A stretch of 64,000 nucleotides of DNA from Takakia lepidozioides (lineage: Eukaryota; Plantae; Bryophyta), in assembly GCA_030704615.1 (NCBI GenBank), contig CM060734.1, positions 63,054,001 to 63,118,000 of the forward strand, written 5' to 3'. The notes below the pieces were generated by a model that was not told the origin of the DNA, did no database searches, and saw only the letters and a list, made by a program, of their open reading frames with translations. The translations under genes were made by a program, and so were the position numbers. Shown here piece by piece: positions 1-64,000 of this stretch (the first letter of the stretch is position 1; each line of letters begins with the position of its first letter).

Positions 1-3000
1 AGAGACAGACATAAGTATTGGAATCTACCGACACTCCTCCTTGGTCCAAAATGTGCAGCACTTTTTTCAGTTTTCCTGCCTTACACAGGGTCCTTAAATC
101 CTTGTAAGTGTGAGACTTCCTGATGTTGACTCGCTCTATAACTACTCTGTGCAAAGGAGCCAGAATGGTGGATGTGCCTGATTCGACCAACTCTGCCTGA
201 TTCAAACCTGCCATCCTGCATGGTTTTGAAGTCATTATTATAAACCGTGACACATAACCTACGTGCTGCAAAAGAAGGATCCCCTTGTGACGATAGGCTC
301 CTTGTGACATTTAACAGGGCTTATTTCCTTTCCCCTTCCACATCAAAAAGTGCATAGTTCCAATGAAGTCACCGACTTAGACAGCAGCTGCAATACCTAT
401 ACTGTCCTTTCATGCATAATCTACCAAGAACATGTGACAGCTGTGTACACCTTCACACAGACAAAAAACTACCACATATAATATCTGCACACAACTTACC
501 TGTACGTACACTCAAAACACACAACTTTTCTGCTCCAAATCTGTCTAAATGATGGCGATTGACTATACCCTCAATGAAACAGACTGCTCCTTGGGGATTT
601 GCAATGGATAGCTCAGTGGCTCCCATCATTAATAAAACACTGAGCAGAAACCCCATGCATCAAACATAGAAAGATCTGGAATCTGTGATGCGTGGATTTA
701 GGAAAAGAGGAGGCTTTCATACTGGAAGCACTGCAAGAACCCCCTGGCACTTGCGCTCACCACAGACTTTTGCATAAATGCTTCCAGCTCCGCCAACTGA
801 TGTTTACCCACCCAAGTTTCTTAAAGGTATGACTCCACAGTGCCTTCTTGGTGCCCTTGTGCTTGAAATGTGATCCTCTGGGATTGGTCTGCACCTACAC
901 TCCATTTCCTCCCCACAAGTAGCTGACAATAACAACCCATGAGTTCACTAACAACCCTACCGGCAGTACACTAGTTCCTACTGTGTGACGGAGAGAGAGG
1001 AACGAAAGACAGAAGGTATGGGGTGTGGCTACTAAGTCATACACCTGCAGAACTAGTTCCTCTCAATACTGACCCCCAGTGTGGATTTGGAAGCTATCTA
1101 CACATTAGGGTGTGGGAGCAGAATTTGTCTTACTGCTGATTACAGGGACTGATCGGAACTAACTTGATGAGTGGGCTTGAAAATCTGTACTCACATTTAA
1201 ATGCCGTGGAGTTATGGCCACTCCCTACCAGTCAGGATTTGGGATGCTCTGTGGAAGTTCAAGACTTCAAGTTGCTCTTATGATGCCACAGATGTGCCAG
1301 TGAATATATCATGACAATGTGCGTGGAATGGAGTGTGGGAGGGTCTTTGGTACAAGTCAGCACTTCCTCCTGTGGGTTCAAGCAATACTGAGATTCCCTT
1401 CCGCATAACAGTGGGAACATCCACCCTCGGTATGAGAAGATGACTTGTGATGTACGAGTAGTGTAAAGTAGTGAACTCACATGCACAAGGAAAGATTGAA
1501 ATATCAGGGATAGTTTCATTGTTCAAGAAGTTCCACTTTCTGGTAACTGAGTGGAGAAATGACATGACCAGGGGCATGCTGAGGCTGCTGGATGGGTTGC
1601 TGCAACTACATCATCTGAAGAATGCCGAGAGAATGCCAAGGCTAGCATCCCCAATGACTTTTCTTGGTACAAGAGGTGAACTCATGCCTGAGCCATTCTA
1701 TGCTTAGTGCTGGACCTCCATGAAATCACCACTGAGACATAGAACTTTAATTTCCAATGTGTGTGTGCTCTTGGAAGCTTTCTTCTGAAGAGCGTGGAGT
1801 TGGAAGATTTCAAACAATACGAGGTGTTTAATCCACATCTTCCTGCAACCTTTTCTTATCTGGAGATTTCACCATTAGGCGTATTCTCTTGATAGCTGGA
1901 TGAAAGGTTTCCTTCGAGTTGACCAACTTGCAGATTCAACTAGATATGGCCCCAAGTTACTCTCGCCTGAAATAAGGAGGATGCCATGTGATAACCCTGG
2001 CCTGCTATTTGCCTGCTTCATCGGACACTCTCTTAAATAAGCACACAGTGGCCTGACACTGACAGGATGAGGGAAGAACTAGATGACCTTCAGGTGTGTT
2101 CCATTCACACATTTGGGCGTACCGCACATTTAAGCTTCATTTGATCTGTCAGCAAAGATATGTACCTTGCAGTTTGAGGGTCTGAAACAGAAAAGTTACT
2201 TCTTCCAGGGCTAGTTCCTCAATCAACATTCTTGGATCTTGTTCTATAGTGTTGATGCCAAAGCCTTGGTGGTGTTTCTCACAATCATGGAATATTTTGC
2301 CATAGATCTTTCTCAGTACAAGGTGGACAATATTATTGAACCTACAGGCTGAAATTTTCCATGTGAATGGGTATCCTTTTTGGCTCTTGTTTGGATCCTC
2401 GAACTTTCATGTAATCATGAATGCAAAGATTGAGATGGAAAGTGATTCGAACTGATACTGGATGCTCCATATGTTCTGCTGTTGTCAGTTATGTATATGT
2501 GAGCTTGCACATTGTGGGAAACATGAAGGCAGATTCATTCTTTCAGAGAAATGAGATGAATTGATACTTTATAATATCCATGGCAAGCTCAAATAGCTTA
2601 TGGGACAAGAGAAGCATGAAACGAGAAAGAGAGTGGGTCCTCAACCCAAAAGTAACTATTGATCAAGGGCTTGTCTCAGTGTCAAAGCTTCGTGCAGATA
2701 TGCTGCCTCCCAAGGCTCTTCTTCGAATGAGCACTCATCAAGGGACCCCTCCTGCGTTGTGTCTAGCTTAATGGTGAGTGATTGACTCCCTTTTTTTTTG
2801 TGTGAGTCAGTCAGAGCTCGTTGGAACCAGTCATCATGCGTGCTCTGCCCTTCTTTGATGCTTGTTCCATGACATAGCATATGCTGTGTTCCTGCCAATT
2901 CTTCACCATAGCAGTCACCCTCGCATACGTTGTCTTGTATACGAGGGCCTTCTTCTTCATCTGTTGTCACAATGCAGTTGATGACCACTGCTTCACTGCA

Positions 3001-4141
3001 CACTATTTTTGTTGTGATCTCAGTGACGTGCCTCGAACACTGCCCATCCTCATCCATGGGAAAGTGCAGCTCCCCTTGCTGATCATGTTGATGTGTGTGT
3101 GGCCTGTCTCCCTGCAGCACACTCAACTGGTCCTCCAACAGCCTGCAAAAGATAAGCCCCTTCTTCCTTCTCCTTTTTGCCCTGTTGTGCATCCTTCCTT
3201 TGTTAATGACATCTGTGATCCCCTCATGAAATGTGATGTTCTCAGGCTGATCCCAACCTGGCATATCCCATGCTCCCCTACTAACCTCATTCCCTTGGTT
3301 TGCCTTGTGATGTGCAGTGACCCCTCTTACACCATCATCACTTGGTCTCACTGCTGCCTCTGTCTGTCTGCACTTCTCGCTCAAGTTCCAGTACTTCCAA
3401 GCTGAGTTCCCTTGGCAACCCTTGCTGTGCAGTTACGTGCCTCATCTGTGCTTGCTCTTGTATCTGAGTATTTAACTCACGATTCTTGACTGGAAAATAC
3501 ACCCTCCACAACACACTCCCCTTGTGATGGAGTCTTTTGACTTACTGTTCTCTCCATGCTTCTGTGAGACCTCTCATTGGCAGCTATGGTCTGTATGGTG
3601 TCTATGAATTTTTCTTTAATCCACAAGACCAGTACTATGATGCAAATTAGAGCCCTCACTATGCCGTGAAATACCCATGCACTCCATGGTTTCTTTTCTC
3701 TCACTGTGATAGAGCTTTGACCCTGCACTGCATGATCTGTGCTCTCTTCCCTTTTTTTTTAACAGTGATAGGGTTTTGGCCCTGCCTGTCATGGTCTGTA
3801 CTCTCTTTTTTGCCCTCAACTGTAGCTACCTGTACTGGATCTAGCATGGCCTCATCCTCTCTCTTGTCAACGTCTATTTGATTGATCCCTGGGAAAAATT
3901 GAAACCTGACTTTCTGTTTAGAGGTTTTGTCACTCAGATTGGGTGCCTCCTTAGTGAAGTGGGAGTTGGTACGACGGCTGTTACTGCAGCAACAGTGGCA
4001 CTTAGTTCCCCTCAATGCCCTCTGAATGGATCCCCTTATTTTGCAAAAAGCCAAATACTTTCGTAATGTCTGTACCCCTCACTTTCCCACTGTGTGACCA
4101 CTTCAGAGGGTCCAGATTAGTGTCCACCCAAAACTTTCTTC

Positions 4142-4666
4142 TCAACAACTCTTTTCTGTAGTTCCGCAATGCCCAAACAAATACCCCATAGTGGACTCTT
4201 CAATTGATTGACCTTGTTTCTTTTGCAGAAGCTTCTCTATGCCTGAAACTACCTCTGTACCATCCTTTCCAGACTTGGTGAGTGTTGCAGACACTGTCAC
4301 ATCCTCCAATCCCAATGTTAAAACCCATAGTTCCTTGACTTGACTGTCGGGATTGACATTATGAACCTGGATCTTCCCTTTGGTCATGATTTCATACTCT
4401 TCTTCCCCACAAGATCCTCCCACTGGGTAGCGACTCAAAGCATCTACATTGCCATGTTTAGCTCCTTGGACAATTTTGAAATCATAATCCTGTAGCATCG
4501 TTATCCACCTACCTCTCCTTCCATAGGCGTCACTAACTGTGGCCAACCACTCTAGGGGTTTATGGTCGGTTCTTACCGTGAATGGTATACCATAGAGATT
4601 TTGTCGGAAGTGCAGGATGCCCCACACCAGTGCATAGCACTCGCCCTCCATGGGATGATATCTTTT
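4142..4666 (-). pseudogene. Ty3/Gypsy-type RNase H (pol fragment), truncated by the palindrome array
   Basis: KRYHPMEGECYALVWGILHFRQNLYGIPFTVRTDHKPLEWL...GRRGRWITMLQDYDFKIV..GAKHGNVDALSR matches the Gypsy RT-associated RNase H motifs. The upstream part is replaced by the repeat array at ~4667. Confidence 0.85.
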
Positions 4667-5520
4667 CAGCGCCGCCCTACCTGGCTGGATGGAAATTTGG
4701 CGCCGGATTTCCATCCACGCGATTTCGAATTACCTGCGTGAGGGAAATTTCCAGCGCCGCCCTACCTCCGCGGATGGAAATTCGGCGCCGAATTTCCATT
4801 CATCCGGTATTCGAATTACCTGCATGATGGAAATTCGGCACCGGATTACCTGCGTGAGGGAAATTCGGCGCGCCGCCCTACCTCCGCGGATGGAAATTCG
4901 GCGCCGGATTTCCATCCGCGCGCTTCCGAATTACCTGCGTGAGGGAAATTTCCAGCGCCGCCCTACCCGGCCGGATGGAAATTCGGCGCCAAATTTCCAT
5001 CCGCGCGATTCCGAATTACCTGCGTGAGGGAAATTTCCAGAGCCGCCCTACCTCCGCGGATGGAAATTCGGCGCCGGATTTCCATCCGCGCGCTTCCGAA
5101 TTACCTGCGTGAGGGAAATTTCCAGCGCCGCCCTACCTGGCTGGATGGAAATTCGGCGCCGGATTTCCATCCGCGCGATTCCGAATTACCTGCGTGAGGG
5201 AAATTTCCAGCGCCGCCCTACCTGGCTGGATGGAAATTCGTCGCCGGATTTCCATCCGCGCGCTTCCGAATTACCTGCGTGAGGGAAATTTCCAGCGCCG
5301 CCCTACCTGGCTGGATGGAAATTCGGCGCCGGATTTCCATCCGCGCGATTCCGAAATACCTGCGTGAGGGAAATTTCCAGCGCCGCCCTACCTCCGCAGA
5401 TGGAAATTCGGCGCCGGATATCCATCCTGCTGCGCTCCGAATTACCTGCAGGATGAAAATCCGGCGCCGGAATTCCATCGTGCAGCGCTCCGAATTACCT
5501 CTACGTTGGAAATTCCGGGA
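4667..5520. repeat. Tandem array of ~10 x 85-bp units, each with a ~30-bp palindrome GGATGGAAATTCGGCGCCG(A/G)ATTTCCATCC
   Basis: The unit start CAG(C/A)GCCGCCCTACC recurs at 4667, 4752, 4953, 5038, 5123, 5208, 5293 and 5378 (85-bp period). Units near 4800-4950 and 5460-5520 are irregular. Confidence 0.95.
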
Positions 5521-6437
5521 CTGTTTACGTCGATTTTCATCCGACATGGAGGGCTTCATCCGACATTTAATTGCGCAGTTGGGCAATAAATGTCGACCGC
5601 CGTCGGTTATTATTCGGGCTGGCGACGCATGGCTTCCTGGACACGTACCCTAAATCTCATGCTAATCTTGGCTTAACATGGTATTCCAGGCATGTACCCC
5701 AAAAAAGGAGATCTTTTTGGCTGGGACTTATGCCGCCTGAAGGGCGTGGCTCTCCTGAGAGAGACCTCACATCCAGACCGCGGCGGAAGTTGAAAGCTCT
5801 GTACTACGGACGACGGCCAATCTCTCGCATGGCCAAACTGAAGCTCCAGCAGGAGATTCCAGTGTCTTGCTCACAACCTGCGCCAACTGAAGCCGAGTAC
5901 TCTCAGGCAAGCCACTTCTGCTTTCGGTTTGTTCGATTTATTTTTTGCTTTCGCTTTGTTACCTCGCTTTGTTTTTGCATCTTCATCCTGGCTTTGCTGT
6001 ATGAGTGAACTTTAGATAGTTGAGTGAACCTTAGATTGTTTGCAATGCGTGTGCAAATCCGGCAGCTCTGGAGAAGGCTGCTTGTGCATGTCATTCTTAG
6101 ACAATGGTTGCATTTGTTTTCATTGTTGTTGCATGGCTCTCCATACTTCCTAAACTTTGTTATGTTTTCATTTTTGCTACATGATTGTTGCTATGGTGGT
6201 TGCGCTGCTCGTTGCGATGCTGCTTTTTGCACCGATGTTGGTTTTCACGATTTTTGTCAATGACAGAGTGACGACGAGCCCGGCACGTTGGTGGTATCAT
6301 CGACAGCTCCAACTCATCGCATGTTTCAATCGCCCAACTTGGGGCGAGAGGGCAAACTTAAACCTTTTGTTGGTGGACGGGAGGACTTGCAACGAGATTA
6401 CGACAGAGTAGGCATTGGGGAGGTTGGTGCAGGCGGC

Positions 6438-9400
6438 ATGGCAGGTGAAGGGCGTGAGGACATGAGGACAGCAGATCCGACAATGGAGGTTGTTCATGCA
6501 CATGCAGTAGGGCACGCCCACGCAAAGAAAAAGAAGAAAGCTAAGCACATGCAATCCCCGGCGAGAGAGCAGTCACGGGCTGCGGAGGGGGGAGTGAGCA
6601 GTGCGCGCGAGGGTGTCAGTTCGCCTCAATCAAAGGTGGTCGTCCTGGAGGGCTCCCCTGCTGCTAGCCCTAGTAAGAAACAGAAATCCCGTGAGAGGGC
6701 AAAAGAGAGGGCAAAAGAACAGACGAGACAGAATGCTAGCCAGGAGGAAAGACAAAAGGCAGCTGAAGAGGCCAGGGGTGCCCAAATGACAGATGCCAAT
6801 GTAAGCGAGGGACACACAGAGACGGTGGATCCCTCCAAGACACCACAGAGAGGCAGTAACACACCGGTTAGACCATCGCGGGCAAGAGCAGCCCCCGCAA
6901 TTACCCATACGGTGGAGAGTGGAGGAGAGGAAAGAACACCTGAAAGAGCACGGATTGTGCAAGTTCGAGGTGAAGCCAGGGAGAGGGCAGTAGAGACGAC
7001 GAGAGTGCTGGAGGTGGTTTCGCAGGTGGCTGACCCTGTTGAGGAGGACGACATGGAGGTTTCTGACCAGGATGACATCCTCCCGGACATCCCCAGGCCC
7101 CAAACCCGGAGCATACAGGCTGGATTTGGCGGTCCTGGTGGGCTGCCGGAAAACCCCTCTGTAGCAGACGTCATGTCTGAGGCGGATATGAAGTTGGCCG
7201 CTGCCAAGATGTTGGAGGCAACCCACAGCAACATTGGTAGGGTGCTGGGGGGCATGGTGTACCCGGCCAAGCTTCGAATTCCCCTTTGCCGCTTGGTGTC
7301 ATTGCAGGTGGTGAGACCTGCCCTCCCAAGCGATATCGACAAGCTGAAATTCTCTTTCCAGGATGGATATCGAATGGGGTCTGCCGCGTTTTACGTTTAC
7401 ATTGAGAACGACCACGGAGCTTCCCGTGCCCACACTTCCGATGAGGTGGACAAATGGGTCCCCATTGGCAAACGCGAAATGAGGAGTTCGAGAGATCGAT
7501 TGCTAGTGATCCTCTTTTCCAGCACATGTCCGGTAAGATGTTCTACGTGTGGGACGGCAATCATCGCCTCATGGCATGGATGGAGCACATTGCCCAAGCC
7601 CACCCCAACGATCTCGATTGGCATTTCGCCGTCGATTGTGTTGTGCTGAAGGTTGCGGGGCCCAAAGATCGCAGTCTTCTCAAAGCTGCAATGGCCGACA
7701 TCAACTCGTAAGCTACAACCCCTCTCGCTTTTGGACTTTGAATTTGGAAGTCATTTCATTGCGAATCCTCATATATGATGAAAATTCCCATTTCAGTATT
7801 GTTTGATGGAAATGTGGCACTGCAGGGTGACTGAGAATGCCTTCATTGCCACCAACTTGTCCCATATGCTCTTCGAGTGAAGGATGTCGGGAAGCAGGGG
7901 GTGCAAGAGTTTGCCAATTCCCTCAGTGCCGACCTCCTGCGCAAGTCGGAGGCAAAGGCAGACAGAACCTGGTATAGGCTGAGCGTCGACGCCATGGTGG
8001 ACTACATATTTCAGGTAAAGCTCCTGACAATTTTGTTGAGCTAATCTGTCTCTCCTCCCCAATAGAAGAAATTGTGTTGAGCAGGATCTCTAATCTTATG
8101 TGTGCATTCTTGACAGACGAAAATACAGCAAGATTTGGCACATGCGCGGAGGTTCTACATGGAGTCAGAGGAGAAGAATCCAACCCTCCCGGAACTCGAA
8201 TCGTATGTCAAAGCTGCGGAGGTGAGGGCCCGCATAAAGTACAAGTCGCGGATGGTAAAGTACGTGGCCATAGCTGATCCCGCCCTTGGTGCCGACTTTC
8301 TGGTGGAGGTGGGGAAGCACTACTCTCGCGCTCTGAAGCCCACGATGACATTGGAGAAGCTCCATCGTCTAGCCACATCCTGTGTGGATGCAACAGAAAG
8401 GTGATACATTCTTAACAAAATTGTGGTGGCAACAACTCCTTTTTGTGGTGTTTGGCGCTTACGAATATGCTGGGTGGTTGGACAGACCCGGTGGCTCCAA
8501 ATCTGGAATGGTTCCCAAAGTACCAGGGACATGTGGAGCTTCCCCAAACCGGACAAACTCTCTGACCCCACATTCGACATGTGGATGAACCGCATGACAT
8601 GGTGGTTTCAGGTACTTCCCCACGCTTCGTTTGGGGCTTCTACTCTAGTAGGGGGTGGATTCATTGTATTTTTTGAGGAAAGCGATCTGATGGAGAATCT
8701 CCACAGGTGACGACGAATGCGCAAGAGCAGCTGGACACACAAGCACATCAGTTCAAGATGGAGATATCTCCTGCAGCAGAGAGCCTACGTGACTATGTGA
8801 CGAGGTACTTTCTGCTCTACAAAACCAACCTATTCTTTCGGGAGATAGCAGATGCTCGCCGGAGCCACGAGATCACCGACCAGCCGAACGCGGACAAAGC
8901 AGCAATGCGCCTTCTGTACAGGTACATACGCGCTGCCTTTCTTTCAAGTCCTGGCATTTCAGGATGTTAGAGGCCTCAAGTGGTGTTAGGGAAAATGGCG
9001 CCGAATTTCCAGTCAGGGCTCCAAAAATGGCTAAGTCCCTAGACTGGCTGGCCCGGAACTGGAAATTCGGCGCCATTTTCCAGTTCCAGGCCCTATTGCC
9101 GTCCAGGGACTTAGCCATTTTCGGTCTAAGTCCCTAGACTGGCTGGCCCTGAAGTGGAAATTCGGCGCCATATTCCAGTTTTAGGCCCTATTGCCGTCCA
9201 GGGACTTAGCCATTTTCTTGCTAAGTCCCTAGACTGGCTGGCCCTGAACTGGAAATTCGGCGCCATTTTCCAGTTCCAGGCCGTATAGCCGTCCAGGGAC
9301 TTAGCCATTTTCGGTCTAAGTCCCTAGACTGGCTGGCCCTGAAGTGGAAATTCGGCGCCATATTCCAGTTTTAGGCCCTATTGCCGTTCAGGGACTTAGC

Positions 9401-11930
9401 CATTTTCGGGCTAAGTCCCTAGACTGGGTGGCCCTGAACTGGAAATTCGGCGCCATTTTCCAGTTCCAGGCCGTATTGCCGTTCAGGGACTTAGCCATTT
9501 TCGGGCTAAGTCCCTAGACTGGGTGGCCCTGAACTGGAAATTCGGCGCCATATTCCAGTTGTAGGCCCTATTGCCGTTCAGGGACTTAGCCATTTTCGGA
9601 CCTCATTGTGTTTTTCATGAATGCAGGTACTGTAAGTTCTCCCTTTTGGAGAAAGGTCATCTGTCTTTCGAGCCACCATTCTTCCTGGCATGGAGGAACC
9701 CTGGGGCTGACTCCATGTACACTGACGATATTGTGAAGGAGTGGCATCTGGAACATTTGCGTGATTGCCCTTGGTATGTGGACCTTCCGCCCGGCTCGCT
9801 CGACCCATCCGAGTTTCAATTGAAGCTGGATGCTGAATTCCGACGAAACCGGGCTCCGCTGCCTCCGTTGGGTGCAAAAGAGGCAAAAGCGCCTGCGAAC
9901 TCCAGGAAAGCGGCAGAGCTTGCTCAGGCAGGAATTCAGGAGAAATTGCATGAGAAGAGTAAAGGTCAAAGGAAAAGGACAAGGAAACAGGTCACTGCAG
10001 TAACACCCAAAAAGAAGAAAACCATCGGGGCATCGGAGGAGGCGCAGGAGGGGACCCAAGAGAGTGACTCCGACGCCGATTTTGTTGAAGGTCCTGCGAC
10101 TGCTGTTGCTCCTACCCAGTCACCGGTCGTCGGGTTCCCAAGTCAATTCGGAGTGGGACTGGCTCTGCCAAAAGTTGGCATTTGAGGGCGAGCCTACACG
10201 CCGGTATTCGGCGGTGACGTTTACGCACAGGCCAAAGCTAGAACCTCCAACCATCATCCAATGCGTCAATGAGAGCTTCCTTGACGCTCTCGCTGCCAGG
10301 GCGAAGAAGGTGGCACACAACAAGTCTCTGGCGGAGCAGAAGGGGAAAGCCACGAAGAGGGCTGGCGGTACAGAGCCTAAAGACACCCCTGGTTTTGAAG
10401 CCATGATGGAATTCTTCACGGCTGTGAGCACGAATTGCAAGAGCACTCGGGGGGGGTTGAGGTGGAGAGAGCTTGCGACATGATTCTCCTCGACATTCCA
10501 GATGGGGAGCTGCTGGAGGGCCTGGATGGTGTGCCCACCTGGAACAGGTTTACTGAGGACTACTGGAAAGCCGGGTTTGTGCTGGCGGGGATGCTTCTGG
10601 ATGACGGTGGATGTGTGGTTGTCCTTGCCACGAGAGGGAAGACCACAGAGAATGCGGTGGCAAGGTGGACACCCAAAAGTGTCACCCCGGTCCTCCTCAG
10701 AAAATGGTTCTGCATCAGTACGCAGGGGTTGCAAACAGAGGCCAAAGTGTAAGTTATCAATCTATTGCATTCACTTCATATTGTGGGTGTATGTTAAGTA
10801 GACCCTGGAATTGATCCCTTCTTTGTTGGATGTGCAGACATTGGTGTTTGAGGCATATTGCTTTGTGAAGAGAGGGTCTACGTTCAAATTCCGCAACGAC
10901 GGTCGTCTTGTTGATGCCGCTGTGGACCCTGTAACCTACGAGGTCCTCTACAACTATGTGCCCCACTCTAGTATGCCGAAGGACACAAAGACAGGCAAAC
11001 CGTGGCGGTACAGCCGGACCCGGAGCCCTGCTTTCATCCAAACCCTCATGGAGACGTGCTCGGATGTCCAAGGGCGGATTTTGGACCTCACATGCGGCAC
11101 GGGTAAGCCTTCACGTGCTCAGTTGTCCCCTGGCCCGATTGCAATTGCATGCCGCAAGCTATTAACCGCCCGCTTTGTTCCTCAGGTGCTTCAATGTGGG
11201 CAGGGACGTTGTCCGACAGGCATGTGTTCGCCTTCGAGCCAGATACTGCCCTCCACAACTCGGAACTTGCAGCGGCTGAACGTCTGCCGAAAGAGGAAGA
11301 GGCATCCCTGGAGGATGAGGAAAATCCGAGAAGGAGCAGGGGGAGGAAGTTGGGATCGAGGCCGAGGAGCCCCCGGTTTACGAGTGAGTGGTGGCATTGT
11401 AAGTTGCCTCCAGATTTTGTGAGGCACCTCCCTCCGCTCTCTTATTTCATTGAAAACCCTTTCTGGTTGTGCTGTATTGACATTCTTGAAGTGGATTTGT
11501 TCTTACTGTAGGATGCCAAGTACTGCCGGAGGACGTCTACACCGGAGTTCATGGGCAGGAGGAACGTGCCTTTTTTTGCCAGGGGGGATTTCATGCCTAG
11601 TCCAGAAAGGGAGTACATCCTTCCTACTTATGCTGCCCGGCTTGCTTCGGTGTCCATTAGGAGGTGTTCCGAACGTAGTCGTGTTTATAGCAGATTTTAG
11701 ACGAGGCAAGCCTCAAGAAAATGAAGATGAGGGAGGAGGCAGCAGCTATTAGAGCCCGTCGGGCTCGTAGATTTGTGTTGGATTCTGCTGAGGAAAGTGG
11801 GGGAGAAGACGCAGAAGATTCCCAGGAGGTGAGGTGGACAGTCCCCCAAGGAGAGGACGGGATTTTTGAGAGGCATAATGGAACTGATGCATCACAGAGC
11901 TCGGAGGATGAGGGGGATGAGGGGGGATGA
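6438..11930 (+). CDS. Multi-exon gene with several single-base frameshifts: disordered NLS-bearing N-terminus, ParB/Srx-like domain, helical middle region, beta-class N4C/N6A DNA methyltransferase-like domain
   Basis: Approximate exons: 6438-7707, 7826-8014, 8117-8400, 8486-8611, 8707-8921, 9627-10746, 10838-11102, 11186-11383 and an uncertain last exon 11512-11930, with GT..AG boundaries, several phase-consistent. ParB-like segment: IPLCRLVSLQVVRPALPSDIDKLKFSFQDGY...FYVWDGNHRLMAW (7278-7580). MTase motif IV-like: CDMILLDIPDG (DIPDG at 10492-10506) followed by LLDDGGCVVV. Motifs X/I/II: RSPAFIQTLMETCSDVQGRILDLTCGT|GASMWAGTLSDRHVFAFEPD, split by intron 11103-11185. Start codon uncertain. Confidence 0.75.
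9031..9600. repeat. Intronic tandem array of 6 x 95-bp hairpin-forming units with alternating A/B variants
   Basis: CTAAGTCCCT starts at 9031, 9126, 9221, 9316, 9411 and 9506. Each unit reads CTAAGTCCCT...AACTGGAAATTCGGCGCCA(T/A)TTTCCAGTT-like core...AGGGACTTAG. The array lies in intron 8922-9626. Confidence 0.95.
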
Positions 11931-12528
11931 GGAAGAAGGTGGGGCAAGTTCCTCGGAGGGTGTAGGAGAGTAGTGCCCATTCCGGCTATGACAGTTAGAA
12001 CACACTTGTATAGACGTGGCTTGTCACAAAATTTGCAATAAAATGTTGCATTTCAAGTCCACTGGTGCCACATTCCAACTTCACATGACCCTATTTCCGT
12101 GCCTCCTAACCCTATTTCCGTGGACTCACAATGGTCTGCTCATGCTTTTTTTTTTTCCGCTCATGCTCATGCCGCTCATGAAATAGCAGCCCCCGGATTT
12201 TTGAGAGGCATAGTGGAACTGATGCATCACAGAGCTCCGAGGACGAGGGGGATGAGGGGGATGAGGAAGAAGGTGGGGCAAGTTCCTCGGAGGGTGTAGG
12301 AGAGTAGTGCCCATTCCGGCTATGACAGTTAGAACACACTTGTATAGACGTGGCTTGCCACAAAATTTGCAATAAAATGTTGCATTTCAAGTCCACTGGT
12401 GCCACATTCCAACTTCACATGACCCTATTTCCGTGCCTCCTAACCCTATTTCCGTGGACTCACAATGGTCTGCTCATGCTTTTTTTTTTTCCGCTCATGC
12501 TCATGCCGCTCATGAAATAGCAGCCCCC
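11860..12528. repeat. Tandem duplication (~335 bp) of the element's right terminus
   Basis: 11860-12194 and 12195-12528 are near-identical and both end in GAAATAGCAGCCCCC. Confidence 0.92.
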
Positions 12529-13539
12529 TGATAAGCTGAGTTGGGTGTTTCCTAGAACAAATGTAGGTTGTCATTGTCAGCTACTAGCAGCAAGGCAAGG
12601 ATGAATGCATGATTTGTGCAGGGGCATGGATAGCTGAAGGAGCAGGGATAGAGTGTGGTCCAGATTCATCCTAGAGGGCCAAATTTCAAGCACAAGATTT
12701 ATCTATGATTCCCTGTGGATCAATAACTACAAGAAACCTCCATGGGTAGATGGTCTATTCCGTGGAACTCGTTGAAGTCTTGCATTATGAGGATCAGAAC
12801 TGCTTGACTTGCACGAGGCCTGACCCTTAGGCAATCCCCAGAGCAGCAGTAGCTTTTGGGCTGCTTTTTTACTTTGTGTTTTTCATTTTGTCCCATAAGC
12901 TCTTTGAGCTTTCCGCAGATGTAATAAAGTACCATTTTGTTTCATTTCATTCATTTTCATTTCATTTTGTTTCATGGCATGTCTTTCATCGTTTGTGCAT
13001 TTCTAATGCATGATTAGTTCTCTTGTATGGCATTACTAGTCGACTCACTACAAACACAAAACTCCAAAGCATGAATCACTATGAACGATTGTTCAAGTAA
13101 TTTCGAGCACTTCATGTAAAGTAGTAAAGCAGTGGTTGCGCCAACTTCCGCAGTCGCAATTGCCACTGGGCATGTAGCACTGCAAGTTATGTGGTCTACT
13201 ACCACGTGGCAACAGTGGTGCTCGTCGTGGCGCCGCCACGTTGGCATCCACATCGTCATCCACATCCGCGTCCATGTGTCACCGCGCTTCAGTGAGTCGG
13301 TCCACTCATCCGGGTCAAAGTCGCCAAATTGGTTACTTCAGCATTAATCGCATTAATCGCTGAGCAGTTGTTTGCGCGTCTGCGTCCTTTACCACTCCAA
13401 TCATTGGATGTCCAACCCAACTACCACGTCTGTTGTAACTAGTCTGTTGTAACTTCCAGTCGATCCCAGTTTTTTGACTTTTACGACTCAAAATGAGTCG
13501 TTACCCCAGTGGTAAATGACATGAATGCTTCTAGTGGAT

Positions 13540-13890
13540 GTCTCTCAAACAATCTCACTAAGGCTCCTAATCCTTGCACAAATGGGACTCCAAAATAGTA
13601 CACCAAGGCCCCAAGAGTCTGCCAAAATTTGGCCCTCGAGGACCCCAAATAGTCCCTCACACAATTCAATAAAGACTCCTCAAGCTCACCAAATATTGGC
13701 CTCCAAGGACCCCAAATAACTCCAAATAGTCCTCCAAATGGTCCTCCAAGGACTCCCAATAGTCCTCCAAAAGGTCCTCCGAGGACCCCAAACAGTCCTC
13801 CAAAGACTCCCAATAGTCCTCCAAATGATACTCCAAGGGCCCTCAAATATCTTCCAAACAATCCTGCAAAGGCCCTTAAAGATCACTAAG
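13540..13890. repeat. Degenerate short-period CTCCAA-rich tandem repeat
   Basis: Repeated (G/T)CCTCCAAA / GACTCCCAATAGT motifs, which generate the spurious Gly/Leu-rich ORF 13481-13861. Confidence 0.6.
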
Positions 13891-13904
13891 TCCTTTCAAT
13901 GTTG

Positions 13905-14210
13905 ATACCTTAGCAGAGGTATAGTCTGAGGTTGCTAGGGTCCCTTATATTGATGATACCTTTACAGAGGTATAGTATGAGAATGAGGGTTCTGTTTGGT
14001 ATACTAACAGAGGTATAGTCTGAGCTGATTAGGGTTCACATATGGTAATACCTCAACAGGGGTATAGTAAAAAGGACGAGCTCATGTTTGGTATACTAAC
14101 AGAGGTATAGTCTGAGCTGATTAGGGTTCACATATGGTGATACCTCAGTAGAGGTATAGTAAAATAGACAAGCTCCTGTTTGGTATACTAACAAAGGTAT
14201 AGTCTGAGCA
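13905..14210. repeat. ~92-bp tandem repeat built from two subunits, each with an ATAC..GTAT inverted motif
   Basis: A(G/A)AGGTATAGTCTGAG at 13915, 14009, 14101 and 14193. The intervening subunit is e.g. ATACCTCAGTAGAGGTAT. Confidence 0.8.
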
Positions 14211-15491
14211 TACACTACTAGGGTTTGTAATGAAAAGCTAGAATGCAAGCTTCCTTGACTTCTATGCTTCTACTCAAGCAAAAATATGGTCTCTAGGTGG
14301 TCATAAGAGGCATCTTCTTGCTCTCTTCCACCCCAATGTGCAACCAATAGTGGTTCAACTCAACTTGCAATCATTGGCCACCAAATCAATCCCCCTTCTA
14401 GTCCTTGGGATTTGATTGCAAACTACCATATCTCCATTGCCGAGCATTCATGCATTTGTCTCCTTATCACTTGCCAATTGCTCCAAATCAATATAAATTA
14501 TCTCAATGTGTAGGAGCAATGCTTGTCACTTACAATATGCTCCCAAGCAATCCACCTTGGATCCCACTCTCACGCCATATGCCTCCTTTGGGGTCTTGCA
14601 CTAATCCATCATCCAAGTGCTCTCCTTGGTCATTGAATGCATGTTCCATGACCTCTTGGCCTATGTGTTGCTCTCCTTCATTGTAACATGAATCAACACA
14701 TATCTACTTCACACACAAATGGATCTCAAGGCTTTCACCTCTTGCTAGTTCAAGAGCTCCTCTTCTCAAACTTGAACTTACAAACTCAAGAGAGCATGCT
14801 CTACACATGCATCACTTGCTTGGTCAACTATCCACCACAAAGCTCACACTACCAAGAGCATGAATAGCCAAGTATTGCCTCCCCCTCTTGTCACATTACA
14901 TAGTTAGGGTGAAGCTATGCATACATTGAATGATGATTTCCCTTCAAGGATTTCCCACCATATGTTCTCCAAGCCGTTCCAATGGCACCCTAAGCTTGGC
15001 TCTACACCACCATGATTGGAAGATTTCTTCACATGCTCCCTTTCAAAACCTCTTGAGCTTCTTAGTGCTCTCCAAGTGCTTGCCCTTGTTGTCTTCAAGC
15101 CCAATCCTATGTAGCTCCTTGGCTTCTTTTCCACAACATCCATGACACATTGAACTTGCTTTAACCTTAGTTTGATAGTGAAATTAGCTCTAACAAGTCT
15201 TTAGTCACTCTCCACAAGCCATGGTGCACACCATCGACTCCATAATGCATACAAAGGATTCTCAAACCCTAGAATCCATGCTTCCACACTCACAAGACTT
15301 CCTCCTTGCAAGCCTTGCAAAATCTTGTGACTCAAGAGCTTTCTTCTCAAGCTCTCCAACTCATTGGTGCATGCAACACTTGAGCACCTTTCCTTGCAAC
15401 CCCTTGTAAGTCTTGTGATACAAGAGCTAAATTCTCTTAGCTCTCAACCTCTTTAACATATAAGTGCAAAACTAATCCTTACACTCCACAC

Positions 15492-16222
15492 TCACAAGCA
15501 TAAGGTGATCTTCTTGTAGTGATAAGAGATGGGAAATGAGAGAAGTGAAAGACAATGAAAAATGACAAAGAAAGCCATTTTATGACAGCTAGATGTATCT
15601 TCATTAGTGTTTTTCCTCATTAGCTCTTCTTGTAATAGATGTGTAATTAATATTTGTAATGTTATATTAGACATACAACGCAAAGAAACAACAAGTCCTT
15701 GATAGCTTTTGGGTAGACTGCGCATTAGTGCCAATGTACTGTCTTCATCAGTAACTATTGATCAAGCACCTGCAAATTGTTCAAATCTTAAGACTGATAA
15801 TATGATCAGATATATTACCATCTTCACTCATTTTCAATGTTGCTAGCCTATCTTTAAGATACATCTTAGTTATGACATCTTTTGACTCATATAGTCGAGT
15901 CAACTCTGTCCACGATTCTGTGGCAGTGTTACAATTGCTAATGTGTAATACTTGTGAATTTTCTTAAACATGCAGTTAGCATATTTAACGCATCTATATT
16001 TCTTTGATCCCAATCTATTTTACTGCATGTTCCCGTGGCTGGAAGAGGAGTTTGACTAGATGAGGATGATGAGGCAATTGGAGTTACTGGACGTCTTTCA
16101 CTACCGTCGACAATTCTCCAAACCTTTTCTTTTTTGAGCAACAGAGATATTCTATGCTTCCAGACATGAAAGTTAGACCCATCAAACTTTTCTATATTTG
16201 CACTGAAGGTTGATGTGGACAT
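15492..16222 (-). pseudogene. gag: Ty1/Copia gag fragment
   Basis: IEKFDGSNFHVWKHRISLLL (Copia gag N-terminus) and LMRSLPKSYQGLVVSL (UBN2-type gag motif). Frameshifted. Confidence 0.85.
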
Positions 16223-16257
16223 CTCTTTCTCTTTCTCTTTTTCTTTCTAACTACCAA

Positions 16258-16500
16258 GGCTCTAATACCATGTACAAAAACAAGAGATCTACATTTCTAC
16301 AGTCAATAGAAGACAATATAGAGTATAATAAGAGAGATTGTATTAAATTACATTTTTTGTGTCTTTTTATACATGCTAGAAAGTTGTGTCTCTTGACACC
16401 ACAACCGATTCTATTTTAGTAGTCACACCTATTCCCTATAGTTGTGACCTTTCATTGTTGAGTTGTGACTCTTGAAATGTCCTTTCGTATATTGGGTGAA
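16258..16500 (-). mobile_element. Copia PBS (tRNA-iMet) and truncated 5' LTR
   Basis: Minus-strand TGGTATTAGAGCC (16270-16258) abuts the LTR end ...TGTACA (16271). 16271-16490 is nearly identical to the reverse complement of 58980-59198. Confidence 0.8.
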
Positions 16501-17892
16501 AGCATGCTAATAGGACCCAAAAAGGATGTCACAATTTGTTTTTCAGCGCAGATGGCGCATTTGATCCAAATCTATGACATCGAGTTCAGCATGAAACCAC
16601 ACAAATCTTATATCATTGGAAAGCCCTTCAAGTGCTTGTTATGCCCATATATTATTCTTTTTTATTTGACAAGTTTAAGGGGTCCTAAAGTAGTCATGAA
16701 TAGCACAAGGTCCAGATGTCTCAAATTGTTGTAGTCCTTTAGGACTCAATTTGCACACCATAGCATGTGAGGGTCCTCTCGGGATTTTTCATGTGCTTAT
16801 GTAAGGTGTGGAAGTATGGAAAAAGGATAGTAGACCTGGAAAACCAGAAAAGCCCATTCTCATAGGAATTTGCTCCTTTGCGGTATGCATAAGTTAGGGG
16901 CACCAAACTTTACTACTAATAAACCTAAAAATTTGGGCATAGTTCTTCACCAAAAGGGTTTAGCTGCTGAAAAGGGAGGAGGCCATGTTCTTGAAATGGC
17001 TACAAGATCCTTTAATTTTGAATTACAGGCCCAAAGGAGTTCTCACAAATGAGATATCCTTCATTGGAAATTCTTTTAAAATAGTCAATATATGAGATAA
17101 TCTCAAAAAAATTACATGAGCATCTGCAGCATTGAAGTAGGCATTGAACAAACCAAACCCGGCCTAGAAGCAATCAGGGGAAAGAAAATGGCGACAAATG
17201 GAAGTCGAGGTAGTATTGTAAGCTCAAAAATGGAGAAGTGCGAGACAGTGTGAAACCGGATGAAAAATGTTTCACATAGATGAAAGGATTGGATGTGGTT
17301 AGTTGAGGGCAGCGTAATACGAAAACGGCGTTGGTGGCGCGATAATTTCTTCTGACATTGCGGGGAGTGCGTACGAGGAGGAGGAGAGACGAAGTGATCG
17401 ATGGTGGCATTCTTGATTATGGCTGTCTGCGCAGTTTAAGGTCTCAGGAAGAAGCATAGACATGGCTCATGGTTTTTGAGCGCCGTGGTGATCGTTCTTC
17501 ATTCGAAGGCGTCTTAAGGGTGGTTCCTCATTATCTTGACATGCATGAGCAGTAGAAATTGAGGTGAGCTTGATGCTGGCCTTTGTGCGGCAGTCAGATG
17601 CGAATGGATTAGTGGGCCCAATTTGAGGAGCTATTTTTGCTTGCTGCACTACGTGGGTAGATGGTCAACTGGAAACAGCAACGGCAGCAGCGCAATTCAT
17701 AGAATAAGGCACTTCCAATGAAGGTTCATTCTTCAACACATTTCAGCCTGTTTTTGCCTTGCATAATATTAGAGAATGGCAGAGCAAAGTAAAAGGGAAA
17801 CAAAGAAAAGATATTGCTAGAGCCAAGAGCATTGTTTGTAGTGTGGCAGTTTCCAGCCACACTGAGAATGTAAGATTGACTCCGAAGGTCCT

Positions 17893-18396
17893 TGTCGCGC
17901 GGCTTTTACTCACCCATCCCTTCGCTATCCGAGGCGGAAACTCCAAGATAGAAGAGTTGGAAATCTCTAAGTACTCAGCCCGTGCAGAACAATCAGTCAT
18001 GACCTACAGCTAGTGTATCATGGGGGTGTTTCCTATTTGTTTCCCGGGCTGTGACTGGCTGTGTGGCTGTGCCGGGCTGTGTCGGCTGTGTCGGCTGTGT
18101 CTGCTGTGACGACTATGTTGGCTGTGTCGACTGTGACTGCTGTGGCGACTGTGACGGCTGTGTTGGCTGTGTCGACTGTGACGACTGTGACGGGCTGTGT
18201 TGGCTGTGTCGACTGTGACGACTGTGACGGGCTGTGTTGGCTGAGTTGGCTGTGACGACTGTGACGGGCTGTGTAACCCCCCTCTATAGTGCGCTGCTGT
18301 CACCCCTAAGGCTCCTGTTGGTCTCAGTCTGTGCAAAAATTAAGGGTACCCTACAGATCCCGTATAAGTGTCTAAGTCCCCTACAGTCCTCTAACA
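17893..18396 (-). repeat. 3' LTR of E1 (internally deleted)
   Basis: TGTCGCGCGG...CCTCTAACA matches the E2 LTRs but lacks the central ~450 bp. The adjacent PPT is the reverse complement of TTACCCCTTCCCCCCTC. Confidence 0.9.
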
Positions 18397-18434
18397 TTAC
18401 CCCTTCCCCCCTCAAAAAGCCGTGTCCTCACGGT

Positions 18435-21400
18435 TTACTGTTTCCGAGTAGCAAACCTTTGTGAGTGAGCACCTTGTTGACGTTGAGAGTTTTGTGGCGG
18501 ACTGTGTGTACGAGCCCGAGGTCTGTCTCTGGTTGACGGAGATGGTTGATCACTACCTGGATAAGTGAGGCCCTCTGGAGGCTGATATCGAGGTAACCTT
18601 TCCGGCATAGGAGACCCCCGTCGCTTCTTCTCTGCCATCTGAATTGCATAGTCTTCTCCCATGTCAAAAGAATTTGGTGAAGAAACAGTTGTATCAGAAT
18701 CCTCATCACCTCTCAGATGTTTTTAATTTTCGAACCTTTTGTGGAATCATCTGGGGCATACAATGCTGTCCTACCATGTCTGGAAGTTTGCATTTTACAA
18801 CTTGGTGTAACCGCTGAACAGCAAAATTGGTGTAGACACTGAGCTCCTTGTCTGTCCAGGTGAGTGGGGTACCAATTACTGGTGCAGCGTGCAAGTACTT
18901 CCATGCCACATGTCCCTTATAGAAAATGTCATCAATGCCGAATTTCTGTGTTGACAAATGGTTGCAGGCAGCTTGAAACCATGAACGAATTTGAGAATCC
19001 TTTTGCATCATAACTTTGGGTCATATAGGTACATATGAGGTGGCACCGAAGGTAATACCCAATGATCTCCACTGGAATAACTTTGAAAGCGTGTTTGCAT
19101 CTTTTGTTGCTCAATGTGGTAACGTACCAGAAAACAAGCAGCGTAGTATAGCTCGCACCCCATGACAATACTTGCTATCTCCTTGGTCTTGGTATAAATG
19201 AGTCCATGTACAACCTGGAAAGCAACCAATTCCCTCAACATGGTACCTGCCTCGTGCCAGTATTGTGCAAAGTGATGATCTTCAATATGTCGATTGTTTG
19301 GAAGAACTTTAGTCCTAGTTGCCACTGGCAGCCAAATACGCATGATTTGGTAGTAATGTGCGAATGACTGCGGAGGACTAAATTCTTTCCAAGCCAAATC
19401 CAACATGATGGGAATTTGGTTGAAGGGCATAAGCATAGCCCTGTTGTACTCCCTTGCAGCTGGAGTTTTAGGTGGGTTAAAAGCGGCATTGCCCCATACC
19501 TCCGGCTGTGGTGGCTGTGGTGTGGTTGTAGTAACCACAAGTTCAGCTACTGGTACAGTGACTTGTTGTGGTGGTGGTGGTACTGGCTCTTGTATCATTG
19601 GCATCTCCTGCACCTCCTGTGAAGACTGAAAAGCCAAAGTTCTGGCTTGTAAATAAGAAGCCATTAGCTGTTCCTGAGGGATATAGACTCTTTGGTCGAT
19701 GTTTGAAGTGAGGTCTTCCACTTGAGTCTGGAGTCCGTCTACATCCTCTTGTAACTCTGCTATCCTACTATAGACATTGTCTATAGTAGTTGTGGCAATG
19801 TTCTGCACCTGCAGCCTGAGCTCATTCATCTCGCTTTGGGTGAGCTTCCGTGGGGCTTTGCCCTCTACTGGCCCTTGTGCTAACCAGACCTGCATAAGGC
19901 TGTTATCCACCAAGCTACTTGTGGTTCCCCTGAGAGTTTGCTCCTCTCTTAGCTTGTACAATTCCAACTGCTGTTGTAAAGCCTCCATGCGCTTCGCCTG
20001 TGGTTCAACCAATTGCGCATAAGCAGCAAGTAGATTATTGGCTTCCTTCCAAGCCTTGTTACTGACCGCGATTTCATTTCTATTGGCCATGATGGTTTGT
20101 TGCAACTCCACGATGTGTTTCTCTTGATCAGCTTCCATCTGCCTGTATTGCTTGAAAGTATCTTCATTGCGACAGATTGTATTCTTCATATCGACAATGA
20201 GCTTCATTTGCTCAACATTCTCTTCTTCTGCCTTCGTACATTTTCCGCTTGACTGTTTATTTCTTTAGTAGATTGGTCAAGCATAGTTGTAAACGTAGCA
20301 CATTGTATCGCCATCCTGTTATGCACTGTCTGCAACTCCGTGTGTAGTGCATTCAGTTCTTGCAACTTGCTTTCATGCTGCACCTGCATTTGGTATAGCT
20401 GTTGCCTATGTGCTTTGTGCAACTGGTCTTGCGCGAGGCCTGCCTCAATCAATTGTTCCTTGGCCAATTGCAAAGCCATCTCTGTATTTCCCAAGTCCTG
20501 TTTCATCTTGAGAGTGACCTCTTTATTGACCTTGTTTGCACACTCAGTGGCAAGTCGAGCCTCAAACTCCTTCCTGAGTTCCTCTCTCAAGGCTGTCAAT
20601 TGGGTAATTGGAACATGGGATTTGACATAAGTCCCCAACAAATTAAGTGTCCTGCCTATGGAACTCATCAGCATTGCCTGTTGAGGGTCATCATGGTGAG
20701 GTTGCTGCTGTTCCTCCTGATCTTCAACAGTATGATGTCTCACTAACCATTCAGGCCATTGTCCCACCGGATTTTCTTCCTGAACTACTTCATCTATCAC
20801 CGGTGCTACAGTGTCATGACCTTCCGCCTGTGGTACCTCCAACACAGGTGTGTGTATTATATGCACCTCAGGATTTCCCTTGGGCAACTGTTGCACCTCT
20901 GGGATTTCTGTCTCCTTGACCAGACCAGAATATTCATAGAGAAGGTCCCCTTTCTCTATTCTGCCACTATCTGTTCTGTAGTTGGAATATCTATCCCTTC
21001 ACTTTCCAAATCAATTATTTCGGGTTGAGCTGCATGGATAACTTGTGACCTTGTGACAAGTCGTTCAAGTGGCTGTGATGGTTGTGATGCAGAAGTAACT
21101 TCCTCCTCCCTCTCTGAAGGTCCTGTTTCCAGTAATAGCATTTCTCTGTGCTGCTGTGCCCCTTCCTGGCCATGAGCTTGGGAAACATTATCATGCGGAA
21201 TCCGTGAAGCCAGTGGATCCGCCACTACAGTCTTTCCCCTTCTCTGCTTCTTAGTCTCGGGTTGTGCTGCTAGTCCACCCTCACTGTGTGAAGAGCCTTG
21301 CTCTTCCATTGCAGTTGTTTCTGGCTCAAACACTCCATTTCCTTTCTTTCTTGTGCATTAAGTATGCCAGAATCAAGGATTATTTGAGCAATGATTGGGC

Positions 21401-21915
21401 CAGACACCATGATAGGAGACTTTGCGGTAGTACCTTGTAATCTTTTCATCTCCTCTACCAGTGCGTTGTACATTATGTCCGCCCATTGTACCTCTTGTCC
21501 CTTCAGGCCTTTGAGTATTTCCTCTGTGAAGGATCTGCTCAAATACTGTTGGTTCTGTTTCAGGGCAATCAGAACGTTCAATACCTGGCCTATCTCTTTT
21601 AACCCTGGGTACACAGCTTTGGTACAAGCATAACCCTGAGTTTTAAAGAAACTCCCTTCTTGGAATAAGTCCCCTATTTGCAGTCTTGCCCTGTGTTCCT
21701 CCACATGAACCCGACCTGCTGGCAATCGAAACAATTGCTGGAGGTATAGGGGAGTAATCATTAATTCAACTCCTTTCACCGTTGTTGTTCCTGTCCTTGG
21801 CTCAAAGTTCTGCAAAAATTGTAACATGTACTGTCTATGGTGTAGTGTCCAATCTAGGCTTTGCAATCCTTCCAATCTCAGCCCTCCAGTATCTTATCGC
21901 CTGTGGGGTAGCCAT
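18435..21915 (-). CDS. Gypsy 3' extra ORF (frameshifted): plant-transposon accessory-like N-terminal domain plus long coiled coil
   Basis: ORF pieces 21270-21875, 20956-21333, 20204-20896, 19008-20207, 18706-19011 and 18435-18662 are collinear with copies in E2 and E3. FLQNF..TTVKGVELMITP..LQQLFRLP...VQWADIMYNAL resembles Athila-type/Transposase_32-like accessory proteins (inference). Confidence 0.65.
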
Positions 21916-22575
21916 CGTTTGTTTCTGCAGAATTGTGGTGCTCTTCACCCTGATTTCCTCCATTCCTCTCACTCTCTTCATTTTAGACTCACAGAAGTGT
22001 TTTGGTTGTAACAACTGCAGGAATGCCTGTAGTGCACAAAGCATAAACGTATGATTGCCGCAGAAAGCTATGGGTAATTTCTTGTAAGCCTGCGGGGCTT
22101 GCAAGCATCGCTCAAGAGAAAAACTCCGCTCTGTCCTTTCGTGTCTGTGCCACTGCGTAAGTAATATTGCGAGCGTATAGTCTGTTAGTTCCTCCATAGT
22201 TTCCAAGGTATAGCATTGATGGTCTGTCCTGTCGAGACGCCCGTTACTCAGAACGATGCCGCCTCTTGCGCTCAATTTCCCTCCATTTTCTTGTTCCTTT
22301 CTCTGATTTTCTATTGGCTGTATCCGCTGTGACTGGATTTTAAATTTTATCTTCTTTAGTGGACTTTCCCTGTTGGATAGTCCACTAGGATCACACATGT
22401 GACAAGAATTTCGCTTTTCTGTACTTGCCGTTCGTTCCGTTTCCCTTTTTCCGTACTCATTAATGGGCCCGCCTTTCATCCTTTTTGACGGCCGTTCTTG
22501 TCCTCTTTCTTTTTGACACCTGTTCTTGCACTTCCTTCTCGGCTGTGTGTCGCACCCCGACCCGCACGTGTCCAT
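21835..22575 (-). CDS. Small post-integrase extra ORF of unknown function
   Basis: TMEELTDYTLAILLTQW is conserved in E2 (34772-35332) and as AMADITDYTLALLLTQW in the diverged E4. Confidence 0.4.
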   Translation of the reverse strand: MDTCGSGCDTQPRRKCKNRCQKERGQERPSKRMKGGPINEYGKRETERTASTEKRNSCHMCDPSGLSNRESPLKKIKFKIQSQRIQPIENQRKEQENGGKLSARGGIVLSNGRLDRTDHQCYTLETMEELTDYTLAILLTQWHRHERTERSFSLERCLQAPQAYKKLPIAFCGNHTFMLCALQAFLQLLQPKHFCESKMKRVRGMEEIRVKSTTILQKQTMATPQAIRYWRAEIGRIAKPRLDTTP

Positions 22576-22679
22576 TTTTAAAGTAATTTCCGTTTCCTCT
22601 TCCGTCAGCCATTTTACTGAAGTTATTATGTGTCCACTTGTCACTGATTCTATGGATCGTGTAACTTTAGTAGGCTGTT

Positions 22680-22880
22680 TTGAGCTGTGACAGGCTGTGT
22701 CATACTGTGTTACGTTGTGATAGGCTGTGATGCACTGTGGTAAGCTCTGATAGGCTGTGACACGCTGCGGTAGGTTGTGATAGGCTGTGTTGCGCCGTGC
22801 TGGGCTGTGATAGGCTGTGTCACGTCGTGATGGGCTGTGATAGGCTGTGTTGCGCCTTGCTGGGCTGTGATAGGCTGTGT
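22680..22880. repeat. GTGATAGGCTGTG tandem repeat (30-bp period) downstream of integrase
   Basis: GGGCTGTGATAGGCTGTGT recurs at 30-bp spacing. Related tracts lie at 35610-35770 and 46840-46955. Confidence 0.8.
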
Positions 22881-22982
22881 CATGTTTGTTTTGCCCACCC
22901 TGGTCATATATGCTGGGCCTAGCGACAAGTGTTCCATACTCCGTTCGTAACACTGGTGCAGCCCGTGACTGCTCTTGCGGTT

Positions 22983-25607
22983 CAACATGCAAATCATGCT
23001 GCAGGGGTTTGTCATGGATACCACTGTACCCTTCAACTTATTTGCATTGACTCTTCCCAGCATTTCTTTGTTAATGGTTTGTAACATGGCGGTGTTGTTA
23101 TCATACATCTTTTGTATGACATAAGGTCCTTTCCATGGTGATTTAAGCTTAGAAGCTTGAATCTTTCCTTCTTTTGCAACCATAGAACCAAATCCCCCGT
23201 CTTAAAAGTCTTTAACTTGCCTTCATCAAACTGTTCCTTTCTCTTCATCTGAATTCTGGTCATATTATCAGCTGCATCAACACGTACTTCTTCCACATGG
23301 TATAATTCATGTTTCCTGACCTTGATGGAGTCTTGCAATTCCATTCTTTTCCCCACTCCGTTCTCATGGTAGGTAACAGGAATTCCACTGGAAGTAAGGC
23401 TTCCATACCATAAACTAATTGGAATGGTGTATACTTAGTGGTGAACTTTATATGAAGTCCTGTATGACCACAAAGCTGTCAGCAGCTTCGTATCCCAATC
23501 CGTTCTGTTTGCATTGACTATCTTAGCCAAGATAGTACATAGTATTTTGTTGGTAGCCTCTGCCTGCCCATGACCCTGTGGGTAATATGTTGTACTCTTT
23601 CTATGCACAATCATAAACTCTTTAGTCAACAACTCAATGGTCTCATTCATGAAGTGACTTCCTTGATCACTGATAAATTCTAAGGGACATCCAAATCGTG
23701 TAAGTATGTTCTCGTACAGGAACCTTGCTGTGGACTTGGCTGTGTTGTCCCTCAAAGCTTTAGCTTCCACCCACTTTGTAGTATAATCAGTGGCTGTAAT
23801 TATGTACCTGTTTTGTGTATTCTTGGATGGTGGATTAATTGGTCCAACAAAGTCTAGTCCCCATTTCTGAAATGGTTCCGTAGGCATTGTAGGATGCAAG
23901 GCCATCCTTCCAGATCTCTGCAAAGGTCCTAGCCTCTAACATTCATCACACTTCTGACAATACTCGTGTACATCTTTGAACAAAGTAGGCCACCAGTATC
24001 TTGCGAGTAGTATCTTTCTACTGGTAGTCTCTTCTCCAAAATGACCTCCAGCTACTCCTTTATGTACTTCCGCCAAAACTTTATTTACTTCATGGTGGTA
24101 CAAGCATCGTTTTAGTACTCCATCAGGTCCTAACTTATACATTCTGCTTCCTACCATAGTATAAGGTAAAGCTTTGATAGCGATTCTCTTCCTCTGCTCC
24201 TTACCATAACTAGGTGGGCACTGACCATGAGCAAGGTAGTATCTGATTGGCCACTGCCAATCTAACCATTCATCTGCACTTCCTTGCACCTCCATTACAA
24301 ATAAACTCGCATCAGGTAACTGATCGTCCACTCCTGTGGCGGCCCCTCTCCTGTTGTTAGTCGTGACAAATGATCTGCCACAAGATGCAAACGGCCAGGC
24401 TTGTAAATAACCTCGAACTCAAACTCATGCAGATTATTAACCACTCTCTATCCTTCCACTTATCAAAGGTTTGTTCACCAGATATATCAGAGCCTGGTGA
24501 TCCACATAAAACATAAACTTTCTTCCCAATAGGTAATGCCTGAATTTCTTGACTGCATAAATCATTGCCAATGCTTCTCTTTCCGTTGTACTATAGTTCC
24601 TCTCAGCACTGTTCATCAACCGGCTAGCATAGTACACATGTGAATCTATATTCCCTGGTAACATTCTGGGCTAACACCGCACCCAACGCTTCTCCTGATG
24701 CATCGCAAGTGAACATGAAATACTACATGCCAGTGAGGGTTAATCAGCACAGGTGTAGTGTTACTGACAGTGTAAGTTCCTCAAACGCCTGTTGACATTC
24801 AGCTGTCCAGGCAAACACTGCATCTTTCTTCAGAAGCTTGCTCAATGGTGCTGCTATTTGTGCATACCTTTTGACAAATCTTCTGTAATAAACTGGTTTG
24901 CCCAAGGAATCTCCTTAAACTCTTAACATTCACTGGTGGTGGAAGAGGCTTTAATGGACTCTGTCTTCCTGGGATCCACAAGAAGTCCCTTCTTACATAC
25001 AATGTGTCCCAGGAGCACCCCTGAGTTCACACAGAAAGTACACTTCTCTGGATTCAAGCCCAGACCTCTCATCCTGCATCTGGCCAGGCATAACTCCAAT
25101 TTATGCAAGTGCTCATTCTTAGAGCTGTACACACTGAAATCATCCAAGAACACCTGCATGAAATCATCCAGATACTCATGAAAAGATTCACTTATCACTC
25201 TCTGAAAGGTCGCTGGTGCATTACAAAGTCCAAAGGGCATGACTTTGTATGCATAAGCCCCCCAGTTTGTGATGAAAGCTGTTTTCCCTTGGTCTTCTAC
25301 TGCCACTTGCACTTGATTATAACCACTGAAGCCATCCATGAATGAGTACATCTCATGGCCTGCCACAGTGTCTAATACCGCTTCTGTGAATGGCAAAGGG
25401 AAAGGATCTTTCTTCGTACAAGCATTCAGCTTCTTATAGTTCACACATACTCTTAGTTTGCCATTCTTCTTGGGAACTATTACAATGGGTGACAACCAAG
25501 TTGTATACTCTATTGGGTATATAAACTTAGCCTCAGCCAACTTCTTTCTCTCCAACCTTCTGTGCGTAGTTGGGATTCATTCTATACCTCGCCTGCTTGA
25601 GTGGTAC
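22983..25607 (-). pseudogene. pol: Gypsy pol of E1 (RT-RNase H-integrase), frameshifted; RT interrupted at 25608
   Basis: RT: WLSPIVIVPKKNGKLRVCVNYKKLN, MPFGLCNAPATFQR, FLDDF. RNase H: NYSTTEREALA, VDHQAL. Integrase: HHCC (HKGVAGGH..CQKC), WGLDFVGP, SDQGSHF, GQAE, WKGPY. Confidence 0.95.
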
Positions 25608-27281
25608 GGGGGCTGCTATTTCATGAGCCATGAGCCATGAGCGGCATGAGCCATGAGCAGAGTCGTAAGTGTGGAAAAAAACATGAGCAGCACTATTTTC
25701 CGGAAATGAGTGTCCGCGGGAATAGGGTTTAGGGTGCCACGGTCATAGGGGGAGAAGGACCTCCCGATGAAGGAGGTTCGGCAATGTTATTTAGAATTAT
25801 ATATTGAAAGGCAATGTTTCGCGAATGGTAGGGTGGTATTGCTCTGTACAATGGGGGCCCATTTCAGCCTACCAGCCATTTGCAAAATTCACCCACACTC
25901 CCAATCCCAAACGAAATGAGCAATGACGCATTCTCGGAACAATGGACACAGAATAGAATAAAAAGAGGGCACAATGAGGTTTTTATTGATCCACATGAAT
26001 TGCATTTGAAGCACGTCTACTGTGCTGATTGTGCCCTCAAATCTTGAGCCCTGTGCCTACTGAATACAAGTCACGTTGTCAATGGGACTTCGACTGCTCT
26101 CAGAACTAGCTCATGAGTCCTGGGGCTCCTCCATGTAAAGTCGATTGCAGCCGTTGTACCGCCCCTAGTGATGTTCACCACAATGTCCTGCCCTTCAATC
26201 ATACCACCATCGAATATGGAAATCTTCACGTTTTCGTCGTCCACACCAATGCGAATGTCCCCATACAATGGAGAAGAGGAGCGCACTCCTCGAGGAGAAT
26301 AGGTCTCTCCGATTGAGTCCACCCACGTCCAGTGGCAGCAGTTCCACCGCAACAGCATAGCAGTGCGCCTTCTTCTGCATGGGTGACCGTCGTAGCTGGG
26401 AAAATCGGAATCGAGGATGCGCAGGAGCCACGGACTCCTCAAACCAAGATCGTCACCCCGCTCGAAGGCGTAGTGGCCTACGATATACTCAAAAGCCACC
26501 AATGTTTCCACAATCGAACCAGTATCTTCTGTGTAATCTGTGTACCAGATAACAATGTCTCCCGATGTGGCCGAATACATTGCATAATCGATGCCTCCAA
26601 AGGGGCAGTCGTCCCGGTTCCGGAAGCACGGCATCCTTGCAAAGGAGGACCTGAGGACGACTTGGATGCCGATGACCTTGCGGACAGCTACGAAGCCCTT
26701 AGATTTTGGAAAAGATACGAAGCGGAAGAGCAGTCCGGCCTCCAAAATGGAGCATCTGGGTCACACGTACCCACCGACGGAGGTGGAACGTGTTCATCAC
26801 GCCAGCGGTGGATGAAGCCATACATCTTTCTCATCAACAAGTTATAGTTTGAGATCTGCCACCGAAATCCATCCCCCCGGATGGAAATTCGGCGCCGCAT
26901 TTACATCGAAGAGGGGATGGACTTCGTCGTGTCCAGTGGCTATCGGCCCACCTGGCAGTGAGTGCCCATAGTTTGCATGGCAGGGTAGGAAACTGAAACG
27001 GCTACATTCATGCAGCAGCCAATCTTCATCGGTCCAGGATCCTGTAGGGGGGAAATTTAAATGTGCCCTGGAGTGTGCCCTGGAATGTACCTCACTTCTG
27101 TATGACTGTGTTTCATTGTGTTGAATAACTCTCGGATTTGGCCCACTGTTTACAATTTGATGTCTCATTTCTACAATTTGTCTGTCTGGTTGAATAAAGC
27201 AGAGTAACCGGTATGTGAGTCATGTGTCAAGAATATACCAGAGTAACGCCATGTCGGACATTGAAATGCGGCACCGCATTT
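25608..27281 (-). mobile_element. Second, divergent member of the palindrome-bearing element family, inserted in the E1 RT; other end hidden in the gap
   Basis: Begins GGGGGCTGCTATTTCATGAG exactly where intact E2 reads ...TGGTAC^TGACC (38477-38487). CATGAG subterminal repeats. Palindrome cores at ~26878-26908 and 27263-27281. Confidence 0.7.
26071..26745 (-). CDS. Hypothetical ORF inside the second element (no recognisable domain)
   Basis: 224-aa open frame in a CpG-rich segment. Overlapping ORFs in other frames make the true frame uncertain. Confidence 0.25.
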   Translation of the reverse strand: MEAGLLFRFVSFPKSKGFVAVRKVIGIQVVLRSSFARMPCFRNRDDCPFGGIDYAMYSATSGDIVIWYTDYTEDTGSIVETLVAFEYIVGHYAFERGDDLGLRSPWLLRILDSDFPSYDGHPCRRRRTAMLLRWNCCHWTWVDSIGETYSPRGVRSSSPLYGDIRIGVDDENVKISIFDGGMIEGQDIVVNITRGGTTAAIDFTWRSPRTHELVLRAVEVPLTT

Positions 27282-27781
27282 NNNNNNNNNNNNNNNNNNN
27301 NNNNNNNNNNNNNNNNNNNNNNNNNNNNNNNNNNNNNNNNNNNNNNNNNNNNNNNNNNNNNNNNNNNNNNNNNNNNNNNNNNNNNNNNNNNNNNNNNNNN
27401 NNNNNNNNNNNNNNNNNNNNNNNNNNNNNNNNNNNNNNNNNNNNNNNNNNNNNNNNNNNNNNNNNNNNNNNNNNNNNNNNNNNNNNNNNNNNNNNNNNNN
27501 NNNNNNNNNNNNNNNNNNNNNNNNNNNNNNNNNNNNNNNNNNNNNNNNNNNNNNNNNNNNNNNNNNNNNNNNNNNNNNNNNNNNNNNNNNNNNNNNNNNN
27601 NNNNNNNNNNNNNNNNNNNNNNNNNNNNNNNNNNNNNNNNNNNNNNNNNNNNNNNNNNNNNNNNNNNNNNNNNNNNNNNNNNNNNNNNNNNNNNNNNNNN
27701 NNNNNNNNNNNNNNNNNNNNNNNNNNNNNNNNNNNNNNNNNNNNNNNNNNNNNNNNNNNNNNNNNNNNNNNNNNNNNNNNN
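27282..27781. other. Assembly gap (500 N)
   Basis: Run of N. By comparison with E2 it hides at least ~1.15 kb of Gypsy sequence (protease region) plus the rest of the insertion. Confidence 0.99.
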
Positions 27782-29150
27782 AGGAATCTGCCACAGGAAT
27801 ATCAGTACTCTTCTGCATTTCCCTTATGGTATCTGCCACTTCCTTGTGCAGTTCTTTCTCATCTCTCCAAGCCTCATCATCTTCAGGCACATCACTGCCA
27901 TCTTCATTATCATCATCTTCCTCAACTACTGGAGGTATTAGTTTGGCTTTGCTTCTCGTTACTATCATTGTACTTACTTCTAGTACAACACATGGCATAA
28001 CCATGTGAGCTGCCACCACTGGGCCCTCATTCACATGAGCTCTCATCTCATTCTAGTGTCTAATCCAGAATGAACAGGCTGCCTTGCGATTCCTGCCTGA
28101 TTACAATAGTAACACAGTTCTTCACCATTGGGTCCTCGCCCTTGGTCTGCTCTAGGATTATTTCTGTAATCCTGATTCCCTGGCTGGTAATTCCCCCTTG
28201 GATTACCCTGATAGTTGCCCCTGGAATTTCCTTGGTAATTCCCTCTTGGATTACCTCTCCCTTCCATACCATTGTTATAACCACCAGGCCTACCATAGTG
28301 GTCCTCATCAATGTTTCTTCTTGGCTGGGGCTGCACTTGATGCACCCTTACTTGCCTAGGTTCTCCTGCTGCTGTCCTTCTGTTGTAGTAACAATTCTCA
28401 GTAGAATGGTTATCCATTTTACAGATAGTACAGTGTTTCTCCTTCATGTGGCATTCAGTGTGGTATGGCCTTCATTCTGGCACTTTGCACACCAACACCC
28501 TTCCTCCAATGTGTTTGCAGCCTCTGTGGCATACTTCTTCAAGATTTCTTCTAATCTTCTCTCATAGTTATCCTCTTCAACTTCTCCTTTCTCTTACTCT
28601 TCCTTTTCAGCTCTTGCTCTTCTTCCTTATCCGACTCATCCTCAGAGTCCTCATCATCCCTTTTATCTCTCCTGAACATTCCCAATTGCTCAATTCTGTT
28701 AGCTGTTTCAAATGCCTCCCCCACTGTATTATGGGGTAACATATCCACTTTCTTTGCAACTCTGGTCTTAGTCCACTCACAAACCAAGTCTTCTGTAAAC
28801 CGGTGCTGGTACAGCAGCCAACTTTTTATCATCAATTCCATTTTTTCCATATACTCCTCAATAGTTCATGCTTTCTTTTGCTTTAACTGTTGTAAACTTC
28901 CATACACTTCATCCTCAGTTTTACTTGTCCTGAACCTATTTCGGAATGTTGTATTCAAGCCATTCCAGGTTAGGAAATGATTATCAGGGAATCTTGCATA
29001 CCATTCACTTGCTTTCTTGATAAGTGAACAAGGAAACAGTCTCATCTTGGCATCATCGCCATTCTCATTATTCACTATACACATGTGCTCAAATTGGCTA
29101 ATGTGTACATCGGGATCCCCTTTTCCTGAATATATTGGAAAATGTGGGTT
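27782..29150 (-). pseudogene. gag: Gypsy gag of E1 (frameshifted, N-terminally deleted)
   Basis: FPIYSGKGDPDVHISQFEHMC...KMRLFPCSLIKKASEWY and the zinc knuckle CTICKMDNHSTENC. Confidence 0.9.
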
Positions 29151-29396
29151 TGCCTTTATTACCCCTTTCTCCAGACCCCACTCAGGATCAGCATCATGCC
29201 CTCTCTTAAGAATGTTTTCTTTACAACCGTCTGGCAATTCCAAGAACCTCTGAAGAATCGTTTGGACAATCTTCCTTCTCCGTTTCACAGGGAATTTGAT
29301 TCACATCAAATTCTTTAATTCTCCATCCACCATGATCCACCAGATGCCTATCACATCTGGCTGTTCATGACTTAGTTCCCCAGTATGGTCGCCAAA

Positions 29397-30309
29397 TGTC
29401 GAGCGGCTTTACTCCCCATCCTTCGCTATCCGAGGGGGAAACTCCAAGATAGAAGAGCTGGATATTTCTAAGCACTCAGTCCGCTTAGTGCAATCAGTCA
29501 TGACCTACAGCTAGTGAATCATGGTTGTGCTTCCCAATTGTATTCTTTCTTGCCTTCATGTCATCAATTCACCTTATCTGATACTAAAGCATCAGATTGC
29601 ATCAGTATCTACTTAATTCCAATTAATCATGCATTCATTTCACAGCTTCATTCATGTCTCTCTACACAGTGTGCTTGTATTGAATAAGTATCAGATTACG
29701 ATTTATCAGGTACTAGGCCAATGTCAAAGTGACTCTAATCCGCCCTACAGTATCACTACAGCTCTCCATGGAACAAACATCTACTGTACATCTCTCCTCT
29801 TCCCCGTGCTCCCGTTCTTGCTCTCCGCCTGATCTCCTCTCCTCCATCACCAAGAAGTGATCCCCGTCCAGTGTCATTCCGTTGCCGCTCCCCTTATCTG
29901 CCCCCCAAGCTGTTCTAACCACCTAACTAATTAACCGTTATCCCCGAAGTATCACGTTCCTTCTGCAGATGCCGTTCCCTCACAATCGTTCCCTGCCATT
30001 GATAACTATTCCCCATGTACTGTGACAGGTTGTGTCAAGCTGTGCCGAGCTGTGACTGGCGCTGTGTCTGTGGACTGGCTGTGACGGGCTGTGGCGGCCT
30101 GTGCCTTGTCTGTGTGTGCTGTGGTGTGAACGGCTGTGCGAAGCTGTGTCAGCTCGGCTGTGACTGTGACGGGCTGTGTCGGGCTGTTACCCCCCCTAAA
30201 AGCCCACTGCTCTCACCCCTAAGGCTTCTGTTGGTCTCAGTCTGCGCAAAAATTAAGGGTTCCCCGCAGAACTTGTAAAAGCGTCTAAGTCCCAAGCAGC
30301 CCTCTAACA
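29397..30309 (-). repeat. 5' LTR of E1 (divergent subfamily)
   Basis: TGTCGAGCGG...CCTCTAACA, adjacent to PBS 29377-29394. It resembles the LTR at 45392-46285 more than the E2 LTRs. Confidence 0.88.
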
Positions 30310-30436
30310 AAGACCCACAACAGGCCATGCTTATGAGTTCCATAAGCAAGACATTAAATTTTGTTGGCACTAATGTGAAGTCCATGTTTCCATCCACACA
30401 ATTGGCAGGCTTTGCGGGAGGAAACTCAAGCAGGAG

Positions 30437-31339
30437 TGTCGCGCGGCTTTTACTCCCCATCCCTTCGCTATCCGAGGCGGAAACTCCAAGATAGAAGAGT
30501 TGGAAATCTCTAAGTACTCAGCCCGCGCAGAACAATCAGTCATGACCTACAGCTAGTGTATCATGGGGGTGTTTCCTATTTGTTTCCCTTTCCGCATTCA
30601 TCTTAGCTACCTTACCATTGATAATTAAGTATCAGTTTGCTTCATCAATTTATCGGTTTCCTTCACTCATCCATTCAATCCACAGCTTCACTCAGATCTC
30701 TCTACACAGTGTGATTGTATCGTATAAGTATCAGATTATGATTTATCAGGTATCAGGCCGAAGCCATTGTGTCTCTATTCTCTCTACAATATACAGCTTT
30801 GCATATAACAAGCATCTACTAATCCTCTTTTCGTGCTCTCCGATCTCCGCTCCCGCCTGACTCCAAAGTCCTCCCCGAATAATGATCCCCCTCATCATTC
30901 CCCGTTTTTCCCTTTATCCTCCTATCCGCGGTTCTAACCGTTTCCCTCTCTAACCGTCGTATGTGAACTAACATGTTCCCTTCACAGGTGTTGTTCCCCA
31001 CAGTCGTTCCCTGTCCTACTCTTCGTTCCCTATTATCGTGACAGCTGTGTCAAGCGGTGACTGGCTGTGTTTGGCTTGTCGGGCTGTGCTGGCTGTGTGG
31101 CTGTGTGACTGGCTGTGTGGCTGTGTCTGCTGTGTGACGACTGTGACGGGCTGTGTGGGCTGTGTGGGCTGTGACGACTGTGGCTGTGTGGGCTGTGACG
31201 GCTGTGTGCTGTAATGTAACCCCCCTCTACAGTGCGCTGCTGTCACCCCTAAGGTTCCTGTTTGTCTCAGTCTGTGCAAAAATTAAGGGTACCCTACAGA
31301 TCCCGTATAAGTGTCTAAGTCCCCTACAGTCCTCTAACA
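30437..31339 (-). repeat. 3' LTR of E2
   Basis: Near-identical to 42468-43436 except for the CTGTG repeat tract and small indels. Confidence 0.95.
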
Positions 31340-31369
31340 TTACCCCTTCCCCCCTCAAAAGCCGTGTCC

Positions 31370-34300
31370 TCACGGTTTACTGTTTCCGAGTAGCAACCTT
31401 TGTGAGTGAGCACTTTGTTGACGTTGAGAGTTTCGTGGTGGGCTGTGTGTACGAGCCCGAGGTCTGTCTCTGGTTGATGGAGATGGTTGATCACTACCTG
31501 GATAAGTGAGGCCTTCTGGAGGCTGATATCGAGGTAATCTTTCCGGCATAGGAGATCCCCTTTGTTTCTTCTCTTCCATCTGAATTGCATAGTCTTCTCC
31601 CATGTCAAAAGAATTCTGTGAAGAAACAGTTGTATCAGAATCCTCATCGCCTCTCAGGTGTTTTAATTTTTTCGAACTTTTTGTGGAATCATCTGGGGCA
31701 TACAATGCTGTCCTACCATGTCTGGAAGTTTGCATTTTACAACCTGGTGTAACCGTTGAACAGCAAAATTGGTGTAGACACTGAGCTCCTTGTCTGTCCA
31801 GATGAGTGGGGTACCAATTACTGGTGCAGCGTGCAAGTATTTCCATGCGATATGTCCCTTATAGAAAATGTCATCAAGTCCGAATTTCTGTGTTGACAAA
31901 TTGTTGCAGGCTGCTTGAAACCATGAACGAATTTGAGAATCCTTCTGTATCATAACTTTTGGGTCATATAGGTACATATGAGGTGGCACACCGAAGGTAA
32001 TACCCAATGATCTCCACTGGAGTAACTTTGAAAGCGTGCTTGCATCTTTTGTTGCTCAATGTGGTAACGTATCAGAAAACAAGCAGCGTAGTATAGCCCG
32101 CACCCCATGACAATACTTGCTATCTCCTTGGTCTTGGTATAAATGAGTCCATGTACAACCTGGAAAGCAACCAATTCCCTCAACATGGTACCTGCCTCGT
32201 GCCAGTATTGTGCAAAGTGATGATCTTCAATATGTCGATTGTTTGGAAGAACTTTAGTCCTGGTTGCCACTGGCAGCCAAATACGCATGATTTGGTAGTA
32301 ATGTGCGAATGACTGCGGAGGACTAAATTCTTTCCAAGCCAAATCCAACATGATGGGAATTTGGTTGAAGGGCATAATCATAGCCCTACTGTACTCCCTG
32401 GCAGCTGGAGTTTTAGGTGGGTTAAAAGCTGCATTGCCCCATACCTCCGGCTGTGGTGGCTGTGGTGTGGTTGTAGTAACCACAGGTTCAGCTACTGGTA
32501 CACTGACCTGTTGTGGTGGTGGTGGTACTGGTTCCTGTACCATTGGCATCTCCTGCACCTCCTGTGAAGACTGAAAAGCCAGAGTTCTGGCTTGCAAATA
32601 AGAAGCCATTAGCTGTTCCTGAGGGATAGACTCTTTGGTCGATGTTTGAAGTGAGGTCTTCCACTTGAGTCTGGAGTCCGTCTACATCCTCTTGTAACTC
32701 TGCTATCCTACTATAGACATTGTCTATAGTAGTTGTGGCAATGTTCTGCACCTGCAGTCTGAGCTCATTCATCTCGCTTTGGGTGAGCTTCGTGGGCTTT
32801 GCCCTCTACTGGCCCTTGTGCTAACCAGACCTGCATAAGGCTGTTATCCACCAAGCTGCTTGTGGTTCCCCTGAGAGTTTGCTCCTCTCTTAGCTTATAC
32901 AATTCCAACTGCTGTTGTAAAGCCTTCATGCGCTTCGCCTGTGGCTCAACCAATTGCGCATAGGCAGCAAGTAGATTATTGGCTTCTTTCGAAGCCTTGT
33001 TACTGACCGCGATTTCATTTCTATTGGCCACGATGGTTTGTTTGCAACTCCACGATGTATTTCTCTTCTCAGCTTCCATCTGCCTGTATTGCTTGAAAGT
33101 ATCTTCATTGCGACAGATTGTATTCTTCATATCGACAATGAGCTTCATTTGCTCAACATTCTCTTCTTCTGCCTTCGTACATTTTTCCGCTTGACTGTTT
33201 ATTTCTTTTGTTGATTGGTCAAGCATAGTTGTAAATGTAGCACATTGTATCGCCATCCTGTTATGCACTGTCTGCAACTCCGTATGTAGTGCATTCAGTT
33301 CTTGCAACTTGCTTTCATGCTGCACCTGCATTTGGTATAGCTGTTGCTTATGTGCTTCGTGCAACTGGTCTTGCGCGAGGCCTGCCTCAATCAATTGTTG
33401 CTTGGCCAATTGCAAAGCCATTTCTGTATTGGCCAAGTCCTGCTTCATCTTGAGAGTGACCTCTTCATCGACCTTGTTTGCACACTCAGTGGCAAGTCGA
33501 GCCTCAAACTCCTTCCTGAGTTCTCTTTCAAGGCTGTCAATTGGGTAATTGGAACATGGGTTTGACATAAGTCCCCAACAAATTAAGTGTCCTGCCTATG
33601 GAACTCATCAGCATTGCCTGTTGAGGGTCATCATGGTGAGGTTGCTGCTGTTCCTCCGATCTTCAACAGTATGATGTCTCACTAACCATTCAGACCATTG
33701 TCCCACCGGATTTTCTTCCTGAACTACTTCATTTATGACCGGTGCTACAGTGTCATGACCTTCCGCCTGTGGTACCTCCGACACAGGTGTGTGCATTATA
33801 TGCACCTCAGGATTTCCCTTGGGCAACTGTTGCACCTCTGGGATTTCTGTCTCCTTGACCAGACCAGAATATTCATAGAGAAGGTCCCCTTTCTCTATTT
33901 CTGCCACTATCTGTTCTGTAGTTGGAATATCTATCCCTTCACTTTCCAAATCAATTATTTCGGGTTGAGCTGCATGGATAACTTGTGACCTTGTGACAAG
34001 TCGTTCAAGTGGCTGTGTTGGTTGTGATGCAGAAGTACTTCTTCCTCCTCCTCTCTCTGAAGGTCCTGCTTCCAGTAATAACATTCTTTTGTGCTGCTGT
34101 GCCCCTTCCTGGTCATGAGCTTGGGAAACATTATCATGCGGAATCCGTGAAGCCAGTGGATCCGCCACTACAGTCTTTCCCCTTCTCTGCCTCTTAGTCT
34201 CGGGTTGTGCTGCTAGTCCACCCTCACTGTGTGAAGAGCCTTGCTCTTCCATTGCAGTTGTTTCTGGCTCAAACACTCCCATTTCCTTCCTTTCTTGTGC

Positions 34301-34852
34301 ATTAAGTATGCCAGAACTAAGGATTATTTGAGCAATGATTGGGCCAGACACTATGATAGGAGATTTGCGGTAGTACCTTGTAATCTTTTCATCTCCTCTA
34401 CCAGTGCGTTGTACATTATGTCCGCCCATTGTACCTCTTGTCCCTTCAAGCCTTTGAGGATTTCCTCTGTGAAGGATCTGCTCAAATATTGTTGGTTCTG
34501 TTTCAGGGCAATCAAAATCAATACTTGGCCTATGTCTTTTAACCCTGGGTACACAGCTTTGGTACAAGCATAACCCTGAGTTTTAAAGAAACTCCCTTCT
34601 TGGAATAAATCCCCTATTTGCAGTCTTTCCCTGTCCTCCACATACACATGACCTGCTGGCAATCGAAACAATTGCTGGAGGTATAGGGGAGTAATCATTA
34701 ATTCAACTCCCTTCACCGTTGTTGTTCCTGTCTTTGGCTCAAAGTTCTGCAAAAATTGTAACATGTACTGTCTATGGTGTAGTGTCCAATCCATGCTTTG
34801 CAATCCTTCCAATCTCAGCTCCTTCAGTATCTATCGCCTGTGGGGTAGCCAT
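31370..34852 (-). CDS. E2 3' extra ORF (accessory domain plus coiled coil), frameshifted
   Basis: Collinear near-identical copy of 18435-21915. Confidence 0.65.
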
Positions 34853-35712
34853 CGTTTGTTTCTGCAGAATTGTGGTGCTCTTCACCCTGATTTCCTCCAT
34901 TCCTCTCACTCTCTTCATCTTAGACTCACAGAACTGCTTTGGCTGTAACAACTGCAGGAATGCCTGTAGTGCACAAAGCAGAAACGTATGGTTGCCGCAG
35001 AAAGCTATGGGTAATCTCTTGTAAGCCTGCGGGGCTTGCAAGCATTGTTCAAGAAAAGCTCTGCTCTTTCGTTTCGTGTCTCTGCCATGCGTAAGTAATA
35101 TTGCGAGCGTATAGTCTGTTAGTTCCTCCATAGTTTCCAAGTTATAGCATTTATGGCCTGTCCTGTCGAGACGCCCGTTACTCAGAACGACGCCGCCTCT
35201 TGCGCTCAATTTCCCTCCATTTTCTTGATCATTTCTCTGGTTTTCTATTGGCTGTATCCGCTGTGACTGGATTTTAACTTTTATCTTCTTTAGTGGACTT
35301 TCCCTGTTGGATAGTCCACTAGGATCACACATGCGACATGAATTCGTTTTTCTGTACTTGCCGTTCGTTCTGTTTCCCTTTTTCCGTATTCATTAATGGG
35401 CCCGCCTTTCATCCCTTTTGACGGCCGTTCTTGTCCTCTTTCTTTTTGACACCTGTCCTTGCACTTCATTCTCTGCTGTGTGTCGCACCCTGACCTCCAC
35501 GTGTCTATTTTTAAAGTAATTTCCGTTTCTTTCTTCCTTCAGCCATTTTCCTGAAGTTTTTATGTGTCCACTTGTCACTGATTCTATGGATCGTGTAACT
35601 TTAGTAGGCTGTGTTGAGCTGTGACAGGCTGTGTCATACTGTGTTACGCTGTGATAGGCTGTGTTGCACTGTGGTAAGCTGTGATAGGCTGTGATGTAGG
35701 TGATAGGCTGTG

Positions 35713-38700
35713 TCAAAGATGGGCTGTGACGGTGATGGGCTGTGAACGTGATGGGCTGTGATAGGCTGTGTCACCCACCCCGGTCATATATACTGGGCCT
35801 AGCGACAAGTTTCCATACTCCGTTCGTAACACTGGTGCAGCCCGTGACTGCTCTTGCGGTTCAACATGCAAATCATGCTGCAGGGGTTTGTCATGGATAC
35901 CACTGTACCCCTTCAACTTATTTGCATTGACTCTTCCCAGCATTTCTTTGTTAATGGTTTGTAACATGGCTGTGTTGTTATCATACATCTTTTGTATGAC
36001 ATAAGGTCCTTTCCATGGTGATTTAAGCTTAGAAGCTTGAATCTTTCCTTTCTTCTGCAACCATAGAACCAAATCCCCCGTCTTAAAAGTCTTTAATTTG
36101 CCTTCATCAAACTGTTCCTTTCGCTTCATCTGAATTCTGGTCATATTATCAGCTGCATCAGCACGTACTTCTTCCACATGGTATAATTCATGTTTCCTGA
36201 CCTTGATGGAGTCTTGCAATTCCATTCTTTTTCCCCACTCCGTTCTCATGGTAGGTAACAGGAATTCCACTGGAAGTAAGGCTTCCATACCATAAACTAA
36301 TTGGAATGGTGTATACTTAGTGGTGACTTTATATGAAGTCCTGTATGACCACAAAGCTGTCAGCAGCTTTGTATCCCAATCCGTTCTGTTTGCATTGACT
36401 ATCTTAGCCAAGATAGTACATAGTATTTTGTTGGTAGCCTCTGCCTGCCATTACCCTGTGGGTAATATGTTGTACTCTTTCTATGCACAATCATAAACTC
36501 TTTAGTCAATAACTCAATGGTCTCATTCATGAAGTGACTTCCTTGATCACTGATAAATTCTAAGGGACATCCAAATCGTGTAAGTATGTTCTCGTACAGG
36601 AACCTTGCTGTGGACTTGGCTGTGTTGTCCCTCAAAGCTTTAGCTTCCACCCACTTTGTAGTATAATCAGTGGCTGTAATTATGTACCTGTTTCGTGTAT
36701 TCTTGGATGGTGGATTAATTGGTCCAACAAAGTCTAGTCCCCATTTCTGAAATGGTTCCGTAGGCATTGTAGGATGCAAGGCCATTCTTCCAGATCTCTG
36801 CAAAGGTCCTAGCCTCTGACATTCATCACACTTCTGACAATACTCATGTACATCTTTGAACAAAGTAGGCCACCAGTATCCTGCGAGTAGTATCTTTCTA
36901 CTGGTAGTCTCTTCTCCAAAATGACCTCCAGCCACTCCTTTATGAACTTCCTCCAAGACTTTATTTACTTCATGGTGGTACAAGCATCGTTTTAGTACTC
37001 CATCAGGTCCTAACTTATACATTTCTGCTTCCTACCATAGTATAAGGTAAAGCTTGATAGCAATTCTCTTCCTCTGCTCCTTACCATAACTAGGTGGGCA
37101 CTGACCATGAGCAAGGTAGTATCTGATTGGCCACTGCCAATCTAACCATTCATCTGCACTTCCTTGCACCTCCATTACAATAAACTCGCATCAGGTAACT
37201 GATCGTCCACTCCTGTGGCGGCCTCTCCTGTTGTTAGTCGTGACAAATGATCTGCCACAAGATGCAAACGGCCAGGCTTGTAAATAACCTCGAACTCAAA
37301 CTCATGCAAGATTATTAACCACCTCGCTATCCTTCCACTTATCAAAGGTTTGTTCACCAGATATATCAGAGCCTGGTGATCCACATAAAACATAAACTTT
37401 CTTCCCAATAGGTAATGCCTGAATTTCTTCACTGCATAGATCATTGCCAATGCTTCTCTTTCCGTTGTGCTATAGTTCCTCTCAGCACTGTTCATCAACC
37501 GGCTAGCATAGTACACAGGTGAATCTATATTCCCTGTAACATTCTGGGCTAACACCGCTCCCAACGCTTCTCCTGATGCATCGCAGTGAACATGAAATAC
37601 TACATGCCAGTGAGGGTTAATCAGCACAGGTGTAGTTGTTACTGACAGTGTAAGTTCCTCAAACGCCTGTTGACATTCAGCTGTCCATGCAAACACTGCA
37701 TCTTTCTTCAGAAGCTTGCTCAATGGTGCTGCTATTTGTGCATACCTTTTGACAAATCTTCTGTAAACTGGTTTGCCCAAGGAATCTCCTTAAACTCTTA
37801 ACATTCACTGGTGGTGGAGAGACTTTAATGGACTCTGTCTTCCTGGGATCCACAAGAAGTCCCTTCTTACACACAATGTGTCCCAGAAGCACCCCTGAGT
37901 TCACACAGAAAGTACACTTCTCTGGATTCAAGCCCAGACCTCTCATCCTGCATCTGGCCAGGCATAACTCCAATTTATGCAAGTGCTCATTCTTAGAGCT
38001 GTACACACTGAAATCATCCAAAACCTGCATGAAATCATCCAGATACTCTGAAAAGATTCACTTATCACTCTCTGAAAGGTCGCTGGTGCATTACAAAGTC
38101 CAAAGGGCATGACTTTGTATGCATAAGCCCCCCAGTCTGTGATGAAAGCTGTTTTCCCTTGGTCTTCTTCTGCCACTTGCACTTGATTATAACCACTGAA
38201 GCCATCCATGAATGAGTACATCTCATGGCCTGCCACAGTGTCTAATACTGCTTCTGTGAATGGCAAAGGGAAAGGATCTTTCTTCGTACAAGCATTCAGC
38301 TTCTTATAGTTCACACACTCTCTTAGTTTGCCATTCTTCTTGGGAACTATAACAATGGGTGACAACCAAGTTGTATACTCTATTGGGTATATAAACTTAG
38401 CCTCAGCCAACTTCTTTATCTCTTCTCCAACCTTCTGTGCGTAGTTGGGATTCATTCTATACCTCGCCTGCTTGATTGGTACTGACCCTGGTTCCAGTTC
38501 AATTTTATGCTGACAGACTTCAGGTGGTATCCCCTTTTAGATCCTCATAGCTCCAAGCAAATACATCTCTGTATTTGATGAACAAGCTTTTAGCTTCTTC
38601 GAAGAATTCCGGCTCCAAATCAGCTCCTACTTTCACAGGTTCCTCCTGAGTTCCCATTTACTTCTCTCCTGCTCATCAGCTGTGATTGTCCAACCAGTCA

Positions 38701-39597
38701 CCACTTCATCCTGTAAGCTCACAGTGGCTGGTTCTTCTAGGATTTCTATTTCTCCTTCTCTTTCTTCATAGAAATGTGATGGGTAAATGCTGGTTTCCTT
38801 CTTCAGTTGGTGTTGCTGTCACTACACCAGCAGATACCTCTCAAACAACTTAGGCTTTCCAGCCGCATCTCTGCAACCTGCTCCCACTCTGGGTGTGCAG
38901 CAAATAGGGTAGCTTCCTGCTCCTCATCCAGTCCTCCCCTCCAGTCATACTCTCTGACTCCTCGAGGTCTTCTTGTAGCAGGTAATCTACTAGATTTCTT
39001 TGTGGTAATTTGTATCTCGTGCATCCCATTATGCACAGTTAGTAACTGAGAATTCCAGTCATGGAATACCCTGGCCTGTTTCAGCCACGGACGTCCCAAT
39101 AATAAGGAGTAAGCCTCCATGACTTCATCCATTTTTAATACAGTTACTGTGATCATAAAGATCATTTTCTGTATCTGTATCTTAACTCCTCTTATTAATC
39201 CCAATGGCTGTACACTTCTTTGATCTGCCATTGTTACTGTAAATGGGGCTGGTTTCATGTTACTTAGACCAAGCTTCTTCCTTAATTGGTCTGTCATGAT
39301 ATTTACTCCAGAACCACCATCTATCAGTACATCAGTTAGTTCTGTGCTTCCAATTCTCAATTGGATTACTGGCATAGAATCATCAAAGTCCATGACTGGT
39401 TCTCGCCCTTCCGGCTTCACATTATAACTGGTCACCTTGCTGTTCAGGTCTGTGTTTCCTGTCTCTTGGGCAATTCGATTGATTGCCTGATACAGCCTGT
39501 GCCTACAATAAGGTGCCACAGCTAATAGCTGTCCAATGGTAATTTCTGCTTTGGTCTGACATATTACTTCAGCCAAAGTCTCTTCATTACTTTGCAT
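35713..39597 (-). CDS. pol: E2 pol: aspartic protease, RT, RNase H, integrase (frameshifted)
   Basis: Protease VLIDGGSGVNIM and LLGRPWL. RT motifs. RNase H HCDASGEALGAVL. Integrase HHCC, DDE and GPY motifs. Confidence 0.95.
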
Positions 39598-39673
39598 GTC
39601 TGCATCTTCTTTTTTCCTTTCTTCCTGAATCAGAGGAATCTGCCACAGGAATCAGTACTCTTTTGCATTTCCC

Positions 39674-41858
39674 TTATAGTATCTGCCACTCCTTGTGCAG
39701 TTCCTTCTCATCTTTCCAAGTCTCTTCATCTTCAGGCATATCATTGCCACTTCCAGTCTCATCTTCTTCCTCTTCTACTGGAGGTATTAGTTTGGCTTTA
39801 CTTCTTGTTACTATCATTGTACTTACTTCTGGTACAACACATGGCCTAACCATGTGAGCTGCCACCACTGGGCCCTCATTCACAGGAGCTCTCATCTCAT
39901 TCTGGTGTCTTATCCAGAATGAACAGGCTGCATGTCCTGGCTGATTACAATAGTAACATAGCTCTTCACCATTGGGTCCTCGCCCTTGGTCTGTCTTGGA
40001 TTATTTCTATAATCCTGATTCCCGGGCTGGTAATTCCCCCTTGGATTACCCTGATAGTTGCCTCTGGAATTTCCTTGGTAATTCCCTCTTGAATTACCTC
40101 TCCCTTCCATGCCATTGTTATAACCACCAGACCTACCATAGTGGTCCTGATCATTGCTTCTTCTTGGCTGGGGCTGCACCTGATGCACCCTCACTTGCCT
40201 AGGTTCTCTTGCAGCTGTCCTTCTGTTGTAGTAACAATTCTCAGTAGAATGGTTATCCATTTTACAGATAGTACAGTGTTTCTCCTTCATGTGGCATTCT
40301 GTAGTGGTATGGCCTTCATTCTGGCACTTTGCACACCATACACCCTTCCTCCAATGTGTTGCAGCCTCTGTGGCATACTTCTTCAAGATTTCTTCCAATC
40401 TTTTCTCATAGTTATCCCTCTTCAACTTTTCCTTTCTCTTACTCTTTCTTTTTAGTTCTTGCTCTTCTTCTTCATCTGACTCATCTTCAGAGTCCTCATC
40501 TTCCTTTTTCTCTCTCCTGAGCATTCCCAATTGCTCAATTCTGTTTGCAGTTTCAAATGCCTCCTCCACTGTATTATGGGGTAACATATCCACTTTCTTC
40601 TGCAACTCTGGTCTTAGTCCACTCACAAACCAAGTCTTCTGTAAACCGGGTGCTGGTACTGCAGCCAGCTTTTTCATCATCAATTCCATCTTCTCCATAT
40701 ACTCTTCAACAGTTTCATGCTTCTTCTGCTTCAGCTGTTGTAAACTTCCATACACTTCATCCTCAGTTTTACTTGTCCTGAACCTATTTCGAAATGCTGT
40801 ATTCAAGCCATTCCAGGTTAGGAAATGATTATCAGGGAATCTTGCATACCATTCACTTGCTTTCTTGATAAGTGAACAAGGAAACAGTCTCATCTTGGCA
40901 TCATCGCCATTCTCATTGTTCACTATACACATGTGCTCAAATTGGCTAATGTGTACATCGGGATCCCCTTTTCCTGAATATATTGGAAAGGGTGGTTTTG
41001 CCCGTGTTGGTTGTAACGCCATCTGTGGCCCTACCTTCTGCCCACTGACAGGTGCTGGCACCCTTGCTGGTGCTGGTCCTTCTGGACCTGTTGTTTTTTG
41101 TGGTGGATCTTCCACCAAGTGGTGGCCCTTGAGCACTCCCTGCTTCTGGGCCCCACGATATTCACAGTATTCCCAGCTTCAGTTGCACTACTACTTCCCA
41201 CACTCCCTGTCCCCCCAGAGCCAGATCCAGGCAGCCCGCCTGATCCCCCTGAGCCGACACCTTCGTTGGCCTGTGATCCAAGTGCTCCACTTGATCCAGG
41301 TCCAACGGGTTGGGATGTCCTGGTTGTAGTCTCAACCTCAGCTGTTGGGTCTACTTCTTCATATTCTTCCTCTTCCAATTTCTTCTCTCTGTTTTCATCC
41401 TCCAAGTTCTGCCCTTGGGTTTCTTCTTCACTCATGTAACTCAACTGTAATGGTGTTGGAGAGTCTGAACTCTCCGTTGGCTCTGCCACATCCTCATCTC
41501 CTTCTTCATCTTCTGCTTCAGAAACTGGAGTTCCTGCTTTTGGTGTTCCATGCCAACTCTTATCAAAGATTTCTGTCAAGTCTTTTATCCAAGGATGTAC
41601 CTCAGATCTTTCACCTCGTGATTGATCTTCTTCCTGTACCAATTCCCTTAATCTTTCTTGCAAAGAAACAGAAGGAGTGGCATCCAACTCTAGTTCTTCC
41701 GGTATAGGTGATGCACTTTTTGATCTTGATGGTGTGAGAGGTCCAGATGATTCCCCTATGTCTATTCCTCTCTCCCAAAGATATGGATAATTAGCTTTCA
41801 GATAGCTTTCTCTTTTTGATGAATATCTTTGTCGTCTAGCTTCTCTTTCATCACTCAT
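39674..41858 (-). CDS. gag: E2 gag with acidic disordered N-terminus and CCHC zinc knuckles (frameshifted)
   Basis: Retrotransposon gag core LFPCSLIKKASEWY, plus CAKCQNEGHTTTEC and CTICKMDNHSTENC. Confidence 0.92.
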
Positions 41859-41879
41859 GTCCCATGTCTTTCATTTCTT

Positions 41880-42575
41880 TTAATGTGGCAATAACCAAAA
41901 CTCTCTTCTGTAATATCTCTCGTATATGCCTGGATTTCTTTCAAGCTTCAATGCACCCTTGGCTATACTTGAAGTCTCCGTTACCATATAACCATATGGC
42001 AAACAAGTCTGAAAAGCTGTTCTTGGTGTGAGTTTGATCCACAAAATATCCTTTGGAATCCAATTCTTTACCAGTACAAGCTCTTCATGCATATGAGTAT
42101 AAACATTCACCTTTCTTTCTTCCCAGCCTTCAAACTCTACTCGTTTAATGGATAGCAACGCTATCACATAAACTAATGTTGGTAACCAACGTGCTCTTCC
42201 TCTACAGGCTACCTGATAAATCTTTATCACTCCTTTCTCCAGACCCCATTCTGGATCAGCATCATGCACTCGTTTAAGAATATTTTCTTTACATCCGTCT
42301 GGCAATTCCAAGAACCTTTGAAAGAATTGTTTGGACAATCTTTCTTCCTTCGTTCCACAGGGAATTTGATTCACTTCAAATTCTTTAATGGTCCAACCAC
42401 CATGATCCCACCAGATGCCTGTCACATCTGGTTGTTCATGTCCCAGGTCCCCAGTATGGTCGCCAAATGTCGCGCGGCTTTTACTCACCCATCCCTTCGC
42501 TATCCGAGGCGGAAACTCCAAGATAGAAGAGTTGGAAATCTCTAAGTACTCAGCCCGCGCAGAACAATCAGTCAT
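41880..42575 (-). CDS. 5' extra ORF (231 aa) starting inside the LTR and reading through the PBS
   Basis: The open frame ends 22 bp before the gag ATG. The homolog in E1 (29150-29290) differs mostly by synonymous changes. Confidence 0.6.
   Translation of the reverse strand: MTDCSARAEYLEISNSSILEFPPRIAKGWVSKSRATFGDHTGDLGHEQPDVTGIWWDHGGWTIKEFEVNQIPCGTKEERLSKQFFQRFLELPDGCKENILKRVHDADPEWGLEKGVIKIYQVACRGRARWLPTLVYVIALLSIKRVEFEGWEERKVNVYTHMHEELVLVKNWIPKDILWIKLTPRTAFQTCLPYGYMVTETSSIAKGALKLERNPGIYERYYRREFWLLPH
42448..42465 (-). promoter_or_regulatory. Primer binding site, tRNA-Arg-like
   Basis: TGGCGACCATACTGGGGA lies 2 nt from the LTR and resembles the TGGCGACTCCACTGGGGA tRNA-Arg PBS of Ogre/Tat elements. 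Confidence 0.75.
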
Positions 42576-43436
42576 GACCTACAGCTAGTGTATCATGGGG
42601 GTGTTTCCTATTTGTTTCCCTTTCCGCATTCATCTTAGCTACCTTACCATTGATAATTAAGTATCAGTTTGCTTCATCAATTTATCGGTTTCCTTCACTC
42701 ATCCATTCAATCCACAGCTTCACTCAGATCTCTCTACACAGTGTGATTGTATCGTATAAGTATCAGATTATGATTTATCAGGTATCAGGCCGAAGCCATT
42801 GTGTCTCTATTCTCCTCTACAATATCCCTACAGCTTTGCATATAACAAGCATCTACTAATCCTCTTTCTCCTCCTTCATCGTGCTCTCCGATCTCCGCTC
42901 CCGCCTGACTCCAAAGTCCTCCCCGAATAATGATCCCCTCTCATTCCCCGTTCTTCCCTTTATCCTCCTATCCGCGGTTCTAACCGTTTCCCTCTCTAAC
43001 CGTCGTATGTGAACTAACATGTTCCCTTCACAGGTGTTGTTCCCCACAGTCGTTCCCTGTCCTACTCTTCGTTCCCTATTATCGTGACAGCTGTGTCAAG
43101 CGGTGACTGGCTGTGTTTGGCTGTGTCGGGCTGTGACTGGCTGTGTGGCTGTGTGTGACGGGCTGTGTGGGCTGTGTCTGCTGTGACGACTGTGACGGCT
43201 GTGTGGGCTGTGTGGGCTGTGTGTGTCTGTGGGCTGTGACGGGCTGTGTGGGCTGTGTGGGCTGTGACGTGTGGCTGTGTGGGCTGTGACTGTTGTGTCG
43301 GCTGTGCTATGTAACCCCCCTCTACAGTGCGCTGCTGTCACCCCTAAGGTTCCTGTTTGTCTCTCAGTCTGTGCAAAAATTAAGGGTACCCTACAGATCC
43401 CGTATAAGTGTCTAAGTCCCCTACAGTCCTCTAACA
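42468..43436 (-). repeat. 5' LTR of E2
   Basis: TG...CA boundaries with adjacent PBS and TSD. Confidence 0.95.
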
Positions 43437-46285
43437 AGGAGTTTGAGGCTAGAATTGCCATTGAGTGTGCAAGCAAGGTAGATGTGGAGGCCAATCTCTG
43501 GTTGCAAAAAGAGTTGGAGGACACGAAGGCTGCATTGCAACTGACAAAGGGGAATCTGATTGAAGCAAGTCTGGAGCAGAAGAAGTTGCATGAACTACAT
43601 AAGCAACAACTATACCAGTTGTAGGTGATGCATGGGGCAAATTGCAGGAAGTGAAGGTGCTCCATACAGAGTTGGAGGCAGTTCATCAAAAAATGACCAT
43701 CCAATGCGCCACGCTAACAACTGCTCTGCAGCAAACTGCAACAGAAGTTAACAAACAAGCACAGAGGTGTATGATGGTGGAGGCCGAGACAGTGGAGCAA
43801 ACTCATTGCTGAATTGAAGGCTACTATCCGTCGCAATGAGGATACCATCCAACAATACAGTCGGATGGAGGTAGAGAAGGAAAGGTACATCTTGGAGTTG
43901 CAGCAAATCCTCACGGGCCAAAAGAATGAACTTTCTGTGGCTAACAAGGCTTGGAAGGAGGCTAATAATTTGGCTGCTGCCTATGCAGCTCTGGTTGAAC
44001 CTCATGCAAAGCGCATAGAGAGTTTGCAACAGCAGTTGCAAACATATAGACTCAAAGAGGAGGAAGGTCTCAAGGGTGTCACACAAGACTTGGTGGATAA
44101 ACACCTTATGCAAGTGTGGTTAGCACAAGGGCCGGTAGAAGGGAAGGCACCAAGGAAGCTCACCCAGGGAGAGATGAATGATCTCAGGCTGCAGGTGCAG
44201 AACATTGCCACAACTACTATAGACAATATCTATAGTAAAATAGCTGAGTTGCAGGATGATATGGAAGGCCTGCAAACTCAAGTAGATGACTTGAGCTCAA
44301 ACATTGACAAAAGAGCATTTGTTCCTGAGGACAGGACTCTGATTTTTCAGTCTTTATCACCGGAGGTGCAGGACTTACCAACACTATGAGGGACAGTGGC
44401 GGCAATATCACAGCCCCCACAGCAGGAGGCTGTGCAGGAGGTTCACACTGTTGATACCATGGCAACGCAGCAAGCTGAGGTTTGGGGGGATCCTGCTTTC
44501 AACCCACCTAAGACACCTGCTGCACGTGAGTATAATCGGGCTATGATTATGCCCTTCAACCAAATTCCCATTGTCATGGACTCGGCTTGGAAGGAATTCA
44601 GTCCTCCACAGTCTTTGGCACATTATTACCAGATCATGCGCATTTGGTTGCCACTGGCAACTCGGACCAAGGTTCTTCCGAACAATCGACCCATTGAGGA
44701 TCATCATTTTGCCAGGTACTGGTCTGAGGCAAGCACCATGTTGAAGGAATTAATTGCCTTCCAAGTTGTTCATGGATACATTTACACCAAGACCAAGGAG
44801 GTATCTAGTTTGGTCATGGGCTGTGGGTTATACTATGCTGCTTGTTTCATGGCACGTTATCACATTGAGCAGCAGAAGATGCAGTCAAGATTTTTGAGTT
44901 ATTCTACTGGGGATCATTGGGTGTTACCTTCAGTTCCACCCCATATGTATCTATATGATGTCAAAGTTATGTTACAGAAGGATTCTCAACTTCGTTCATG
45001 GTTTAATTTGGCTTGGAACAACTTGGCCAAAGAAAAATTGGGTCCTGATGATATTTTCTACAAGGGACATGAAGCCTAGAAATACTTACACTATTCCAAA
45101 GTCATTGGCACACCTCTTACCTAAACGGACAAAGAATTCAGGGAGTTCACTCATTTTGCTTGCAAGAGATTGATGCAAGTAGTACAGTTTAAGCTTCTAG
45201 ACATGGTGGGCCAACACTGTATGCCACGCAGGATTCCTGAGTCACCCAAGAAGATCAGACCACCGAAAGGCTGCCGGGGTGAAGATGATTATGATACTAC
45301 TGGTTCAGTGGAGGGCGATTTTGACATGGCTGATGACTATGAATTAGCAATGGTGGAAAAAAGACGAAGGGGATCTCCTATACCACAGTTTTTAGGGGTG
45401 ACAGGCGCATGCTTTCGGGGTGGTAGACAGGCTTACACACTCAGTCACAGTCTGACACAGTCTGTCACAGCCAGTCATAGCCCAACACAGTCTGACACAG
45501 CCAGTCACAGCCCAACACAGTCCGACACAGCCAGTCACAGCTCGGCACAGTCAACACAGCCCGACACAGCCTCATCACAGCCAGTCACAGTTCGGCACAG
45601 TCACAGCTCGACACAGCTTGGCACAGCCCGTCACAGCGTACATAGGGAACGGATATCATTGACAGGGTATGACTGTGTGGGAACGACATCTGCAGAGGGA
45701 ACGTGTTACTTCAGGGGTGACAGTTAGTTAGTTAGGTGGTTAGAACAGCTTGTAGGTAGATTAGGCAGGGAAGCAACAAGAAGGGGTGGGGGGGGGGGGG
45801 GGTTTCTTGGAGAGCGCTTCTGGGTCAGGGGATGGAGGAGATGAAGCGGGGAGCAGAAACGGAATCAAGGATGGAGTTTACGGCGAAGATGGGAAGATGA
45901 CTTGATCCATGCACCCTGTAGAATCATACAAGAGGACAGATTAGAGACACCAGGGCTACGGCCTGATATTTGACAGAGATTAATATGATACACATTCCTT
46001 ACTCACACCGTGTAGAGAGAACTGAGTGAAGCTGTGGAATGAAAGGTTGATCAACGGAACTTGGTAGATTGCTTAAGCAATCTATTACTCAAATATAAAC
46101 AATAAGGTAACTTATTGACATGAAGGCAAGAAAGAATACAAGCAGGAAGCACTACCATGATACACCAGTTGTAGGTCATGACTGATTGTTCTGAGCGGGC
46201 TGAGTGTTTAGAGATATCCAACTCTTCTATCTTGGAGTTCCCTCCTCGGATAGCGAAGGGATGGGTGAGTAAAAGCCGCTCGACA
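43437..46285 (+). mobile_element. Older related Gypsy E3: 3' extra ORF remnant and 5'-truncated 3' LTR (45392-46285); continues at 30310-30436
   Basis: DPQQAMLMSSI...LKQE|FEARIAIEC joins across the E2 insertion. ORFs 43814-45079 are homologous to 19008-20207. The LTR ends ...AAAAGCCGCTCGACA. Confidence 0.88.
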
Positions 46286-47925
46286 AAAGTACTTTCGACC
46301 TGTCCTTCCTTGCGCCACTGCGTAAGAAGTAGAGCTAGTGTATAGTCTGTGATATCCGCCATAGCTACAAAGCTATAGCTTTGATTGCCTCTCCCGTCAA
46401 GACACTGGTTATCCGGAATAATGCCTATTCTTCCGCTCATAATCCTCTTAATTTCTTGTTCTTGTTTCTTGAATGGAGTCTCTTGCACAAAATTCACATT
46501 GCTGATTGGCCGTTGCCTCATTAGGTAACTTCTCATTTTTACCCTAATCTGTTCACATTCCATCTTGGAATGACCACTAGGACTGCATATGTGGCAAAGG
46601 TTCCCCGTCTTCTTGTGTGATGGCGCCCGTTATTGCAGTACATGCAATGCGGAGTGCTTTGCCCCATTGGCCACGTGTTTTAATTCAAACACTCTCCCGT
46701 CTCCCTCTGTCCGTGTGGCACATCCTCCGAGTTTGACTTCCAAACTGTATTTACACTTACCGGCCACTTTACTGACGTTAACTCGTGTCCATCTGTCACT
46801 AACCTTATGGACTGTGCGACCTGTGTGGGCTATGTTGCTTGTGTTGGGCTGTGACAGGCTGTGTCAAGATGTGGTAAGCTGTGATATGCTGTAATAGGCT
46901 GTGGTGGACTGTGATATGTTGTAATAGACTGTGGTGGGCTGCGATGGCTGTGTGAACACATGTGTTCTCTGCTATGGCCATACAAATTTGGCTTTATGAC
47001 AAGTGCTTCATGCTCCGCTGGTGCTACCGGTGAAGTCTGTGACTGCATCTGTGTTTCAAGATGCAATTCATGTTGCAATGGTCTATCATGGATACCATTG
47101 TATCCCGTCAACTTATTGACATTGACTCTTCCAAGCATCTCTTTGTTAATGGTTTGTAACATAGTTGTGTTGTTATCATACATCTTCTGTATGACATAAG
47201 GTCCTTTCCATGGTGATTTAAGCTTAGAAGCTTTAATCTTTCCCTTCTTCTGCAACCACAGTACCAAATCACCTGTCTTAAAAGTTTTCAATTTACCCTC
47301 ATCGAACTGATCCTTCCTCTTCATCTGAATTCTGGTCATGTTATCTGCTGCATCAGCACATACTTCTTCCACATGATATAGTTCATGTTTTCTTACTTTA
47401 ATTGAATCCTCCAATTCCATTCTCCTTCCCCATTCAGTTCTCATGGTAGGTAATAAGAATTCTACTGGAAGTAAAGTTGCAATACCATAAACTAATTGGA
47501 ATGGTGTATACTTGGTGATAACTTTATACGAAGTCCTATATGACCACAAAGCTGTCAACAGCTTTGTATCCCAGTCTGTCATGTTTGCATTGACTATCTT
47601 AGCCAAGATAGTGCATAGTATTTTGTTGGTGGCCTCTGCTTGCCCATTGCCCTGTGGGTAATAGGTTGTACTTTTCCTGTGCACAATCATGAACTCCTTA
47701 GTCAATAGTTCAATGGTTTGATTAATGAAATGACTTCCCTGGTCACTGATAAATTCCAGGGGACAGCCAAATCTTGTGAGAATGTTCTCATATATGAACC
47801 TTGCTGTAGACTTAGTTGTGTTGTCCCTCAGAGCCTTAGCTTCCACCCATTTTGTAGTATAATCAGTGGCTGTGATTATATACTTGTTCTGTGTATTCCT
47901 GGCTGGTGGATTAATTGGTCCGGGC
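46286..47925 (-). pseudogene. Related Gypsy E4 fragment: integrase core/C-terminus and post-integrase region
   Basis: GPINPPARNTQNKYIITATDYTTKWVEA...SDQGSHF...GQAE...WKGPY. Confidence 0.92.
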
Positions 47926-49225
47926 AGTTGTGTAATGTGAATGCAGGGGAGTGACATTTAAAATTGCTCAGATTCTTCATTTCCACAAGAAAGGGGCTCT
48001 GGTACCAGTGCGAAATAGGTGGAGTTATCCCTGCGATTTATTTCATCCATGCCTACCAGGCTGTGTCTGAGAAGAAGAACTTGGCCAGGATGAAAACGCT
48101 CAAGTGTCTTGCTATTTTATTTCATCCATGCTATGGACGGAATTCATCCTTGCCTACAGGTTGTTTCATGGGCACACTGTGATGATACTTTCCCAAGATG
48201 AGCTAAGTCGTGACCAGACGTATTTTTCATCCGGAGGATGAACGCATTACGTCCATTCTTACTGGATGATGCACAAGAACATTTTCCGTTCGTGGAATGG
48301 ATGACTTTCATCATTGGCGGTTACCCTAGAAACGCGGGACGAGGAAGACGAAGGGGAAGATGACGGGGCTCTAAGCAGATGCTGCGAACAGTGGAATTGG
48401 CAGGGCATTGTGTCAAGGGCGATTGCATCTACGCTGGGGTGTTCTGGCTTGCATTAAGGGAAGTGTTAATTAGAGCTGATGTAGAGGATAAGGGCACAGC
48501 TTGGTAATCTGTGCAGCAGGGGAAGCGGTGTTGTCTTTGGTCTGTTTCATTCATAATCTCGTGCTGCTGGAGGATGAGCTTGCGTAGAGAGCTTGCGTGG
48601 AGAAGCAGCTTGACGTAATGAACAGTTGCAGATGGGAAGAAATGATGAGGGCGGTGGCTCGTGAGTGATGACTTGGGTTATCCAGACGGCAGGGTTCTTA
48701 AATGATACATTGCCAGGGAACGACTTGGCATGTGTGCAGCTGCCATACGGAGGAAGGCGGTGCCGCCATGAACGTTATGATTATCACTTGGCAATTAACT
48801 GGAAGATGAGCAGACGGGGGGAATTGGGGGTTTTGGAGTGGAAGTACAGCGACCAGTTAAGAGAAAGCAGTGCCGCATGGCCTTTATGGATTCTTGCCTG
48901 GGAGTGATCTCACGAGGGAAGGATGGCTTAGCGTAGTGTGCAGCTCTCCCATTTGCTTTGAAATCGTTAAGAATGACATGCGGCAGGCAGAGAGGGTAGT
49001 GGCGTGATGACTTGGTGTGTCTTTAAAGGATAGGGTTACTGTCATGTGTATGGACAGAGCAACAAATCTGACGCGGTAGGGCTTATGTATCGTATCAATC
49101 AGTTTGTTTTAGGGAAGGATGGCAGGGATGCGCTGGAGGATGGTGGCGTTTAGGCATGGCGGCCTTGTTTATGACGATCAGATGCATGGCGGACCTGTTT
49201 GTGACGATCAGATGCGGGTAATTTG

Positions 49226-52200
49226 CAGTGTTGGGCGGTTATCAGGTTTTCGTGAGCTCCTCCGGTGCAGGTTCTTTGCCAATTGCCCCGTCTTTAGAAC
49301 CTCCAGAGGCGGTTAAATGGACAAAAGAAAAAATTAAATAACCTGTCGGAGGCGGTTCTTTGATGTTTTCAAAAAACCCGGTTAAGTTCAATTCCGGTTA
49401 TTAAAGACCTTTGCACATGCGGTTTTTTGAACCGGATCTGGAAGTTCAATATACTTCATAACCGGTAGATAACCGGCGGTCCTTAAAACGGTTATATTGC
49501 GGTCATGTAAATGAACTATTTATAAAATACAAATTTACATACATTGAAATGATGAAAATATTAAAAACAAAACTTAAATAAATGCCAAGCATGGATTGAC
49601 CAGCCATGCAAGATGGTTAGCCCTTGAAACTGGATCATCCAGATGATCAATAATGGACATCTTAGTTACCAGATTGGTTTCATATAGATTTTTTCATTAT
49701 GTAGGGTAAGTTATTCAATGATTTGAAGAAATATTACGACATCCATCAATACCTTCTTCACATACACTGATTTTTGTATATCCTACACACTCTAGGCAGC
49801 TACCATAATCCCATGGCAAGGATTTCATTGTAGAGCCCTTCTTCTTGCTTCAGATTTCTGTCAAGACAAAGCAGCCAAAAAACCCAATCAGCACATATAA
49901 TTTTAATATAAATGGATAGATTGCTAATCAACATTGTAAACTAGAAAAAGTGAAATGAATCTTACCATTAGCACAACACTAGAAAGTCTCATCGCTTCAA
50001 CTTCATCATCAAATTCCTCGTCAAGCTGCTCTTCCAATTCATCCTCAAGTTCCTTCATATCAGCCAGCACTTTGAAACTCTTGCAACCCTTTCTCGGATC
50101 ATTAGGCCAATTTTTTGCAACAAAGATCATCTTGTCAAAATTGTTTGTTTGCAAACGTCAACGACGTAAAGCAGTGAGGATTCCAGCAATAGAAAATATT
50201 CGTTCTGTCTCAATTTGGCTGCCAACAATTCCCAATATCTGCCGAGCTAGATGACCAATAGTTGGAAACTTTAGTTCATGAGACCTCCACCAGGTCAGAG
50301 GGTTACTGCAATTCTCTACATCAACTGCAAAAACGTCGGAACAAAGCCAATTCTCGGATGACAATTCTCGTCGGTTCTTGGTTTTGGTGGTTTCAGCCGT
50401 TGTTTCGGAGGTCGTGAATAAATCATGAGTGTTGCCATGCACTCGACCACAATCACTTTCCAAGGGGCTAGATGGTACCAAAGCTTGGAAACATGCGAGA
50501 AGCAAAGGATGTAAAGATTTCGTGTCATATTCTTCCACGATTCGGAGGGCCACCTCTCGGCCTACATACTCTGAAACCAAAGCCATGCCCTTGAAGCGAG
50601 GATCAAGCATCAAAGCAAGCATATTATGGGCTTTTAACTTGTCGTACTTATGCATGAAAGCCAAGAAAGGTGACAAAACACCAATCACTTCTTTCTTCAT
50701 TGCAACACTCAAATCAGCCAACTCCCGGTCAAAGCCATTGGTTTGTGAGGCTTCGACAAACCTATTTTCAATCGTAATTGCTGCACACTCTCGCTGGAAT
50801 TGCAACGACATGGTTACTGCCACATTCAAAGCGTCGGTGAGCAACCAATGGCCTCGACTTTGGTTGAGCACGCAACTAGTGACAACATGAGATAGTGTTT
50901 TCACAACAGCCCCAACAATAGCCCAAGTTTTACTGGTGGGAACTCGAGCTTGCAAGACCAATGTTTGACGGCTGTAGCATAAATTGATGGCAGTTCGGAA
51001 ATGTAGAGCATCCTCAAACATCAACACCCTACTTGCAAACCTGCACCCTCCCCATAGATACTACATCAAAATTCAACGAGTGACCACATAACAAATATCA
51101 TGAACAATCAATGGTGACCACAATACTTTTGTTATGACGAAGCAATTCAAATATCTCAGTTCATGTCCCTTCACATTGAACACTATTTTAACTAATTCTG
51201 GATTTTTGTTTGGTCCAGAAATAATATGAGAAATATGAATAAATAAAATTTATTATTGAAATAAAGCGATATATTATATTATTTTGGTTATTTTATGCAC
51301 AATATAATCCTCCAAACATTTTTTGGAGACAATATTATAAGTATGTATTGTGGTTTTAGAAGAACATCCACTACCAAGTTGACGTTCACCCAAAAAATGG
51401 GAGGATGCAATAAATTACACCATGATGTGAGGTCAAATATGTAAAACTTTTTGCACAAAATGGTTGCCATATCAGATGACATACAAAACCAAACATAGAA
51501 CAATCATGGCATGTGATGAAGAGGATGACATGAAAGAAGGAAAATTGATTAGGTTATAAACAATAAACAACCAGATTACAAAACATAATTCTAACCAGAT
51601 TACAGTAATATTAATAGTGATGACCAGATTATCACAAAGCATCAAAAGTAGTATACACAGTAAAGACATAATTATTACTATGCCTACATCAGATTACAGA
51701 TGCATTAATTATGATCATAGTACAAACAAACATAAAATAACAAACTTACCTTGTTTTGACAGGAGTATTAAACTTGCGGGGCCGCATGCCAGAATCTATG
51801 CATGCCTTCTGCCATTCCTGACGGCCCTTACCTGACTTCTTAGGCCATGTAATGCATTTATGTATGTCACTTTGGGCAGCCTTGATGGAGACATAAGATA
51901 ACCCTGTACATACTTTCTCATCCGTGGTGGCGTATTGGCATGCTTTTGACCTAGCATGTCCAAAGCATGATATCCAGAGAAAGGTTCCTTTCAACTGTAA
52001 ATTGTCACAATCACAACTGACTTGAGTGCTTGTGTCATGCTTGCCAAATTTGAACCCTCGTCTTTTACATAGCACAATATCTTTTTTGTCAAAGAGAACT
52101 TAGCAAGAAGTTGCTGAAGTTTCATGGCCATGGCCTGACCACTTGTTTCTGTGGCTTCAAACAGGCCTATGGTTACATGTTTTGGTTCCCAATCAGATGA

Positions 52201-53031
52201 CAAGAAGTTAATGACGAGGGCAAAAACATCATAGGCTCCTTTGGACATCCACAAATCAAAGCTCGCTGTAGCCGAGACACAAGAGGCCAAAGCAGGAACA
52301 ACAAAAGTTTGTAAGGTTCTCTCAACTAGTGAAGGCAGCACCTCATCAGTGAAAACTTTTCTACTTGGGAAGACTACCCTGGGACATAGACGGAGGGCCA
52401 TTCTTTGTAGCCAGATCAACTCGACTGTCCTAAGAGGCATGTACTGTTTAATGACCATCAAAACCAGATCCTCCAAAAAGGCCTTTTGGACTGGGTCATC
52501 TTTCTTGAATGGGTTGACAGCCCCAAAATATTCTGAAATTGCAGTTGGACTGACACCATGACGTTTTTTAGCAGGCTGTCGATCCAAAGGATTCCTCTCT
52601 CTACTATTTACTTCCTCTTCATATTTTGAAGACACCCGCAAGTACTCTACCTCAACGTGTTTTCTCATCGCTGTGATGCCGTTGGCCTTGAAGTGCGTGA
52701 TGAGACCTTTTCGACATCTGGTGCGTAATGCTAATATGGCGGGACCAACTGTGGCAGTATGACAGATAATGCATCGCATTACCTGAGGCTTAGCTACATC
52801 CACTAGCATGTTATCAAAGATGTCGTAAAATACCCATGTTGGAGAGTTTCGATTGTGAGGTTTCCAGAATCGGGCCTGTTCACGCAAGAGTCGTAGCTGA
52901 CTGTCCAACAATAGTCGCTCCCCTTCCTCATCATTAGATGACACCACTTGCTCACTTGGTCCCTGCTCACTTGGTCCCAGTTGGCTCTCCATGGGGCCCC
53001 CAAAACTCCCAATCTCCACATGTGGATTCAA
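49226..53031 (-). mobile_element. hAT-superfamily DNA transposon remnant
   Basis: Transposase gene plus a candidate terminus CAGTGTTGGGCGG (49226) with AACCG/CGGTT subterminal repeats at 49230-49500. The opposite terminus was not found. Confidence 0.7.
49924..53031 (-). pseudogene. hAT transposase (two exons, intron 51041-51749, frameshifted)
   Basis: BED-like MRCIICH..MRKH. Catalytic-region SFDLWMSK, VKDEGSNL, CFGH and TPVKTR|F. Dimerisation domain PLTWW...FPTIGHLARQILGIVGSQIETERIFSIAG. Confidence 0.92.
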
Positions 53032-53089
53032 TGATTATGTAGCATGGTTACTGCTGGCAGATCCTAAAGATTCCCGTATAGGGGCAGAG

Positions 53090-53490
53090 TGATCAGAAAT
53101 CATCGCATTCCACAACACCACATCTCATTCAGCCATAGTGTTGAACACTCCCTTGGCATCCTCAATGCTACCACATTTGGCATACATGGCCACCAGAGGT
53201 GCTCAGGATGACATCTGGAACAATTGCAGATTTGATCATGTCACCAGGGATCTCTTTGCCCTTTCCAGGGCTGCCAGACACACTGCAAACACACACAAAC
53301 CTTATGTCGGTGGCCTTCACCTCTGCACCCATCATTTGCTCATAAGTTGGAGCCTCCATCCCTGTGTGCATACCCTGCAAGCATCGCACTCCCCGACAAC
53401 ACATCTCGTTCAGCCATAGTGTTGAACACTCCATTGGCATCCTCGATGCACCCACATTTGGCATACATGTCCACCAGGGCAGGGGCAGTG
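53090..53490 (-). pseudogene. PLS-class pentatricopeptide repeat (PPR) gene fragment
   Basis: [27 protein letters not shown] and a second repeat [29 protein letters not shown]. Stops and frameshifts. Confidence 0.9.
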
Positions 53491-54539
53491 TTCAGAACGA
53501 CATCTGATAATCTGACAGACATTCACCTTTTAGAACTATTCCAGCAAATGCCCCAACCCTATTGACTTAGAGGCTGTAGTGTCCAAAGCCATGTCCGTTT
53601 CCAAAATTGATGAAAATGAAGTTAGGCAGAAAACTTCCCTGGACTTGTTTCCAGTCTGTGACATGGGGGAGGACATCATGGATGACTTCAAGGGTCTACC
53701 CACTCTTGGCACCAGACTGAAATTTAAACTAAGGGCAGGAATCCTACCTTTGAATAGCAAACAAAAGCAGAGAGGAAAGGGAGAGTGCAATTGCACCCAA
53801 CTCAACTTATCACACTAGTTCCTATGGTCAATTGCATCTGCTACACTCTGTAATCTGACAGGCATTCACCTTTTTGCCTCGGTTGTCCCACCAGTTACTG
53901 GGGTCAAAAAAATATTCATCCCACAGCTTCTTCTCATATCTGTTACCTGTTTTTGGATACTTTCCTGTTGTCACATTGGTAGTATCATGTCAAAGTCACT
54001 CCAAACAAGATTCACTCAACCAGCTAATTTGCAGAATTCAACATGGAAATTTAGGGCCGATTCTGATAAGAAGGAAAAACAGGGTGAAATGTGTTGGAGA
54101 GGGTGCCTTCATTAGCAGTGCCTGATTTTATCCATTGTGCTGCTGCTGCTGCGGCTTCCAGTTGACCATCTGTTTCTTGTAGCTATCCTTCCACAGGGAA
54201 TCATAGGTAATATGGAGCTTGAAATCCGGGCCTCTTGGATGAATCTGGACCCACAATCTATCCCTACACTCCTTCAGCTATCCATGCATGTGTACAAATC
54301 GTCAATACATCCTCAGCCTTGCTGCAGCAATCAGCTGACACTGACGCCCTAACCCTACCTCCAATAACATGTCAAAATCACTCCAAACCCACCATATTCT
54401 CATCTATGTTATCTGTTTCTGGATATTTTCCTGCTGCTACATCGGCAGTAACTTGTCAAAGTCACTCCTAACCACCACAGATCCACCCAATGAGCTAACT
54501 TACAGAATTCAATATGCATCTCATGGCCAAGTCTGATGA

Positions 54540-55432
54540 GATGGTAAAACAGACATAAATAGGTTGAAGAAGAAGGTGCCCTCACGACATTGTCGACCTT
54601 GACCTTGTGTCATGACCCATGGAGGATTTGAATGACCATGAACCCAAACAGACCTCTTGTGTGTGTGTTGCTTGTGGTTGTAGTGAGGTAAGGTCGGATT
54701 GGTCCATGAGAACTACCACGGTGCAGCTGAGCAAGCAGAGATTGAAACACGACCTGTTAAGACCAAGCTGACTCTCCCAAGAACCTTGTAAACATCAGCG
54801 AGGACTTAAGTGCGCAACAACGATAGGGCTTAGTGGGGCTTAGTGCATGAGGAAAAAAAAAACGTCGGATTGGTCCATGAGAACCACCATGGTGCAGCGG
54901 AGCAAGTAGAGATTGAAACACGACCTGCTAAGACCAAGCTCCTAAGAACCTTGTAAACATCAGGAAGAATACCAAATCATGGTACTAACATGAGCCAAAA
55001 GCCCACATTTGCAGGATGGACAAACTTCTTCACATCCTACATTAAGAAAAACCCACACCTTGCGATTGCGATTGTCCCATCATTGTGAAGGATCTGTAAA
55101 AAACTCATGCGAGCTCTGCTCCGTGTTGCAAATTCCAAGAGGAGATGGCAAAACAGGCTGAAATAGGTCGAAGAAGAAGGTGCCCACACCACATTGTCCT
55201 CGACTTTGTGTCATGACCCATGGACGATTTGACAAAACATGAAAATGGACCTTTTGTGTGTGCTGCTTGTGTCTATAGTCAGGTAATGTTGGATTGTCCA
55301 TGAGAACCACCATGGTGCAACTGAACGAGCAAAGATTGAAACACGATCTGCTAAGACCAACCTGCACGAGGACTTAGTGTGCGCAACAACGATAGGGCCT
55401 AGTGGGGCTTAGTGCATGAGGGAAAAAAAAAA
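54540..55432. repeat. Local diverged direct duplications
   Basis: 54540-54860 resembles 55150-55432, and 54864-54962 repeats 54693-54797. Confidence 0.75.
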
Positions 55433-55869
55433 CAACGCGAGAAGTTTGAACCCGCGACGCCGCGACGGGCAGGAAGAGCCCTTACCAGTACGCTACGTAC
55501 ACACATTTGAAATTTTCCCCCAAAAGTATGTATATATTGTACATACGTGATGGGCAACTTTTTAAGTTTTTAAACCTTTTTGCAAACCCTATAAGCAACT
55601 TTTGTTTTGTTTTGTTTTTTTTATAAATTTTAAGGGAAACCTCAGGCCCTTGAGGAGGGGGAAAAATTAACCCCATTTCATTTACATGAGACCTATAGGA
55701 GGATCAATGCCCAGACATACCGTCGTCACGAACAATCCCACACACGGGGTAATGCAGCGGGTTTGAATCCCGAACCACCAGGGCGACATACTGTGCACTT
55801 ACCAGCCGATGTGTTTTTTTTCAATCTTTTGCACTTTAATTCTTTTTTTTGTTTTCTTTTTAATTCATT

Positions 55870-57460
55870 TTAGTGGTTACAAGTGAGCACATAGATGTAT
55901 TCCATGGAAATGAACAAAACTGTTCATCTGGTGTCTTCACGGTGGATGTATCCCATGGAGCATTACACGAAAGATCTTAAGGGATACGTTAAGAATTACG
56001 CAAAGCCAGAAGGGAGTATGGCTGCAGGGTATGTTCTTGATGAGGCCATGGCGTTCATGACTGAGTATATGCAATCATTTGATGCAACTCAATGGTGGAC
56101 TTGGGATGCAAATGCGAAAGAAGGGGTTGAGGATGAGGTCTTGGAAGGTGTCGGCAAAAAGCGGGACATGAGTGGAGCTGAGAGAGATGCAACACAAATT
56201 TTGTATGTGCTGAACAATACCAATGTCATGGCTCCTTGGGTGCAGTGAGTACTTCTTTTCATTGCACCTTATTCATATCAAGTTCAATTTCAATTCTGAC
56301 TATCACCAGTGTAATCAAACCACCCACAAAGTCACAAATGTCAGTGGTTCATTCTGATTATAACCACTGTTGTAGTGACGAAATGTCTGAGTGAGTGATT
56401 TGTTGGAAGAGCATGTTCATTTACAAGTCATTCTGCTCACTCTTCTAGTGGTTTGAAACAATGGTTTTCAAAGTATCATTCATGCTAGGTATTTTTTGCT
56501 AAGTAATGCAATACTTCATTGCTAACATGTGTCATTCTTGTTGCCATTTTGTGACAAAAAGTATGCAACAGAGAAGGCACAGTTCACAGCAAACAGAGAG
56601 GCATGTGGTGATGAGTGGCATGCCAATCGACTACCTTATCAGATCAGCCAATACCTAGGTAATGATGGTGCCACGACTCTAAATAAAGAAGACCTGGCTA
56701 TGTTGGCTACCATTGAAGCGGCATTTGTACAACAAACCGCTATTCCAGTTGAGAAAAGTGATTCAGAGAGTGACGAATATGTTTCAGATTCAAATAAAGT
56801 TTATTTGTTCAATAGTATCATCCTACATGGTATGGACACTTGTCTGTTTTTCAAAGTCTGTCACAAATGCACAAACCACTTAAAGTCATGTATCACCACA
56901 AAAGTGGTACCAATCACTGTTGTGTAGGCAACCACTTATGAGTGACCACTAGAATAGTGGTTGCCATTACTACAGTGTCTTTCACCACCCACTCTCCACC
57001 ACTGTAAAAGTGGTACAAATCAATGAGGTGTTTTTAAACACTCAAGATCAACGTGCACTGTCCCCGTCCACGTGGAATATTATATTATATTAATTAAAAT
57101 AGATTTCCAAATCACAAATCATAAATAAAACTTGATTTATTACACGTGGAGTAGCAAGTGGTTTCAACCACTTCCCATCATTGAGGTGTCTATAACCACT
57201 CACAATGTACCACTGCACTCGTCCACGTGGAATATTATATTTATTAACTCAAATATGTTATCAGATAAAAAATAAAAATAAAAATAAAATATTACATGTG
57301 GACTACCGAGTGGTTGAAACCACTTCCAACCACTGTTTGTGATGCACCCGTGGCATTCATCGGGATTAACCACTGCAAAGTGGTTACTAATGGTTTATAG
57401 AGTGGGAAAAGACAGTAGTGGTTAAAGGGCCAGTGGTTATTCCACGTTTTTCTTCTAGTG
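55870..57460 (+). mobile_element. 3' part of a CACTA element with right TIR
   Basis: Ends TTTTCTTCTAGTG at 57460 (reverse complement CACTAGAAGAAAA). Dense AACCAC/GTGGTT subterminal repeats at 56900-57440. Confidence 0.82.
55895..56248 (+). pseudogene. CACTA/En-Spm transposase fragment (DUF4218 region)
   Basis: RWMYPMEHYTKDLKGYVKNYAKPEGSMAAGYVLDEAMAFMTEY. Confidence 0.88.
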
Positions 57461-58679
57461 TGCCTATGGCTTTTGAGAACCTTGCTATTGCCCAACACCG
57501 AGACACATTGAGGTATGCCACTATTCGTGGAGGGGGATATCGTCCAGGGGTTCGACATTTCCATCATGGGGACTGTGTGTATCTGCAGCAGACAGCACCA
57601 ACGACCTTGGATGTCACAGTAGGGCGTGTGATTTTACGGGTACGAGAGGTGTTGCCTTCAAAAGTGTTGGATCTGGAGGGTCGAGATGGCATGGTATGGA
57701 AGGACCATGTGCGCAATTGTGCGCCATGTCACCTGTTCCACATGTAGTTGGGATGATAGATCCCAGTCTTGCAGTGGTACCTGCAGGGTTGCGTTGCATG
57801 CTATATTGGCATGCTGGTGGTGCCGCCACCATGCTGGGTGATAGATGCTCAAGGGGGTGACACATGGTATGCTTGACACCGCCACTTGAGGAGGTTCCTA
57901 GCGGAGAATGGTTGTGTCCACGATGCCTTGGACAGAGGTGAGGTTGACAAGTGATCCAAGGTCTAGCTAACGGGAGTTCAATGCCATGGACACCCAATTG
58001 AAGCCATGGAAGACGAGTAACGATGGGGCTACTTTTGCACCCAGCCTCTTGATCTATTGACTTCAGATACTGGGACTTGGGCGATTGATGACCAAGCGAT
58101 GATTTTATTGGGATGGATACTTGTTAGCTATCCGGTGTTAGAGGGACCTAATCACCAGCTAGGGGGGCGATTGTGGTATAGTTTTCTAGGATTGTGTGCT
58201 TAGAATGTATGGTGGATAACGATGTATGTTGTGGCACGATGCTTAGGTGCACGACACATGTCATGGTTTTAGTCACGGTTAACTAGAATTACCTACTTCT
58301 AGTTAACTAGGATATTTTGGATATATATATATGTGTATTTTGTGTGTTGGGACTTCATTTGGTCTCATATGCCAAGTGAGGTGTCAAGCCTCATTTGAAA
58401 CATGGGGATGGTTTTCCCCTTGTGAGGGTTGAGGAGGGCTCATCTTCTTGTAGTTGAGCCTCCATGAGCCTCTCTCACCTCCATAGCTCTAGGTATTGAG
58501 AGGGAGTGTGTTGAGGGCTTGTAGGGTGGATTCCTTAAGCAAAGGTGCCCTTGGCTTGACTTAGTTTATGTGATAGAGTGGATTTCACTTTGAAGACTAG
58601 GACTTGTTCTTAGTGTGATTGCTTCATGCTTAGAGAGCTTTCATTGTCTTCCACTTCTCTCATTTCTCATCTCTTATCA
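57461..58679 (+). mobile_element. 3' end of a Gypsy element whose pol ends in a PHD finger; PPT and probable 3' LTR 58172-58679
   Basis: AFENLAIAQHRDTLRY..GDCVYL (integrase C-terminus), then CML..[41 protein letters not shown] precedes TGTGG. Confidence 0.75.
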
Positions 58680-58923
58680 TTGTGGTATAGTTTTCTAGGA
58701 TTGTGTGCTTAGAATGTATGGTGGACATCGATGTATGTTGTGGCACGATGCTTAGGTGCACGACAAAAGTATGTGAGTAGACTTCTAAAGAATAGTAGGA
58801 GTTTCTCAACTCTACTATGAGCCTAGAAGTAAGGACTAATCTGGATAAATTAGTGCCTTCAATTTCTGAGCAGCAATTTAGATCGAATGACAAAGCTCAA
58901 GGGAAAAATGAATGTTTCGGCTT

Positions 58924-59198
58924 GAGGGAGGGTGTTGAGTATTCAACCTCAACATTCATCAAGTGTACATTCATCTAATATATGAAAGGACATTTCAAGA
59001 GTCACAACTCAACATTGAAAGGTCACAACTATAGGGAATAGGTGTGACTACTAAAATAGAATCGGTTGTGGTGTCAAGAGACACAACTTTCTAGCATGTA
59101 TAAAAAGACACAAAAATGTAATTTAATACAATCTCTCTTATTATACTCTATATCGTCTTCTATTGACTGTAGAAATGTAGATATCTCATTTTTGTACA
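58924..59198 (+). mobile_element. Copia PPT and 3' LTR (58933-59198)
   Basis: GAGGGAGGG then TGTTGAG...TTTGTACA. Same LTR family as 16271-16500, opposite strand. Confidence 0.8.
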
Positions 59199-59564
59199 AT
59201 TATGTGTGATTGTAAGTAGGCCACATTTGGATGTGGCCTACGCATTACACAATATGTGTGATCTGCCAAGATGATGTGATCAGGCCGCTACTAATTTTGT
59301 TGTGTTTCTGTCATGTGCTCTCACACTCCAATTCCTGCATGTCTCATGAGTCCCACTTGAAGCACTGCACAGCCTCGACACACGTGAATCCTGAGAAATT
59401 TTTGAACTTAGAAAATTTAGTCAATTGTATTCACACAGGTACGCAACGGCTCGACTTGTTTGGCCCCCTTCCATCCTACGGAAAGGGCTTTGATGCTTAG
59501 CACTTCCGTCTTGCAGGTTTGGAGAAAACAGACAGATAGTGGGAGTGGGAGGATATGAAGGTAC

Positions 59565-61083
59565 CTGAAGACCCAAAGCCCACTTTCGCTCTGCGGCCAC
59601 CCTATGTTGTAAAAGAGAAGGAGATGGACCCCGCCGATCCATACTAGCTGTATGCACTAGTACCTTCACTTAGGAAGGTCTCCCCAAGGTTGAGCACATG
59701 AAATGCATGGATAACATGGGGACCAGGTGTTCCTGCATGTCCATCCTTCTCAAAGCAATGAGTGTCAACATATAACTGACATTCAGCTATCACCATAACC
59801 ATCAAATTTCTTTAGACCTATCTTCCACTGACTAACAGAAACAGCATCACCTTCCCAAGGCTCACGTAGGCACCCAACAAAACTGCAAACCTGCAAACCT
59901 GCTTGAAAGGTCACGTGACATCTCTGAAAGAATACTACAAATTTTGAACAGTCAAGGTAGGACATGTTGATGCAAAACTTAACAATAACTCGAATGCCCT
60001 GTATGCTTAGATTCCCTTTTGTTGCAGTGACCATGTATCAAGGACAGGCTGTCAGCCTCTTTGACAATAAGATAATTGCAGCCATAGGTGGGCACAAGCT
60101 ACTTACATGCCCCATGCCCATGCTAAATGTCCATAACAAGTTCCTCATTCAGTTCAACTGCAACTCACCTTGGCTTCTTCAAACTCAGCCCCAAGATAGC
60201 CATTAGATAGACGACGCCTGTTATCTAGCATTAGATAATATGCCACAGTTGCCTGCATCAGGCAAGCTAACTGTCAATGTTCCAACCTTTAATCCCAAAA
60301 AGATGCTAGTGCCCACTCGTCTGGTAAACTCCACACTTTATACAGATGATCCAACTGCGAGCAAATATGGACCAGCAGACTGACCTGCTTAGGCATAATC
60401 AGAACTATACCAGCCTTTCTGACTACATCAGTCAAGCCATGGAAATGGAACAACAGATAAAGATAAATCGAGAAATAGACCCTAGACTTAGTTGAGAAGC
60501 TACTACAAGTAGAACGAGGAATCCATGGAAGCTGCTGTCGACAGGAGAAATATATAATCAAACTCAGATCTCAATTTTGTACAACACCACAACAATCCAC
60601 CGACTTGAAGCCATGTTATAAAGCCATGCCTACTGGAAAAAGTCTGTACATTATTTTGACACGAGAATGTCTTCATCGATCTGCACACATATTTCCGCAC
60701 ACGTCAACCACTACACACATTTCAAATTGTTTCTCATAAACCAGAACAAGAATTATGACTTCCACACATAGGTAGACATGAAGGCTCTGGTAACATTTCT
60801 TTGCTCACCAGTGTTCTCTTCGAGCACGGCTGAAATCAAGTTGATAATAACTAGCCTGCTATGGATATGTGGACACTAGATGCAACATCTCAACTTCAGC
60901 TACTCTCAGAGAGAGTGTACATGTTAGCTTGCTGTAGGAAGAGGATAACGAGGCAAATGAGATTGAAATGAAGGATGCTGGCGAACCTCAGGAATAATAA
61001 CCCGCTTCATCGGGTCCACCAGTAGCATACGTGGAATCAGATCCCTTGCTCCCGGCGACAAATGGCTTGGTAGCGTGTAAACC
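59565..61083 (-). pseudogene. SnRK1: SnRK1 alpha (SNF1/AMPK catalytic subunit) gene fragments
   Basis: Three exon remnants: YTLPSHLSPGARDLIPRMLLVDPMKRV..PEVRQHP.FQSHLPRY (60940-61080); ATVAYYLMLDNRRRLSNGYLGAEFEEAK (60169-60252, AG/GT bounded); ERKWALGLQ|GT (ends 59565). Most kinase and KA1 exons are missing. Confidence 0.88.
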
Positions 61084-61558
61084 CTGCACAAACAGGCACC
61101 CGCCATCTTCACCTCGCCATCTCCATCTGCACGCTAGGGTTTCATTGTGACAGTGTTGAGCTCAGCCAGGGGACGTAGCCGATTCTAGCTCATCTCTTCG
61201 GCGCGCAATCTCGTCCTTACAATCCTCAGGATCTGTCGGTGAGTAGTTCTGTAATCGTGCAGATCTGAGCATGTCCATAGGACGATGGAGATCATCCAGG
61301 TGCTACATGCATTGGGTGCTTGTGGCAGAAAATTTAAAGTTTTCAGGTTTGTGAAAGCGAATGAGCTAACATAAATTTATTCTACAAGAATTTAAAGGTT
61401 AATAACTTTGTAAAATATATATATATTTTAAATTATTTATTTCTGTATACTTAAAATAATTTTCATGGTTTTATTTAAATTTTTTTTTTTATTTATAAAG
61501 GCTTGTCCCACCAAAAAAAATATATATTTTGCAGTAAAAGGGGGCAGTGGCCCTGGTT

Positions 61559-61560
<2 letters not shown>

Positions 61561-61621
<61 letters not shown>
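61561..61621. repeat. (AT)n microsatellite
   Basis: About 30 perfect AT units. Confidence 0.99.
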
Positions 61622-61622
<1 letters not shown>

Positions 61623-64000
61623 CAGAACAGCCCTGGAAATTTATTAATGGGAATTTTTAGAACATGGAGGAAAAAATAACCTCCGGGGCCGTGAAGGCGC
61701 GAAACACATGGGGAACTTCCCTGGACGTCTTATAACCCTTAAACGCCCAGTAGCCCGTTTCAGGCTTTTGGGTTTAAAAAAATCTGAATAACTTTTTGCA
61801 TTCTCCATGGAATTGTGTGAAAACAAAATATAGTGTTCTTGGGCACCTGGCACACCAAGATTCATTGCCCGATTGCCTCGGATCTGCCAAGTTGCAAAGA
61901 GGTCTCAGGGGGGTCACGATTTGATAAAGGTAATTCTCGTTGTTTCATTCTTCGCACGCGTGTGAGAGAGGGAGAGAAACATGGGATTTTCCCAGGTTTG
62001 ACCAAGTGGCAACATCACATGCATTGGCCAAATTGGATACTTTTTGGATTGTTGGATGAGGGATCTCAAGGGGATGGAACCCTGCTAATTTCGCCTCAAT
62101 CCCATTTGATCCCGTCACTCAAATCTTTAAAAAATTACCAAAAATGGATATGTTTCTCAAAAGAGCCCCAATAATGGGGCCCACATTCAACGGTGGCATT
62201 TGTGGATCTGGGGCTGATTGGCCTCAAATTCGGCAGGTGGCTGCAGGAGGAAGGTACGCGCCTAATGTGCGGTCAAGTTCTTTAAAAAGTTAATTTTCTG
62301 AAAGTTACACCTTTTTTTCACTTAAGGGGTCATGTTTTCTGAAAAAGTCAAACTATGGCACTGGGCGTTTAAGGGATAATAAAGTTAACCAGGGCTGCGA
62401 TCCCCCTGTTAACCAAAAAAGAAAAAAGAAATCCCTGATAAGCACAAGAGAGGGGATTGGGACATTTTCCCCCCACTCATCTTTTCCTCTTACAGTTTCC
62501 CCCTTCAACTTTCCCTCCAGCTTTTCATAGCAAGGGATTATTAGTTGGAATGTTGCACTTTCCCTCCAAGTTTCCCTCTGATAAACGTGCCAAAGGGGTT
62601 CTTTTAAGGGTTTTCTATTTTCCATTTGTCAGGGGCCTCTAAGGAGGGAAAAATTGGAACATATCCTCTTCCCAATAGAGGGGAAGTCCTAAAAGCTCCT
62701 TGTGAAGATTTAACTGATCCACTGTTATAACCCGACAATGATCGTGGCATTCACAGGCTCTTTAATTTTGTGGCCTCAAGATTAGAGTTTGTTTTGAAAT
62801 TCAGAAAAGCCTGGATGGTGCACGAGTTCTGCAGATCAGTCTCTGCTGATCACAGCATGTAAGTCTACAAACCGATGAGTTCTTACCTCAGGAATGATTC
62901 ACGTAGTATTGAGTATTATGTGTTATGAGGAGAAATCAGTTCCTTTAAGAGATTGAATTGGAGAATGGAGAATGGATATTAATTTTAGGGGGTTTGGAAT
63001 TTTTTTTCAAAAGAGATGAGCCCTTTAATTTGTTTTACTGTTCAAGATGTACACACGGTTGGTATCCGCGTGCCTAACAACCAAGAATCTGCTATTGATC
63101 AGTGTGACGAATTAGAAAAGAACTTATGAATTGTCAACTGCAAAAAATTTCCACAGTAATGCAAAAATGGAGTCCTGCTTCCCCCCTTAGAAGTTGCAGA
63201 TTCATGCTCAGCTACATCCAGACAAGACTCCAACATAAATCGGTAAACAGATTTATAACTCAAAAATGGAGTGTCAAACTGATTTGTAACCAGAAATCAA
63301 GAATCAGCTCAATATGTACACTGTAACTTCTTAAGCCCTTGGAGCCTTAAGCTTCAGAATTCATGTGTAATTCACTAGAGCTACACTGGATCTCATCTTG
63401 CTCAAGCATGACTGTCTTCACTATCTCAACATAGCTCGACTAATCGTGATGTTTCCCCTCTTGGCAAAATGAATCAGAGCCTCACAGTATGAATTCCCTA
63501 GTGAATTTCAAGTAGTGCAAACCGATTACTCAGCAACGATGTACTCCATGAAGCTTGCGTTGTCGAAATCGGCGTGCTTGTACACGCTTCTGGAGCTCCT
63601 GTCTGTAACATTCGTAGAGCACCCAACTCCGTCCCTCCAATCGTAGAAGATCATTTCTGGATCGTGAATAGTCTTAGGACGCTCCTCAACCTTGGTCTTG
63701 CCCTTCCCGTTCCCAAGCTTCTGCTTTTTGCACGACATCCCTGCCGCTTCACCTATATTCCTTTTGACATGTATCGATCCCTCCTTGATTGCGATTTCTA
63801 GTTGCAGTTCTGAATTTTCCCAAGGGCACGGTCCGCTTCCTTGCAGGTGGCACCCGCTTCTTCGGAGCTGGCTCCTTGGATATGATCGTAGGCGTTTTCA
63901 CTCTCGGAATCTCACAAGGACGCTCTATACGCCTCTCCTTCTTTGCGTTCCAGCTAGCCTTTGCCACGGATTTCAGCCCTCGGGTCTTCTTTACTTCTGT

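Follow-up and report, generated by a model that had tools for sequence, protein, structure and literature searches.

A repeated mobile element of Takakia lepidozioides with tandem GGCGCC dyads and a gene for a predicted ParB-like, methyltransferase-like protein

The closest described counterparts of the locus analysed here come from plant transposons, bacterial mobile elements and phages. VANDAL transposons of Arabidopsis, which are non-TIR Mutator-like elements, encode VANC proteins whose targets are tandem repeats in introns and upstream regions, according to PMC5735166. The present element resembles them in joining an element-encoded protein to tandem short motifs that are upstream or intronic and family-specific. 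Unlike them, it encodes predicted ParB/Srx and amino-methyltransferase (MTase) folds instead of DUF1985/DUF287, its motifs are long palindromes, and no transposase gene was found; neither DUF1985/DUF287 nor the VANA transposase had a Pfam match in the window exons or the full-length homologs. With TnpA of Spm/CACTA, as described in bioRxiv 10.64898/2026.08.24.746577, it shares a single accessory gene, the product of which would be trans-acting and bind dense clusters of family-specific motifs, whereas TnpA is transposase-derived and binds termini, and the dyads here are internal and distinct from the terminal repeats.

Bacterial ParB, Noc and KorB, together with BisD of ICEclc, a ParB-like clamp that activates its own mobile element (10.1101/2024.09.16.613209), have in common with this system a predicted ParB-type N-terminal fold, GxxR and clustered palindromes, and BisD and KorB are likewise encoded on mobile elements. 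In contrast to them, the protein considered here is eukaryotic, encoded by a spliced gene and about 1200 aa or more in length, with a long middle region and an MTase fold; no ParA was found among 59 ORFs or fragments of the window or 109 ORFs of homologous loci (a 5'-truncated copy in the window, decayed sequence in the loci), and sulfiredoxin and SerK match the fold as closely as bacterial ParB does. ParB-linked MTases occur in phages (PMC4738411); such phage loci, the eukaryotic N6A/N4C MTase clades of the same source and Marchantia DN4MT1, with the catalytic motif TSPPY (10.1101/2021.02.12.428880), have the permuted amino-MTase fold in common with the present protein (PF01555, phage MTase PHROGs). 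The latter has DxPxG/N rather than TSPPY or DPPY, is multi-copy and mobile, and lies outside the clades described in the available part of PMC4738411. The E2F-motif DNA transposons of Brassicaceae (reviewed in PMC7329337) also amplify a GGCG-type core, yet those are mostly MITEs with an E2F consensus, while here long dyads are found in a gene-bearing element. Overall, the locus can be considered a VANC/TnpA-like layout with a prokaryote-derived protein. No description of the family was found in a literature search that left most subscription journals outside its scope, and a listing in the supplement of PMC4738411 is possible.

The window, i.e., the whole stretch of 64,000 nt of Takakia lepidozioides DNA that was analysed, contains the following features.

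4663..5500, no strand: array 1, about nine units of 85 bp plus partial units, upstream of the gene, left end cut
5742..5906, + strand: putative first coding exon, an open frame with a putative start codon and an inferred GC donor
6267..7707, + strand: exon 2, beginning with a long N-terminus of low complexity and continuing into the ParB/Srx-like domain (about 7275-7707)
7826-8014, 8117-8611 and 8707 to about 8953, + strand: exons 3-5, conserved middle region
8990..9599, no strand: array 2, intronic, an inverted partial unit and six 95-bp foldback units
9627..10749, + strand: exon 6, in which the middle region ends and a charged linker leads into the start of the MTase fold, with several frameshifts
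10838-11102 and 11186 to about 11385, + strand: exons 7-8, SAM-binding motif I, then a strand ending in Glu
11512..11950, + strand: putative last exons, acidic and basic tail, inferred from open frames and splice-like sites
11860..12528, + strand: 3' end, where the last 334 bp are duplicated in tandem (98%), with subterminal GCTCATG repeats and a terminus ending AGCAGCCCCC at 12528
25608..27281, - strand: second element, 3' terminus at 25608, ORF 26077-26760, dyad 26883-26904 and variant dyad 27263-27281 running into an N gap

The ParB-like and MTase-like gene lies between and around the two arrays. Array 1 was called by TRF at 4841-5449 (85-bp unit, 7.2 copies, 92% matches), with irregular units extending it to about 4663-5500, and array 2 at 9029-9599 (95-bp unit, 6.0 copies, 92% matches). 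Every unit of array 1 has a dyad of 22-36 bp centred on GGCGCC, a long, near-perfect palindrome with arms of up to 15-18 bp, and every unit of array 2 has one GGCGCC dyad, asymmetric by one base, the entire 95-bp unit being a foldback (both of the two units folded, z -8.0 and -6.4). Alternate units of array 2 have variants in common. The core GGAAATTCGGCGCC has 31 matches in the window at up to two mismatches, as against a shuffle mean of 0.15 and a maximum of 1, and all 31 fall within 4691-5476, 8997-9549 or 26883-26904. The two arrays with a shared dyad core described by the sequence-only reading are thus real, and the unrelated flanks that it noted are borne out by self-BLAST, which listed no match of at least 60 bp between the arrays, and by unit alignments, which differ outside the dyad. 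Some of its details have to be corrected: the site at 8990-9013, regarded as isolated, is the inverted partial unit heading array 2 in the same intron; 27263-27281, counted as a core site, is a variant dyad, AAATGCGGCACCGCATTT, cut by the N gap and outside the 31 matches; and 4667, where its interval starts, is not the element's end but the point at which a truncated copy joins a Gypsy RNase H region, the junction being bridged in an independent run by a low-depth contig. The dyad was also found in other flanking contexts among public contigs of T. lepidozioides. As Rfam returned hairpin matches only, far below gathering scores, a known RNA or ribozyme was rejected.

The arrays and the gene together make up one high-copy repeated mobile element, copy number and linkage being read from public contigs and the depth of sequencing runs. 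In run X1 all bins between 4601 and 12727 have a depth of 7.5-24 thousand, as against 0 in 4300-4600. The arrays accompany the gene through its many copies, a result that does not refute the earlier interpretation. The window copy is truncated at its 5' end and its reading frame is broken by frameshifts, including those near 7455 in exon 2 and near 7873 and 8396 in exons 3-5; the frame is kept in other copies, where the breaks of exons 3-5 are absent, and a spliced contig of the element exists among public contigs. Exons 3-5 were assigned by homology to full-length relatives and homologous loci, the end of exon 5 being approximate. An RNA-like contig spans 5767-5999 in the first exon region, and both introns around exons 7-8 are skipped in contig 29 of run X8. 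None of the 12 window gene fragments had a Pfam match.

The 3' end is fixed at 12528 by an empty-site paralog near 53826, and the approximately halved depth over the 334-bp duplication in run X1 suggests that the duplication is particular to this copy. The CpG observed/expected ratio is 0.66 in 14 element windows versus 0.35 in 107 others; the hAT ORF of the window, at 0.70, is just as high. The element is likely a DNA transposon. Its one known end, AGCAGCCCCC, does not read as a CACTA end, the 5' end being missing in the window copy. From a single known terminus and two empty sites, whose target sites have no common sequence, it was assigned to none of Helitron, Harbinger, Mutator or Penelope-like elements, and no transposase was recognisable in the available part of this 5'-truncated copy.

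The second element sits inside a Gypsy RT gene, with an empty site at 38482. It has its 3' terminus in common with the first element (alignment score 60 versus a shuffle maximum of 28), as well as one dyad and a 10-mer located at 5540..5549 (+) just past array 1 and at 27258 (minus) just past the second element's dyad. Its visible ORF resembles neither ParB nor MTase, and no homolog or family was found for it. The earlier view that the core occurs within two members of one family therefore holds for terminus and dyad, but the visible gene of the second element differs.

The N-terminal domain of the encoded protein is predicted to adopt a ParB/Srx fold with a GxxR pocket motif. The fold was modelled on homolog P0009 (pLDDT 90.3), which is 39% identical to the window exon; all eight VIA hits of this model at Z of at least 5 belong to the ParB/Srx superfamily, the best being KorB (Z 7.6, rmsd 2.7, 92 aligned), and all listed Foldseek rows are ParB/Srx members (best E 4.2e-3, none at E<=0.001). 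An earlier model from 9 sequences (pLDDT 48.5) gave no structural match. The fold hits leave ParB, sulfiredoxin, SerK and SbnI unseparated, the best Z being below 8. Among 86 homologs, the residues of the motif DGNHRxxA are mostly kept (G in 78, N in 85, H in 80, R in 73 and A in 77), and GxxR is intact in the window as part of WDGNHR at 7550-7567. In a model built without the middle region, the helices after the ParB-like domain align loosely to Noc, KorB and Spo0J (rmsd 11-13 Å); no HTH had a Pfam match in the window exons or full-length homologs. PDB sequence searches returned nothing relevant.

The C-terminal domain is a permuted amino-methyltransferase fold, likely inactive. Homolog P0159 matches PF01555 at E 5e-5 (23.7 bits, under the cut-off of 26.7) and phage DNA MTase PHROGs at E 9e-7, and the motif order in the window is permuted as in P0159, motif IV DIPDG (10492-10506) preceding motif I ILDLTCGTG, which is split by the intron between exons 7 and 8; the MTase exon alone as query found no homolog. 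The catalytic consensus of amino-MTases is (D/N/S)PP(Y/F). Here the motif reads D-[ILVMF]-P-x-[GN] in all nine sequences, with the first Pro in none and an aromatic residue in one. The ParB-MTase protein proposed earlier thus stands as to the predicted ParB-type fold, the nucleotide-pocket motif and the MTase fold, but its catalytic motif is degenerate, and the proposed marking by methylation is weakened since this motif is DxPxG rather than (D/N/S)PP(Y/F).

The named relatives of the protein are from a liverwort and ferns, among them homologs of Riccia and Adiantum, for example R1sor_027256; viral contigs and prokaryotic genomes yielded no relatives, the phage MTase matches being weak (best among those listed, E 0.01). 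A feature search with homolog P0003 listed DUF3723 clusters third (0.95), a lead only. When gene homologs were checked for arrays of their own, which likewise did not refute the interpretation, clustered dyads were found beside the gene in 10 of 17 distinct homologous loci, distant loci carrying them upstream and in introns. Motif B, of 22 bp, has the central TTCGGCGCCGAA as in the window dyad, which is of the same length, and differs in the outer 5 bp. It has 17 matches in 110,901 bp of 21 loci versus 0 in 5 shuffles, the dyad motifs having been read from the same loci in which they were then counted; the matches are confined to 4 distinct loci, where they either precede the ParB match by 334-1556 bp or belong to 51-bp arrays within introns, and the distal flanks have none. 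This clade has the same 12-bp core with other arms, placed upstream and in another intron than in the window; as the intronic arrays of the window and of L002/L004 are in different introns, they arose separately. In L018 a 1.4-kb array with a decayed form of the core lies directly upstream of the gene, and a third clade has a different dyad, without GGCGCC, in 5 distinct loci (shuffle maximum 0). Motif type tracks protein clade (supports 0.98 and 0.99), as common ancestry by itself would lead one to expect. The core is the same in elements whose proteins are only 34-42% identical, the long dyad arms (up to 15-18 bp) are lineage-specific, and across lineages sharing the amplified core a short coding patch is all of the element DNA that can be aligned.

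That the arrays are neutral minisatellites, expanded from a palindromic seed and passed on by descent, is very improbable. Palindromes do promote local duplication, and some homologous loci have no arrays: a dyad cluster is absent from 7 of the 17 distinct loci, most of them with little upstream DNA, among others from L011, which spans most of the gene, and L007, with 2.4 kb upstream. Against it, the same core was amplified in 85-, 95-, 51- and approximately 85-bp units of unrelated sequence, at different positions and in distant lineages. It is unlikely, too, that the gene is cargo and that dyads and foldback units act as signals of DNA structure or transposition, be it as hairpins, cruciforms or internal sites for a partner's transposase. 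The folding of the whole 95-bp unit, the terminus and dyad common to elements with different cargo, and the lack of a recognisable transposase in the available part, so that the element would need a partner, are consistent with this; a purely structural role, however, needs no identical 12-bp core in distant lineages, and the terminus has its own, different GCTCATG repeats, terminal repeats being the usual place of transposase sites. A CACTA transposase (Tnp2) gene about 4 kb upstream of the homolog in L003/L004 also speaks for this reading, but homology of L004 to its sister loci ends at 9060, about 3.3 kb from the Tnp2 gene, and no such gene is present at any other distinct locus; with the gene beyond the shared homology and near one of 17 distinct loci, the CACTA linkage was set aside.

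The dyad arrays are likely docking sites, and their partner is probably, as far as sequence comparison can indicate, the element's own ParB-fold protein, a host factor such as E2F being a real rival. According to this rival, which was absent from the interpretation of the sequence-only reading and which we consider somewhat unlikely, the amplified dyads would serve as binding sites of a conserved host factor, likeliest one of the E2F family, expression or transposition would be tied to dividing cells, and the ParB-MTase would do something else. According to PMC4686757, GGCGCC is the site of E2F homodimers, and E2F8 favours A/T runs beside the core; nine window half-sites have three A/T abutting GGCGCC, including all seven in array 2, while in 16 half-sites a C separates the core from the A/T run. 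Amplification of E2F motifs by plant DNA transposons is known (PMC7329337, on Henaff 2014), the invariant part across lineages is exactly the GGCGCC core, whose conservation between such divergent proteins suits a host factor equally well, and in the second element the dyad stands in front of another gene. However, the window has one occurrence each of the E2F/DP motif preferred in vivo and of the older canonical one, both outside the elements, the symmetry reaches 30-36 bp with lineage-specific arms, and the dyad of one clade has no GGCGCC.

Binding of the GGCGCC dyads by the element's ParB-fold protein as a dimer, with the promoter region kept active in the manner of VANC or TnpA, is possible and tentatively preferred. 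The ParB-like domain may bind nucleotide, gating loading at or spreading from the arrays; the MTase domain, with the SAM motif intact and the catalytic motif degenerate, may serve mainly as a DNA-binding or base-reading module and not as a writer; tandem amplification, by raising site density, would raise occupancy; and elements with other cargo, e.g., that at 25608-27281, may use the same sites in trans. Shielding of the element, as originally suggested, is weakened, as the dyads of relatives are heavily C-to-T decayed, which speaks against lasting protection, and C>T/G>A at CG sites is the commonest change class in array 1 (13 of 54 changes). It is doubtful, indeed quite unlikely, that a bacterial-style nucleotide-gated ParB clamp with an amino-MTase fold loads at parS-like arrays, slides, and marks the DNA (4mC/6mA) or masks it from CG methylation, elements with other cargo borrowing this via the same sites.

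If the protein binds the dyads, seed-free plants would possess a transposon self-regulation of their own beside VANC and TnpA, assembled from prokaryotic parts, and several lineages would offer natural protein-site pairs for cross-testing. A ParB clamp sliding on chromatin, if true, would be new for eukaryotes, would make the spread of anti-silencing from short motifs directly testable and might provide a targeting tool. If E2F binds instead, the capture of cell-cycle sites by transposons reaches far beyond Brassicaceae. On either reading, the family accounts for a class of multi-copy genes left unannotated in the genomes of liverworts and ferns.

The two arrays of palindromic sites described in the sequence-only reading, one of 85-bp units upstream of the ParB-MTase-like gene and one of 95-bp units in an intron, are real and linked to that gene. 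TRF matched both at 92% (7.2 and 6.0 copies, respectively), and a scan of the window gave 31 matches to the common GGCGCC-centred core at two mismatches or fewer, against 0.15 expected, all 31 confined to the arrays or to 26883-26904. The features are:

4841-5449, array 1, 85-bp units
8990-9013, partial unit in inverted orientation, heading array 2
9029-9599, array 2, 95-bp units
26077-26760, minus strand, ORF of about 200-230 aa, CpG ratio 0.86
27263-27281, variant dyad, interrupted by an N gap

The segment 8990-9013, initially taken for an isolated site, thus belongs to array 2, and at 27263-27281 a dyad is indeed present, in a variant form truncated by the gap. In array 1 the dyads form almost perfect palindromes, their arms measuring up to 15-18 bp; in array 2 one side of the dyad is a base shorter, and each 95-bp unit folds back on itself (z -8.0 and -6.4 for the two units folded). 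That the dyads have a structural role or are transposase sites is rather unlikely.

In contigs of the public sequencing run X1, depth is 0 at 4300-4600 and 7.5-24 thousand in every bin of 4601-12727; runs X3 and X6 have a matching step. Contig depth is not copy number, and the joint rise indicates that arrays and gene belong together. An empty-site paralog near 53826 places the 3' end at 12528. On its left the element abuts a Gypsy RNase H frame; an X6 contig of depth 2 spans this junction, and upstream of it other copies run on into sequence absent from the window, so the window copy is 5'-truncated. The dyad also occurs in several different flanking contexts in these contigs, some of them alike and perhaps representing the 5' regions of subfamilies. 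At 11860-12528 the final 334 bp of the element, terminus included, are exactly duplicated in tandem, at about half depth in X1, so the duplication is probably peculiar to the window copy or arose by an assembly error. A joint of 9124 to 12034 in X3 fuses array 2 straight to the 3' terminal region, suggesting internally deleted derivatives that retain arrays and terminus. At 4300-13300, C-G transversions relative to the family are unusually frequent in X1 (53 of 228 listed places). The repeat hosting the insertion (12529-12755 and 53800-54400) has very high depth in X8, a run guessed to be RNA.

The surroundings are a nest of plant-type transposons with Gypsy gag, RT, RNase H and integrase fragments. 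Two Gypsy copies (18088-25607 and 31038-42578) are 95% identical, and both carry GCTGTG-type repeat tracts of 9-10 bp and, downstream of integrase, several kb of extra ORFs lacking Pfam matches. No dyad lies near either the hAT transposase fragment (50161-51060) or the CACTA Tnp2-like fragment (55928-56242).

The gene comprises about ten exons, from near 5742 to near 11950; in the window copy single bases are missing at several places. Every X6 contig that covers 7455, 7873, 8396 or 10171 has an extra base at that position, so the family frame is open there and the window copy is decayed or mis-assembled. X8 contig 29, by the same guess RNA, skips two predicted introns, which points to transcription and splicing of relatives. 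A profile of 18 homologs matched the window read-through (X at breaks) over residues 390-1170 (E 1e-78). The domain search returned 843 proteins at E<=0.001; the named homologs (8 of 10 proteins looked up) are from the liverwort Riccia sorocarpa and the ferns Adiantum nelumboides and A. capillus-veneris, which makes a seed-free plant the probable host.

The predicted structure of homolog P0009 (pLDDT 90.3, from 86 sequences) has VIA matches of Z>=5 to ParB/Srx members in eight of eight cases, including KorB (7.6), PadC (7.2), SerK (6.8) and sulfiredoxin (6.7); Foldseek ranked Noc, sulfiredoxin and ParB-CDP highest, none reaching E<=0.001. A GxxR motif, an upstream Arg (57/65) and a downstream Asn (76/83) are conserved, supporting a nucleotide pocket. 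A CTP clamp does not follow, since the fold is equally near superfamily enzymes; Pfam gave no HTH match in the homologs searched. Of the claimed ParB protein there remain the predicted ParB/Srx fold and GxxR, and a sliding ParB clamp marking or masking its own transposon in a plant would be an improbable reading. Language-model look-alikes of homolog P0003 include fungal DUF3723 proteins, which we take to be Starship cargo; a wider family of mobile ParB-like proteins is possible.

For the methyltransferase part, another homolog, full-length P0159 (1207 aa), matched phage DNA MTase families at E 9e-7 and PF01555 at E 5e-5, the latter with a score short of the curated threshold. The motif order is that of the beta class and the SAM motif is present; motif IV reads D-x-P-x-G/N in all nine sequences, with an aromatic residue in one, which makes methyl transfer doubtful. 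Given the conserved Asp and SAM motif, an atypical activity is possible.

Among 21 homologous loci from metagenome contigs (17 distinct; GC 29-45%, more AT-rich), exon order is common to those of sufficient length, and the window dyad occurs in none. One clade (L002, L003/4, L008 and L017; protein support 0.98) has a 22-bp dyad with central TTCGGCGCCGAA as in the window and different arms, deduced from C-to-T decayed copies, one a single transition off. Its 17 matches (0 in 5 shuffles) all lie 334-1556 bp upstream of the ParB match or in 51-bp intronic arrays, which occupy another intron than array 2; the distal flanks, 5-9 kb in length, have none. Immediately upstream in L018 is an array of 1.4 kb with a decayed core (3 matches when the threshold was relaxed; of its 14 anchored repeats some lack the core). 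In a further clade (support 0.99), five distinct loci carry a different type of dyad. Dyad clusters thus accompany the gene in 10 of the 17 distinct loci; the other seven have upstream DNA of <25 bp (two), 510-963 bp (four) or 2.4 kb (L007), and L011 has no dyad within the gene. Because the motifs derive from the loci counted and kin inherit both motif and protein, the comparison shows that a layout recurs and does not prove co-evolution. That the dyads are neutral satellite is very unlikely. In L002 (5200-6100), L017 (1-650) and L008 (1-520), upstream of the gene, the GGCGCC dyad alternates with a second type, which has a GAGCT core and resembles the dyad of the other clade. Upstream of the homolog in L004 lies a degenerate CACTA transposase gene accompanied by palindromic repeats of its own (1600-5750 and 6470-6554); the homolog itself is interrupted by a copia element with 314-bp LTRs (10949-16821).

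Binding by a host factor, most plausibly of the E2F family, is an unlikely yet serious alternative: GGCGCC is the E2F-homodimer site (PMC4686757), E2F motifs are amplified by plant DNA transposons (PMC7329337), and an A/T run directly abuts the core in 7/7 array 2 sites. However, the elements lack the preferred E2F/DP motif, a C intervenes in 16 half-sites, and one clade's dyad lacks GGCGCC.

The second element (25608-27281) shares with the first the last 39 bp, one dyad and a 10-mer just past it; its visible ORF is unrelated to the ParB-MTase-like gene, with no match in Pfam, PHROG or NCBIfam and no sequence homolog. Shared terminus and dyad with a different ORF indicate a cis layout common to elements with different cargo.

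For CpG, the observed/expected ratio in 14 element windows is 0.66, vs 0.35 in 107 others (p 2e-5, the windows being non-independent), 1.42 in array 1 and 0.70 in the hAT ORF. In array 1, 13/54 changes are C>T or G>A at CG sites, and the dyads of relatives show heavy decay. If the elements are shielded at all, the shielding would be partial or restricted to active phases.

The element is not a VANDAL and is at most a putative ParABS system; unlike amino-MTases such as Marchantia DN4MT1 (10.1101/2021.02.12.428880), its protein fails the catalytic-motif test. A review of eukaryotic N6A MTases mentions phage ParB-linked MTases and, in the parts covered, gives no account of the present family (PMC4738411); our literature search, with most subscription journals outside its scope, found no published description of it. 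The working proposed here would be like that of VANC (PMC5735166) and TnpA (10.64898/2026.08.24.746577), and the mechanism like that of BisD (10.1101/2024.09.16.613209). We tentatively suggest that the element's own protein would dock on the dyads as a putative dimer and, so bound, would keep cognate elements active, the MTase fold acting as a reader.
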